Shown here: positions 1-64,000 of the stretch, one piece after another
Position numbering within the stretch: position 1 is the stretch's first letter
How the letters are laid out: each line of letters begins with the position of its first letter
NCBI GenBank assembly: GCA_030141605.1
Contig: JAQGDQ010000011.1
Coordinates: 1,050,066 to 1,114,065 of the forward strand
Length of the DNA stretch: 64,000 nucleotides
Reading direction: 5' to 3'
DNA from: Tubiluchus corallicola
Lineage: Eukaryota; Animalia; Priapulida
Program-made: the position numbers and the translations under genes
The notes under the pieces: model-generated
What the model was told of the DNA's origin: nothing
Database searches by the model: none
Seen by the model: the letters and a program-made list of their open reading frames with translations, nothing else

Positions 1-80
1 TTTGAATGGAGCAGCAATACAAATATGCCTGTTTTTTTCAAGCTTTGTCAACTCCAGCATTTATTATTCCATCTGTTTAG

Positions 81-1282
81 GGAAGCATCCGGTGTCTGCT
101 CTGACGGAACTGTGCAACAAGCGACGGTGGGGACCGCCTCAGTTTACTCTCGTAGATTCTACTGGCCCTGATCATAGAAAACATTTCCTGTTTAAGGTAA
201 CGTCTTTCTAGCCTTATTTTTGTTTACTAGAAGTAGAAAGTTTACGAAGGAGTTTACAATTCCCCACAATTTAAATACCATAACTCTAACTCTAACCTCA
301 CCTTAATTTTAATCCTAATTCACGAATTAATTTCTTGTGTGTGGAGAATTGTAAACTTTAGCCAAAGTTTATTATACGTACAAAAAGCAAGAAAGCTTTT
401 CTGTGTTTCTTGTTGTTTCTCCACTTTTACTAATTAATTACTAAAGTAATTGTTTTTGTTATTATTTAATCATTTTACTGATGCACAATTTATTACAGCT
501 TGTGCACGGGAATATTTTATGAACACGAATTAGCCATTCTAATGTAGAATAAATAAAAGCAGTGATAGGCCTAATACTGTAATTTTTAGCTTGCATGTAT
601 TTAGTTTATCAACCATAAAATTTTGAACCAGTCGTATCTAATTACACATATAGATTGGCTTCACCTACCATCGTTTGATGACTTGTTGTCAGTCTGACAA
701 GATAGTTTCTAATTTGTTGTACACTGTATCTTTTTGCAAGTTTTCCACGTTTTTTGGCCATAGGTTTTTTTGTAGCTTGTATATTACCTTTTTAGACAAT
801 AGAGAACACCACCACCCATTATTTTCAACAACTCGATTCCTCAATTGCATGCAGCATATCAAAGTATTATTACTACTGGCATAGGCGTCAGTTAATTTGC
901 ATATTAAGCATGACAGTGCAGTCTTGTCACCCGGTCATTCAAGTGGTTAAAGAAGGAAAATTGTAAACAAAAATTTTTACCACATTCTGTATTTGCTGCA
1001 GTACTAATGTTTTAAAACATGTTTAAGTGTAAATATTTATTTAGCAGCAATAATCAATGTTTGCCTCAGTATACTGTAGAAAATAACTTGTAACAGAACC
1101 AGTTCTAAAAATTACAATTAGAGAGTGAAATATTAGTAAATTCAGTGATTCTTTATCTTCTTCAGGTAAAAGTTAATGGTGTGGAATACATACCAACGAT
1201 AGCTAGTCCTAACAAGAAACATGCAAGAGCTCAGTCTGCTACCGTGTGCCTACAGTCTCTCGGTTTATTACCAAACACTTGA
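81..1282 (+). CDS. SON: SON RNA-binding splicing cofactor, last two coding exons (C-terminal dsRNA-binding motif); 5' part lies outside the window
   Basis: Exons 81-196 (ttttag-like acceptor ...AAG|gtaac) and 1166-1282 (ttcag|...TGA) give GKHPVSALTELCNKRRWGPPQFTLVDSTGPDHRKHFLFK/VKVNGVEYIPTIASPNKKHARAQSATVCLQSLGLLPNT*. This matches the SON C-terminal DSRM (GKHPVSALMEICNKRRW...SGPDHRKHFLF...ASPNKKHAK). Confidence 0.92.
253..357. mobile_element. Small MITE-like element with terminal inverted repeats and internal CCTAAC-like repeats
   Basis: gtttacaattccccaca and tgtggagaattgtaaac are near-perfect inverted repeats. Related sequence lies at 46960-47035 in reverse orientation. Confidence 0.6.
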
Positions 1283-1576
1283 ACATTCGTTGCAGAGCTT
1301 ATACGACTGTTTAAACTGCGACAGAAAAATATTTGTAAATACTCATTTCTGAGGATATCTGCACAACTGCGTCTGTAATGTTTTGTATTAATTGCTGATC
1401 ATGGAGCTGCAGTGTAGATTTTTTGTAACGTGCACACCGTGTGCTTACTAATGTATCTAATGAAATGCGGATTTCATAGTTAAAAAATGGGAAGCATTAA
1501 TTTTACTCAGTCATGCAATAACTAGAAAATTTCTAAATCAAAGTACCAAATTTTACAATTTCAGTATTAATGTGTA

Positions 1577-1582
1577 AATAAA
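1577..1582 (+). terminator. Putative polyadenylation signal of SON
   Basis: AATAAA about 295 nt after the SON stop codon, followed by T-rich sequence. Confidence 0.5.
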
Positions 1583-1891
1583 AGCTATTTTGCAAAGATT
1601 AATTTTACGTCGTACTTTTTTCTGATTTCATCACGTCAAATTACATCAAGATTCATTCAAGAATTGAGCACACTAAGCAAGTTCCATTCTATGAATGTCA
1701 GGTAAACAAAAACAACGTCTGCCAGCAGATCCATTTACTACAAACAGCGTGTCCCATCACATTCTTAACTAAAGACAGTCCATGTCAGTTTCAAACACTT
1801 CCCAGCCAAAACACAAGATCACACGTTTTAGACGCTCATTAGAAAAATCAATAAACTTTGATTCACACAGCAACGATGCACCCGAAACCTG

Positions 1892-4800
1892 TCAAGGTGT
1901 AAACGTCAGATATTTTCTCGTTAACCGGTCGTTTGAAGATTGTTCCGAAGTCACGTTGTTTGAATCAAAGTTCATGGGCTCGGTTTCTGTGGAAGAACGT
2001 CGCTGTGCAATATCCTTGAGTAAGGCTTTTCCTTCTTCTCTAGTCTGAAACAGAAGAAAGGGGATCAGTTATGGGACAATGTCTAGTCTCTACAGTTCCT
2101 TAACCTCATTCCCCAGCCTGATAACTTGAACAATTCGAACATGGCAATCACTAAAACTCCCTGTACAGATAAATGAACATCATCTGATTGGGTCTATAAA
2201 TAGTCTTGTATGGTCCATCTTTCATTTGCATGCATCTGCTTCTTCAAAATCTACATGTAACTGTTATTTCATCATTTGTATCTACTCTTGTAGTACTAAA
2301 TTCCATATACTGAGAAAAATTCTACATTTTTTTATACAGTATTTGAATTTTTAATACACTTGTACATATACTGGAATGCAGATTTTCTGACTTAGCATTG
2401 TTTGTGCTGTTGCAATGCAATGTCATACATTTCAAATTTGTTGATAAATTGCATTAAAGGATGCAGATGCAAATTTTATGCTGCATTAATTGACATTAAA
2501 TTGATATTTCAATGCACTTGTCATTTTTTGCATTTTTTAGAAAATCGTTCTTTATCACTTTCTCAATCACTTTTCTTTATGGTTGTGAATTCTTTCCACT
2601 ACCGTTTCTTACAACATATTTCGTGATATTTCATATATTAAGCATTGGGTAGTCCCCTGGCATTTGGTAAACTGCTTGTAAATGTGTTTTAAATCTATTT
2701 TTCTCATTCAGAATTGGCCCCTTGTCAATTGTGATCTACTTGTTTTTATAAAATTCTCGCTCAACTCAGCTTTGTGATATTCAACCGTCAGCCAATTTTG
2801 TCATTTTTATACAGTTTAGTACTCCGTAAGAAATTAATGGAGATGGTTATCGACAGACAGGAACGTAGCCCATTATCAAGGACAAACCTAAAACGAAATA
2901 AACTAAATTGGCAGAGATGAAAATATCACACCACTATGAAGTAAACAATCGGTGTAATAGCAAATGAAGTGTCCAGAAAAGCTTTGTTTAGCAGTCACTC
3001 ATCCAGCTAGTGTGATTTGCTTTGGCAATGGTTAAAGGAAAGGACAAGTCACAGCACATGGGGTTTATTTAACAGCTATCACTTAAACTTTGAAAAATAT
3101 AACAAAGAAATTTGCAAAAAAACTCTACAAAGCATGAAGTTAATTATACTATAACTGTATAGAAGTTTTCAGGTGCACTGGTAGCAGATATCCACGTAAA
3201 TATTATGGCATAACTGGTGGACTTTGTGACTTTTCGTAAAGACATAGTGACCTAATAGCTATCTAATTTTTTGTGAAAGCTAATACAATTGATGGAAACT
3301 GCCAGTGTGTTGCTTTTCTTCAGTCAATGAATGACGTCATTGGTTGAAAAATGGGAGCACCCAAATGTGAAATGTGAAATGATCATGACCGAAAACTGAT
3401 TTTACTAATTACATGAGGCAGTCATCATACTTTTATTAATAAATCATTCTAATATTTTTCACAAACATTGAAATAAGACTAACTTTGCAGAAGGCTTGAC
3501 CTTTCGTTCAAGTTCGGTTGCTAAGCCTAAAAATTCAGCTGTCCTGTCATTTCCTTTTCTGTAAACCTCATCACTTCTGCTAGTTCAAAATTCACGCCCA
3601 AGGAGCACCTACTTTTAATCCAGACATGAAAATTAATCCTGATTTTGATATTTCATTACTTTTTTAATGTGCCATAATTGTAAGAAAACTTTTAACTAAC
3701 ATTTACCTCTGGATATTCAGTGCACTTCTGAGCATATTTATAAGCCTCCTCAAACTGCAGTTTTCTCACGCAGTAATTTGCCAAATACCTATAAGCTGAA
3801 CTTTGCTCTTCTCGGTCTGTTACCTGAAAAAGTTCTCATACCATCAAATACACTAGCCAACATTTTTAGATAATAAACCATTGCATCTATATAACTAAGG
3901 TCTGCATAGACAAATTTAACATTCAATTGTAAGGTTTTCTGGATAGGAAACTTTTCCCTGGCAAACTCCACACAATAACATAAGCGGCATACCGACGCAG
4001 CTTCAGCTTCCCAAATATATTCAGTGTAGGCAGCTTTAGCTTGATCCTCTTCACCGAGTCTTTCGTACAACCTGAAAGGGTAATGTACGTGTAAGCAGCA
4101 AGAATAATAATGGTAGTTACTTATGAAAATTTGACTGTTAATTTAGAGTTACATAGGAAATTATGTAAGGCAAATATAATTCAGCAGTCTGCAAATGGGA
4201 CCTGGCACTCAAGAGCAAGGCCTATTTAATGCAAATGGTCATAGCAGCAATGCAATCTAACTCCGTTCTCTGAGATGAGATACTGAACTGACAAGTATCC
4301 TAAGCATGCTTGGATGTATGATACAACAACCATGGTAGCCACGGCAGCAACAAGTCTAAAATGACAACAACAATTTTTCCAATACTTGAAGCACACCAAC
4401 TTTAAAATGGAAAAATGCACATAGAAGTGCTCAACTCTTTCCAGTGGTCACATATCCATTCACTACCCGGAGTTGTAGAGTTGTACGCTAAGTTTAATTT
4501 CAAAGCCTAGCACTGTAGTTGTGAATAGCTGACAATAAACAATGGAATACTACATACCGTGCTAGCTTGATTAAAGCTATGCCTTCAACATCACACACTG
4601 AATACGCTTTCCAAAAACACTTCTTTGCCTCTAGCAACCTGTCCAACTTCTCATAATTGTCGCCAAGTGCCACTAACATCCGTGAATCATTTGGTCTGCA
4701 AATTCATTAGAAAATGTTTAAAACTTCACAAACATTGCACTAGAATTGGCTTGTTTATCTAAATCAATAAAATACTTTCAGATTAAAATGAAAATACTAA

Positions 4801-7800
4801 AACTGTCAAAAGTTCCATGAGTTGCTGCTCAGATAATACCTCACAAGACTGAATGCTGACCGAAACACCAGAGATTTACACACTAAATTTGAGAGTATGG
4901 TGGATTTGCAACTGGTTCAACAATATTTTGATGTATTAAATTGTTCTGTATTATTAATCATTACTTCTGAACCCCCTAGAAAAACGTTATGTACGACCCT
5001 GTGCATGCATTTGGCTGTCAAAATGGCCGTTGCAAAAACCAAAACATTCGTAACACTTGATTGTTTGTGACAGAAGGTTTGGTAACCTCGAGATTTCTTG
5101 ACAAGAAATGCAAAAAAACTATATTTTTTATCACAAAAGTGCATGTTTTTCTTTATTCTTAGGAAGAGCACTGAGATGTATGGATAGATCATTTTCTGCA
5201 GCTGGCACACATGCAGTGTAGGTGGCGCAAAAAAAACTGAGAAGTTTTTACCATGATATTATAAGAAAATACCAGAATCACTTGAAAATTACTGCATTAA
5301 TGTTACAGTCATTTATGTGTACACATTAAAAATTTTAAGGTCATTTCCTTAGATTTTTCCAAAAATACAGAAATTTACACGTCAACAAGGCTGTTTTTCA
5401 GTTGACGATTGTCAATACCACAATGCCTTGTAGGACATTTGCTTCCCAATATTTTTATAGTGTAAACCTCCGCACATTTTTCTGCTCCACCCGATATAAA
5501 CAGATTTATTGTAGTCAAGACAAAGTGTTATAATATTTATGACATTTAAGTTGCAGACCATGTTGTGAATAACAGAAATTTTGTGCAAAAATTCTTGGTT
5601 GAAACGTCACCGTAACAGCAAGCAACAAGCCAAAATGAACAAAGTTTCTTGCAAAACTGCAATTGTAAATCCTAAACCTCATTAAATTTTAATGTTAATT
5701 CACTTATTCATGTCCAAACAAATGCACAAAAACTGATTTATCCTTTTTTATTTGCCAACCGTGAAAAGGCAAAACAAACACAGACCATCATGTACACATA
5801 ATCAGAATAACGAAATTACAACAAATATACTAACCTCAATTTTTCTGCTTGCTGGTAGTAGTATAAGGAGTAAAAAGGCATCTTTAGAATCTCATAAGTC
5901 TGGCCTAAGCCATACCATGCCCTGTAATCCCTCCTGTTCACTTCTAAAATGAGAAAAACACTATGTGAGGTAACTTTCGTGGGGTAACTTCAAGACAACA
6001 TGCATGTATAAGAATTAGCCACCTAGGATGTGCTTTCTTAGTATGTAATAGTGTAACAAAATGCAAAATACCTATAGCGTGCCTGTATGCTTGTATTGCC
6101 GCTTGCGTGTTCTTCATTTCCATAAACTCATGACCCATCAGCGTCCAAGCTGACAGGTAATTAGGATTCAGCTTGAGAGCTCTCTGGAAACAAACAACTG
6201 CCTTTTCGTGTTGTGACCGCAAGCTATAGTAATTACCTGTCAAAGAAACGCTGACATTAATTATTTCATGACATGATATTATCTCACAGGAGCTGATTAC
6301 TCTGGTTTAAAATAACTTTTCAGAGATAAATAGAAGATCATGGTACAAGCATTAAGAAGTAATTTTTGAAAAATTTGGCACATCTGTAAATTTTACAATC
6401 AGCCAAGTTCAAAATGCAATGAACTAAGTTGGGCAAATGATTACTTTGTAGGTTCTAGCTAATGCAAAGAATTAAGTTGAGTAAATGATTACTTTGGAAC
6501 CACTAGCTAATGCAAAGAATTGATCTCAGTAAATGATCACTTTGGAACCCCTAGCTAATGCAAAGAATTAAGGTGAGTAAATGATCGCTTGGTAATACCT
6601 AGGTCACACAATTGTTTTACCTAAATAGTTTAGCCAATGGTAACGTAGTTACGAAAAAAAGAAGTTGTTAGTTAAATTAATTTACAACACAGCTAAATGA
6701 CCAATCTTTAAGTATTATAAATCAATCAGCCTCCAAAAGATGCAAAAAGTTTTTCATAGAAACAACATTTTCAAATTAGCTGGCAATTAAAGATACCATT
6801 AATCAGAGTATGACTGCAAAATCCAGAATGTTTATAAACCATTGCAGTTTACGTTACAACAATTATTACCCATTGTGGGTACTGAGTTGAAGAAAGAAAG
6901 GAGATGCTGAAAAACTGTGAACCTATATGGACTTGAACACAAGACCTGGGTTAGACCTCTCATGCTCTGCCAGCTGAGCTAGACCTCTCATGACCAGTTC
7001 AACATGATAGAATGGGCTCAAATTTTTCAGGACCCACATTATTGTAAAATAAACCACAATGGTTTATGAATATTTTGGCATTTGCAGTCATAATCTGATT
7101 AACGTTTTTCATACAATTTGCTTAAAAATTATATCTGAGCATTTGGCTGTGTGTATGGAGATTCTATTTGTAATGCTGTCCAGACGATCGTGAATACGTC
7201 TTGCAAATATGACCTACCTAGCTTACTCTGCACTGTTACCTTAGTTTACTTTTGGAGACTTGAGAAGACACCTGCAAATATCTACCACAGTACTACTGAC
7301 AGTAATTAGAAATATATCAGTGTATTGCACACTATCAGACAGTATAATTACTAGCTGTTATTAGCTTAGAGCAGCAATTTATTCAGTAAGTGTAAATGAT
7401 TAAAATTCATAATTTTCATTTCATAATTCATTCAAATGTATTTACCTATCACGCAGCAAGTCTCAACCCTATATTTGTCAACCTCGCAAACATGATGTGC
7501 TAGGCGACTCAATTCGACTCGCATTTCTTTCACATACAGCAAGTTAGAATACAAGTCCATGTTGTCGAGACGAAACGGATCGTCGCTTTGCAATTGTCCA
7601 AAAGTGGCAACAGCCTGATCCACTTCTGTAAAAAAACAAGAACTAGTTTGTCTTTTTACAAATTTTTGTAGCAAGCACCCACAGTGGACATATCATTACT
7701 CCCAGTGCAACAGATACTTCAGAAATATTTACTGCAGTAATAGAAAATGGTACTAATTAAGATCACAAAGAAAAAATGTAAAAAATATATGGTTTCTTAA

Positions 7801-10800
7801 CACTTTAAGCATTATGTCTCTGCATTAATTAGCACCTCTCATGTTTTGCCAACAGATGGCAGTCTGTGCTGTGATGTAACTGCTCTTGCCAAAGCCGGCG
7901 TTCTGCAGTTGTTCATAAACGTTCAAAGCCTCCTGGTTCATTTGAAGTTCGAGAAAGACGTGGGCAAAGAAAAACCACTTCATCCAGTGATCAGGTACAG
8001 GCAGTGATGATAACTGAAAAGAAAAAAAACATGGTAACAACTGATAAAAATTCTTGAAATTTTACTGTAGGCAGTCTAGCCTTTTTATCCTGCTCACCAT
8101 CATATCACACTTATGCAACAGATATAATAGATTAAAGGTCAACGACTTCATGTGAACGTAATGCACGATGCGTGAACCGTAATGCATATACAACAGTTTG
8201 TATTTGAACACGTGAAAGTGTTTCCATGCGCACGTAATGTGCAATCCATAATGCACTATGCGTGATCTGTAGTCGCTCAAATGTCATCGTCCAAATATGC
8301 ATCAAGCAGCAATATACAGATTGGAAACTATCCTGGGTAGGCAAATTAGACAATTTTCAAGTTTCCAGTGACCATTTTTGCTGATTGGTTTTCTGGAAGT
8401 TCTTGTTATGTGAACTTTGGTCACTTTAAAACATGCACACAATAATATTTCTTCCACTTGAGTTTTTGAGGGGTGGAAAGTGTATTATGTGTTACGAATC
8501 TAGTTACATTTCTTTCATTAAATGATGATGAATGTTGTATTGTTCTTCTCCCTGCAAAATGTTGCGCACCCAAACCTGTGCTTCCTTTTCCATCTAATAG
8601 TACAGTAATAAGCTAATGCCACCACTGTAATTATCATACTGAAATTTCGATGGGGGCATGTTTTCCAAAAATTATTAGTTTCAATTTTCACGAACAGCAA
8701 CCAAAATGGTGGTAAGAGTGTCGTGATCTTTGTTAATATGCATAGCGTTCACGGACACATGGAAACAGTCAATACGCCTCATGCATTGCGGATCACGTAT
8801 CACGCACATATGGGACCCCAGCTTAAGAATTAAAGAATTGCTCTCTCATACGAGAAATTTAAAGCAGGTCTTTCCCATTGCATTGCTAAAAATGTTTTGC
8901 AAAATCTTTAATTTTCACAACTAGTGACCAGTAGTGAGCTGACATACTGTGCAACTGCATGTTTGCTCTGAAAGTCTCTGATTCAAACCAAGCTCCTATT
9001 CATATTTTCTTCTTTCCAGTTAAGCTTGAAGGCAAAAATTCAATGTCAGGGCTTCACTTCAGGAGAGCAGAACCTTGAAATGCTGATAATAACTTTTCAC
9101 AGCAGCTTTTACCACCCTTGTGGTAGTTTTTTAGACTTGTCAATGAATGGGAGTTTACTGTGCATGACAGACAGGCAACATATCTAACTGATATATAATA
9201 TACAACTATGCAGTGCACAAGAAATTTAGTAAACAAAAATGGCTTACTGTCTCTTTGTCAGTTATCAGAGTAGCCAGCTCCATCCAACAGCCCCAGTGTA
9301 TTGGTAACTGCTGTAAAGCTTCACACAAAATATGCAAAGCCTCCTCATTGAGTTGCAGCTTCCTCAAAACAATGCCATATCTAAAACAAAATGTAATCAG
9401 TATGAATGACTTCAAACTAACAATACATACAATATCATAATAAAGGATTAGGTTATCATCTTTGGCAGATTTATATGAATTTAAATTAAGCAAAATACAG
9501 GGTGTTCCATAAGTCACTAATGATTTCTAATTTTCTTTTTAAATTTTTCTCTAATCTCAGCAAGCTCTTACATAAATCAAAAGGGGTCTTTAGCAATTCA
9601 TTGATGTATTTTTCTACTGAAACCCCCGTGGCTGTAGCGTCAACAGCAACATTAGAAATGAGGTGCAAAATCAGGCTCGCATGAGGCGGTTCTTCGATCA
9701 CCAATTGAAGTTCAGTAGTAATTCAGAGCACCATATGAACCACACTATTATCTCACTATTAACAAAGTAGTTTTTCGACAAGGTACAGCCTTTCCTCACC
9801 ACTCATGGGCTGCAAGAGACTTTTTTAACGCATGATAAATGATTTGCTATTGGATTCGCCTCTGAAGCTCTTGAGGTCTCTGAAGAAGAGGGCGAAAATA
9901 GCAAAGCCTTCTAGTACACATAAATATAGACACGATTCACTTACAAATAAAGACCATAGCCATCGAGTTCATTTTTTCCGTACTTTTTCTCTAACTCTGC
10001 TCTCAGGTCATGTAGGTAACTGGTGTCCACTTCCTGCGAAGGCACTAAAGCAAGAAAATTAAAACAAAGAACAATATAATTTAAAAGTAACCAAGAACAT
10101 TGAAGGGAGAGTATGCTTGCTATATAAATCACTGCACATAAGGACAGTGGTTGCTCAAAAACAAATGGGATCATTATACAAGCGAAAATATTAATACTGT
10201 AAACAGCCTGTTTAATAAAACTATGGATAATTATCCATATGACCATATATCCGTATCACTGTTGCATGGTTAAGTCATTCTGCAGGCATGTAAGTGAGCT
10301 GACTGCCGCGTGTTTAACTGTAAAAATATTAATTGGGTAGAAACGTTTACGTAATGCATATTGCCAAATACACACGCTTGCAACAGGCTCGATATAATAA
10401 AACTGCTTTTTATTAAGACCACTTATTGTTGGTCCCGTGGTGGTTTTATTAAGCGGCAACTACCGTACTAGCTTAGAAAAATCATTTTTTACTAATTTGC
10501 TGATGATAGGAGTATCAGTTACATTTTCTGGAAGTAAATGACGTTGTAGATAACAGAAAAACAAACTTGCAGAAAGAATTTCACAAATAAAAAGAGCAAG
10601 GAAAAATGTTTGAATTTACAAGCGGATGTACATTACTTCTGAAAATAATACATTATCATCTATACATAATTAGTGTAAATAAAATTTTGTTAACTTGATT
10701 ACATAATGAAGAAACACATAATTTAATTACCAAGCGAATCGACTCGGTCATCATTCTTCTTCTTCTCCCCAGCCTATCGATAAAGATATTTCTTAGCATG

Positions 10801-13800
10801 TTTTAAACGTATGTCAACGTCTGTCCTCAAACAAATACACTGTTTTAGATCTATAGCAAAACTAGCACTGTTAACACTTTCTCGGAATGCATATGTTCTC
10901 GGAGTTATTGATTTTCTTGTACAATATTGTATGTTTCAGTTTTGTATTAAATTTTCATCTCTGTGGGAATATATTTCTGCTAAGTATTGTGCCAGATCAG
11001 ACAGTCTAGATTGTAGAGCATACTCTAGAGAAAAAATTTTGGTTTGCCAAAAATGTGGTGTTATGCAAGGCATTATAAAGGGGGACGTCATAACAAGGTT
11101 TGACTGTACTTCCTCATTGTAACAATGCATAGTATATAAGCTATGTATATAAAAAAACAGTTCAGGCATTAAAAAAGGTGACAGAACAGACAGAAAAGAG
11201 GCAAAGTAGAGAGAGTTGTGCTGCCTCTGAGATTTGGCATAAAGAGAACCATAACTCTGTTGCCAGCAATACTTTGTTTTGGATTAGCAAACAAATTGTT
11301 TTCTCTACAGAAGTGTTTGGCAAAATAAATTAAAAGCATTCTTCATCAAGACTGCAGTTTTAAAGTCAATTCTATTAGTCTATGACATCACTTTAGGCGA
11401 GCTTTCCATGTGCATGATTTCGCATGCACTGCAGTACGTGGAAAAGTTAGTTCACTGCAGTTGTGTGACACTGTGGGTGCTTCCGCACACTGGTATTATC
11501 TCGCAGGCAGAAAAGTCGCATCAATAGTAGACTATAGTAACACAAGCAAATTATATAAATAATAAATAAATTATGAGATAAAATTCGGCTAATTTCCGCT
11601 ATGATCATCGCCACTGGCCTTTAAAGGTACTGTACCCTGCTTACAAGTCAGACCCTTGATGTCCATGAGGCTATTCATCTTCTTCCACGTGTTGCTTGTC
11701 AGAAGCTTGTTCCCATAATCAGCAGTGTCATAAATAAACTTGTGTAGTTCAGCAAGATCTATTACCCTCTCCTGCTGCTCAGTGGTGAGTTTCATACAAT
11801 GCTTCTTCCCTTCCTGAGACATATTAGTCAAGTGTTGAGAAACACGGCAAGTACAGAACAAGCCAGCTGCATTAGTTGTCAACAAAACGCGTAGATGAGG
11901 ATTTCCCGGAATTTCCTGCATGATGACCTTCTAATTCGGCGATTCCACACACGTGGAAATATATTACAACACGTGCTGAAACTTACCAGTACAAATGCGC
12001 ACATGGAAAGCACGCCTAACACAATCCGATTAAAAGCTACAATACACAGAACACAACATGATGAAACATTGAATTATGAAAGAAGTACAAGGTACAACGA
12101 CCTATAGCGGAAGCAAAAGAACTATAAGCTAGTGCCTCAGTCAATAGACAAGTTAAAAAGTAGATAAATGAAACCGAAGAACTGATGGGAAATAATAAAA
12201 AATAAGAAATATTACATAGAAGTAAATTTACCATATATTTAGAATATATGTATAAAAAGTATAGCAAATGGCTCTTTGCCGATGCTGCAAAAAATGCCGC
12301 TCGGTCATATTCTCGGAGGTCAAAGTAACTCTTTACCAAAATATACGTTTCAATTTCGCCAACCTGAAAGTGAAAGGAACATTCATGAATTTCACCAGCT
12401 ACTAAAATTTAAAAAGCGAAATAAATGAGATGTCTCAGTGTTTGCTTAGAAACCAAAGTTGAACAGTCATATTACGATATAGTTTCAACAAAATGCTAAG
12501 AAGATTTCTTGTATTACTTTAGCAGAACTAAATCATAGTTTTTATTATTGCAGAATTACTGTCAGCTGTGCTGCTCACTGCTCAGACATCTGTAATTACT
12601 GTCATCTGTAATTTATTTTGTGAAAATCACTGCAGCCTTACCAATCTGCCATGATATGAACAAAAACTGCATAAATTTGAAAAAGATTTGATTTAAAAAA
12701 ACAGCTGAAAATTCAAGAATCAAATTTGATTTGATTTAAAAAAATAACTGAAAATTGAATATTCAAATTCGATTCGGTTTTGAAAACTATACTAAACTAA
12801 GATTCAGATCTAATCCGAACTCGAAAATTATTTTAAAATTAATTCGGTTTAGATATGGATTTGGCAATTTCAGATTCATCCCATCCCTAGCAAGTGCTAA
12901 CTTACATTTCCCAATTGATGTGTATCCGTTGAAATACTAGAATCTGTTGGGAGTCCATCGATATCTCGTAATGAAAACAGGAGCTCAGATAACCTAAAAA
13001 GCAGATCACAAAGAATAATCAACAGCTTCCCTTGTGCCAATGGGAACAATGACAATAAATACTACAGTCGCTCGACCCACTTTATAATATGTAGCGGTTG
13101 TCTATTCACCAGAGTGTGCCATTGTACTTTTAAGATTGAAAGAATGTAGTACTGATGAATTTACCTAGTAATTGATTTGGAACTACCAAGGCACCAAACC
13201 ATAACCTTGTAAACTGCTTCAAAATAATCAGTGGAAACAGTAAATTCTGAAAGAGGCAGACTATTCTAGTCCTCATAGAATCATTGCTGGTCACAATTTA
13301 AAGGTGTGCATCAAACTAAACTAACAACAGAGTTTACTTGTGCAGGTATCATGTAGTTCAACGCTAGAATCATCTCTTGTCAACTATAGTTGACAGTTTC
13401 AGAAGACACATGAAAGAGGCCCGCTTACAGATAATATGGTATAGGTTATTATAATACCGATCCATTGGTTCATTAAGGCCAGTTATCTCTTTTTACAGAC
13501 AAACTAGAACGTAATCCGAAGCATTGGGTTAATTACAGGCACGCTCGTACATTTTGCTTGTATGAAAAAATGTACAAACTTTAGTATAATGGTATGCTAT
13601 GTTTCAGGAATCCCCTCTGGCCTTCAACTAAGGCATGGGTGATGCCGTTCCCTCGGTTCCTCTAAGTCATTCAAAGACACATTACATAAACAACGACAGC
13701 ATCAGATGGCGAAATAGACCGCTTTAAAGTCTTTATGGTCCTACAAGTTTACCTGGGAAGTTACTGTGGTCCATAACCTATTTCATTTAACATCAAAAAT

Positions 13801-14064
13801 GATAATGTAAAAGCCAGAAGTGTCCTAGCTACGTTAGTATCATTTATTTCTATTTAGAAACGTCAAAGGAAATTCGCAAGAACAGCATAAGAGGTGTTCT
13901 CTTCCGTCGCTTATATCGCCTATTTTAAAACTCTGACTAACAACTACATACCACTTTCCTGAATGTACTAAACCACGTTTACTGCAGTTATAATGTGCTG
14001 TATATAACTCTCTTTTAGCTTCAAGCAAATTACACGAAATAACAACACCTGAAACGTCCGCCAT
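1892..14064 (-). CDS. CDC23: Cell division cycle 23 / APC8, TPR subunit of the anaphase-promoting complex; 14 exons, about 575 aa
   Basis: Exons (minus): 14064-13952, 12993-12906, 12363-12232, 10773-10731, 10044-9945, 9380-9248, 8013-7836, 7625-7446, 6236-6072, 5943-5835, 4695-4558, 4071-3993, 3823-3707, 2044-1892. All introns are GT-AG with consistent phases (1728 nt total). Diagnostic peptides: [115 protein letters not shown]. Confidence 0.97.
3180..3515 (+). repeat. Dispersed repeat, also present at about 17880-18305
   Basis: Shared blocks taactggtgga, tgaat..cgtcatt, gggagcac/aaatgtgaa and agaaggcttg.cc. Confidence 0.65.
6421..6592. repeat. Minisatellite, about 3.5 copies of a 48-bp unit
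   Basis: Unit ctagctaatgcaaagaattaagttgagtaaatgattactttggaacca, in a CDC23 intron. Confidence 0.85.
6799..7102. mobile_element. Palindromic non-autonomous element with an internal tRNA-like segment
   Basis: Inverted termini ttaatcagagtatgactgcaaa...tttgcagtcataatctgattaa, extending about 55 bp. The internal minus-strand segment ctagctcagctggcagagcatgaga...gtgttcaagtcc carries A and B boxes. Confidence 0.65.
8135..8820. mobile_element. Degenerate MITE-like element with inverted terminal regions
   Basis: atgcgtgaaccgtaatgcat...gtttccatg near 8170-8230 is inverted relative to catggaaac...atgcattgcggatcacgtat near 8758-8800. Confidence 0.5.
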
Positions 14065-15344
14065 AGCTTAATCACGTGACCGTTCTGATCATCCTTGCTA
14101 GCTGCTCAGGGCTCTACAGTGCTCGAGTCATCACAATACTTTGACGGCCGTGTAAGTTAGAGAAACCTTTCATATTTAAAGGAGAAGAAAAAGGCAAATT
14201 AATGTAGCCCAGAAAATTTCCATGCACTGCTATATTGCTTAACATTACACTTACCTGCTTGCCTGTTTGAAGGCACTATATCAACTTCTCTGCATTTGCA
14301 GTCTTTCCTTTCAGCCTTCTTTCATTTAAGAAATTATTTTAGTAAGTTGTGTTCATGTGTTCGTTCCATAACTATTAAAGTTTTGATCATGAGGAGGTGA
14401 TAACTAAAATAATGTTCTTGCCGTTGTTGTTGTCCATGCAAACCTTACCCAAGCATAAAGCTCAGTGTCGTTTTTAATTTGTTCTGAATGAGGCGTGCAC
14501 TGCAGTGACAGGCTGATTGCCTAATTTGTCCCCTGAAAGCACTTTTGAAACTTTTGCAAATAGAGGAACATAGAATTCTTGTATCAATTAAAACAGTGTT
14601 TATAGTGCCAAATAAGGGCTTGTGAGACAATAAAGTGAAAAGGAAAACTTCCGAACGATGCACATGATCCCTTTCCTAACTTTTTATAACTATATTTGGC
14701 AGAATATTTAATACAAGAGCAAAGTAATCAAACGTGAGCTCATTAAAGTAAATATTAACTATACTAATAGCAAACCTTCACTGCATGGGAACCATAGTCT
14801 AAGTACACTCACGACAGCATAAAATTTCTTTATTATGATATGTTTTGAGCATATTTAGCTCTCTTCATCAGTCATAATAACCAGAACGACATAATATTAT
14901 GGAATAAAAGTTAACTGACAAAGCCTGTCTGATTGTTGATTGTTGCTTAGTCTTTCTTCTGTGTGCATTAGCCAAGAATTTTATATTGACATTTGTGTAA
15001 GGTGTATTGTTACTGTTGCAGTTTTAATTTTTGTTTCTTACATCAGTAAATGACTGATTGATGAGTGACAACTTGTGCTGTATACACTCGAGACTATTAA
15101 AATAAAGATTATTTTATGCCTTTATTGGCGCCTTTGTTTTTTGGACACTTATTATTAACAATATTAATATCGTTGGCAGAAATGTTTATAGGGATCTGCA
15201 AATAACAAAGCAAGTCATGAAAATAAAACAGGAAACGGCAGATGTGCTCGGTTGTGTACTAAACAAAGTAACATCAACTTGAACTGACCTGATGTGATTC
15301 GCTGTGCGCCTCAGGTATGCGGAAAACGTCGGAAATTTGCAAGT
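14065..15344. promoter_or_regulatory. Divergent (head-to-head) promoter region shared by CDC23 and EXOC6
   Basis: The start codons are 1.28 kb apart on opposite strands. A palindromic E-box TCACGTGA lies at 14072-14079, and ETS-like (C/A)GGAA cores lie near 15229-15337. Confidence 0.6.
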
Positions 15345-18300
15345 ATGGCTGAGTGCTGCGGTAGTGGAACTCCCTCAAGTACAAACAACTCTAAATTTGT
15401 TGCTAATCAAAATAAACCTGATAACGCTGAGGCAAAAAATTCTCATCATGAACATCTTGTTATTGAAATTGAGTCAGCTGAAGATGCGCTTGAGTCAATT
15501 GGGCCGTTATTTCGGTAAACTGGTTCAATAATTGTTGTCATGTTACTTTGTTAGTATGTAGCTGCACTAGGATTAGGGTTACCAAATGCTGTTCCAAAAA
15601 TTCGGTGATAAATCAACTATGGCGTCGAGGTGAGGCGGGGGGCTTCTGTCGTAAAATCCACAGCGGGGTACTTGCATTTATACTCAACAAGATTTAATCA
15701 GATAATTTAATTGGTTACTTGGACCTGTAGTTGTTGACATGATGCATGAAAGAAATGCCGAAACTGCCTGATAATCATAAAATATTAATATTTTACCGCA
15801 GGTAGACGTTACCAAAGCATCTTAAACGGCAAATAAACTGCGAATCACGCAATTGTACATCCATGTACTATGACATTAACATCGACGATACTGGAAGATT
15901 TGTTTATATTACACTGTTTTTATTTAGGATCTATACTGTGAAATCTAAATAAGTCAATTTAGCTTAAGTAATTTGCTAAGTTGTCTTGTATCCAGTTTCA
16001 TGGTTTACTAGGTTGTGATGTTTAATTCTAGCTTAAGTCGTTTGTTCATTCTTAAATCTGAGTTACTTTGCTCTGCCTCACCTCTACTACCAGGGTAATA
16101 AAAATAATGATTTCGTTTAGGGCATAGTCCATGGATAACACCTTAACTAACTCAATACTAAATTTCAAGATCATTATTATTCACATGTCACTTTGATAAA
16201 CCCGCATGCTTGCTGAAGAATCTGCAGTACTATTTTTTTAAGTATTTGGCATGACTCGCTCAGGAGTTCAATCTGCAACCCCTCAGGTGCTGGGATACAG
16301 GCAGCTGTCATTTCTCTCATATATTGTGCATAAAACGATAAATACTTAATTTCTCATCTTTAGAGATTTGACTTCAGTGGGAAGAATTTTATATTGCACT
16401 ATTAGAATATATTTTTGGCCATTAGTTTGATTTTTAATTTCAGGGCCATTTATGACGATGACGATCACAAACAGTTTATGGAAAAGTTGGACGAGAGAAT
16501 AAAGAATCATGATCGTGAAATTGAACGAATGTGCAACTATCATTATCAGGGATTTATTGACTCAATCCATGAATTACTGCAAGTTAGATCCGAAGCAGAG
16601 AGAGTGAAGGTGATGTGAGAATCTTCTGAACTTGGCATGCTAATCTTCATTGTTTGAATGCAGGCTTCTGTGGAGTGAAGATAAAATCACCATAGTACAT
16701 TAGTTCTTAGTCATCTTCTGTAGGGATGTCACAAAGTTCTGCCAGACCGAAGCTTTGGAACCAAATCCAAAGCTGAGCTTTGATTCAATTCGAATCCCAA
16801 TATGTTACTTTAGGTCCGACCCAATTCTGCAGAGATTCATAAATAAATTCGATTTAACTTCGACTGCAGTGAAAATTCAGTAGTGCTTTATTACAAAACA
16901 ATTATCCATGAGTTCTTTTACCCTGAAATTTTTTGGCAAAGTTAATTAATTCACTGTTGTTTTTTTTTGATAATTTTGTCTTATATAAGATATACTAATA
17001 TCCAGTTTCAGCGTGTGCCCGGGTTATGAAATCCTGCATGAAAGTGTGCACCACGATTTTCACTGTTAGTTCCAACAAAAATGCTAAGATTTCTTATTAT
17101 GCTTTAGCACAAGGCTGGACACAGTGTGGCTTAGATGAACTCAGTTTTTTGTCATCCGGATTTTTTACAATGAGTGCATGTAATAACACCCAAAGCCATT
17201 TGAACAAAATTTGGTTTAACGAAATATCTAAAAAATCCAGATTCTGATTTGATTCGGTTTCGAAAATTATTGTAAAATGAGATTCAGATTAAGATTCAGT
17301 AATTTCATATTCGCGACATCCTTAATCGTCTGCTTAGAATTTTTTTACTATTGCATCCTGACATGGCATACTTTGTGGAAAGAATTAAAACGTCTTTACC
17401 CTTTGACCTTTTGTGGTTGTGTCATTATCTGTCTTCCAGTTAATGAGCATTTTCCAGTTACCTTTGGTATTTGTCTTTTCAAATAATTTAATGTAATGTG
17501 CACAGTTTGTATGATTAACCACTATCTCTAAACTAAACACTCTTTGACAGTATAGGGAAATGTTTGGAGGACAATAAAAATATTTCTATTTCCACCTAAT
17601 TGCCCGGGTAATATTTTTTAGCACACACCCGGCTGGAAATTTTATAAATTTTTTGTACGTTCATATACTTACCTGACGCAGTTGTATAAAAACATATTTT
17701 TGTAATTTGCAATAAACACAAAATGCAATAATTATAACATTGTTGTTTTAACGAGGATGCAGCCATGTTTTTCTACGGCTAACTCCCTGCCCGGGATGCC
17801 GTTTTGCACGATGTTGATTAGTGTATTGGAAAGCTAAAATGTATCACATTTTCTGCCAAATCAGCATATTAACATATTATGGTAGTAGCTGCCATTCATT
17901 TGAAAATTATGACGTAACTGGTGGAATTCTCGACTTTTCATAAGCACATCATGGCTTTCAGTAAGCTCGCGCTCATTAAACTAATTCAAACGTGCGCAGC
18001 ATACGTAATGTTCATGCAAATGTATCACAAAATTTGCTATCTAATTTCTTGTAAAAACTTATTTTACTTTTGTTGGAAACTGACAGTGCGCTGCTTTGTC
18101 TAGACGATGAATAGCGTCATTAGTGGAAGAATGGGCGTTCAAAATAGGAGCGCTCAAATGTGAAGTGATCGCAATTTTTAAGTAATTTTACTAATTATAC
18201 GAGCGCTTATTGCACTTTTATAACTAAATCTTTCTAACATTTTTATCGAACATTCAAATGTTCACAGGCTAAATTCACAGAAGGCTTGGCCGTTCCTTTA

Positions 18301-21300
18301 AAATGTGTTGCTTAAGAAATTTTGTCTGGGTATTTCTAGACATATTCTTCATTTCTAATTTGATAAAAATGGTTTGGCACACAGCAAATCGGTATTCAGT
18401 ATAAACTTACGACAAACTTTAAATGTAATTGGTGGCAGGACTTGCTCACTCTAGGTCACTATCGAATAAAGTCCTGTAATGTGATGTACTGAGCTACCAA
18501 AAGTGTACAATGCATCTTATCGAATTGTGTATGATATGTGTTCTTAAGCTAAATATCAGGAAGGCAGTGTAGCAGATGAAACCGTCCACAATAAATTTCG
18601 TGATGGTTATGCATCCATGTACTAACCAGGCCCAACACTGCTTAATTTCGTTCGCTAAACACACATCGTGGCAACTAACTCCTTTCCTTCTTATGTGTTA
18701 TATATTTATTCCTGTCTGATCATTAACTGTGCTCAGTGATACAGTGATTGGTACAGTTTACATAATGTTTTTGTTGAATTTTAGGGTGAGATTAGAGATG
18801 TTAACACTAAACTGCAGCAGTCTGGATCATCTCTCATTGAAAAAGCCAGCGATGTCATATCAGCTCAGCAAGTACAGATGAACATCACTTGTACAATAGA
18901 GCGTTTGCAAATATGTCTTCCTGGTAAGTGATGTTTGCTAGAGCCCTGCAACTGCTGTATCAGAACTGTGGAACAACTCAACATGTTTTTATACATTCTG
19001 TATTTTGCAAGCTGCTAACCTAACACTTAATGAAGATGATTGTGGTAGGAACAAAACTCAATTCTAATCTTCTAAGGTGAAACACTGAATTGACATAGGA
19101 GTTTTAGCCTTGTTCACTTGTGCATTGAGTGTCCCTCAGCGAAATTCAGAACTGGGTGGGAGTATGGCAGATTTATCGATCTGCCATGCATTTACTGATC
19201 GGGCTTGATGTTGCCTAACTTTGGCTGTTGATCGTGCACTGTTACCAGCCCATCTATATCTAACGGTTAAATACATTAAGTGAAACTTTTGCACACTACC
19301 TGATGACTGTCTCTCAGTTTTGGTATTTGCTGACATTTTTGAAGCAGCGTCTGTAATGTCAATGACACAGCGATAAGCTAAAGTTGCCATAGTAAAATAA
19401 TTGAAGTAATTTATGTGACCTATGTGTTTTTATAATTTTGTAGACTCGTTTATTTTTACATTAAATGGCCCACACATTCAAACGATTGTTTAATTATCAT
19501 TTTAACTAAACTAAAGACAGGTTATGGTTTACCAAATTAAAAGAACACATGTTTACTTAATACATATTGTTATTTTTTTAGTTCTATCCATGTACGGAAA
19601 GCTCAAGGAACAGATGAAGAATAAAAGGTTTGAATTTACGTAATGTTTATCATAATTTAGAGAACAGTTGACTTCTGTGTGCTAACTGAGGGTCTGAATC
19701 ATGGAGATTAAAGAACTGTTTGTGTAGGTAAAATATTATCGCGAACCTGGGGCCGATTTCACAAAGCCATCATTATTACATTCACTTAACTATTAATAAC
19801 GATGTCGTCAGGTTAGTGATGGTTTTGTGAAATTGGGCCCTCATTTAAAATTAATCTACCCACACAACTTAAGGTGCACTGTAGTAATAAGTATATCGCT
19901 TGTGTAATATGGATGCTCTTTTTGAATGCATGATGACGTCTGTGTCCTAATTGCCTGTGTACCATGGTAGTTGTCATCTAGCTTGAAGACGGGGGGCATT
20001 TGGAAGTCACATCTGAAGTACAGTTTTGAATCTGTGAGCTTAAAGCCAGTGAGCTTAAAGCTTTGTGAATTTGGATTATCAGAGAATTTTGGAAAACAGA
20101 AATGACCTGGTGACTTTGAAGCTTCATACTGTTAATGACGAGAGAACAAACAGTTCTTGCCAGTTGAATGTCTGGATTTGAATATGAATCTGTCTGAGTT
20201 TCCTGTCGACAAATGAACGTTCAGAGAATCAGAAATAAATGCACGGCTTCGACACGAGAGAGTTCTATCAGCAACAACAAAAACTGTGCCATATTAACTC
20301 TTCTGTGCAAAAACTGTAACAATGTGTATTATCAAATATTTAGAGAATAATGGGGTGACCCAAAATACTAGTATAATACTTACATTAATAAAATTTTAAC
20401 AATGAAATTTTCAGCTGCAGCAAGTTGTCGCTTAACGACATTAATGCGTTCCAGCAAAACACGCCGTTAAGCGAAACGTCGCTAAATGAAATATTGCTTT
20501 CCCTAAGAAATAACGTAAAAGCATTCAATTGCATTCCAGGACCAAAAATCAATAGTGCTTGGCTAATTAAAAGGGATCAGTTACCTACAGCAGAACAAGA
20601 AGCATTTTCTATATAAAATCCTTCAGTAACATTGCAGGAGAAAAATCAATAAGGCTTAGCTCCTAAATTAACTAAGTAGATTGCTTACAGTTCTACATTA
20701 CGTATTCGTTTAACTAGAAAGCTAATGAGTAACTAAAGCATGAAAACTAAAATCATATTTGAAACATAGGTTCTGCCTCCTCTGGTGCTTTCTTTCAGTT
20801 ATTTTTTCTCCCTTTCTATCTCCTTTTTTCATAAAAATCATTGGTTGGCTGCTTAAATTTTTTTCTTTTACATCCACTTCCTTATAACACTGCATTGCAT
20901 TTGCTATGTCCCATCTTACTTTCGAGTTACGTTGTCTATCGTTTTCATTGTTGTGCTTGCCAGGTACAGCTAAAATGGAAATCAGGTAAATGCAGCTATT
21001 AACTGTTTAGGAGAGTTTTATCAACCAGAGGAATTTTATCTAAACGAGGGAAAACACTGAATTATGAAAACACTGAATGATTGTGATCTGCCTAGCTATG
21101 CATAAGTGCCCAGTCACCAGATGGTTTAGTATAGTGGTAATGCACCCACCTTTCGTCTGGGGGGTTGTTAGCTCGATACAGCAGCAGGATCATATCAAAT
21201 TCTTTGAAAATAGTACTTGCTGTTGCCCTACCTGCCGCAAGGTATTTTGAGTAAAAGTGGGGTAATAATAGTCTCTGTTATGTAATTGTAGATTGTTATT

Positions 21301-24300
21301 TACAGTCGGCCCAAAAGCACTTTGGAGTTTATGTTAATTGTTGATTCAAAAGGCCGACTTTAAATATAAATTTTTATTATTGTGATTTATTTATTTAGTT
21401 GGGCAAATTACTACCTGTCTACTAACCATACTGTGATCTGGGTTAAATGACGGGCTTCATTTGTAGAGTGGAAATGCAGTAAACAAGATTTAGTATACAA
21501 GATAAAGTTGTTGTTAAAATGAAGTATGCGACAGCAATTAATGCATTATTTAAGCATTGTAGCCCAATTTGTGAATTATCGACGTCATAATCTGGATATC
21601 AATATTAATTCTATGTCAGTGGCTGTTTTAAATATCTTATCATAATAATATAGTAACTAAAAGCATTACATTGAAAGAAGGTGTCACAGCACCCGGTTCT
21701 TTCAATGTAATGCTTTTAGTTACTACATAGTTTCAGTGTAACAATGTAATATTTCAAAATGGTCAAGGGTTGCAAAGGGCCACCCTTAATATTCTCGAAA
21801 GGGACTATCAGACCGTGAGAAAACTGTTGAGAAACAAATTTACACCCGTAAGTGCAAGGTTCGGCTAAAAAATGCCTTTTGGCTGCCAGACTAAAGACTA
21901 GTACATTTATGATAACAGATGTGTCTAGCAACCAACAGGGTAGTATACTCTTACACGTGCTGAATCAATTTCTTGCTGTTAATTTCTTTTGCTTGTGCGT
22001 AATGGCTTTGATTGTGTTGAAACCTCCTTTATGAGGCACAGACCTTGTGAACCCAACACCTTCATTTTTGTGCATGGTGCTAGTGAAGCAAACAAAGCTG
22101 TCTAAGCCAGTGCATACCTCTGACAAAATTTTCAAAACTAAGCTGCTCATGTGATGCTTTTGCATTGCACTTTCGCATTTTTGGCGTATTATAATAGATT
22201 GTATAATGTAATGTAGCTAAAACAACAAATTGTTTTCATACCTCATCTTTTACCTTAAATTCTCTCTTGACAATAGCATGTATGTTAATCTTTTTGTCTC
22301 ATTAATGGTTTGCTCATTGTTGTGTTTTCTTCTGCTGAAACAGTTGTAGCGAAAACAATAGATCCTATTTGAAAACGTCATAATTTTATCTTTTTTGTGT
22401 AGAATTTACCACTAATCTTCTTATCTTGTTGTAACAGTCTACATCAATGTATGTAATCACATTTTTAAGTTAATCTTTGAAAGACTGTTTTGTTTGTGGA
22501 CATATTATTGCTTTACTAGGAATGACATAGTCAATATGACAAACATTCTTATTTATAATATGTGATCCAGTTTTTACTATTCAAAACTTGTCAATATTCA
22601 CAATAATAATCTAGTTTGCTGTGTCTTATTAGTTTCTGAAAAGCATATATACTGGCTAACAGTTTTCGTTTTACTTCACGTATGTCGCCTCAACGTCGTT
22701 TTGAATGTGGAAGATACTGAAAGGAGACACACCTGGCAGTTGCTTGTTGACACAACAAATGATACACAAGATGAATATGTAATGAAATGCAGTGTCTGTT
22801 ATTTACTTTACTGATTCTCTTAATTATCAGTCAGTATGCCAGTTGCCCTCTTTTTTATATATAATTATGTGCATGGTGCATGTGTTGCAAACTTGTGAAG
22901 CATCTAAGCATCTTGTAATAAGTTGCGCTTTCCAGTCAAGTGATGTGGCAGAATACATTTTTACATCAACTGATAAAAACTGGGAATACAGAAAAACTAG
23001 GTAAAATGTCATAATTGGAAATATTTGCCTATAAGACTGCTTACTCTTTCAGAGAAATATTTTGTCCCAGAAAAGATTAGACTGAGCTAAAATAAATATA
23101 GGTGATTATGTGCCTTAATGCACATTATCGTTATGAGAAAAGAAGATTAATTGTTCATTTTAGACTGAAAAGGCAGCTTACAATAAAACAATGATGTGAT
23201 GTGCGAAAACAACCTTTTTAGTGATGCTATGACATATTGCTGAAAATGTGAAAGCGCAGTGATTGCCATTTTATCAAAGCTTTATTCTAAGCAAGGTTCA
23301 CTGTTGAAGTTTTATAAATCTCAGGATGTCATTTCTTGTAACAACTAATTCTATGGATGTTGGCAGAGAGAGCAGCACAATTGAACATAAACTTGGTCCA
23401 TCAGTTTAGTGTAACCAAACAGTAGATGACAGACATCCTGAAATGTATTTTATTAACGGATCCTTTTAAGAATTGACATTGGGAAAACTTCAAGTGTAAT
23501 AGTTTGAAGTAATAGACATTTCGGATTAAGAACATGAATATGGAAGGTTCGGCTGCTGCTAATCTATCTTTTGATAGCAGTTATAGTCTAGGCACCAGCT
23601 CATTTTTAAAAATAATAGCATCGCTTTTGCTGCTCACAGATTTTGCCATTGTCGTAGGTAACTTACTTGTATTGATGACAGTTTACAAGTGTGAAGAATT
23701 ACAGACAAGAATGAACATGCTTATTGTGTCACTAGTATGTGCTGACCTATTGGCTGGTCTGGCAATTCCTATTGAAGTTGCTGCTTTACTGAGACCGAAT
23801 GATCGACTTCAAGTTGGACTCTATAGTGGGATTTTTGCAGCTTGGGCTTGTGACACAAGTCTGTATCATCTGTATCTAATAGCCGCTGAAAGATATGTGG
23901 CAGTTGTACATCCTTTTAAATACTATTATGTGACAAAGAAACTGTTGGCAATGTTAATATTTTGTGCATGGATAACTGCATTAGCCGGATCACTTGTACT
24001 TTACTTGCTGCAAGATCCGAAACAATCAGTATTGTTCCTTAACGTGTATTTCGTTTTTTTCTTCTACATACCCGCAGTAATAATGGTAATTTTATATGTG
24101 TTGATATGGAAGACAGCCAGAAGACTTGTTCTACAGATTCATCCAGAAGATCCTCAAAGTGGTGCAACCATAAGAGAAATGAAAGCAACAAGAACCGTTG
24201 GTATAATCACAGTGGTGTTCTTCATCTGCTGGTGTCCTCTTTTGCTCTATCCATTTATATTATCATTTCTGAGAACTTGTCGGGATCATACTTGCTACTC

Positions 24301-26734
24301 ACATGAAGGCGTCATCTTGGTTTGGCTTGCTTACACGAATAGTGCACTGAATCCACTTATTTATGGAGCATCAAATAGTGCATTTAGAAAAGCATTTAAA
24401 AAGATTTTAAAATACGGTTAATCTGTGGTCATATTCTTATGTCCATTGATTTTAGTAAGTCTCTGTACTGCATAGTGCAGACCAAATTGTAGAACATTAC
24501 TCAAGAGCTAGCAAGACTAATTTGACAACTTAGAATTCAACTTGAAGAACCATAAGTTGAAATCTTCATATGCATGAATAGTTAGCAAGTGTGTGGCATA
24601 CAATACACGTGTATTTGTTAAATTATTAAAATTTAAATAACTTTCTGTTACTAGTGTGTTAATCATGTCTTTTGAAGGTTTATCAATATTGTGTGACGTT
24701 ACTAAACTTTCTGCACAGTTGTTAAAATAAATAACGCTGTTGTTGTTGTTGTTGCTGTTGCTGTTGTTGTTGCTGTTGTTCTTGTTGCTGCTGCTGCTGC
24801 TGCTACTGTTGTTGCTGTCATTGTTAGGTCCCCTGTTGTTGTTGTTGTTGCTGTTGCTGCTGCTGCTGCTGCTACTGTTGTTGCTGTCATTGTTAGGTCC
24901 CCTGACTTTCCAAGTCGTGCCGTCATGCAGTGTTCGTCGTTCGTTCACCATTTGCATTTAAGCCAGTTAAACATGAACCACTTACGGTGGCTTTGAGTTT
25001 TTTGGTATGGAGTAGCTTGGGGACAAAATCATGATCAAAGTCAAAGGTCATGGCAAGGGCATATCCAGGACAGAGGTAAACACACAGAATCTCAACAAGC
25101 ACGGTAATGATGGATCTAGTGGACTGATCTGATTCAGGTCAATGCAAGAAATTAAAGTGGGACCTCTGACCTGCTGATGACACCTATAGACAATTTTTTT
25201 TTACCCCTCTCTTTGGTGGATTCAGGAGTTAGAAGAGTTTGAGTCAGCTAATTGCGACAATCCAACAATGACAAAAGAATTTTAATCCCTCTCCCAGAGA
25301 GAGCATATATGGGATTCTGGCAATTGCAAGTATAGCGTTATAAAGGCAAGTTTTGTCCCGCAAAATGTCAAGTATATATGTTAGGCGATGGTGTAGAACT
25401 TTTGGGTAATTCCATTTAGTGACCATGTGACAAAGATATGACTGTCGAATGGGGCCAAAAACATCAACTGCGTGAAATTTGGACACGAAAATTATTTGAC
25501 CCTGTTTGACCTGGAAGCGCTGCTGGGAAATTATTTCTTTGCCTACCTTTATTGCCTATGAGAATTTGTGAACTAGTGAAAAAATGAATTAGGTCAGGTG
25601 CTAGGTAGCTGTTATAACTGTTACTATTACAATAGCATGGGCTGCTAGGTGTTGTCACAGGTGTACACAAATGCATTGTCTGGTACACTCAAGGCTTTTT
25701 CATGATCAGCATCAATCTCTTGAACTGTGAAAAGGTTTATTATAAACATTTTTCTTATTACTGTCTTTATTAATATTGCACATGATTAAAGCCGTGTTTA
25801 CTAGACGACCAATGTTATTACATATGTAATTTGCATTCTATACATAAAATCACATTATATAGTTTTTAACACACCCGGTTATCACACCTCTGTTATTGTA
25901 TTCATGTTATTGTGTATTGGAGCTTAGGGATGCAGAAAAACCTCAAACTCTCTGTAAGTGATTCTGCCAAAGGGTCTTCGGATAAAAGAGATACAAGACT
26001 ACAAAATACTATTGTATGGCGATGAAGCAGCCTTGATTAAATAATATGTATTCCATTCCACATGTCTGGTAAAATCGCAAACGTAATTTACTTTTGAGGC
26101 TATTTCACAAGTGTTTTTATGCACCCCGATTGATTAAATAACCCATACGCACAATAACACTCATACAATCTGATACTCTAGAAAATGCGGTTTAGCAGTT
26201 TGCTTGTATAAGCTTAAACATAAAACTTTATAACATTAACATTATACATAAAACTTATCACTAATTTCTTTGATTAATACTAGTTACACGAAAATCACAT
26301 GGAAATACAATTTGGCTTTGTGAATAGATAAATTAAGGGCTTCTGTATTTGCATTATTAATATATGGTTTAATAAAATCATGTACATTTAATTTATGTGA
26401 CATTTGCTATTACTGACCTCTAGTGATCCACTTCAGTATTTTAAATTAGACCAAATCATGTGTTTCGAGTATTATTAATAACAGAGATAATGCACTTATA
26501 TATTAGATGACATAAGACACTGCATAATAAAATTTACAACTCATGCAGATGTTTGGCATATGGAAAAGTACTAGGATTCATTGGTAAAAAATTAATATCT
26601 GTATGTCATGATAAGCAAAAATTACTTAATCCCCACAGTATTTTACCAATCTAGAATCTAGTCTTTATATCAAAGCTTGGTAGTCAATATACGCAGAATG
26701 ATAAGTTACCATTGTATTACATTTAAATCAGTAG

Positions 26735-26789
<55 letters not shown>

Positions 26790-29700
26790 CCACTGTGACC
26801 TGGCCCACCTGAGTTGTTAAAGAAATATTTTCTAGATAAATATTGGACATTGAATTTGGGATACTTATTCTTTGTAAATTTTATGCACATGCTTTAATTT
26901 TGGTTCCATATTCTTACTCAGTTGTATTCACATATACGCATACAAAGTTTTCCACATACCTAAAGCATCATTTGTGTTTAAGGGAACTAATAAGCTTAGA
27001 TCGTCTGCATATACCCAAATGTGCCACAGAAAACTCCAGCAATATATTACAACCTTGACCTGATATTTGCAACTGCCTAAAGTTGCAATAATGCTGAACA
27101 CAATAAGACAATAACAAGTTTTGTAATTTATACCTGCGACAGCATGTTAGCATGAAGTGAGCCGGCTATTGTACTTCAAAATATGAAAAGGACTTTGTGT
27201 ACAAGAAAGGTACAAAGATATACTGAGTTACATGAACAATTAAAAGGCTTAGTATCAATCATATGTTCAAATTTGATTCGAATGAGTTTGTTTAGTTCAA
27301 ATTCGATATGAATCTAAATTTATAGATTCGAATAATTCAGCATTTCAGCCACATACATTCTTTATCATTAAAATGTTTGAAACAGCGTGCAATTTTGCTG
27401 CAGTTTCTGTGCAGAATTTTCAACACACTAATAGTTTTCTTACTGCAGAACACAATCAAATAATACGCATAATCTTTCTTTACTAGTCTTTACTAGTGGT
27501 TCGAAAACTTGTTCGGAAATCTTTCAAACTCAATTCGAATTTGATTCGGTTTCAAAATACCAAAATTCAGTTCGATTCGAATTCAAAAATCACAAATTCG
27601 ATTTGATTCGAATTTGCCTTCTGGTAGAGTAACAGCTACAAGCCTGCAACTTGCAAAATAGCTGCAGCTAAATGGATGCGTGGAAACAACCATGTGATTT
27701 CACTGTGAAATAAACTGTCTTGCTGTATGAGATCTTGAGAAAAAGTGACAAATTTTCTGATTTGCTGACAGCAATTCCATGCATCATTTTCCTTGCATAC
27801 TCACTGTGAAATGGGCATTATTTTTATAAGTCTCCATACTGCAAAGTGCAGACTAGGTCATAGAACATTACCTACCTAATGGCTAGCAAGCCAAATTCTA
27901 CGACTAACAAGTTTGCTGTTTCTAACTTGAAGAACTATAAATTGAAATCTTCATGTGCATGAATGGTTAGTAATGTGTGGCAAACAATACACATGTATTT
28001 GTTTAATTATTAAAATTTAAATAACGAACTTTCTATCAGTAGTATGCTAATCGCGACTTCTGAAGATTTTTTGACGTTGTCAAACGTTATTAAACTTTCT
28101 GCACAGTAGCTTAAATAAATAATGTTGTTGGTGTTTTTTGGGGACCTTATCCCATCATGCAGCATCTGTCGTCTGTTCACAATTTGTGTTCAAGCCATTT
28201 GTACCTGAACCACTTTGGGTGGCCTTGAGGTTTTTGGCCTAGAGTAACTTTGAGACAGAATCATAGTCAACGTCATAGGTCATGCTGAGGGCATATCCAG
28301 AATATGGGTAACATGTAGAAACCTCAACAACTGCACAGCAATGATTGACATAGTGGACGGATATGATTCAGCTTAATGCAAGAAATTTAAGTAACCTCTC
28401 ACCTACTGACAACCCAACATAGATAAAAAGAATTTTACCCCTCTTCTTAGTGGATCAGGAGTAAAGAGTTGAGTCTGCTCAGAGCAAGAATTAGAATGAT
28501 GTGTCGCCGGTTGACAATCCAACATTGATAAAAATCGTTTAATCTCCTCTCCTAACCGGATTCTAATGGTTGCAAGTATAGCGTTATAAGGGCAGGTTTT
28601 GTCCTGCAAAATGTCAAGTGTAGTTGTTGGCGATGGGCAAGAACTTTTGGATAATTCCATTCAGTGACCGTGTGACAAAGGTAAAAATGTCAGATGTGCC
28701 AAAAACACCAGCTGCATGAAATTTGGACATGAAACCATTTTACTCGTTTGACCAGGATTGCTGCTGGGAAATTAGTTCTCTGCCTGCTTTTATTGCCTAT
28801 CAGAATTTATGAACCAAATTTGACCAAAAAGGAATGATTTTGTGTCAAACGTCAAGACGGTCTAGGTATCAAACATGAGAATCAGGGGACCTAGAGCATC
28901 ATTGATGCTCTGGTTGTTGTTGTAGTTGTTGTTGCTGGTAAGGGCTGCCTAGCAAAAATGGTTTCAATTATAAACATTGTTCTTATTATCATCATTATTA
29001 ATATTGTACCAGTTTAAAGCTACGTTTACTAGACGACCGATGCTATTGCTTATGCGATTTGCATTATAGATATAAAATCAATTTATATTATTTTTAATGC
29101 ACCCGGTTATCACACCTCCATTATTGTATTCGTGTTATTGTGTGTTGGAGCTTAGGGATGCAGAAAATCCTTTTACTTTCTGGAAGGGCTTACAGAAAAA
29201 GATCATAAAATGCTTTTGCGCATCTGTGAAAATCTAATCTGTAACTAATCACAAAGTTTGGTGATCGTAACTCATAATAAGCAGAATAAAAAGTTTCCAT
29301 TATATTACACCTAAGTAATATAATGTATTTTCACAGGTGTAGCTAAAACAATAGATCCTTTTTGAACGTCATGATTTTATCTTTTGTGTGTAGAATTTAC
29401 AATAATCTTCTTATCTCATTGTAACTGTCTACATCAATGCATGTAATCACATTTTTAAGTTAATCTTTGAAAGACTGTTTTGTTTGTGGACATATTATTG
29501 CATTACTAGGAATGACGTAGTCAATATGACAAACATTATAATATGTGATCCAGTTTTTACTATTCAAAACTTGTCAACATTCACAATAATAATCTAGTTT
29601 GCTGTGTCTTATTAGTTTCTGAAAATCATATATACTGGCTAACAGTTTTTATTATGTATGTCGCCCTAGCATTATATGTGATGTGCCAGACACTGAAAGG

Positions 29701-32700
29701 AGACCTAACTGGCAGTTATTGGCTGAAATAACTAATGATATCCAAGATGTAATGAAATGAAGTGTCTATTATATTACCTTACAGATCCTCTTAATTATCA
29801 GTCGGTATGCCAGTTGCCCTCTTTTTTATATATAATTATGTGCATGGTGCATGTGTTGCAAACTTGTGAACCATCTAAGCATCTTGAAATAAGTTGCGCC
29901 TTCCGGTCAAGTGATGTGGCAAAATACATTTTTACATCAACTGATAAAAACTAGGAATACAGAAAAACTAGATAAAATGTCATAACTGGAAATATTTGCC
30001 TATAAGACTGCTTACTCTTTCAGAGAAATATTTTGTCCCAGAAAAGATTAGACTGAGCTAAAATAAATATAGGTGATTATGTGCCTTAATGCTATGAGAA
30101 AAGAATCGTTACCATTATGAGAAAAGAAGATTAATTGTTCATTTTAGACTGAAAAGGCAGCTTACAATAAAACAATGATGTGCGAAAACAACCGTTTTAG
30201 TGACGCTGTGACATATTGCTGAAAATGTGAAAGCGCAATGATTGCCATTTCATCAAAGCTTTATTCTAAGCAAGGCTCACTGTTGAAGTTTTATAAATCT
30301 CAGGATGTCATTTCTTGTAACAAGTAATTCTATAGATGTAGGCAGAGAGAGCAGCACAAATGAACATAAACTTGCTGCATCAGTTTAGTGTAACCAAACA
30401 GTAGATGACAGACATCCTGAAATGTATTTTATTCACAGATCCTGTTAAGAATTGACATTGGGAAACTTCAAGTGTAATAGTTTGCAGTAATAGACATTTG
30501 TGATTAAGAACATGAATATGGAAAGTTTGACTGCTGCTAATCTATCTTTTGATAGCAGTTATAGTCTAGGCGCCAGCTCATTTTTAAAAATAATAGCATC
30601 ACTTTTGCTGCTCACAGATTTTGCTATTGTCGGCGGTAACTTACTTGTATTGATGACAGTTTACAAGTGTGAAGAATTACAGACAAGAATGAACATGCTT
30701 ATTGTGTCACTAGCATGTGCTGACCTATTGGCTGGTCTGGCAATTCCTATTGAAGTTACTGCTTTACTGAGACCGAATGATCGACTTCAAATTGGACTCT
30801 ATAGTGGGATTTTTGCAGCTTGGGCTTGGGACACAAGTCTGTATCATCTGTATCTAATAGCCGCTGAAAGATATATGGCAGTTGTCCATCCTTTTAAATA
30901 CTATTATGTGACAAAGAAACTGTTGGTAACGTTAATATTTTGTGCATGGATAACTGCATTAGCCGGATCACTTGTATTTCACTTGCTACAAAATCCGGAA
31001 CAATCAGAATTGTTCCTTAATGTGTATTTAGTTTTTTTCTTCTACATACCTGCAGTAATAATGGTAATTTTGTATGTGTTGATATGGAAGACAGCCAGAA
31101 GATTGGTTCTACAGATTCATCCGGAAGATCCTCAAAGTGGTACAACCATAAGAGAAATGAAAGCAACAAGAACCGTTGGTATAATCACAGTAGTGTTCTT
31201 CATCTGCTGGTGTCCTCTTTTGCTCTATCCATTTATATTATCATTTCTGAGAACTTGTTGGGATCATACTTGCTACTCAGATGAAAGCTTCATCTTGGTT
31301 TGGCTTGCTTACACTAATAGTGCACTGAATCCACTTATTTATGGAGTAGCAAATAGTGCATTTAGAAAAGCATTTAAAAAGATTTTAAAATGCGGTTAAT
31401 CTGTGGTCATATTCTTATGTCCATTGATTTTAGTAAGTCTCTGCACTGCATAGTGCAGACCAAATTGTCAAACATTACTCAAGAGCTAGCAATGCTAATT
31501 TGACAACTTACAACATTACCCAAAAGCTAGTAAGGCTAATCTGACAACTTACAATTCAACTTGAAGAACCATAAGTTGAAATCTTCATATGCATGAATAG
31601 TTAGCAAGTGTGTGGCATACAATACATGTGTATTTGTTAAATTATTAAAATTTAAATAACTTTCTGTTACTAGTGTGTTAATCATGTCTTTTGAAGGTTT
31701 ATCAATATTGTGTGACGCTACTAAACTTTCTGCACAGTTGTTAAAATAAATAACACTGTTGTTGTTGTTGTTGTTGTTGCTGGTGCTGCTGGTGCTGCTA
31801 CTGTTGTTGCTGTCATTGTTAGGTCCCCTGACTTTCCAAGTCGTGCCATCATGCAGTGTCCGTCGTTCGTTCACAATTTGTGTTTAAGGCAGTTAAACAT
31901 GAACCACTTAGGGTGGCTTTGAGTTTTTTGGTATGGAGTAGCTTGAGGACAAAATCATCATCAAAGTCAAAGGTCATGGCAAGGGCATATCCAGGACAGA
32001 GGTAAACACACAGAATCTCAACAAGCACAGTAATGATGGATCTAGTGGACTGATCTGATTAAGGTCAATGCAAGAAATTAAAGTGGCCTCTCACCTGCTG
32101 ATGACACCTATAGACAAAATTTTTTTACCCCTCTCCTTGGTGGATTCAGGAGTTAGAAGAGTTTGAGTCAGCTCTATGCGGCAATCCAACAATGACAAAA
32201 GAATTTTAACCCCCTTTCCCAGAGAGAGCGTATATCTGATTCTGACAATTGCAAGTATAGCGTTATAAAGGCAATTTTTGTGCCGCAAAATGTCAAGTAT
32301 ATATGTTAGGCGATGGTGTAGAACTTTTGGGTAATTCCATTTAGTGACCATGTGACAAAGATAAAACTGTCGAATGGGGCCAAATACATCAACTGCGTGA
32401 AATTTGGACACGAAAATTATTTGACCCTGTTTGACCTGGAAGCGCTGCTGGGAAATTATTTCTTTGCCTACCTTTATTGCCTATGAGAATTTGTGAACTA
32501 GTAAAAAATGAATTAGGTCAGGTTCTAGCTAGCTGTTATAACTGTTACTATTACAATAGCATGGGCTGCTAGGTGTTGTCAGGTGTACACAAATGCGTTG
32601 TCTGGCACACTTAAGGCTTTTTCATGATCAGCATCAATCTCTAGAACTGTGAAAAGGCTTATTATAAACATTGTTCTTAATACCGTCTTTATTAATATTG

Positions 32701-33686
32701 TACATGATTAAAGCCGTGCTTACTAGACGGCCAACGTTATTACAAATGTAATTTGCATTTTATACATAAAATCACATTATATAGTTTTTAACACACCCGG
32801 TTATCACATCTCTGTTATTGTATTCATGTTATTGTGTATTGGAGCTTAGTGATGCAGAAAAACCTCAAACTCTCTGTAAGTGATTCTGCCACGGGGTCTT
32901 CAGAAAAAAGAATACAAAATACTATTGTATGGCAATGATGTCGTCTTCTTCAAAGCATGAGTGCAATGAAGCAGCCTTGATTAAATAATATGCATTCCAT
33001 TCCACATGTCTGGTAAAATCGCTTGCGTAATTTATTCTTGAAGCTATTTCACAAGTGTTTATATGCACCCCGATTGATTAAATAACCCATACGCACAATA
33101 ACACGCAAATCTGATACTCTAGAAAATGCGGTTTAGCAGTTTGCTTGTATAAACATAAAACTTTATAACATAAACATCATACATAAAACTTATCACTAAT
33201 TTCTTTGATTAATACTAGTTACACGAAAATCACATGGAAATAAAATTTGGCTTTGTGAATAGATATATTAAGGGCTTCCGTATTTGCATTATTAATATAT
33301 GGTTTAATATAATCATGTACATTTAATTTATGTGACATTTGCTATTACTGACCTCTAGTGATCCACTTCAGTATTTTAAATTAGACCAAATCACGTGTTT
33401 CTAGTATTATTAATAACAAAGATAATGCACTTATATATTAGATGACATAAGACATTGCATAATAAAATTTGCAACTAATGCAGATGTTCGGCATAAGGAA
33501 AAACTTAAGTACTAGGATTCATTGGTAAGAAATTAATATCTGTATGCCATGGTAAGCAAAAATTACTTAATCCCAATATTCCCCACAGTATTTAACCAAT
33601 CTAGAATCTAGTCTTTATCACAAAGCTTGGCAGTCAATATAAGCAGAATGATAAGTTACCATTGTATTACATTTAAATCAGTAGAT

Positions 33687-33738
<52 letters not shown>

Positions 33739-36700
33739 CCACTGTGACCTGGCCCACCTGAGTTTTTAAAGGAATATTTTCTAGATAAGTATTTGACATT
33801 GAATTTGGGATACTTATTCTTTGTAAATTTTATGCACGTGCTTTTAATTTTGGTTCCGTATTCTTACTCCATATTATTCACATATGTGCATACAAAGTTT
33901 TCCACATATCTAAAGCATCATTTGTGTTTAAGGGAACTAATAAGCTTAGATCGTCTGCATATACCCAAATGTGCCACAGAAAACTCCAGCAATATATTAC
34001 AACCTTAACCTGATATTTGCAACTGCCTAAAGTTGCAATAATGCTGAACACAATAAGACAATAACAAATTTTGTGATTTATACCTGCGACAGCATATTAG
34101 CATGAAGTAAGCCGGCTATTGTACTTCAAAATATGAAAAGGACTTTGTGTACAAGAAAGGTGCAAAGATATACTTAGGTACATGAACAATAAAAAGGCTT
34201 AATATCAATCGAATGTGAAATTCGATTCTAATGAGTTTGTTTAGTTCAAATTCGATTCGAATCTAAACTTATAGATTTGAATAATTCAGCATTTCAGCCA
34301 CATACGATCTTTATCATTAAAATGTTTGAAACAGCATGCAATTAGTGCAATTTTGCAGTAGTTTCTGTGCAGAATTTTTAACAAACTAATAGTGGTTTTA
34401 CTGCAGAACAAAGTCAAATAATACTCATGATCTTTGTAAGACCAGTCTTTACTAGTGGTTCGAAAACTTGTTCAGAAATCTTTCAAACTCATTTCGAATT
34501 TGATTCGGATTCAAAATACCGAAATTCAGTTCGATTCGAATTCAAAAATCACAGATTTTATTTGATTCGAATTTGCTTTCTGGTAGAGAATGCTCACTAC
34601 TAATTGACAGTACGTGTAATGTGTCATTTAATTGGATTAACTTCAATGATGATTACCGACTCATCCAATGACTACAGCATAGAAAATCATCATTTTACAA
34701 GCTAATGGCATCATTAATTACCCTAATCATTTATAGTCGGCTTTTTGGTGAACATTTAACATAAGCTAGTTTTTGCCACCGACTGTAAATAACAAAATAC
34801 AACTACATAACAGAGACTACTATTGTCCCACTTTTACAACTAAATAGTTGTCCACGCCCCAAGCAGGACAACAGCAGGTACCATTTTTAAAGCCTTTGGT
34901 ATGACTGGCCGCTGTATTGAACTCATGACTCCCAAACAGAAATGTAACAGTCAGAACAACTTGTTTGTGTTGATGGCAGTTTACAAGTGCCCCAAGGGCA
35001 TGATATTGAAACCATAGCACATGCATCATTTCTTGGCCAGCTGAGATCAGATTCAACAAATCCATTCCACTGGCATTCCTTTCAAAACTCGAAGAAATCG
35101 CAAGCTTCAAAACTGATTTTCAGAATGTGGAGCATGGGGACACTTCTTATGCTAAACAATGCCGATAGGCTAGAACAATGTACAGTGCTTCTCTCCACGG
35201 AACAAATGAATGTCGACTTCGCATGCCTTGAATGAAACCAGTCTCTCAAGGGAAGAGAAATTTGAGGAGAATACCTCTGGATATATTATTTTGAGAAAGA
35301 ACAGAACAAAAAAGAATAAGTGAAGGAGTTAGTTTGCCATCAAATTCAATATCATTCCTGACTATTAGTTACCATTCATAACCATCAAAGGAATGCATGA
35401 TAACCCGGATCAGATTATTCTGTAGGCTAGGATTATCCACAGGCTGCAGCTTGGAGCCCTTCAAGCTTTGTTAACACTTGACAAAAAAAATCTGTTTTTT
35501 CACTATGGTTGTGTTGAAATATGTGCTAATTTTTGTTCTCAGCATTGTGCACTGTAAAGTCTTTTATTGTTTTTAATGCATCAAATTTCCTGTGTACATT
35601 TGCATTAATTTGTTAAATGGCAATAGATTGGATCATTATAGGTATTATAAGGACATTTCTTCTGTAATAAAAAGTCTTTTTTGTTTAATGGTGCCACTAC
35701 CAGTCTGCTAGAACATGTCTCAGAAATTTCCGCAGTCTGTGAGTCATGTTCATCATCAAAAATGGTACTTTCTTTCATTTGCAATGGTTACTGATACATT
35801 TTACATATGGATTATGACCTTTTCGGGCCCTTAGGTTAATGAAATGATAGGGCCTCCTCAAATGGAACCACCTTCTGACTCGCGTGGACCCGTCTTGTAT
35901 ATTTTTTACTCCAGATATATTTTTCGACATTTACATAACTTGAAATAAACTTATTGCAAATTCTTCAAATAAACTAGAATAGTTTTTTCTGTCAGTAAAA
36001 ATATTGTTTAAGAAATACCACTGTTTTACTATTTATGCTAACCAAATTAGCACATATTTTAACACAACCATAGTGAAAAATCGATTTTTTAACCAATGTT
36101 ACCAAAGCTTGAAGGCCTCCAAGCTTAAGGGTCCCCGGGCCACAGCCTATACTAGCCCATATGATAATCCCGCCCTGTATACTTCACAGTGCCAATCAGT
36201 CATGATTTCATTACACATCTACATTGTAAAGTGTGATATGGAAGTTTTTCCAGAAAACAAAAACAGATTATTGATGTATTTCTCAAGCAAACAGCGAAAT
36301 CCTGTGTGCAGATTTTATTGTATAGTAACATGATATGTCTAAAACGTGTTTTTCGCCTTTTAAAATCCCAAAGCTAGTACATAGCTGCTCAAAACATCAT
36401 TTTTACTTTGATACCCAAAGGACGTAATTTATTGTTAACTCGGTCAACCCGGTACCTTAATGCAACAATTGTCTAAAAATCTGTATTGTTTGTCTGTGTG
36501 CATCTTTAGCTGTTTAGTAGTTAGAGCATTAAGACAAATGCACTAGGCCTATTATAGTCATTCACATTTGGACGTTTAACAATCAATTCCCATTTTAGTT
36601 AAAGGTATTAAACGTCTTGAAATCTATGATAAAACAAATTTGAAGCAGAAATAGACGTTAATACTGAGCACATTAAATGATCGAATTTGCATCAGAGCAT

Positions 36701-39700
36701 TATCACAAATTAAAGCTAGCTTTTGAAAAGAGCACCGTGTTTTCAAGACATGTCAGTGATGAGCTTAATGTCAAATTATATTTCGCAATGCCTTTAGTAA
36801 TTCGAATGAATGGATAATTTTCCTTTTGCTGCGAGAATAATGTGAAGTTCGGTGCACAGTGTTAGGCTCTATCTGCATATTGAAAGACTGCAGAAAGATT
36901 TTGTATCTAATTTGTGTAGATACATAAAACTTTCATCTTGAAGACTAACAATGGAATATTTAAATGCAGAAACTTCGACAATGATTACCAATTCAAGTTA
37001 TTACCATAATGTAGAAGGATATTCATTTTATAATGTAATGGCATCATTATTCATGCTGTCAGAAGTTGCTCTTATCGGAGACAACTTGCTTGTGTTGATG
37101 GCAATCTACAAGTGTGAAGAATTACAAACAAGAATGAACATGCTTATTGTGTTACTAGCGATTGCTGACCTACTGCGGAGTTTGGTGTACAACGCACGGC
37201 AAAAAAGTTCGTTTCTAATTTCAAGCTTGAAGTTGAAATTGATATTGTTGATTTTTAACTACTAACACAATTTTATTATATAATATGATAACTGCAAAAC
37301 ATAAGTCTTTCACAAGCTACTAACAGCACTACTAAGCTAACTAAATACAATAGTAATGTTTTATAAATCGAGATGGCTGCTAGGTGTGACCATTATGGTC
37401 TTTGCCATCCCGTCTCAATGCAATTATAATTAACAGTGTGTAATTAAATAGTATATAAGCATATGGAATAAGACAAATAAACTAGACCGATATTGACAAA
37501 GATTAGTTTTATTTTCGCTGCATTACCATAAGAATTAATTTTAATATTAAGTAATATATAAGACAACATTGTAGTCGGAATTAGTTTTTCAAGCAACTGA
37601 CTAATGTACTGTGATTTTGTCAGCAATACAGGGGTTTACTGAAAATACATGGCACATTATACATGAACAAAGCTGTCTCTTTCATTTACTGAATTTATTA
37701 CAAGTCTTTGACATGCACTCATACACAATGAATTAATCTTGTGCTGTGGCCATTTGTTTATTTATAATGCCTGAAATTGTGCTTAATCTACCATTATGAG
37801 ACAGAGCATTCTAGTTAGTATGTTTAATCTGTTGAAACATATCTTTCAGTTTTCCATATTTGTGTGAATAAGTTTAATGATTACTGAATGAAAATGTAAC
37901 ATATGAAAAGAGCATTAATGTACAAGAACAAAGAGAAGAAATTCAAAGAAAATATGCTAAGATATTCCAACAATGATAAGCTTAATGTGACATTAACTAA
38001 AATTTAATGTAGAGATTTATGTACCTATACTACTTACCATTGTTTGAGCAAGAGCAGAGAAGAAAGTAAAGATAAGGCTGTTGCAAGACAAGGTTGTGCG
38101 GAGTTTGGTGTACAATGCAAGCCAGAAAAGTTCATTTCTAATTTTAAGTTTAAAGTTGAAATTGAAATTGAATAATACCAATAATAGAGTATTCAAATGA
38201 AGGAATTTCAACAATGATTACAAATTCAACTTATAACTATACTATAAAAGATCATTCGTTTTACAAGCTAATAGCATCATTGTTCATGCTGTCAGAATGT
38301 GCCATTATCGGAGGCAATTTGCTTGTGTTGATAGCAGTTTACAAATGTGAAGAATTACAGGCAAGAATGAATTTTCTCATTGTGTCACTAGCATTTGCTG
38401 ACCTATTGGCTGGACTGGCAATTCCTATTGAAGTCACTGTTTTATTGCTACCCGATTATTCCAGAATTAGGCTGATTCTTGAATGGTGTGTAAATCTTCT
38501 TTCCGACTGTAGCTGGATTGCGAGTGTGTATCATCTATATCTGATATCCATTGAGAGATATTTGGCTGTCGTGCATCCTTTTAAGTACTATATATACATA
38601 ACAAAGAGAGCTCTTGTTATTACAATAACTGCTGCTTGGATTAGTGCTCTTACTGGATCTGTTTTAATACATGTAATAAGTTTAATTAATTATATTAATT
38701 TAATTAATACATTTAATACTAGAGCCGGAAGAAGTGGAAATATATTTCAATTTTAGTTTGAATACTAGAGCTGGAAGAAGTGGAAATATATTTCAATTTT
38801 AGTTTGATTGTGTTTTTCTACATACCTACAATAGTAATGGTAATTCTGTATGGATTAATGTGGAAAACTGCTAGACAGCAAGTATTACGCATACACTCCA
38901 GCCGTGGTGAGCATAGTGCAACCATAAGAGAAATGAAGGCGACAAGGACTGTAGGTGCAGTAACAGAGACTTTTCTTGTTCTTTGGTGTCCATTCATGCT
39001 TTTGCCATATATGGGGAAAATTCCTAGCCATTGCTTGCTGGCACCCAGATGCTTTCCGCATTATGGTTTAATTTTCATTTGGCTTGCTTACACTAACAGT
39101 GCAATGAATCCACTTATTTATGCTGCATCAAGTAATGCTTTTAGAAAAGCATTTAAAAAACTTTTGAAATGCTGAAGTTGGTAGGCCGTGTTAGAGTGGT
39201 CAAAACCAATCTTGTTCAGGGACATATTATGCTTCATGCTTCCATTTCAGAATTACGTCCCGGGAGTCTCTCAATGTTACCTCGTGCTAATCACCAGTTA
39301 TTTCTAAAATGTGGGTATGTGTATCCTTGCGTGTGCTTTATTACATGATACCCAGTTGAAAATATGACAGGAGACCAATTTCAAGAAGTCTGGAAAAGAC
39401 ATACCATACCAATAATGCCAGATAATCGGCATTTCTATTTGATTGTTTTGCCTGCTACTTGATTAACTGAGTATTGATTTTCGTTATTTAATGAATCTTA
39501 TATGTGTTGACTTCCGTTGTACTTTAATTATTAATTATTACGTTAACTTTAAATGGGCCACACTTAAGCCAAAATCCACGTAAGTGACATGATAGTGGCT
39601 TACATACTCCTTTTTCAAAACCTCTTTTCAGTCTCTTTTGTCTTCTCCCAGACCAGCCAGTTCCTTACTGAGGCTAACTCTAAGCTCTTCCGTACTCGAC

Positions 39701-42700
39701 AAGCCATTTTCTCTCTTCAATAGCTTTATGCAATTTGCGACCTCAGGACCCCGATGTCTGATGTCTACACCAAACCTCTTTCTCTTTTTGAAATAGCTGC
39801 TACCGTCTGCAAGCTCCTTTCAGCTCGAATCTCTGACAGGATTTGCATTACTGCAAAAATATTGAAGGCACCTCTGAAACCCTCTCTCCCCGGCTTTCTC
39901 TCATTAACAGATTGATTAGGTCTTGCGTCTCTGTTCCTAACGATTGACATTGTTGCCTTATCACCTCTTTTTGTAAAAACAAAGGAGCTGTGGTAAGAAG
40001 TGCTTTCAGGAGCCTGGCAAAGGTCTGCTGCAACAAAGACTGACTGACTCCCGAACTACATCTTTTCCAACATTTGTGGGCTGTCAGTCATTGCAGTGAG
40101 ATGTAGATCCAAGCTGTGAACTCCCTCTGATACCCGGCCTCCTTTCATCAAAGTCGCCTGTGTGTGTTATGCTTGACATCTTCTGGTTTCATTTCGCCAC
40201 CAACAGAGACCTGTACCAACGTCGTGCAACATAACACTAGTGACCACCGAGTGCTTCTCATGTCTCCTTGGCCAAGAGGAGTGTCTGGGTGAATTCATCC
40301 TAGCCAGACAAGTTGTCTCTGTTGCCTTCCGTTCTCTTCCTTCAACTGGTTCTCTCCTTAGGTCACTCTCCTCTCAACTGCTTCCAACAGTGCTATACTG
40401 TCTTCTTTGCTGCCTCCTTGTGAATATTGTGAATACGCTAAACCCACTTCATCCCTAAGTATAAGCCCCCAGTTAATGATATGGTGGCAGGGTTTCTTTA
40501 AACACTATTTTATTCATCACTTTTCAATTTAAAGCAAAACCGGACCCAATCTTAAACTGTAGGTCAAAACAATATACTCCTTAAAATATTGAACAGGAAC
40601 ACACTATTTTTTCAAAAATGACTTACTAAAACTAGGCATGTTTTAAGATAAAAATTCAAATTTCAAATTTACTGCTGTGCTCACTCATGAGCTGTCAAAC
40701 GTGCATAGTTCGTCAGAAACTAACACAGCTGAACTGAGAGGTACATTACCTGTTTTTGTATAATGCGTTTCTGAAACATGTGCAATTATTTACTTTAATT
40801 TTTTTGCCACTATATAAAATCACACTTGTTCGAAATTAAATTAATATTATTATGACTCGTTGATTTACTTAAAAAATTGCAAATAATATGGACAATTTTG
40901 TACATTTTTATCCTGCTCAAAGTTTTCTGTATATTATTAACTCAAGGCTTTTAATAGATTTGACATCTGCAAGTATATGGAAATGTAGATACACGTAATT
41001 TATTGTATGATTCGATTTACCTTTGTGGTTTGCAAATCATTTTTGCAATGTTTTAAAACAAACTATTTTGTTTTGATTACCAATTATTTGTTTTGATATA
41101 TATACAAGTATCTTTAATTTGTAGATATTACCCAGCTCTAAAGACTCTTGAACAGCTAGAACACACGTATCTTCCTCGGGTCAGCGAATATCGGTTTACC
41201 AAACTTATGTATGATCAAATACCTAAGTTACGAGAGAACATAAAGAATGCTTCCATGTCAGACCTAAAGGATTTCTTGGAGAGCATTAGAAAATATTCCA
41301 GCAAAATCGGGGAAGTCGCCATGCGTCATGTAAGCTTTGTTAAATTTCTTTGAACGCCTATAACAGCATTAATTTCGAGTGAGTTCACTTAAGTTTAGAT
41401 GCTTGACTAGTTTGCTTAAGTGTACAGCAGCATTAAGCTGGAGTGTGTTAACTTAAATTTAGATGTTTGACCGGTTTGCACAAAGTCTTAGCAGAGCTTT
41501 CACCTTTGTCTTCAGAGATAGAATATTTAATCAACTTTGACTCCCCAGATAGAATAGAATTGATTCAATGAAATTTTGTTCGCAACTGAAAATTGTTTTG
41601 AGAAAACTGCCTGAAAGTCACTATTTCTTCAGACGAGTCTTAATCTGATGAACATCAGCTTTATGTGTGCATAGGGCACGAGCTTAGTTGATAGACTTAA
41701 ATGATGTGCAGTTACTTGTATAAGGCTGCTGTCTGTTGTACTACATGTATATATAAGTTAGTGACCAAGCACACTTATTTTGGTAATGAATATTCTTGCT
41801 AAACTTAATAAAGGGTGTTCTTAATCCAATTTAGTGATGTTGCTAGTTATTTAATATCAAACTAAATAATTTCAGGCAGCTGAACAGCACAGCATAGATC
41901 CAGGTCTGGTTAAAATGGTCCGACGAAAACGCAAAGCTCCACCTCCACCTAATCCGTTTACTGGCGAAGTGCCAAGTCAGTCAGATCCTGAACCGGATTT
42001 ATACGACGACCAAGACGAGGAATTGAGTGCTCAAGATCTAGTTGACTTTAGTCCAGTGTACCGCTGCTGGCATATATACACTGTACTTGTAAGTAGACAT
42101 TTTGCTGGCTAAGTGGTCTAACGCTTTTGAGTTTGAGATTGCTTAACTGGTTTGAAATTACTCTCATTTGATCTTTATCACTGTAGGTACAGTATGTCCT
42201 GCTTAAATAGTAAATATTTGATATAAATAACTCGTAATTAGGATTACTTCCTGTCAAATTCTTCCCTCATCACTTGGTTTTCTGATTAAATTAAAATAAG
42301 TGTTTTTGCTACTTCATACTTCTTCACAAAAGTGATATAGAGATGATCAGAGATGAGAATAGGTGTGTGTTTAGCAAGTTATATTTAAGCACTTTCACCA
42401 ATATCATCTTTATCGCCTTATTTCAAAATTAGTTTTATTTTGTGTGGTATGATTAAAAGAATAACAGCAATCTTTTCTGCAAGTTTTGCGCACGGTTTTG
42501 GCTATTGACATTTTACAACCTTTATAATAACTCTTTTGCCAATAGAGGACAGCGCCACTGTTTATTTTCACTAGTCAGATATTTGAAGTGTGCCTGGCTT
42601 TTGCAGGTATCATTGCTACTGGCATACACATCAATTAATTGCCATATTAAACATGACAGTAAAGTCTCATCATACTTTCCAGTCAGAATACCATTTTATG

Positions 42701-45700
42701 ACAGAAGATTCTCATCATGGAGGCAGAAATGGTTAATAAACTCGTTTCTAATTATCTTAAATAGCTTTTATAGATGATTCCAAACAAACTTTCTTTTTTA
42801 AAAAGGGTGCTGGTGAAGAATTTGAAGGTTACTATAGGAAACAGCGAAAGAAACAAGCTAAACTCTGTCTACAGCCAGCAACGACAATGGTTAGTCATCT
42901 CAACTATTTATTAGTCGTATCTGTAGAATTAATAAACCTTCTCTATGTACATGTATCAATCATCTATAAAATATGGCTAATTCACTTTTGTACATGGAAA
43001 AAGACTCATAAAAGTTAATTAGCAGAAATTGGTATATTTAATGTAAATTTTGATTTTCCGAAGCAATAAAATCAATAACTACTAGATTTACCAGACAAAT
43101 ATGTGTGTAATATAGCTTCCCACCAAAAGTTGTTCCCATCGTCATCATCATCATCAGGCATTCATGTTGCGCACACTATTTGCAAAGTGCTTAATTTATG
43201 TAATTTTTCTTTTTTTCAGCATGAAACCTTAAACGGTTACAAAAAGTACTTTCATGAAATAATAGGGTAAGATTTCTTGATTTTTTGTTTCGTATTTTGC
43301 CTAAGGCAGGTTGAAGTTATGTCATTGACTCAATTTCTGAGTATATTCTGTACTTGTACATGCTGAACTTCTAAGGCACATAACTTGATTTAGCTGAACA
43401 AGACAAGTCTTATATGAACAACTTCGTCAGGCATGTACAAATGCATTCTGATTGTCTGTTCTGGGGCTAATGGTCCAGAACATACGGCAGCAAACGTTTG
43501 TTAAGCAAAAATCAATAAGAACAGTTCATGTGCAACTGCGTAACTGGTGCCAGTAGATGAACTGCACTGCTGGACTGTTAAAGACAAAGGTTTAAATGGA
43601 GAAAATAAAATGCAAAGTTGCAAAAACGTGCCTTCAACAAAAACAAAAATGCTGATCTAGCTCTAAGCAAAGTTTGGATTTAATAAACAGCGTATTTTAC
43701 TAGGTTAAAGTTCTTATACAGTTCCGTTCCAGCCATAGTGGCCATAGTAAGTGGCTGGATTTATTATCCGTGGATTTATTAAAGGACAAGAAAAGGGGTA
43801 AAAGACATGACGTCACCCATGCAAACGTAAATCAGGGGACAAAAAGACAATGTTAAATTATGTCCCAAAAAACTTTCCATGCAAATCTGTATTACTTAGC
43901 ATTTCGCTTACCTGCTGGAAAAACTTATGTAACTAGATATAATAATTTAAAATGTTTATGCCAATTGGTAAAATGTCGATGGCTCACCCATCAGGGTGCG
44001 CCACACACTAACCAAAAAATGCATTTTTAATCTTATTGACAAGATACAGTAATTTAAAATTTTACTTGGTTTAGTTACATGTATGCTACGCATGCTCTAA
44101 TTAAAATGGCTGCGTCTAACGGTCATTGTGGCAGTTTAAATTTACAAGTTTTTTACAGCGTTACTGTCAACACAAGCCCTTCTTGAAATAAGGCAGTATG
44201 GAAGTTGTGTAGGGTTACAAGATGAATTTTTTAAGCTTTATATAAGTGAAGGGCTGTCTTGTGTTTTAAGCAGATTCAACTGTGCAATGAAACCTTCTTT
44301 TACCGCCTACTTTGGCACTGCAAAAAAGTTTGCCTTGAACGAGTTTGGCATTATAAACATATATACAAGTATGTGTATGCAAATATAGACATTTTGTTTT
44401 GGCAAAAATTTGGACGTTTGACATTATAAGAGGAATGGGCATTATAACTGTGTCTGACTTATTATTACAGTATTTGCCAGAATAACATCGGCAGAATAAT
44501 AATGTAATTCTTAAAGGAAAACTGGACAATTGATTAGCCTCAGTCTCATTTTAATTTACTGTCTAGAATACACATTTTCATGCTTATAAAAGTTAGCAAT
44601 TGTTTCTAATATTTGAATTATTACGTTAGAAAGTATGAGGCAGGTTTACTGTGTTGACCAGTTCACTGTGAGCTGTCCACCAGGTAATTCATAGTCATTA
44701 TTGTTTTATTTTAGGTTTTTTGTAGTAGAAGATCACATATTGCACACAACTAATGACCTAGTAAGCAAAAGTTACCTAGACGAGCTCTGGGATATGGCTT
44801 TATCAAAAATCGTTGCAGTACTCCGAACACATTCGGTAAGAGTATACTTTCCTTCATCATCTGAACTTGCTAAATGTTTCCTAAATGTATTGGCACGTCA
44901 ATTCAGATGATTTTGTGGAATTTATAGAAAAACTTTTGAAATTAGAGGAAGACTAAATCGGGCAATTATATAACTCCCATTCCAAAAAAGAGACCCTAAA
45001 CACTACTCATGGAAATTAAGCTTCGAGGTGTAGAATGCTGCAAGTTGCGTAACCATCATATTCAATATATATATATGGTGGTAGAACTGATTGATCTATC
45101 TGAGATTTTATTTTCAGTTATCACTTCCAATACAAATGGATTGTATTACGATTTTTAACTTTTTTTGGAAAATCTATAAAAATGCAGAAAAAATATTGTG
45201 GCCATTGCAGTAAAATCAAGTAATATGGCACTACCGTTGCACAGGTTAATTAACTTGTTGGCATCACCACTTAGACGCTAAGGTTTCTCATGAACACAAA
45301 TACGTGGTTTTCATGTGACCCTGCCTTCTCACATGAACCCTCGTTCTCGCAAAATATCCCGAAAACTGATTATAATTGATTATCGAATTGGTTTTGTATT
45401 TGATTAATCGATTATGAAAATGCAACCAATGTCCCACACTAACTAACGAGTCACCTTTTGACCTTGTAAAATGTTGCAGAATTTATAAGACCACAAGGCT
45501 TTCAATTACTAGAGCCATGGCTTAGAGACTCTAGTTCATGTGTTCTTACTTTCGAAGACACAAATAATTGTGTTTTTTGTCTTTTTCAGGCATATTGCAC
45601 AGATCCTACTTTAATGTTAGATATAAAAAACTTGATTATTCTTTTCTGTCACACACTAGAGGGCTATGGCTTTCCAGTTACACGACTGTATGGACTTCTT

Positions 45701-48700
45701 ATTGAAATAAGGTAAAAACTCTTAGAACTTATATTTCTAGTAATGGGTTTTTAAAAAAACTGCACAGTGGTAGAATTGTTTTTGGCTCTGCATAGTCACT
45801 AGGTTACTAATAATGAAATGAACTTATATTTATTAAATCTTTGAATCCAAGCTTTACTAAAAGGAAAGAAATGTGAAAAAGTCGATACCAAACCTGGATT
45901 TGAACTGGGAACCTTTAAAACCAGACCATCAGATGTCCGTATTTATTGAAATTTGAACCCAAACTTGATAAAAAACGAATGAAATGTGAAAAAGTCGATA
46001 GCAAGCCTGGATTCGAACCAGGAAATTTTAAAACCAGAGCTTGAGATGTCTACACCTAGAGTAAAATATCTCGTTCTAATTCAGGGACCGACTGTTTGTT
46101 ACAGGGACCAGTACAATGAGATTTTAATGAAACAATGGAAACAAGTGTTTATGAATATATTTGAAGAAGACAACTACACTCCGATAATGGTCGACTATCC
46201 CGCAGAATATACCAGTATAGTTTCTGTCTTTCCTTTCAAAGATGATTTTGTAGAAAAGGTTTGTTTTAAAAAAAATATAGAAGTTTAAAATAGGTACAAA
46301 GTGGCATTTAAAGTTGAACAATATTCACTAACCAAATGTGATAAAAAAGAAAAACAGTATCTCGTAAGAGCATGAAGTTGCCAATCATAGTAAATTTTTC
46401 TAGAGTTTGCCTATATAACTGTTCAAGGACTGTAGTGACTGAACTTCACTTACGTTGGTCTGATTACTAGACAGCATTGCCTCATCTAACAAGTACAAAA
46501 TTATTCCATTTTCCTGTATCATGATTGGCCATGATGTGCACATTGGCTACTTCTAATTTATTTCATATGTTGCTTTGCAATTTTTTTTAAGGATAGAAAG
46601 TGGTTAAATTAAAAAACAATAAAATATTGTGATTTTCGTTTTCAAGAGTATATATACACTTAGAAGTCCAGAAAGAGGAAAGCACAAAAACACAAAATTT
46701 AATACTTGAAATTCTCATACTTTTATTCTAGTCACCATTTCCTAAGCGATTCCCATTCTCTCAGTTTGTGCCCAGCGTATACGGTCAAGTGAAGGAATAC
46801 ATCTACGCATGTCTGAAATTCTCTGAAGATCTATACCTCAGGTGAGTGTTACATTGTATTTATTTTCAGTTAACATATGGTCGCAGGTAAGTGTGCGGTG
46901 TGTACCAGTAAGTACCTTGTGCAACGTGTGCCATGTTCGTATTGAAGCAGATTATGATTAAGGCTGGGATTAGGGTTAGGGTTAGGGTTAGGACTGGGGT
47001 TGGAGTTAGAGTATTTAAATTGTGTGGTGAAACCTCCTTCCACTAATACTTGTAAATTAGGTGCCGTTGTACTTATCCTACTCCATTTTGCTTCTACGTC
47101 AGAAGAATTCTTTATCAAAGCTTCATGGAAAAAGCTAACTTTTGTGTGTGCATATTCTTTAAATTTTTCTGTATTTGATCAACAGAAAATTCTAAGAATT
47201 AATGAAAGCTATTACCCAATGACTGTTGCTGCACAACAGACTTTTTGAGAATTCCTAGCAGAGAATATTTTACTGTGGTACCTGAGCAGCACTGCTGGGT
47301 GTTTTAAGATTAAGAAGCGGGCATTCTCACATATCTTAGTTTCCTTCAAGACTCCAAAACCAAGATGAAAACCTGATGATCTTGATAATAACGGCTTTTA
47401 TGAGTTACATGATGATTAAAAGCAGACTTGACAAGTTTTTACAATATGTGTTGTTTGTTTTTAATCAGAATGCATGAAATTTTAAATGTAACAAGCGCCC
47501 GTTCATATATTTAATGATGAAATATGCCCTGACTGGGATAGCTGTGTAAATAACTCATTGAACTGAAAGCTTTGACCACCTTCCCTCCCAGTCACGTTGC
47601 TATGGGAAATCTATTTGCTGAGAACATTGTTTATATGCTTCATAACTGAACAAGATTTTATCATCATTTTCTATAGCCAAGTGGAGATTGATGACATGGT
47701 GCGGAAATCCACTAACTTCCTCCTCACACGGACACTGAGTGGGTGTCTTTCATCATTAATACGAAAACCAAACTTGGGCTTGTCACAGGTAAGTGTCACA
47801 GGTGATGGTGATGCTGAATGTTTTCATAATTATGTGTTTTATTTTTATTCAATTATCTTTATTGGTTGGTTCAACCAGGTGGAAAAAATAACACTTTTTC
47901 AAAAGTACAGCACTTGAGTTGAAATTTATAATTGTTAAACTTGGACCTGTAACAGGTGAATATTATTTACTCTGTACTTACCATGTATAATCATAGAATA
48001 CAATCATCAGTTATTGAAAAGATTCTGATGGTTTATTGTACGTACCAAAATCGAATTTTGACAAGAAGAGATGTCATTAAAACTAGGTACCCTGTGGCCT
48101 TTAAAGTTGAACTATATTCAACAGCCAAATGTAATAAAAAACAAAAATAGCATCTCACAAGAGTGTTTTTGTATCTGCTTTTAGTGTTTATCTATATAGC
48201 TGGCCAAGGGCAGTAGTGACTGAACTTCAGTTACATTGGGCTGACTACTAGGCAGCAAGCCTCATCTAAGAAATACTAAATTAATTGATTTTGCTCTGTC
48301 ATGGTCCGGTATAATGTACACATTGGCTACAGCAATATTTGTACACAATTAGCTGATTAACTAAATTTTAAGACCTCTTCCACAATGACTTGATGCACTA
48401 AAATATGACTAGGTGTGCCAGATCACTGCTTATAAAAAATTACAAAATTCGGTCATGCATTGTAATTGCATAAAGGCAGATAAATTTGCAATGAAGAAAA
48501 TCGTTTAATTTTTGTAGTACATCTGAGTAGTTACGAAGTTAATAGATGTTTGGTTAGCAAATAATAGGCGGCCGTGCGTAAATGTGCTTCTGGCAGTTTT
48601 TGGTTTAGTCCGGCTATTTATTCCATTTAGTCAGGACGTTTTGACATCTGAAGGTGATTAAGAAACTTCTGCCACTTGAGAGTCTGAAGATTTCTGAATT

Positions 48701-51700
48701 ATGCTCATTTGTGTTGTAATTTGACAAACCCTTAAAACTGTTATCACTACTTAACTGACCTACCAACTTTCACCAGTAATTCAGAATGTTATCACACACA
48801 GAACTATGACAGTGCTTATGACAGCTTTTATGGTTTGTCAAATTACCACATAAATGAGTATAAATCCATAATCGTCAGATAGGTGGAGAAACTTGTTCAC
48901 AATTGCTGAACCTAGCTGAAAATTTAGTACCATTTTAATATCTTATCAAAGCAGAAAAAGTAAAAATATAAAAAAGTTTTTTCACCACACCCTGGTGTAC
49001 AGTATCCTTCTTGGCAGTGTGAAACTGTAATAAAAGTTTGATGATTCGAGTAAATTTCTGCTTTTCATGGGAACTAATTGTACAGTGCAGCTGTTTTTCT
49101 TTGCAGTTAATTCAGATTGCTATTAATACTGAATACCTGGAAACGGCCTGCGTTCACCTGGAGGATTTTATATCTAGCATAACAGGGTAATATTCTTGAG
49201 TCAACATGAGATGCAGTAATAATAGCTTTTAACATCAATTTGATTTAATAATGTTCCACAAAACCACTGATAAAATTCCAATTTATTGTCGGGACAGAAG
49301 GCATTACTGCCACATTTGTATTTACGAAGATCGTAATTAGTTAGCTTCTTGTTAACAAACTTTTTTGCTTTGTTAAACAATCACCAACTTTAGTGCAAAC
49401 TTCTCGAAAATTAAGTTGCTGGTTCTAATTGCTGTGCTGGACTCCTCATAAATTTAGAATTTTTGTTTATTAATAGCTTAGGCAAATTATCGTTTATTTC
49501 GACAAAATTGTCACATATATATTACACTTTACGAACTCTCTGCCTTGTCTTCCTGCTATACACAAATGGCTGTTGTTAACTTTCTATAATACTTTTGAAT
49601 TTGTGAAACTTTGAGGTTGGTAAACAATCGGTGTATTAAAATACCTGCAGTTACAGTGAGCCTCAACTACAGTAGAATAGACTCTAGACAGAGTAGAATA
49701 GAAAACTGCAGCCGCTTAATAGACTCACTTTGGGATGAAAGTGTTTTGACCCAATTACCTGACTTAATCTATTAACCGATGGGTGTAGTGTTTCTCGTAT
49801 AGAAGTTGAGTCATCACTCATCAGATTAGCATGCACTGCGAAGACTTTAAAAGAATTTTATATACGAATTAATTTCAAAATTCCTATGTACAATTATTTA
49901 GATAACCATTTATATGAGTGAGTTAATAATAAAAGGAAATAAAAAAATGAAAAAATCTGAATGTTACTGCTAAATATTACAAAAATTCGTGCAAAGTCGG
50001 TTACTTAATTTTTTTTACCAAGAACTTGGCTAATGAAATTCTCATACTGATAAAAACATTGAAAATCTGTTGCTATAGCTGTCCATATTTATAAAAAATG
50101 CCTAGTCGCCTAGTGCATGAGCTGCAGTTGGTGATGACCTTGTTTCCCCTGTGAAAAGCAGTCGTGGTGCCCCTGCTTCAAAAAACAAACCACTTGGCCA
50201 ATTGATTAAATGTTTAGCTTTCAGAAACAATAAGATTAAATGCCGTTGACGAGCAGGTGACAGATTCAGCAATACTGCTATTCTACTATATTAGTGCATT
50301 ATAAACACACCTGCTCACAAACAAAGTTGTACTGAACAGGACTGTTTTTACATATATTATATTGCACGAAACCAAAGCACAAATGGTGTAAAAGTACTAA
50401 AAGTTTTTGGTCACACTCAAATGTCTTATTTTTAGTATTGATGCTCAAATATTAAATTAATAATGAAGAGTTTTTTGAGTCAATTGCCGACAGTTTTTAA
50501 TACACTTGAATAGGATCAGCCAGACCAGTCGTTTTTGAGTCAATTAGGTGACTGATTCTATTAATCGCGAGTCTAATAAATGGCTGCCTGCTGTATATCA
50601 AATGTTGATTCTGAATTAGTACATTGCATTTGACATTATTCTTATGTATATGTTATATTAATTCAGATAAGAGACTTTCTGCTGAAATTAAAGCAATTAA
50701 GTAAAGCATTTTATCCCTATTTAGGGCATCTAGGGAATCCAGTCACGTCGCAAAGCTTCAGGGTAAGAACATGTTCAAAGACGCACGATCGCATGCCGAA
50801 CAACAGATATACAGAGCGCTGAACAACAAAATAGACGAATTTTTAGAACTAGGCAAGTTGGCTGCACTGACAGTTTTCTTCATTATTAAATGAATACTGA
50901 TTTGTAATAGTTTAAATTTTCTTGTCACCAAATGTTACCACATTGCACAATTATCAGTCACTGCTGCTGCCATCTGTTGAAAATATTTTTAACTTAATGC
51001 GCTTTTATTTTATTTTATGTACTATTGATTGGCGTGTTTAATTAATATTAAGCACTTTAATTTCATTGATTTTTTAACAGCATCATATGATTGGCTATTA
51101 ACTGAGCCTAAAGGTCATGCTAGTGGGTATTTGATGGATCTCGTAGCATTTCTGCAGTCAACTTTTCTGTCATTCACGAATCTTCCGGTGAGTGTTCATT
51201 ATTTTATTTATTGTTTTATAGAAGAATTGTATTGTGCAACTGTCCAAACTTTATGCATTAAAAAACTAAATAGTAAATAGTCAACAAAAATATTGGTTTA
51301 CATGGAACTGTATTTGAAGGTTTATTTTTTCTCCGTTTGCAAAATGCAAAATTTCTATTACATTGTGATCATTAATTAATAATGTTTTATTCGTAAAGGA
51401 ATTGACAGTTTCATAAGTTCAATTTAATTGTATAATTGTAAAAAATCATTTTTGCGCTCTTAAAAATTCCAGTATCAGTGTGTGTGTGTGTGAGAAGATT
51501 CACATAGTGAACGGGATGAAATTTCTGAAAGTTTTATTTGACATTTTATCATTCTGTCAAAACAAAAATTTTTATTGCTCTTTGTTTTTTTCTGCACATA
51601 TGCGTAGCAAAATTGTTATTGTCATCCATTCATTCAAACTGGAGGAATTCTGTCTTTTAAGATTGTCTCCTAAAAACTCACAAAAATACATTTGCCACGT

Positions 51701-54314
51701 GTCGACTTGCTTAACTAACGAATCTTCTACTTCAGTTTCAATATGACTCAGTTTTACAAAATTATTGAAGCCATAAAATAACGTGTGCTAGCTCAGCAAA
51801 AACATCCGGAAGTCGGCAGTTGAGCTTTTTTAGTTATTCACATATCCTGAATCTCTATTTTATGGCGATGGCTTTGATACCATGCTCATCACTCTATGTT
51901 ATTTCTAAGCTGAGACAATTGACGTTGAAGTTGAGTTGCAGGCTGCACACTGGAAAACATAACTCAGAAAATCACTGTTAAAGCTTCACTTTACTTTCTG
52001 TTGTTCTTCTACAAAAACACTTAGCAATCGTATGAACACGTGGTTACTATGGATTTTGCAAGAGCAAGTAGAAGTTAAATACAGAAGATGGCTCTTCCAA
52101 ACGAAGATCTGGGTTTGGCACTTGAAAAAACTGCAAGCAAAATAACAGCTTCCACGAGCTACTATCAGAGTTTCAAAACACGAGTTTTTGACAAATGCAG
52201 TACTAGTTTTTATGCAGAGAAGTTAGGAAGGAATTATAAATTTAAATTTTTAGTATTTTCTAAACAAATTTTCGACGTTTTGGTGCTAGAATATAAAAGT
52301 TCAATATATTTAGTGTTTGTTTTTGTAAAAAACAAAAAAATATGTTCAACTCAATTTTTGATGCATTTTACTAAGAAGTATCTTACAACAGTTTTAAAGT
52401 TGTGGACGGTTTTGATTTGCAAGCACACTTCAGAATTTCAGAAAATATATTTTAACAATTTTAAGGCTACTGGGCTCTGCAGGTTTAAACAGCATGCTGA
52501 TCAAATTGCCTTTTATCCTAAGAACAGCTAATGTAAATTTATATTTGTAATTATTCTGAACACCATAGATAAAACTTGTAAAAGTTTTGTCATTTCTATT
52601 GTGGTATCAACTCCTTAGAACAAAGACATTAAAACTACATGTCAAAACAATCATGTGTTGCTGCAATCTGGTTCTGAATTCTGCTTTTGTTTTAATAAGG
52701 CTGTTTTAAGCCAATTAGACAGATTTGTTCAAACTGGGCCTCGTGTCAAGGGGGGCCCCATGCACATGCTCGAGCAGATGATGCAATGATGAGTTAAATG
52801 AATGTTAAGTGTACACAAAGTTTCTTGATACTGTGAAGGCACTGAAACAATTCAATTTGTCCTCGTTTATCTATGTTTCAATGTTTTTTGCTGCTTGTTT
52901 TTTATTTGTTTTGCAATTTAAGTTTATCTGTCACCATTTACTTGTTTAGAAAAGCAATTTTCGAGCTCTATGTGAATTATTTAGATCGTCATTGGATTTT
53001 AATCAACTAATTTGTACACGATATTCAAACCTTCAACACAAAAAGAGCGCTGTTAATGAGATTACGTAACCTAAAGCTTGTAATGTAAAGTTATGTTGTT
53101 TGTTAAATATGTCCAAAGCGGTTATAATGTTCTGCTGCATCTGTGGATTAGAAGGCCCCACTATCAATTTCTAATTGGGCCCCTCATTTCCTAGTGTTGT
53201 CCCTGGTTTTAGTGGAAATTTTAGTGGAAATTTGACGTTTGGTTTCTGCATTATTATGGAATTGCTGCCTTGAACGGTGATGTTGTTTTTGGTGTTTTAG
53301 GATAAAGTAGCCCAGACAGCGTGCATGTCAGCATGTAAACACATTGCCGAGTCTCTCACAGCATTCTTGTTGGACGTCAACATCAAGAATATATCAACCG
53401 GTGCATTGCAACAATTTAACTTAGACGTGATACAGTGTGAACGTAAGCCATTTTCATCCGTTGCGAAAGATAAACTTAACTGCTCCTCTGTTTATGTAGA
53501 GGAAAAGAAATCACTTTACTAACAAAAGCTAAAAAATTCGTTTTTAAATTGCATATCACTTAAATGCTGTCTTATTGCATACAGAGCTTGCATTAGCATT
53601 AACACTATATCTAGCTAATTGTTAATGGTAATCTTCTTATGTGAGACACTGAACCAGAAGAGGTATTTTTACCACATTCATTTGTGTCTCCATCTTCCCA
53701 CAAAGAGAGAAGTAGCTGTGTGCAATGTGACAGTAGAAACTACCTAAAATCAGTATTCCTGGCAGTAATTTATTCATTTACTGAATAGGCCTGGTAATGG
53801 TAGCACAGTCAAAGGTAAAAAAATGATTTAAATTTGATTCCATTTTCGTTTTTCTAGAATTTTCGCACTCTGATCCGGTGCCAGGATTCAAAGATGGTGC
53901 TCTGCAAATGACGTTTTTAGAACTCAGACAGGTGAGATGGTTTTTGCTTTTTGTCTGCTTTATTTTTCAGTGCGAAATATGATGAACTCGTGTTAAAATA
54001 CACTTTTTTGTTGAATAATAACAAACATGTCACCAAATTCAATGAAGCAGCTTGGCAAAGAAAAGCCTTCTGCAGGATTTAGGTAGAAATGAGTGTTTTA
54101 CTGTGTGATCAATGCAGTCCACACTGTGGCCACATCTTGTATACTGCTGGGCTGGCTGTGTCGACAGAATTAGTGACAGTGTGGGCCTATAGGCAACACA
54201 GCTATTCACGGTAGGACCAACCTACTGAAGGCATTTTTGGAAAGACTGAAACTTAGATTTTATGATAGATAATTTTCTGTGTACTTTATGTAGATGGCAA
54301 CAAAATTTATACTG

Positions 54315-54355
<41 letters not shown>

Positions 54356-57300
54356 CCTCTCTTTCTCTCTCTCTCTCTCTCCATCTCTCTCTCTCTCTCT
54401 CTGTCGCTCTCTTTGCCTCAAACTTCAGAAATCTACACGAAAAATGTGTCTCAGGTTTCAACTACATATATCATTTAAATCCTGAAAAACCAACAATTAC
54501 CTATGATAGCTTATTCCTCGTCTAGCGTGTGTTGATACCAAATGTGTAAGTGCAGCCTGTGCAGTCATTTACCATTTTTATAACTATTTATGCACCAAGC
54601 TAAAACCACTTGTGCTGGACCCAGATTCATGTACTGCACTTACGACGGTTTTGTTGTCTTTAGTGGGGTCTAAGTTCATGGAAATATTTGTCTCCAGTTC
54701 ATGTAGACATCCTATCTCCTTAGTTAGGAAAGTTAAGTGAAATTTAAGTAGACGTCTTATATCGCATTTAGTAGCGCCTAACTTTGCACGTCACGTACTC
54801 AGTGAATTAGGATGGGATTCGTTAAGCAAAATGTTATCTCAGCTGGGACAACACATCGGGAGCTGCCGTAACTGGTTGAATAGTGTTGTTTTTATTGTCT
54901 CAAAATCATATTGGTCTATATTTTGGAAATGCTGTAATCACGAGAGCTACTAAAAGTTGGTAGTCATCTTCTCTTCTCTTTGCTTTTCTTTTCTCTTTCC
55001 TTTTCTTTTCTTTTCTGTTCTTTTCTTGTCTTCTCTTTTTTCCTCTTTCCCTTTCTTTACTTTATTTTCTTTTCCTCTCTTCTCTTCTCTCTTTTCTTTT
55101 CTTTTCTTTTCTTTTCTTCTGTTCTCTTGTCTTATCTTCTCTTTTATTTTCTTCTCTTTTTTCTTCCCTTTATTTTCCTCTCTTCTCCTCTCATTTCCTC
55201 TTTTTTCCGCTCCTCTCTTCTGAACTACTTTTGAGCCCCTCTCTTCTTTTCTCTTCCCTTCCCTTCCCATTCCCTTGCATCCGTGTTGCACATCTTCCAT
55301 ATCCCTTCCCTTCTCTTTGCTTCCTTTTTCTTCGTTTTTCTCCTCTCCTCTTCTATCTCTTCTCCTCCCTGTCTCTGCTTTTCTCTTCCATTCTGCTCTT
55401 TTTTACTTCGTCTCTCTACTCCTCTTCTCGTCTCTCCTCATGTCATATTTGTTACATTAAACAAATTACTAAAGGGTTTGCATTGTTAGGCAGCATGTCA
55501 ATGCTGACTTATTCAGCTCGGTAAAAGCTGCTTTAGGCCCACATCACACAAAAAAAGCCATAATCCTTTATCCTTAAGCCGTAAGGTGTCTTCCATCATC
55601 CGTAAGGCACATGTCGTAATCCGCGGCATACTCCTTGCTCTGTGTAACCAGTAAGGCATTTTACCATAATCTGTTTTTTGCCAGGAGGCACGATTCTACT
55701 ATATTTTAATATAATAGATACTATAGTTTAATAGTTAATGTAATTTTACTCATTACGGAATGACAGATGTCAGTCACATACATTGTATGGTCTGCTGCCT
55801 CTTGCATGTAGTATACGTTTCTTATGTGCGTTGTAGCTAGCACCGCCCAGCGTGTCTTCGGCTAAGATGAACTTTTTGATCAAATTCAAGTAGCGGACTT
55901 AAGTGACCCCTACGACAGTTTTATGAATTTCAACTAATAGCGAAGTTACGACAACCAGCAAGATGGACTAAGTGCACCCTAAGACTGCTACATGGATACG
56001 ATTTACGACACTGTCTTACAGATGTCGTAACACAATGCACTTAAGTGCACAAATTAAGTGCTTAAGCACATGGCCTCAGGGGTTTACTATGCGATTTCCA
56101 AAAAAACGAACTCTCTGTGCTGGATCTGCTTTTGGCTAACTTGAAACCGTGATTCCTAATAGTAGGTCGTTGAACATCACCAGTCCTCTTGGATTTCGGC
56201 AACAATGAAGAAATAAAAGTATCATAGCATCCATGCAAAAATTTCCAGACTTCAAGAGGTCACCTTGTTCGTACCTGTGCCTCATACTGGTCATCATGGA
56301 CAAGCAGAGCCTCAATTCATAGGTCTTATCTTTAAAGCCCGGTATTCGTTTTGTTGCTCTATGAAGAACATTTTCAGTCGTCCGCTGATCACCAAGAGAC
56401 CTTTGTCGAACACTAGTGAATAAACAAGCTTACATTTCATTCTAGAATGATCTAAATCAGTTATACGAATATTTCACATTACCATCAGTACGGATCAGAA
56501 CTTGATAGCTGTTTGCTACATGTATGTTTCTTTTCTTTTAACAGTTGTTAGATCTGAGTATGACAGATGACTGGTCATCGTATTTACTGGACTATGGTCG
56601 AGATCAGCAAAAGTACAGCCTGGTCACTCCACATACTGCTGTGATACTAGCGGAAAAGTAAGCATTGCTGTCAGCACAGTTATTTCCAAACCTTTAGCTA
56701 GTTTGGTTGCATTTTACATCCGTTTTTCGACTTTCTTCAAATCTAACCTTTTCCCATTTTAACTCCATTTATTTTGATATTATATTATATTCTGGTTTGG
56801 TGTTTACAAATTTTTACGTTGTCATTTAAATCCAAATGCTGGAAAAATAAGATTTTTGGAGCAGAACTTTTGAAAACTTTTACTTTCATGTTTGATTTCA
56901 CATCATGTAAGCTTATACGCTAACACTAAATGTATATTAGTCTCGCTTACTGTACAGTCTTTGTAGCTGTACTGTTTGTTCATGTGTTATAGGTGTCACA
57001 AATGTGATTTTGTACTCATAGACTGTGTTTATGAAATAAAGCTCCAAAATTTGCAGAAAAACAAATGATCTTTTAAGCAGTTCATGCCTAGCTGACCTCC
57101 ATAAATTTCCGTATAATTAAATCAAATTTAGAGCTGGAATGGGATATTCTACCTGGACACAAGTTTTCCACATTAACCTAACAAATTGTGAGTGTTTAAT
57201 TTACCTTGTCGTAGGATTTGCAAAAGTAGTATGGATTAATCGATTTTTTTGTTTCTTGTTGTAGAATAAATAATGGCATGAAGAAATCGGGAATGTTTAC

Positions 57301-57403
57301 GTCATTGAAGAAGCAGGAGAAAGAGAGGAAGAAACAGTTGGAAACGGCCATGAAACAGCTGAGAGTTCTGGTGACAGCCTCTTGCATGCCGTCGCAGTGT
57401 TAG
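15345..57403 (+). CDS. EXOC6: Exocyst complex component 6 (Sec15); 20 exons, about 823 aa
   Basis: Exons: 15345-15514, 16444-16609, 18785-18923, 19582-19627, 41125-41329, 41876-42088, 42806-42889, 43220-43266, 44715-44835, 45590-45711, 46105-46258, 46732-46841, 47677-47788, 49107-49186, 50725-50852 (GC donor), 51081-51187, 53301-53442, 53858-53931, 56545-56657, 57265-57403. Phases are consistent (2472 nt). Peptides RIKNHDREIERMCNYHYQGFIDSI, YYPALKTLEQLEHTYLP, DLVDFSPVYRC, FFVVEDHILHTT, PFSQFVP, VAQTACMSACKH are Sec15 hallmarks. Confidence 0.96.
16722..17325. mobile_element. hAT-like MITE family rich in ATTCGA motifs; related copies near 12680-12890, 27250-27625, 34205-34600 and 59150-59464
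   Basis: Termini tagggatgtc...gacatcctta here and agtaggggtaagcatt...aatgctcacccctact at 59150-59464. All copies carry repeated (g)attcg(a) units. Confidence 0.6.
18605..18650 (-). mobile_element. 5S rRNA-derived fragment (SINE3-type relic)
   Basis: The minus strand reads cgaaattaagcagtgttgggcctggttagtacatggatg, resembling the 5S internal control region (AAGCTAAGCAGGGTCGGGCCTGGTTAGTACTTGGATGG). The 5S 5' and 3' ends are absent. Confidence 0.7.
19178..19234 (-). mobile_element. Second, more degenerate 5S-like fragment
   Basis: The minus strand reads aaagttaggcaacatcaagcccgatcagtaaatgcatggcagatc. Confidence 0.45.
19749..19841. mobile_element. Short MITE with GGGCC-starting inverted repeats (PIF/Harbinger-like)
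   Basis: ggggccgatttcacaaagccatca ... tgatggttttgtgaaattgggccc. Confidence 0.6.
21118..21365 (+). mobile_element. tRNA-derived SINE with a conserved central core (resembles the MetaSINE-type core, from memory)
   Basis: A/B-box-like head followed by core catatcaaattctttgaaaatagtacttgctgttgccct. Homologous to 34728-34950 (-) and partly to about 16200-16290 (-). Confidence 0.65.
23534..24421 (+). CDS. Intronless class A (rhodopsin-like) GPCR, copy A, 295 aa, nested in EXOC6 intron 4
   Basis: Seven hydrophobic segments with GN (TM1), LxxAD (TM2), ERY..V.HP (TM3), W (TM4), FYIP (TM5), KATRT...CWCP (TM6), NSALNPLIY (TM7) and helix 8 FRKAFKKIL. Confidence 0.95.
   Translation: MNMEGSAAANLSFDSSYSLGTSSFLKIIASLLLLTDFAIVVGNLLVLMTVYKCEELQTRMNMLIVSLVCADLLAGLAIPIEVAALLRPNDRLQVGLYSGIFAAWACDTSLYHLYLIAAERYVAVVHPFKYYYVTKKLLAMLIFCAWITALAGSLVLYLLQDPKQSVLFLNVYFVFFFYIPAVIMVILYVLIWKTARRLVLQIHPEDPQSGATIREMKATRTVGIITVVFFICWCPLLLYPFILSFLRTCRDHTCYSHEGVILVWLAYTNSALNPLIYGASNSAFRKAFKKILKYG
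24737..24905. repeat. Compound (TTG/CTG)n microsatellite; shorter homolog at 31756-31830
   Basis: Trinucleotide runs seen directly. They create spurious poly-L, poly-N/S and poly-T/A ORFs. Confidence 0.95.
26737..26787. repeat. (AT)n microsatellite; homolog at about 33688-33736
   Basis: Seen directly. Confidence 0.95.
27846..29190 (+). repeat. Older, more diverged third copy of the sequence downstream of the GPCR
   Basis: Aligns to about 24475-25980 and 31452-32900 (e.g. aacttgaagaac.ataa.ttgaaatcttcat.tgcatgaat; cacccggttatcacacctc; ggagcttagggatgcagaaaa). Confidence 0.85.
29333..34589 (+). repeat. Segmental tandem duplication, unit 2 (contains GPCR copy B)
   Basis: Colinear match to 22341-27629. 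Confidence 0.92.
30512..31399 (+). CDS. Intronless class A GPCR, copy B, 295 aa, recent tandem duplicate of copy A
   Basis: Same motifs and length as 23534-24421, with about 26 amino-acid differences by hand count. The first ATG is at 30512 (the ORF track starts at an upstream GTG). Confidence 0.95.
   Translation: MNMESLTAANLSFDSSYSLGASSFLKIIASLLLLTDFAIVGGNLLVLMTVYKCEELQTRMNMLIVSLACADLLAGLAIPIEVTALLRPNDRLQIGLYSGIFAAWAWDTSLYHLYLIAAERYMAVVHPFKYYYVTKKLLVTLIFCAWITALAGSLVFHLLQNPEQSELFLNVYLVFFFYIPAVIMVILYVLIWKTARRLVLQIHPEDPQSGTTIREMKATRTVGIITVVFFICWCPLLLYPFILSFLRTCWDHTCYSDESFILVWLAYTNSALNPLIYGVANSAFRKAFKKILKCG
34646..34989 (+). pseudogene. Degenerate 5' relic of a further GPCR paralog, interrupted by a SINE
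   Basis: 34649-34716 (atgattaccgactca...ttttacaagctaatggcatcatta) aligns with the start of the 38214 copy. About 34952-34989 (aacttgtttgtgttgatggcagtttacaagtg) aligns with its GNLLVLxAVYKC segment. Confidence 0.7.
34728..34950 (-). mobile_element. tRNA-derived SINE copy inserted into the GPCR relic
   Basis: The reverse complement contains gagttcaatacagcggccagtcataccaaaggctttaaaaatggtacctgctg...gtaaaagtgggacaatagtagtctctgttatgta, matching 21118-21365. Confidence 0.75.
35100..35365 (+). mobile_element. Decayed RTE-clade LINE fragment (N-terminus of the APE endonuclease)
   Basis: KLIFRMWSMGTLLMLNNADRLEQCTVLLSTE...VDFACL resembles the RTE consensus LxIGTWNVRTLL...ADRPERRTALVAREL...IDIAAL. A downstream ggagttagtttgccatcaa resembles the GVGFAIK motif. 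Confidence 0.65.
36951..37173 (+). pseudogene. Truncated GPCR paralog (N-terminus, TM1 and half of TM2) fused to non-coding sequence
   Basis: MEYLNAETSTMITNSS...DNLLVLMAIYKCEELQTRMNMLIVLLAIADLL is paralogous to the other copies. Homology stops at 37173. Confidence 0.85.
38214..39175 (+). pseudogene. Full-length but frameshifted GPCR paralog, copy D
   Basis: TM1-TM4 are in ORF 38214-38756 and TM5-helix 8 are in ORF 38780-39175. The frame is broken by a 40-bp and a 46-bp insertion/duplication at 38664-38806. The upstream ATG seen in the 36951 copy is ATA here (38184). Confidence 0.85.
46292..46550 (+). repeat. Local dispersed repeat, second copy at about 48085-48330
   Basis: Shared tttaaagttgaac.atattca...ccaaatgt.ataaaaaa and gtagtgactgaacttca.ttac.ttgg.ctga.tactag blocks. 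Confidence 0.75.
46965..47010 (+). repeat. Short interstitial TTAGGG-like repeat
   Basis: gattagggttagggttagggttagga with degenerate flanks. Confidence 0.8.
54318..54402. repeat. (CT)n microsatellite
   Basis: Seen directly. Confidence 0.95.
54966..55440. repeat. Long polypyrimidine (CTTTT-like) low-complexity tract
   Basis: About 470 bp almost entirely C/T on the + strand. Confidence 0.92.
56075..56385 (-). mobile_element. Decayed CR1/L2-type LINE fragment (3' end of ORF2)
   Basis: The minus strand gives ENVLHRATKRIPGFKDKTYELRL...RHRYEQGDL/EVWKFLHG...RNHGFKL...RFFGNRIVNP, matching the CR1 motifs LEKVQRRATK.IP...YEERL...RGDLIEVYK...RGH.LKL...FFSNRVVN.W. Confidence 0.8.
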
Positions 57404-57720
57404 CATGATGCATAATTTAATGCTATGGCATGCTATGTTTATATCAAGTAATGTTAGCATAATGTAATGATATCATGTTGCATTTTATATGTAATGTAAG
57501 CCTGGCATGTTATCATGTAGTTCAAGTCTGGCTTCTTGTTTTCCCTCGCAAATTGTTTTTCCCATATTCACCTGTTATGTACTTTTGCACGCTCATGTAA
57601 TTCTAGTACCTGGTATGATTAATATCCATGATATGATTTGCGTTTATTGTTAACATTTTAATTATGTTATAATATTATTATCTACCTAAATAATTTATGT
57701 GGCGATATATAAGTTTTTTA

Positions 57721-57726
57721 AATAAA
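57721..57726 (+). terminator. Putative polyadenylation signal of EXOC6
   Basis: AATAAA about 320 nt after the stop codon, followed by T/GT-rich sequence. Confidence 0.45.
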
Positions 57727-58537
57727 TTTTTGTCACTATATAGTTTGTTAATTTATTACCTCAGAATTGGGATGTTACATTGTCCCTAAAGTGTCTAAAA
57801 CCAAATTCAATTAATAATGGTGCTTATGTTTTTAAGCCGACAGTTTTCTTTCTTTGATTGAACTTTGTAATGATTTTTCAGTTGGTATCCATATTATCAC
57901 GGAGTATGCAGTATTTTTAATTAAGCACTATTGTGAAGTAACACTGAAACAGAACTTTTGGGGACGGTTTTGACAACATTAATTTTTCCGCATGTTTTTA
58001 CCATGTCACTTGGGGCAAGAGTATAATCAAGTTCTGTTAGTCTCCATTAGGAAGTATGAAATTAAAATCTAAATTGTGTAGATTAATTCCTTTATATGTA
58101 ACTGTAACACACACTGAGAAGCAGTGACCCAGATTTTCCTTTCTGTCTTAATCCTTTCACTATGGAAGGCAGCACACTGATGCCCATGTTTTCGTATAAA
58201 GGACAGTGAGGTAGACTGCCGCACTAGCTCAACACTGAGTGCAATTGCCCAGGTCTGCTCATTTCGCTGCTGGCTCTGCAAACACGTTGTCGAAACACTT
58301 AGCTGCTGTGAAATTGAGGTTGCTTTGCAACTTGTAAGGCTAACCATTAACCAGCCAATCAGCATCTGAAGCCAGCTGTATTCTACAATACTGTACTGTA
58401 TGATACATTCTCATCCAAAATTACTTGCTGGTAGTTGGTGAAACATATGTTTAGTGGCTTGTTCTGCATTTCTTATAAAACGACTGCATATTATGAGTTA
58501 GTGTTATCACTTTTGTGAAAATTGGTTTCTAAATGTA

Positions 58538-58715
58538 AGTACAATCAAACCTCTTTATACCAATCACGTTTGGACTCCAGAAAAAGTTGGCATTAGAGTG
58601 AGGTGCATTAATACATGCATGCCTATGCAAATATAGACGTTTTATTTTGTGAAAAGTATGGGCGTTAAGCGAAGCTGGCATTATAAATGGGGCATTATAA
58701 CAAGATTTCACCATA
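58538..58715. mobile_element. Tc1/pogo-like MITE remnant; related copies near 10990-11108 and 44280-44460
   Basis: Termini tacaatcaaacctctttata...ttataacaagatttcac and tacagtcaaaccttgttat (reverse complement near 11100). The copies share an internal ggcattataa motif. Confidence 0.5.
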
Positions 58716-60287
58716 CATACTGGTGTGTATGGATGAGTGTATCTGCATGCAGGCAAGTGTGAGTGTGTGCATGCATGTATATACATGCGGTCATACAAAT
58801 TAAACTATTATTCACTATAGGTGTTTCATAACAAATGACTATTTGTTTATTTACAAGATTTCATTTTAGTAACACACCTTAAGATGTCATCGTCAAATGC
58901 GTAATTTAAGTCAATGCAGTCTAGGCAAAAAGTGAATGTGCAGTGCATGCATAAGTTGTAATCTGATGTGCATGCTATGTTGCATGCTTTTGTGAACTGC
59001 ATGTCACGATCATGCATACTTGTTAGCTATATTTGTATTACACCATAAAATAGATTAAAAACTCAACACCACCCTTAAGTTAATGGCAGTTATAACCTAT
59101 AAAATAGTTCAATACATTAAAATGGTAAATGTATGCACTAAACCCACCAGTAGGGGTAAGCATTGAATGTTCGAGTTTGATTTGAACAAATTTTTTTCAT
59201 TTGAATTCGCCACTTCAGCTATATACGTTCTTTATAATTAAAACATTTGAAACATCATACAGTCAACACAATTTAACTGCGATTTCTCTGCACAATTTTT
59301 TAACTAATTATTGGTGTTTTACTGCATAGTAAACTCAAGTAATACGCATGATTTTTGTAAGACCGCCTTTAAAACTGAATTTGAATTCCAAATCTTGAAA
59401 TTCAGTTTGATGTGAGTTCGAAAAACAAAAATTCAATTTCTGATAGAAAATGCTCACCCCTACTCATCAGAGATGCATTCTTTCAATTTATGTCTCAGGA
59501 CCTGCATTAATTTGAGGAAGTTTCACTTTGGATTTTCTGAGTTTTCGTTGAAAACAAAATTTACTAAATTATAATTTGTTTCTGTTGCTGTAGATTTATA
59601 AAAATAACTTATTAAATTAAAACAAATAGTCATTATAATGTGCTGTATTATATTGGCCTCAAAGTGAAGATTGTTTAACATTTTCTTAATTATGCTCGTT
59701 AAATTTTATATGATTTGTATAAAATATAGTTTTAATTTGCAATGTTCGACTTGCGTGAATTTCACAAGAGTGTCATAAAATATTATGAATAGAGAAAATT
59801 TTTAATAAAATTGCTGGTTTTGTTTGTATTTTTTGCATTATTAAATTTTTCCGATTTTTTCTTGCCATTTTGACAATTTTTACTTTAATTCTCAGTTGTT
59901 TAGCAGTTTTTTAATTAAAAACAAAAACAAAGATTTGAAACAGACTTGTTAAGGCCCTTTTGGCATTCTTAATTTTTCCACTAAAACATTCTAAGGAAAG
60001 CAACCATTTCGAGAGGCTTCAAATAGAAGCAACTCTGTAAAAACCAGCATGGCAGGAAACTGGTCTTTATGTGCAAAATTGAAAAACAGTCAAGTACAAG
60101 AAATTAAAAAATGTTTTTTTAATTAACTTTGTGCATTTCAAAGTTTTCCTTTGTAATTTGTAAGATAAAAAAGACTTGCTGGTTTGGATATTCATGTGTT
60201 ATGAGCTTCTACATGTACTACTGCAATGCCTTGTGGCTTTCTCTGTATACTGATAAACACAGATTTATTGATTTATTTCCTTAACAG

Positions 60288-60383
60288 GACAAACAGGAAC
60301 GGGAACTCGCACTGGAAAGGAAAAAGGTGCAAATGGAGGAAGAACTCAGGAAAAACCAGGAACTGATTAATGCAGCTCAGTGA
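60288..60383 (+). CDS. Candidate orphan terminal coding exon (coiled-coil-like peptide)
   Basis: Pyrimidine-rich acceptor atttatttccttaacag, then a purine-rich frame DKQERELALERKKVQMEEELRKNQELINAAQ*. The parent transcript was not identified. Confidence 0.5.
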   Translation, partial: DKQERELALERKKVQMEEELRKNQELINAAQ

Positions 60384-62202
60384 TACAGGTAAAAACAGCA
60401 GCTTCCGAATTGCAAAGGTTGAAGGTAGCGGCGTCTGCGTCACAAGTTCTAGTCATAGCAGTGCTATTTAGACATAATAGGACAAATATCTAGACTGGCT
60501 TTGAGATAAATGCATTTTTACACATACCAACTTCGGTCTTCTTGTGGTTTATACATTTCTAAATGGCTTTAGACAGCTCTGCTGTGCGTCAAAATACAAT
60601 GGTGACTTATTACTGTGGGAAAATTCCATTGCGACACTGGTAAAAAATTTTCCATTAAAATAGATGAGCTGTATAAAAAAATCGGAATTTAACTCAGTAA
60701 TTGCAACTTTTAAGTAAATACCAATGGAAAAAAAACTTGACACTTTTCTCATTCTAAGAAACATTTCTAGGCATTTTATCTAGTTTGCAACAATAGAAGG
60801 ATTCTTATCTATTTGAAACTGTAAGAGAAATGCCCGGATTAGAATTTGGGAAAGCTCGAAACTAATCAAGTATTTAATTTCATGTCCCGCCAAGTGTGAT
60901 GGTTTGCGTTAAACTATCATGCTGAAATAAGCTGACATATTTGCTCAATACGTCATTTACGCTGCATGTTCATTGTAATAACGTGTATTTGGTAATTAGG
61001 TTACTTATAAAACTATGTCGAGGATGATGAAAGGTGTCTTTTTGTGCTGCAGATTAGGATGTAAAACTTTTTCTATAACTTTTTCCTGTTTTTGCCATGT
61101 TTAATTTGGTAAAATATGATTTGGCATATTTTAGCTGTATAAATCATGTATAGATTGCCACTGCACTTATTTTAAAATTTGTAAATTTAGTTCGTGCATA
61201 TCAAGGTGCTTTATGCAAACATGTTTGTTTATAAAATAATCTTTTTTAATCAAAGTTTAGTGTTCTGTCTTTATAGGCAGCTCTATGAAATAACTGTCTG
61301 AGAAAAATGTTTTACAGCCAAAATGGTAATGATAAGAGCATTCAGAAAACAATCAAAAACATTGCATGTCTATCATATATTTCAAAAACAATTTCCTCTT
61401 CACATGTTTCAAAACAAGGGAAGGAAACAAAGAGAGACAGAGGAGAGAAGAGAGAGGGGGAGAAAAGGAGAGAGAGAAAAAGAGAATGAATTGATGTTGA
61501 TAAACGAAAAGAAATTATAAGGGTGACATCTCACACTGCACATCACAACACTACAAAGAAATACATAAAAACTACAACTTCTTTAACTCTGGACGGATTC
61601 CATGTTTCATCACAAGTATTATTATCACAGGAAAACATATATATATATATATATATATATAAGTACAGCAATGTTTCATAACCTGAAAGATAAAACCTTA
61701 ACGACAAAATTCAGAGCACTTAAGTATGTTTTGCAATCTGTATCTCACTTGCATGCATTCAAAGTGCTCACAAAAACTCTGTATAAGTAACGTGAAATTG
61801 ACCCCTGTGAAATAAACTAGTGCCGCTGTGATGAACATACATGAGACTTTTAAAACCTGCCTATAGCAAAAATAAACGAGATTAAATTTGAAGGCCTGCA
61901 AATGACAAAAGGTATGCGCCAATTTTTTTCTCAAAAAATCTCCGTTTGTCACCAAAAACATCTAGCAACTGACCACAAACACAATAAAAAAAGCATACTT
62001 AGAATAATGTCATAAAAAATGAGAACACATTTGCTGCACCAAACAAATGTATATAGTTTGTTTTACAATGTGTGTGCGTGTCAATTTTTTGGAAAATGAG
62101 ATGAAAATTTAGGTACATCAGTTTCTGCTTTGGCTCAATCTTTTTCCTTTATGTTTTCAATACTTCCGTATGCACAGTACAAAAATTAGAAGCTTGGAGA
62201 GC

Positions 62203-62359
62203 AGTTTTCCAAAATACTTCACATGACTCAAAGTTCTTTCACTTTCCACTGTTTGTAGAGACAAAAGAGCCCAAATATGGCTCAAAGTTTTCCAAAATAC
62301 TTCACATGACTCAAAGTTCTTTCACTTTCCACTGTTTGTAGAGACAAAAGAGCCCAAAT
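62203..62359. repeat. Direct duplication of a 74-bp block with an 83-bp period
   Basis: agttttccaaaatacttcacatgactcaaagttctttcactttccactgtttgtagagacaaaagagcccaaat occurs twice. Confidence 0.9.
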
Positions 62360-62796
62360 CTGCAAATCTAGTACAAATGACAGTAGATTTCAGTCATAAA
62401 CTGTGATGAAAACTGCAGAACACTTCATCTAAATCATGCTTTCGTGCTTTTATGGTCTAACACTGACAAAAATGGAAGCATTGAGCAATAACCGACAATA
62501 AGTAAAGATCAAGACTTTTGCGAAGTTAGGCGTATTTCAATGTTTGCGAAATATATTAGAAGGATTTAGTAATAAAAGTGCTTCCTTTAATGGCGACTAC
62601 TGCACAACTGGATGCAAATTCATCAGATATAGCTAATCAACAAACTGTTTGTTTACAGTTACTGAGTTGCTGTGATAGAGGTATTCATAAATTACGAGAC
62701 AGAAAGAAAACTTGCAACTTTTGACTGACGCTACAATGCACATTGTAATATTACATGAGCACATGAGATTATCACATGAGAATGAAAAATGAAACT

Positions 62797-64000
62797 TTAT
62801 TCTGGCAAAAGGTCTTCCCCAAGTTCCTCATCATCAAAGTTATCTTGGACTTCGTCCTTGCGCCGGGCAGCTGTACGAGGACGTTCCGCCTGCGGCCCTA
62901 GAGGATCCAAGTAACTTGCATCTAAGAAACAAATTATAATCTCACTGTCAACTTTGAATTTGTATTTTTCGAATTAGAAACGCAAAAAACGGGTATGAAA
63001 GCCAAGGAAATATAATGACAATAAGGATAGAGGCTGGAATTATGATAATATGGCATGGAAAACTGCAAAAAAACATTAGTATCAACCAATAGACTCTTGG
63101 ACTAATGCAACTATGAGTTAAAATGGGTAACATAAGAATGGATTACAAATTTGTGAATATACAGCCTCGTTTTCTTACCTATGTCCTTCTGAGAAGGATA
63201 CTCATATGGACCGCTGCCGGATAAATCAAATTTTTCCTTCTCCGAACTTCTAGGACGAGATCTTCCACTACTTCGCTCTATAAAAAAACAAAATATGCAA
63301 TCATTGTAAGCAGACAAACAAATTGAATGATTTTTCACAACAAAATGTAAAAATAAAAGCAAGAGACACTTTTTCTTAGTATTTAGTTCAGAAATTACAG
63401 TCCTATTAACAGCTAATACTTTAATCACATACGAACGGGCGGAGCAGACACAGCGTGTGCTTTAATGGCCAAAATTGAACAGCTTTTAAGCAAACATTGC
63501 TTCCAGATAGTTCCACCAACTAAACTACACAATGGCCATATTTCTCATTACAAGTATGCGGATCCAATCGTGGCTACAGCACTTTTCCAAGTTTGATGCC
63601 TCATCTTAGAGAATTCTCAATGATAATTTGTATAGATACCAATCCTGCCACAAACACAAGGTACCATCACTGCCAATGAATGCTGGATGACAGTGAAGCT
63701 AAATAATATAAGAAACTCTCAATATCAGTGGTTATTACAAATAACTTTGTGCATCACAGTTGTTAAATTTAAATCAGAAACAGGCGGATTAGTTAATAAA
63801 TGACAAAAAGGGGAGACCGTTATCACTGCTTAGAGAAATTACGCTCAATAAATGCTTAGGAAAACAATAAATTGAGCCCAATGCCATCTGAAGCCGATTC
63901 AGCATTGGTTTATAAACGTAAATGTGTACCACTTTCTGCTGATGTAGCGCGTGAACCGCCTCTGCTGCTTCCCGGGCGTCTTCCGCTGTGTATCCGCTGA
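62797..64000 (-). CDS. IFT88: Intraflagellar transport protein 88 (Polaris/Tg737), 3' exons; 5' part lies outside the window
   Basis: Exons 64000-63930 (QRIHSGRRPGSSRGGSRATSAES), probable microexon 63459-63433, 63277-63179 (RSSGRSRPR...PYEYPSQKDI) and 62921-62797 (DASYLDPLGPQAERPRTAARRKDEVQDNFDDEELGEDLLPE*). This matches the IFT88 C-terminus DASYVDPLGPQIERPKTAAK...DEELGDDLLPE. Confidence 0.93.

What the first reader, a model, noticed from the sequence alone, without database searches (positions are those of the whole stretch)
19628..41124. A GPCR gene family undergoing birth and death inside one EXOC6 intron, on the same strand as the host
Seen: EXOC6 exon 4 ends at 19627 (...KNKR) and exon 5 starts at 41125 (YYPALKT...). 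This 21.5-kb intron is far longer than any other in the gene (all under 3 kb). It holds five paralogous intronless GPCR loci, all on the host strand: intact 23534 and 30512, relic 34646, truncated 36951, frameshifted 38214. Established: nested genes are more often antisense to the host, and tandem arrays of short intronless class A GPCRs with many pseudogenes are typical of chemosensory repertoires. Inference: this is a lineage-specific receptor family, possibly chemosensory. Sense nesting means the host must read through the GPCR poly(A) sites, or the GPCRs may be expressed as alternative terminal exons of EXOC6 transcripts; the host donor AG|GTTTGA is weak.
Basis: partly seen in the sequence, partly recalled or inferred. 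Interest (0 to 1): 0.82.

Follow-up and report, generated by a model that had tools for sequence, protein, structure and literature searches.

The report
Receptor gene cluster inside EXOC6 intron
In what is likely a priapulid worm, one 21.5-kb intron of the housekeeping gene EXOC6 holds two intact and three broken copies of a small cell-surface receptor gene on the same strand; they likely arose by local duplication and may sense chemicals, an arrangement with precedents in other animals.

Summary
EXOC6 is an intact 20-exon, 823-aa gene. Intron 4 is 21,497 nt (others 228-2,613) and holds five same-strand, intronless class A GPCR loci: two intact (91% identical), one with two frame-breaking insertions, one truncated, one relic. 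A sixth unit survives only as 3' flank. The copies form one clade from at least three duplication rounds (dS about 1.0, 0.4, 0.06); no ortholog was found (best hit 40%). They look amine-receptor-derived but lack Asp3.32, the TM3-ECL2 disulfide and most of ECL2. The host is probably a priapulid. Chemosensory use is plausible but untested. The special claims are weak. The shared strand is likely one inherited event, and same-strand nesting is common (Gpr21 in Rabgap1). Poly(A) hexamers are no denser than in other EXOC6 introns, and the donor is unremarkable. The exon-5 acceptor does score lowest of 19. No RNA data were available, so host splicing and chimeric transcripts are untested. The scan noted a similar antisense array in another genome (e1-9937406). 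Verdict: real, a new member of a known kind.

The parts
15345..19627 (+). EXOC6/Sec15 coding exons 1-4 (15345-15514, 16444-16609, 18785-18923, 19582-19627)
   Evidence: tblastn with homologs; joined ORF open
19628..41124 (+). EXOC6 intron 4, 21,497 nt, phase 2, GT..AG
   Evidence: the junction ...CKR-YYPALK is contiguous in the Priapulus caudatus protein model P0006
22340..27629 (+). Duplication unit A (about 5.3 kb), carrying g1
   Evidence: 91-92% blastn identity to unit B; 2.7-6.8% substitutions in flanks
23534..24421 (+). g1: intact intronless class A GPCR, 295 aa
   Evidence: PF00001 E 2e-41; 7TM model, pLDDT 89.7; TM-score about 0.8 to beta1-adrenergic and A2A receptors
27816..29186 (+). 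Older copy of the GPCR 3' flank without a CDS (likely a sixth, dead unit)
   Evidence: 74-83% identity to 24444-25958, which starts 23 nt after the g1 stop; no CDS match
29333..34588 (+). Duplication unit B (about 5.3 kb), carrying g2
30512..31399 (+). g2: intact intronless class A GPCR, 295 aa, 91% identical to g1
34626..34990 (+). Relic GPCR 5' end, frameshifted and split by a repeat (34729-34923)
   Evidence: very high summed X1 depth in this bin
36951..37175 (+). g4: truncated GPCR (N-terminus to TM2), followed by 74 nt like the g5 upstream region
38214..39175 (+). g5: full-length GPCR broken by a 40-nt insertion and a 46-nt tandem duplication
   Evidence: a contig of run X1 matches 38570-38781 with 0 differences
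41125..57403 (+). EXOC6/Sec15 coding exons 5-20
   Evidence: PF20651 on exon 5

Best explanation
Intron 4 of an intact EXOC6 gene holds a tandem array of intronless class A GPCRs, two intact and three broken, that likely grew from one founder by local duplication and are likely transcribed from their own promoters in few cells, while the host likely splices across them as one long intron. Shown: the anatomy, the single clade, three depths of divergence, older purifying selection (dN/dS about 0.3) and the lesions. Inferred: a single intronless founder entered the intron in sense orientation, and unequal crossing-over made the copies (the youngest 5.3-kb units end in a dispersed repeat). Also inferred: the receptors descend from the amine-receptor branch, lost Asp3.32, the TM3-ECL2 disulfide and the ECL2 lid, and would bind a non-amine, probably hydrophobic small molecule. 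They would signal through a G protein, most likely Gs/cAMP, because the closest sequence and fold matches are beta-adrenergic, H2 and A2A receptors (their Gs coupling is recalled). I put chemosensory use at about 50%. Any interference with EXOC6 would be confined to receptor-expressing cells.
For: Intact host ORF with correct phases. Window receptors form one clade, SH-aLRT 100 on a 0.82 branch (42 sequences, raw tree). Best single-receptor hit among 1.84 billion representatives is 40% identical (P0127); the two word-index searches gave no closer full-length hit. dS: g1-g2 0.06, g4-g5 0.42, g1/g2-g5 1.0. dN/dS g1-g5 0.31 (95% CI 0.20-0.46) and g2-g5 0.30 (0.20-0.43). 16.8 of 21.5 kb of the intron lies within the array. 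D2.50, ERY, CWxP, NPxxY and helix 8 are intact. W7.40 and Y7.43 are kept; Asp3.32 and Cys3.25 are absent, against 113 and 106 of 140 scorable hits (149 examined, 9 without the motif). The TM4-TM5 loop is 3 residues in the model. 17 of 26 g1/g2 differences fall in the outer 132 of 295 residues (p=0.022). AATAAA density is 0.93/kb in intron 4 against 1.21/kb in the other introns. Precedents.
Against: No RNA evidence for any part: no RNA holder was listed (not evidence either way). g1-g2 dN/dS is 0.65 (CI 0.33-1.46, Fisher p=0.24), so present constraint on the pair is not shown. The outer-half enrichment used boundaries chosen after seeing the data and includes 4 N-tail changes. The family is small in this window, and genome-wide size is unknown (no genome held). 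Lophotrochozoan expansions have a long ECL2 (25-30 aa), unlike these. Placement beside the Asp3.32-bearing P0127/P0143 has only SH-aLRT 83 on a long branch. The exon-5 acceptor is the lowest-scoring of 19. Conservation of the nesting in relatives was not testable.
Confidence: 0.72

Rival explanations
1. Same anatomy, but the receptors are orphan receptors for an internal signal (lipid, nucleoside or paracrine molecule) or are constitutively active, and the broken copies are ordinary duplicate decay.
For: Fold matches are adrenergic and adenosine receptors. Atlas look-alikes include melanocortin-receptor-named clusters. Only 2 intact copies in the window. No significant excess of replacements. 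Gpr21/Gpr52 are nested orphan GPCRs.
Against: No ortholog found, whereas endogenous-ligand receptors tend to keep one-to-one orthologs (passage). 3 of 5 loci are broken. Differences lean extracellular.
Confidence: 0.35
2. The receptors are expressed through the host: EXOC6 exons 1-4 splice into the array as alternative terminal exons, giving EXOC6(1-174)-GPCR fusions or truncated EXOC6, so the array regulates exocyst dosage.
For: Acceptors at +44, +47 and +53 in both g1 and g2 are in frame with exon 4 and would give 451-454-aa fusions with all seven helices. A strong acceptor (9.7, among the top 4 of 1,141 AGs) lies 364-370 nt upstream of both. The exon-5 acceptor is the weakest in the gene. 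In humans, 22 of 53 same-strand nested genes were judged host exons.
Against: In-frame acceptors score 3.5-4.5, matched or beaten by about 60-100 AGs in this intron. The strong acceptor gives a stop at 183 aa, with 8-11 ATGs before the receptor start. Each gene has its own ATG and N-glycosylation site, and g1/g2 have a TATA-like motif at -220. A soluble 174-aa head would have to cross the membrane ahead of TM1 (inference). The splice matrix rests on 19 introns only.
Confidence: 0.12
3. The whole family is dying: g1 and g2 are open only because the duplication is young and are no longer under selection.
For: g1-g2 dN/dS is not distinguishable from 1; CDS divergence of 4.4% lies within the flank range of 2.7-6.8%. 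Three or four other units are dead.
Against: No indel or stop in either 885-nt CDS, against 24 gaps over about 4.1 kb of aligned flank. All activation motifs are intact. dN/dS to g5 is 0.3.
Confidence: 0.12
4. Assembly artefact: the array is misplaced into the intron, or g1 and g2 are two haplotypes of one gene.
For: No listed contig bridges a host exon to a receptor, and exon 5 is uncovered in run X1.
Against: Host exons flank the array in order and phase. Units A and B differ by 3-7% plus gaps, while X1 contigs differ from the window by about 0.5% (6/1155, 4/915, 2/795, 3/674). X1 contigs tile 38570-40512 with gaps of 1-2 nt. X1 may be the source sample and is not independent.
Confidence: 0.04

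Closest known systems
[quoted passage not shown]
   Same: Tandem, species-restricted class A GPCRs with full-length, truncated and pseudogene members, no one-to-one orthologs, variable extracellular halves, no TM3-ECL2 disulfide. Annelid members have an ECL3 disulfide; g1/g2 have C249 and C254 in ECL3.
   Different: That study covers Lophotrochozoa only (0 mentions of Priapul- or Ecdysozoa). Its ECL2 is 25-30 residues, against about 3 here. Nesting is not discussed (0 mentions of 'intron' in the main text).
Gpr21 in Rabgap1 and GPR52 in RABGAP1L (PMC4813635 passages; PMC11694760 supplement rows)
   Same: Orphan class A GPCR nested in an intron of a vesicle-trafficking gene. Gpr21 is on the same strand as Rabgap1, and a cassette inserted in Gpr21 cut downstream Rabgap1 mRNA 5-15-fold.
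   Different: Single conserved genes, not a birth-and-death array.
TAS2R cluster inside PRH1 transcripts; P2RY12 inside MED12L (PMC11694760 supplement rows)
   Same: GPCR genes listed as nested in a host. That TAS2Rs form a chemosensory array on the PRH1 strand, and that the P2RY12 cluster is antisense, is recalled; the table gives no strand.
   Different: The PRH1 host row is a processed (non-coding) transcript, not an intact housekeeping gene; the receptor families differ.
Vertebrate TAAR/TARL olfactory receptors (PMC8890504 passages)
   Same: Amine-receptor-derived chemoreceptors; clade III lost Asp3.32.
   Different: Clade III gained Asp5.42, absent here (Tyr or Ser). The TAAR TM7 motif (NSxxNPxxYxxxYxWF) is not met. 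They do not group with TAARs.
H13/Mcts2 transcriptional interference (PMC13309782, abstract only)
   Same: Model for how transcription of a nested gene can cause premature termination of its host.
   Different: Imprinted mammalian retrogene; no such effect was tested here.

Membership tests
Class A (rhodopsin-like) GPCR | PF00001 match above cut-off and 7TM fold with D2.50, E/DRY, CWxP, NPxxY, helix 8 | tested here: met
Biogenic amine receptors | Asp3.32 | tested here: not met
   Ala, Ala, Ser in g1, g2, g5
Biogenic amine receptors | Trp7.40 and Tyr7.43 (signature recalled) | tested here: met
   W264, Y267; 117 and 123 of 156 aligned hits share them
Biogenic amine receptors | Cys3.25-ECL2 disulfide | tested here: not met
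   Gly/Gly/Glu at 3.25 and no Cys between residues 145 and 231 in g1/g2. g5 has a Cys at 3.27.
TAAR/TARL | TM7 fingerprint, Asp3.32 or Asp5.42, clade membership | tested here: not met
Lineage-specific class A GPCR expansion | Monophyletic paralogs, tandem, no one-to-one ortholog, mix of intact and broken copies | tested here: met
   limited to window copies and the proteins these searches reach
Lineage-specific class A GPCR expansion | Genome-wide expansion size | not testable with these tools
   no genome held
Chemoreceptors | Excess diversification of the ligand-facing half | tested here: inconclusive
   17 of 26 differences in 132 of 295 residues, p=0.022 post hoc; dN/dS CI spans 1
Chemoreceptors | Expression in sensory cells and activation by external chemicals | not testable with these tools
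   no RNA holder listed
True nested genes (own promoter, host splices across) | Lie wholly within one intron of an intact host ORF | tested here: met
True nested genes (own promoter, host splices across) | Independent transcription start; exon 4-5 junction in mRNA | not testable with these tools
   no RNA; indirect only (TATA-like motif; junction contiguous in a Priapulus model)

The most novel reading that the evidence does not exclude
Priapulids independently turned an amine receptor into a lidless, non-amine chemoreceptor family, a protostome parallel to vertebrate TAARs. The array is wired into EXOC6, so that receptor transcription or exon-4 splicing into it truncates the exocyst subunit in sensory cells or makes an EXOC6-GPCR chimera, coupling receptor choice to secretion.
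Probability: 0.08. Interest if true: 0.7.

Novelty: new member of a known kind. Interest (0 to 1): 0.3.

Why it matters
If chemosensory, this is a candidate GPCR chemoreceptor family from an early-branching ecdysozoan group that the large protostome survey did not cover and for which my two priapulid searches listed no such study. The near-identical pair g1/g2, differing at pocket positions such as 3.36 (Cys/Trp), is a compact system for testing ligand shifts. It is also a natural case of an essential gene carrying an intron grown several-fold by same-strand duplicates. Each ingredient has precedent, so the interest is modest unless RNA shows coupling to EXOC6.

Tried and rejected
No whole genome is held, so genome-wide counts and synteny were impossible. 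No RNA holder was listed; this is no evidence on expression. Run X2 (RNA only by guess) laid only short pieces, none of those listed on an exon or receptor (13 and 6 records), so it is uninformative. X1 differences at 38327-38378 looked like an extra paralog, but all 9 match g1 bases, so they are cross-mapping. An X1 joint skipping 30693-30934 could be another paralog but rests on one contig. Word-index searches found only distant receptors (5 hits among 3,187 candidates; 31 among 7,996). No tRNA or Rfam match in the window. The minus-strand ORF at 25247-25555 has no Pfam match. Rescue of g5 by splicing: 20 frame-restoring GT/GC..AG pairs exist. The most plausible (38673-38770, 98 nt, donor 5.2) would give 287 aa, but its acceptor scores -0.8 and a better AG lies 2 nt upstream, out of frame; unlikely, not excluded. 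Ultrafast bootstrap did not run, so the tree has SH-aLRT only; g4 was left out of it. FastTree supports after re-rooting were not relied on. Ten paper searches listed no paper on GPCRs nested in EXOC6/Sec15; the library lacks most subscription journals. PMC13637037 passages held nothing relevant. Sequence and place look-ups in earlier findings were blank.
Full report
Host gene. tblastn with six EXOC6 homologs placed exons across 15345-57403. After refining the boundaries, 20 coding exons join into 823 aa with one terminal stop; 18 introns are GT-AG and one is GC-AG. Intron 4 (19628-41124, phase 2) is 21,497 nt; the other 18 are 228-2,613 nt. The most identical of 120 homologs is Priapulus caudatus (81.5% over 585 aa; the next is 66%), so the animal is probably another priapulid. 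Earlier AI notes on this genome reached the same view (unchecked). The P. caudatus model has the exon 4-5 junction contiguous. No genome is held.

The array. g1 (23534-24421) and g2 (30512-31399) are intact 295-aa PF00001 proteins, 91% identical. They sit in 5.3-kb units (22340-27629, 29333-34588) that are 91-92% alike, and both units end in a dispersed repeat also found at 59169 (high X1 depth). g5 (38214-39175) is full length but carries a 40-nt AT-rich insertion and a 46-nt tandem duplication. A contig of run X1 matches 38570-38781 without a difference, covering the first lesion and 21 nt past the duplication junction; X1 may be the source sample. g4 (36951-37175) stops in TM2. The relic (34626-34990) is real by a shuffle test (63 against a maximum of 32 in 500) and is split by a repeat. 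The array spans 16.8 of the 21.5 kb.

History and selection. dS is 0.06 for g1-g2, 0.42 for g4-g5 and 1.0 for g1/g2-g5, which points to at least three duplication rounds. dN/dS to g5 is 0.30-0.31 with intervals below 0.46. For g1-g2 it is 0.65 (0.33-1.46), not distinguishable from neutrality, although neither CDS has an indel while the aligned flanks have 24 gaps in about 4.1 kb. Of 26 g1/g2 differences, 17 lie in the outer 132 of 295 residues (p=0.022, boundaries post hoc). X1 contigs differ from the window by about 0.5%, several-fold less than the units differ from each other, which argues against uncollapsed haplotypes.

The receptors. An exhaustive search found 2 proteins at E<1e-30. One is a double-7TM mite protein at 32%; the best single receptor is an unnamed 40%-identical protein, P0127. 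Named hits among 20 looked up are amine-, adenosine- or melanocortin-like receptors from many phyla, none a priapulid. In a 42-sequence tree g1, g2 and g5 form a clade (SH-aLRT 100), loosely joined to P0127 and P0143 (83), both of which have Asp3.32 and Cys3.25. The window receptors keep the activation motifs, W7.40 and Y7.43, but lack Asp3.32 (present in 113 of 140 scorable hits) and Cys3.25 (106 of 140). Their W4.50-P5.50 span is 34 residues against a median of 45, and the TM2 proline is one residue early. The model is a confident 7TM bundle (pLDDT 89.7) with a 3-residue ECL2, closest in fold to beta1-adrenergic and A2A receptors (TM about 0.8). Atlas look-alikes are short cnidarian class A clusters and melanocortin-named clusters. 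Two ECL3 cysteines (249, 254) could form a loop disulfide (inference). They work like class A receptors, probably derive from the amine branch, but fail membership of amine receptors and TAARs (criteria in PMC8890504, passages).

Same-strand nesting. Tandem copies inherit orientation, so five same-strand loci are likely one event. PMC3192792 (passages) reports 53 of 158 human protein-coding nested genes as tandem, 22 of them probably host exons. PMC11694760 (section 5) finds only a slight antisense bias, with nested genes favouring the largest and 5' introns. Mouse Gpr21 lies same-strand in a Rabgap1 intron (PMC4813635, passages), and TAS2R31, GPR52 and P2RY12 are listed as nested (supplement rows). 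AATAAA and ATTAAA are no denser in intron 4 (0.93 and 1.02/kb) than in the other introns (1.21 and 1.27/kb), so read-through of such sites is routine for this gene; suppression by U1 snRNP is the recalled mechanism. The intron 4 donor is 5th-lowest of 19. Against my reading, the exon-5 acceptor is the lowest of 19, and a strong acceptor lies 364-370 nt upstream of g1 and g2. Splicing exon 4 to it gives a stop at 183 aa. Three in-frame acceptors in the receptor N-tail would give 451-454-aa fusions but score no better than about 60-100 other AGs. The matrix is trained on 19 introns and is rough. The strong acceptor could equally belong to the receptors' own 5' UTR intron (inference).

Mechanism. 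Best reading (0.72): one intronless founder in sense orientation, tandem birth and death, independent and cell-restricted expression, host spliced across. Any interference would follow the H13/Mcts2 pattern (PMC13309782, abstract only). Chemosensory use is about even odds. The profile matches the lineage-specific expansions of PMC11886862 except for the very short ECL2. Rivals are an internal-ligand orphan receptor (0.35, compatible with the same anatomy), host-coupled expression (0.12), a wholly decaying family (0.12) and mis-assembly (0.04). Nothing about expression was shown: no RNA holder was listed.

Verdict. Real and accurately described, but each element has precedent, and an earlier scan note describes a similar antisense array in Owenia (unchecked). 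Ten paper searches listed no report for EXOC6 or for priapulid GPCR expansions; bioRxiv supplements and subscription journals were not visible. New member of a known kind; interest 0.3.

Noticed in passing
window 1900-14064, - strand: CDC23/ANAPC8 gene (PF04049 E 1.5e-10 and TPR hits) lies head to head with EXOC6, with start codons about 1.3 kb apart; likely a shared bidirectional promoter.
   Followed up: partly
window 50853-51080: EXOC6 intron 15 uses a GC donor (TAG|GCAAGT).
   Followed up: yes
window 15301-15316: An acceptor-like CCTCAG 28 nt before the EXOC6 ATG suggests a non-coding first exon, so 'exon 4' is the fourth coding exon.
   Followed up: no
window 33605 and 29273: One X1 contig (depth 13) runs from 33605 (paralogous to about 26655) through 31 other letters to 29273, and another carries g1-like bases at 30434 and 30437: a weak hint of copy-number variation or gene conversion in the array.
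   Followed up: partly
window 38673-38770: A possible 98-nt intron over both g5 lesions would restore a 287-aa receptor; the acceptor is poor.
   Followed up: partly
window 21170-21365 and 34729-34923; 27295-27477, 34244-34597, 59169-59371; 40526-40750: Short dispersed repeats with very high summed depth in run X1 (SINE- or MITE-like by inference); no tRNA or Rfam match.
   Followed up: partly
P0126: The top database hit is a mite protein with two 7TM units in one chain, probably two tandem genes fused in annotation.
   Followed up: no
window 60290-60390: An exon-like stretch after EXOC6 (..ttaacag, then a short coiled-coil-like frame, then a GT donor) may be a further gene or an alternative exon.
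   Followed up: no
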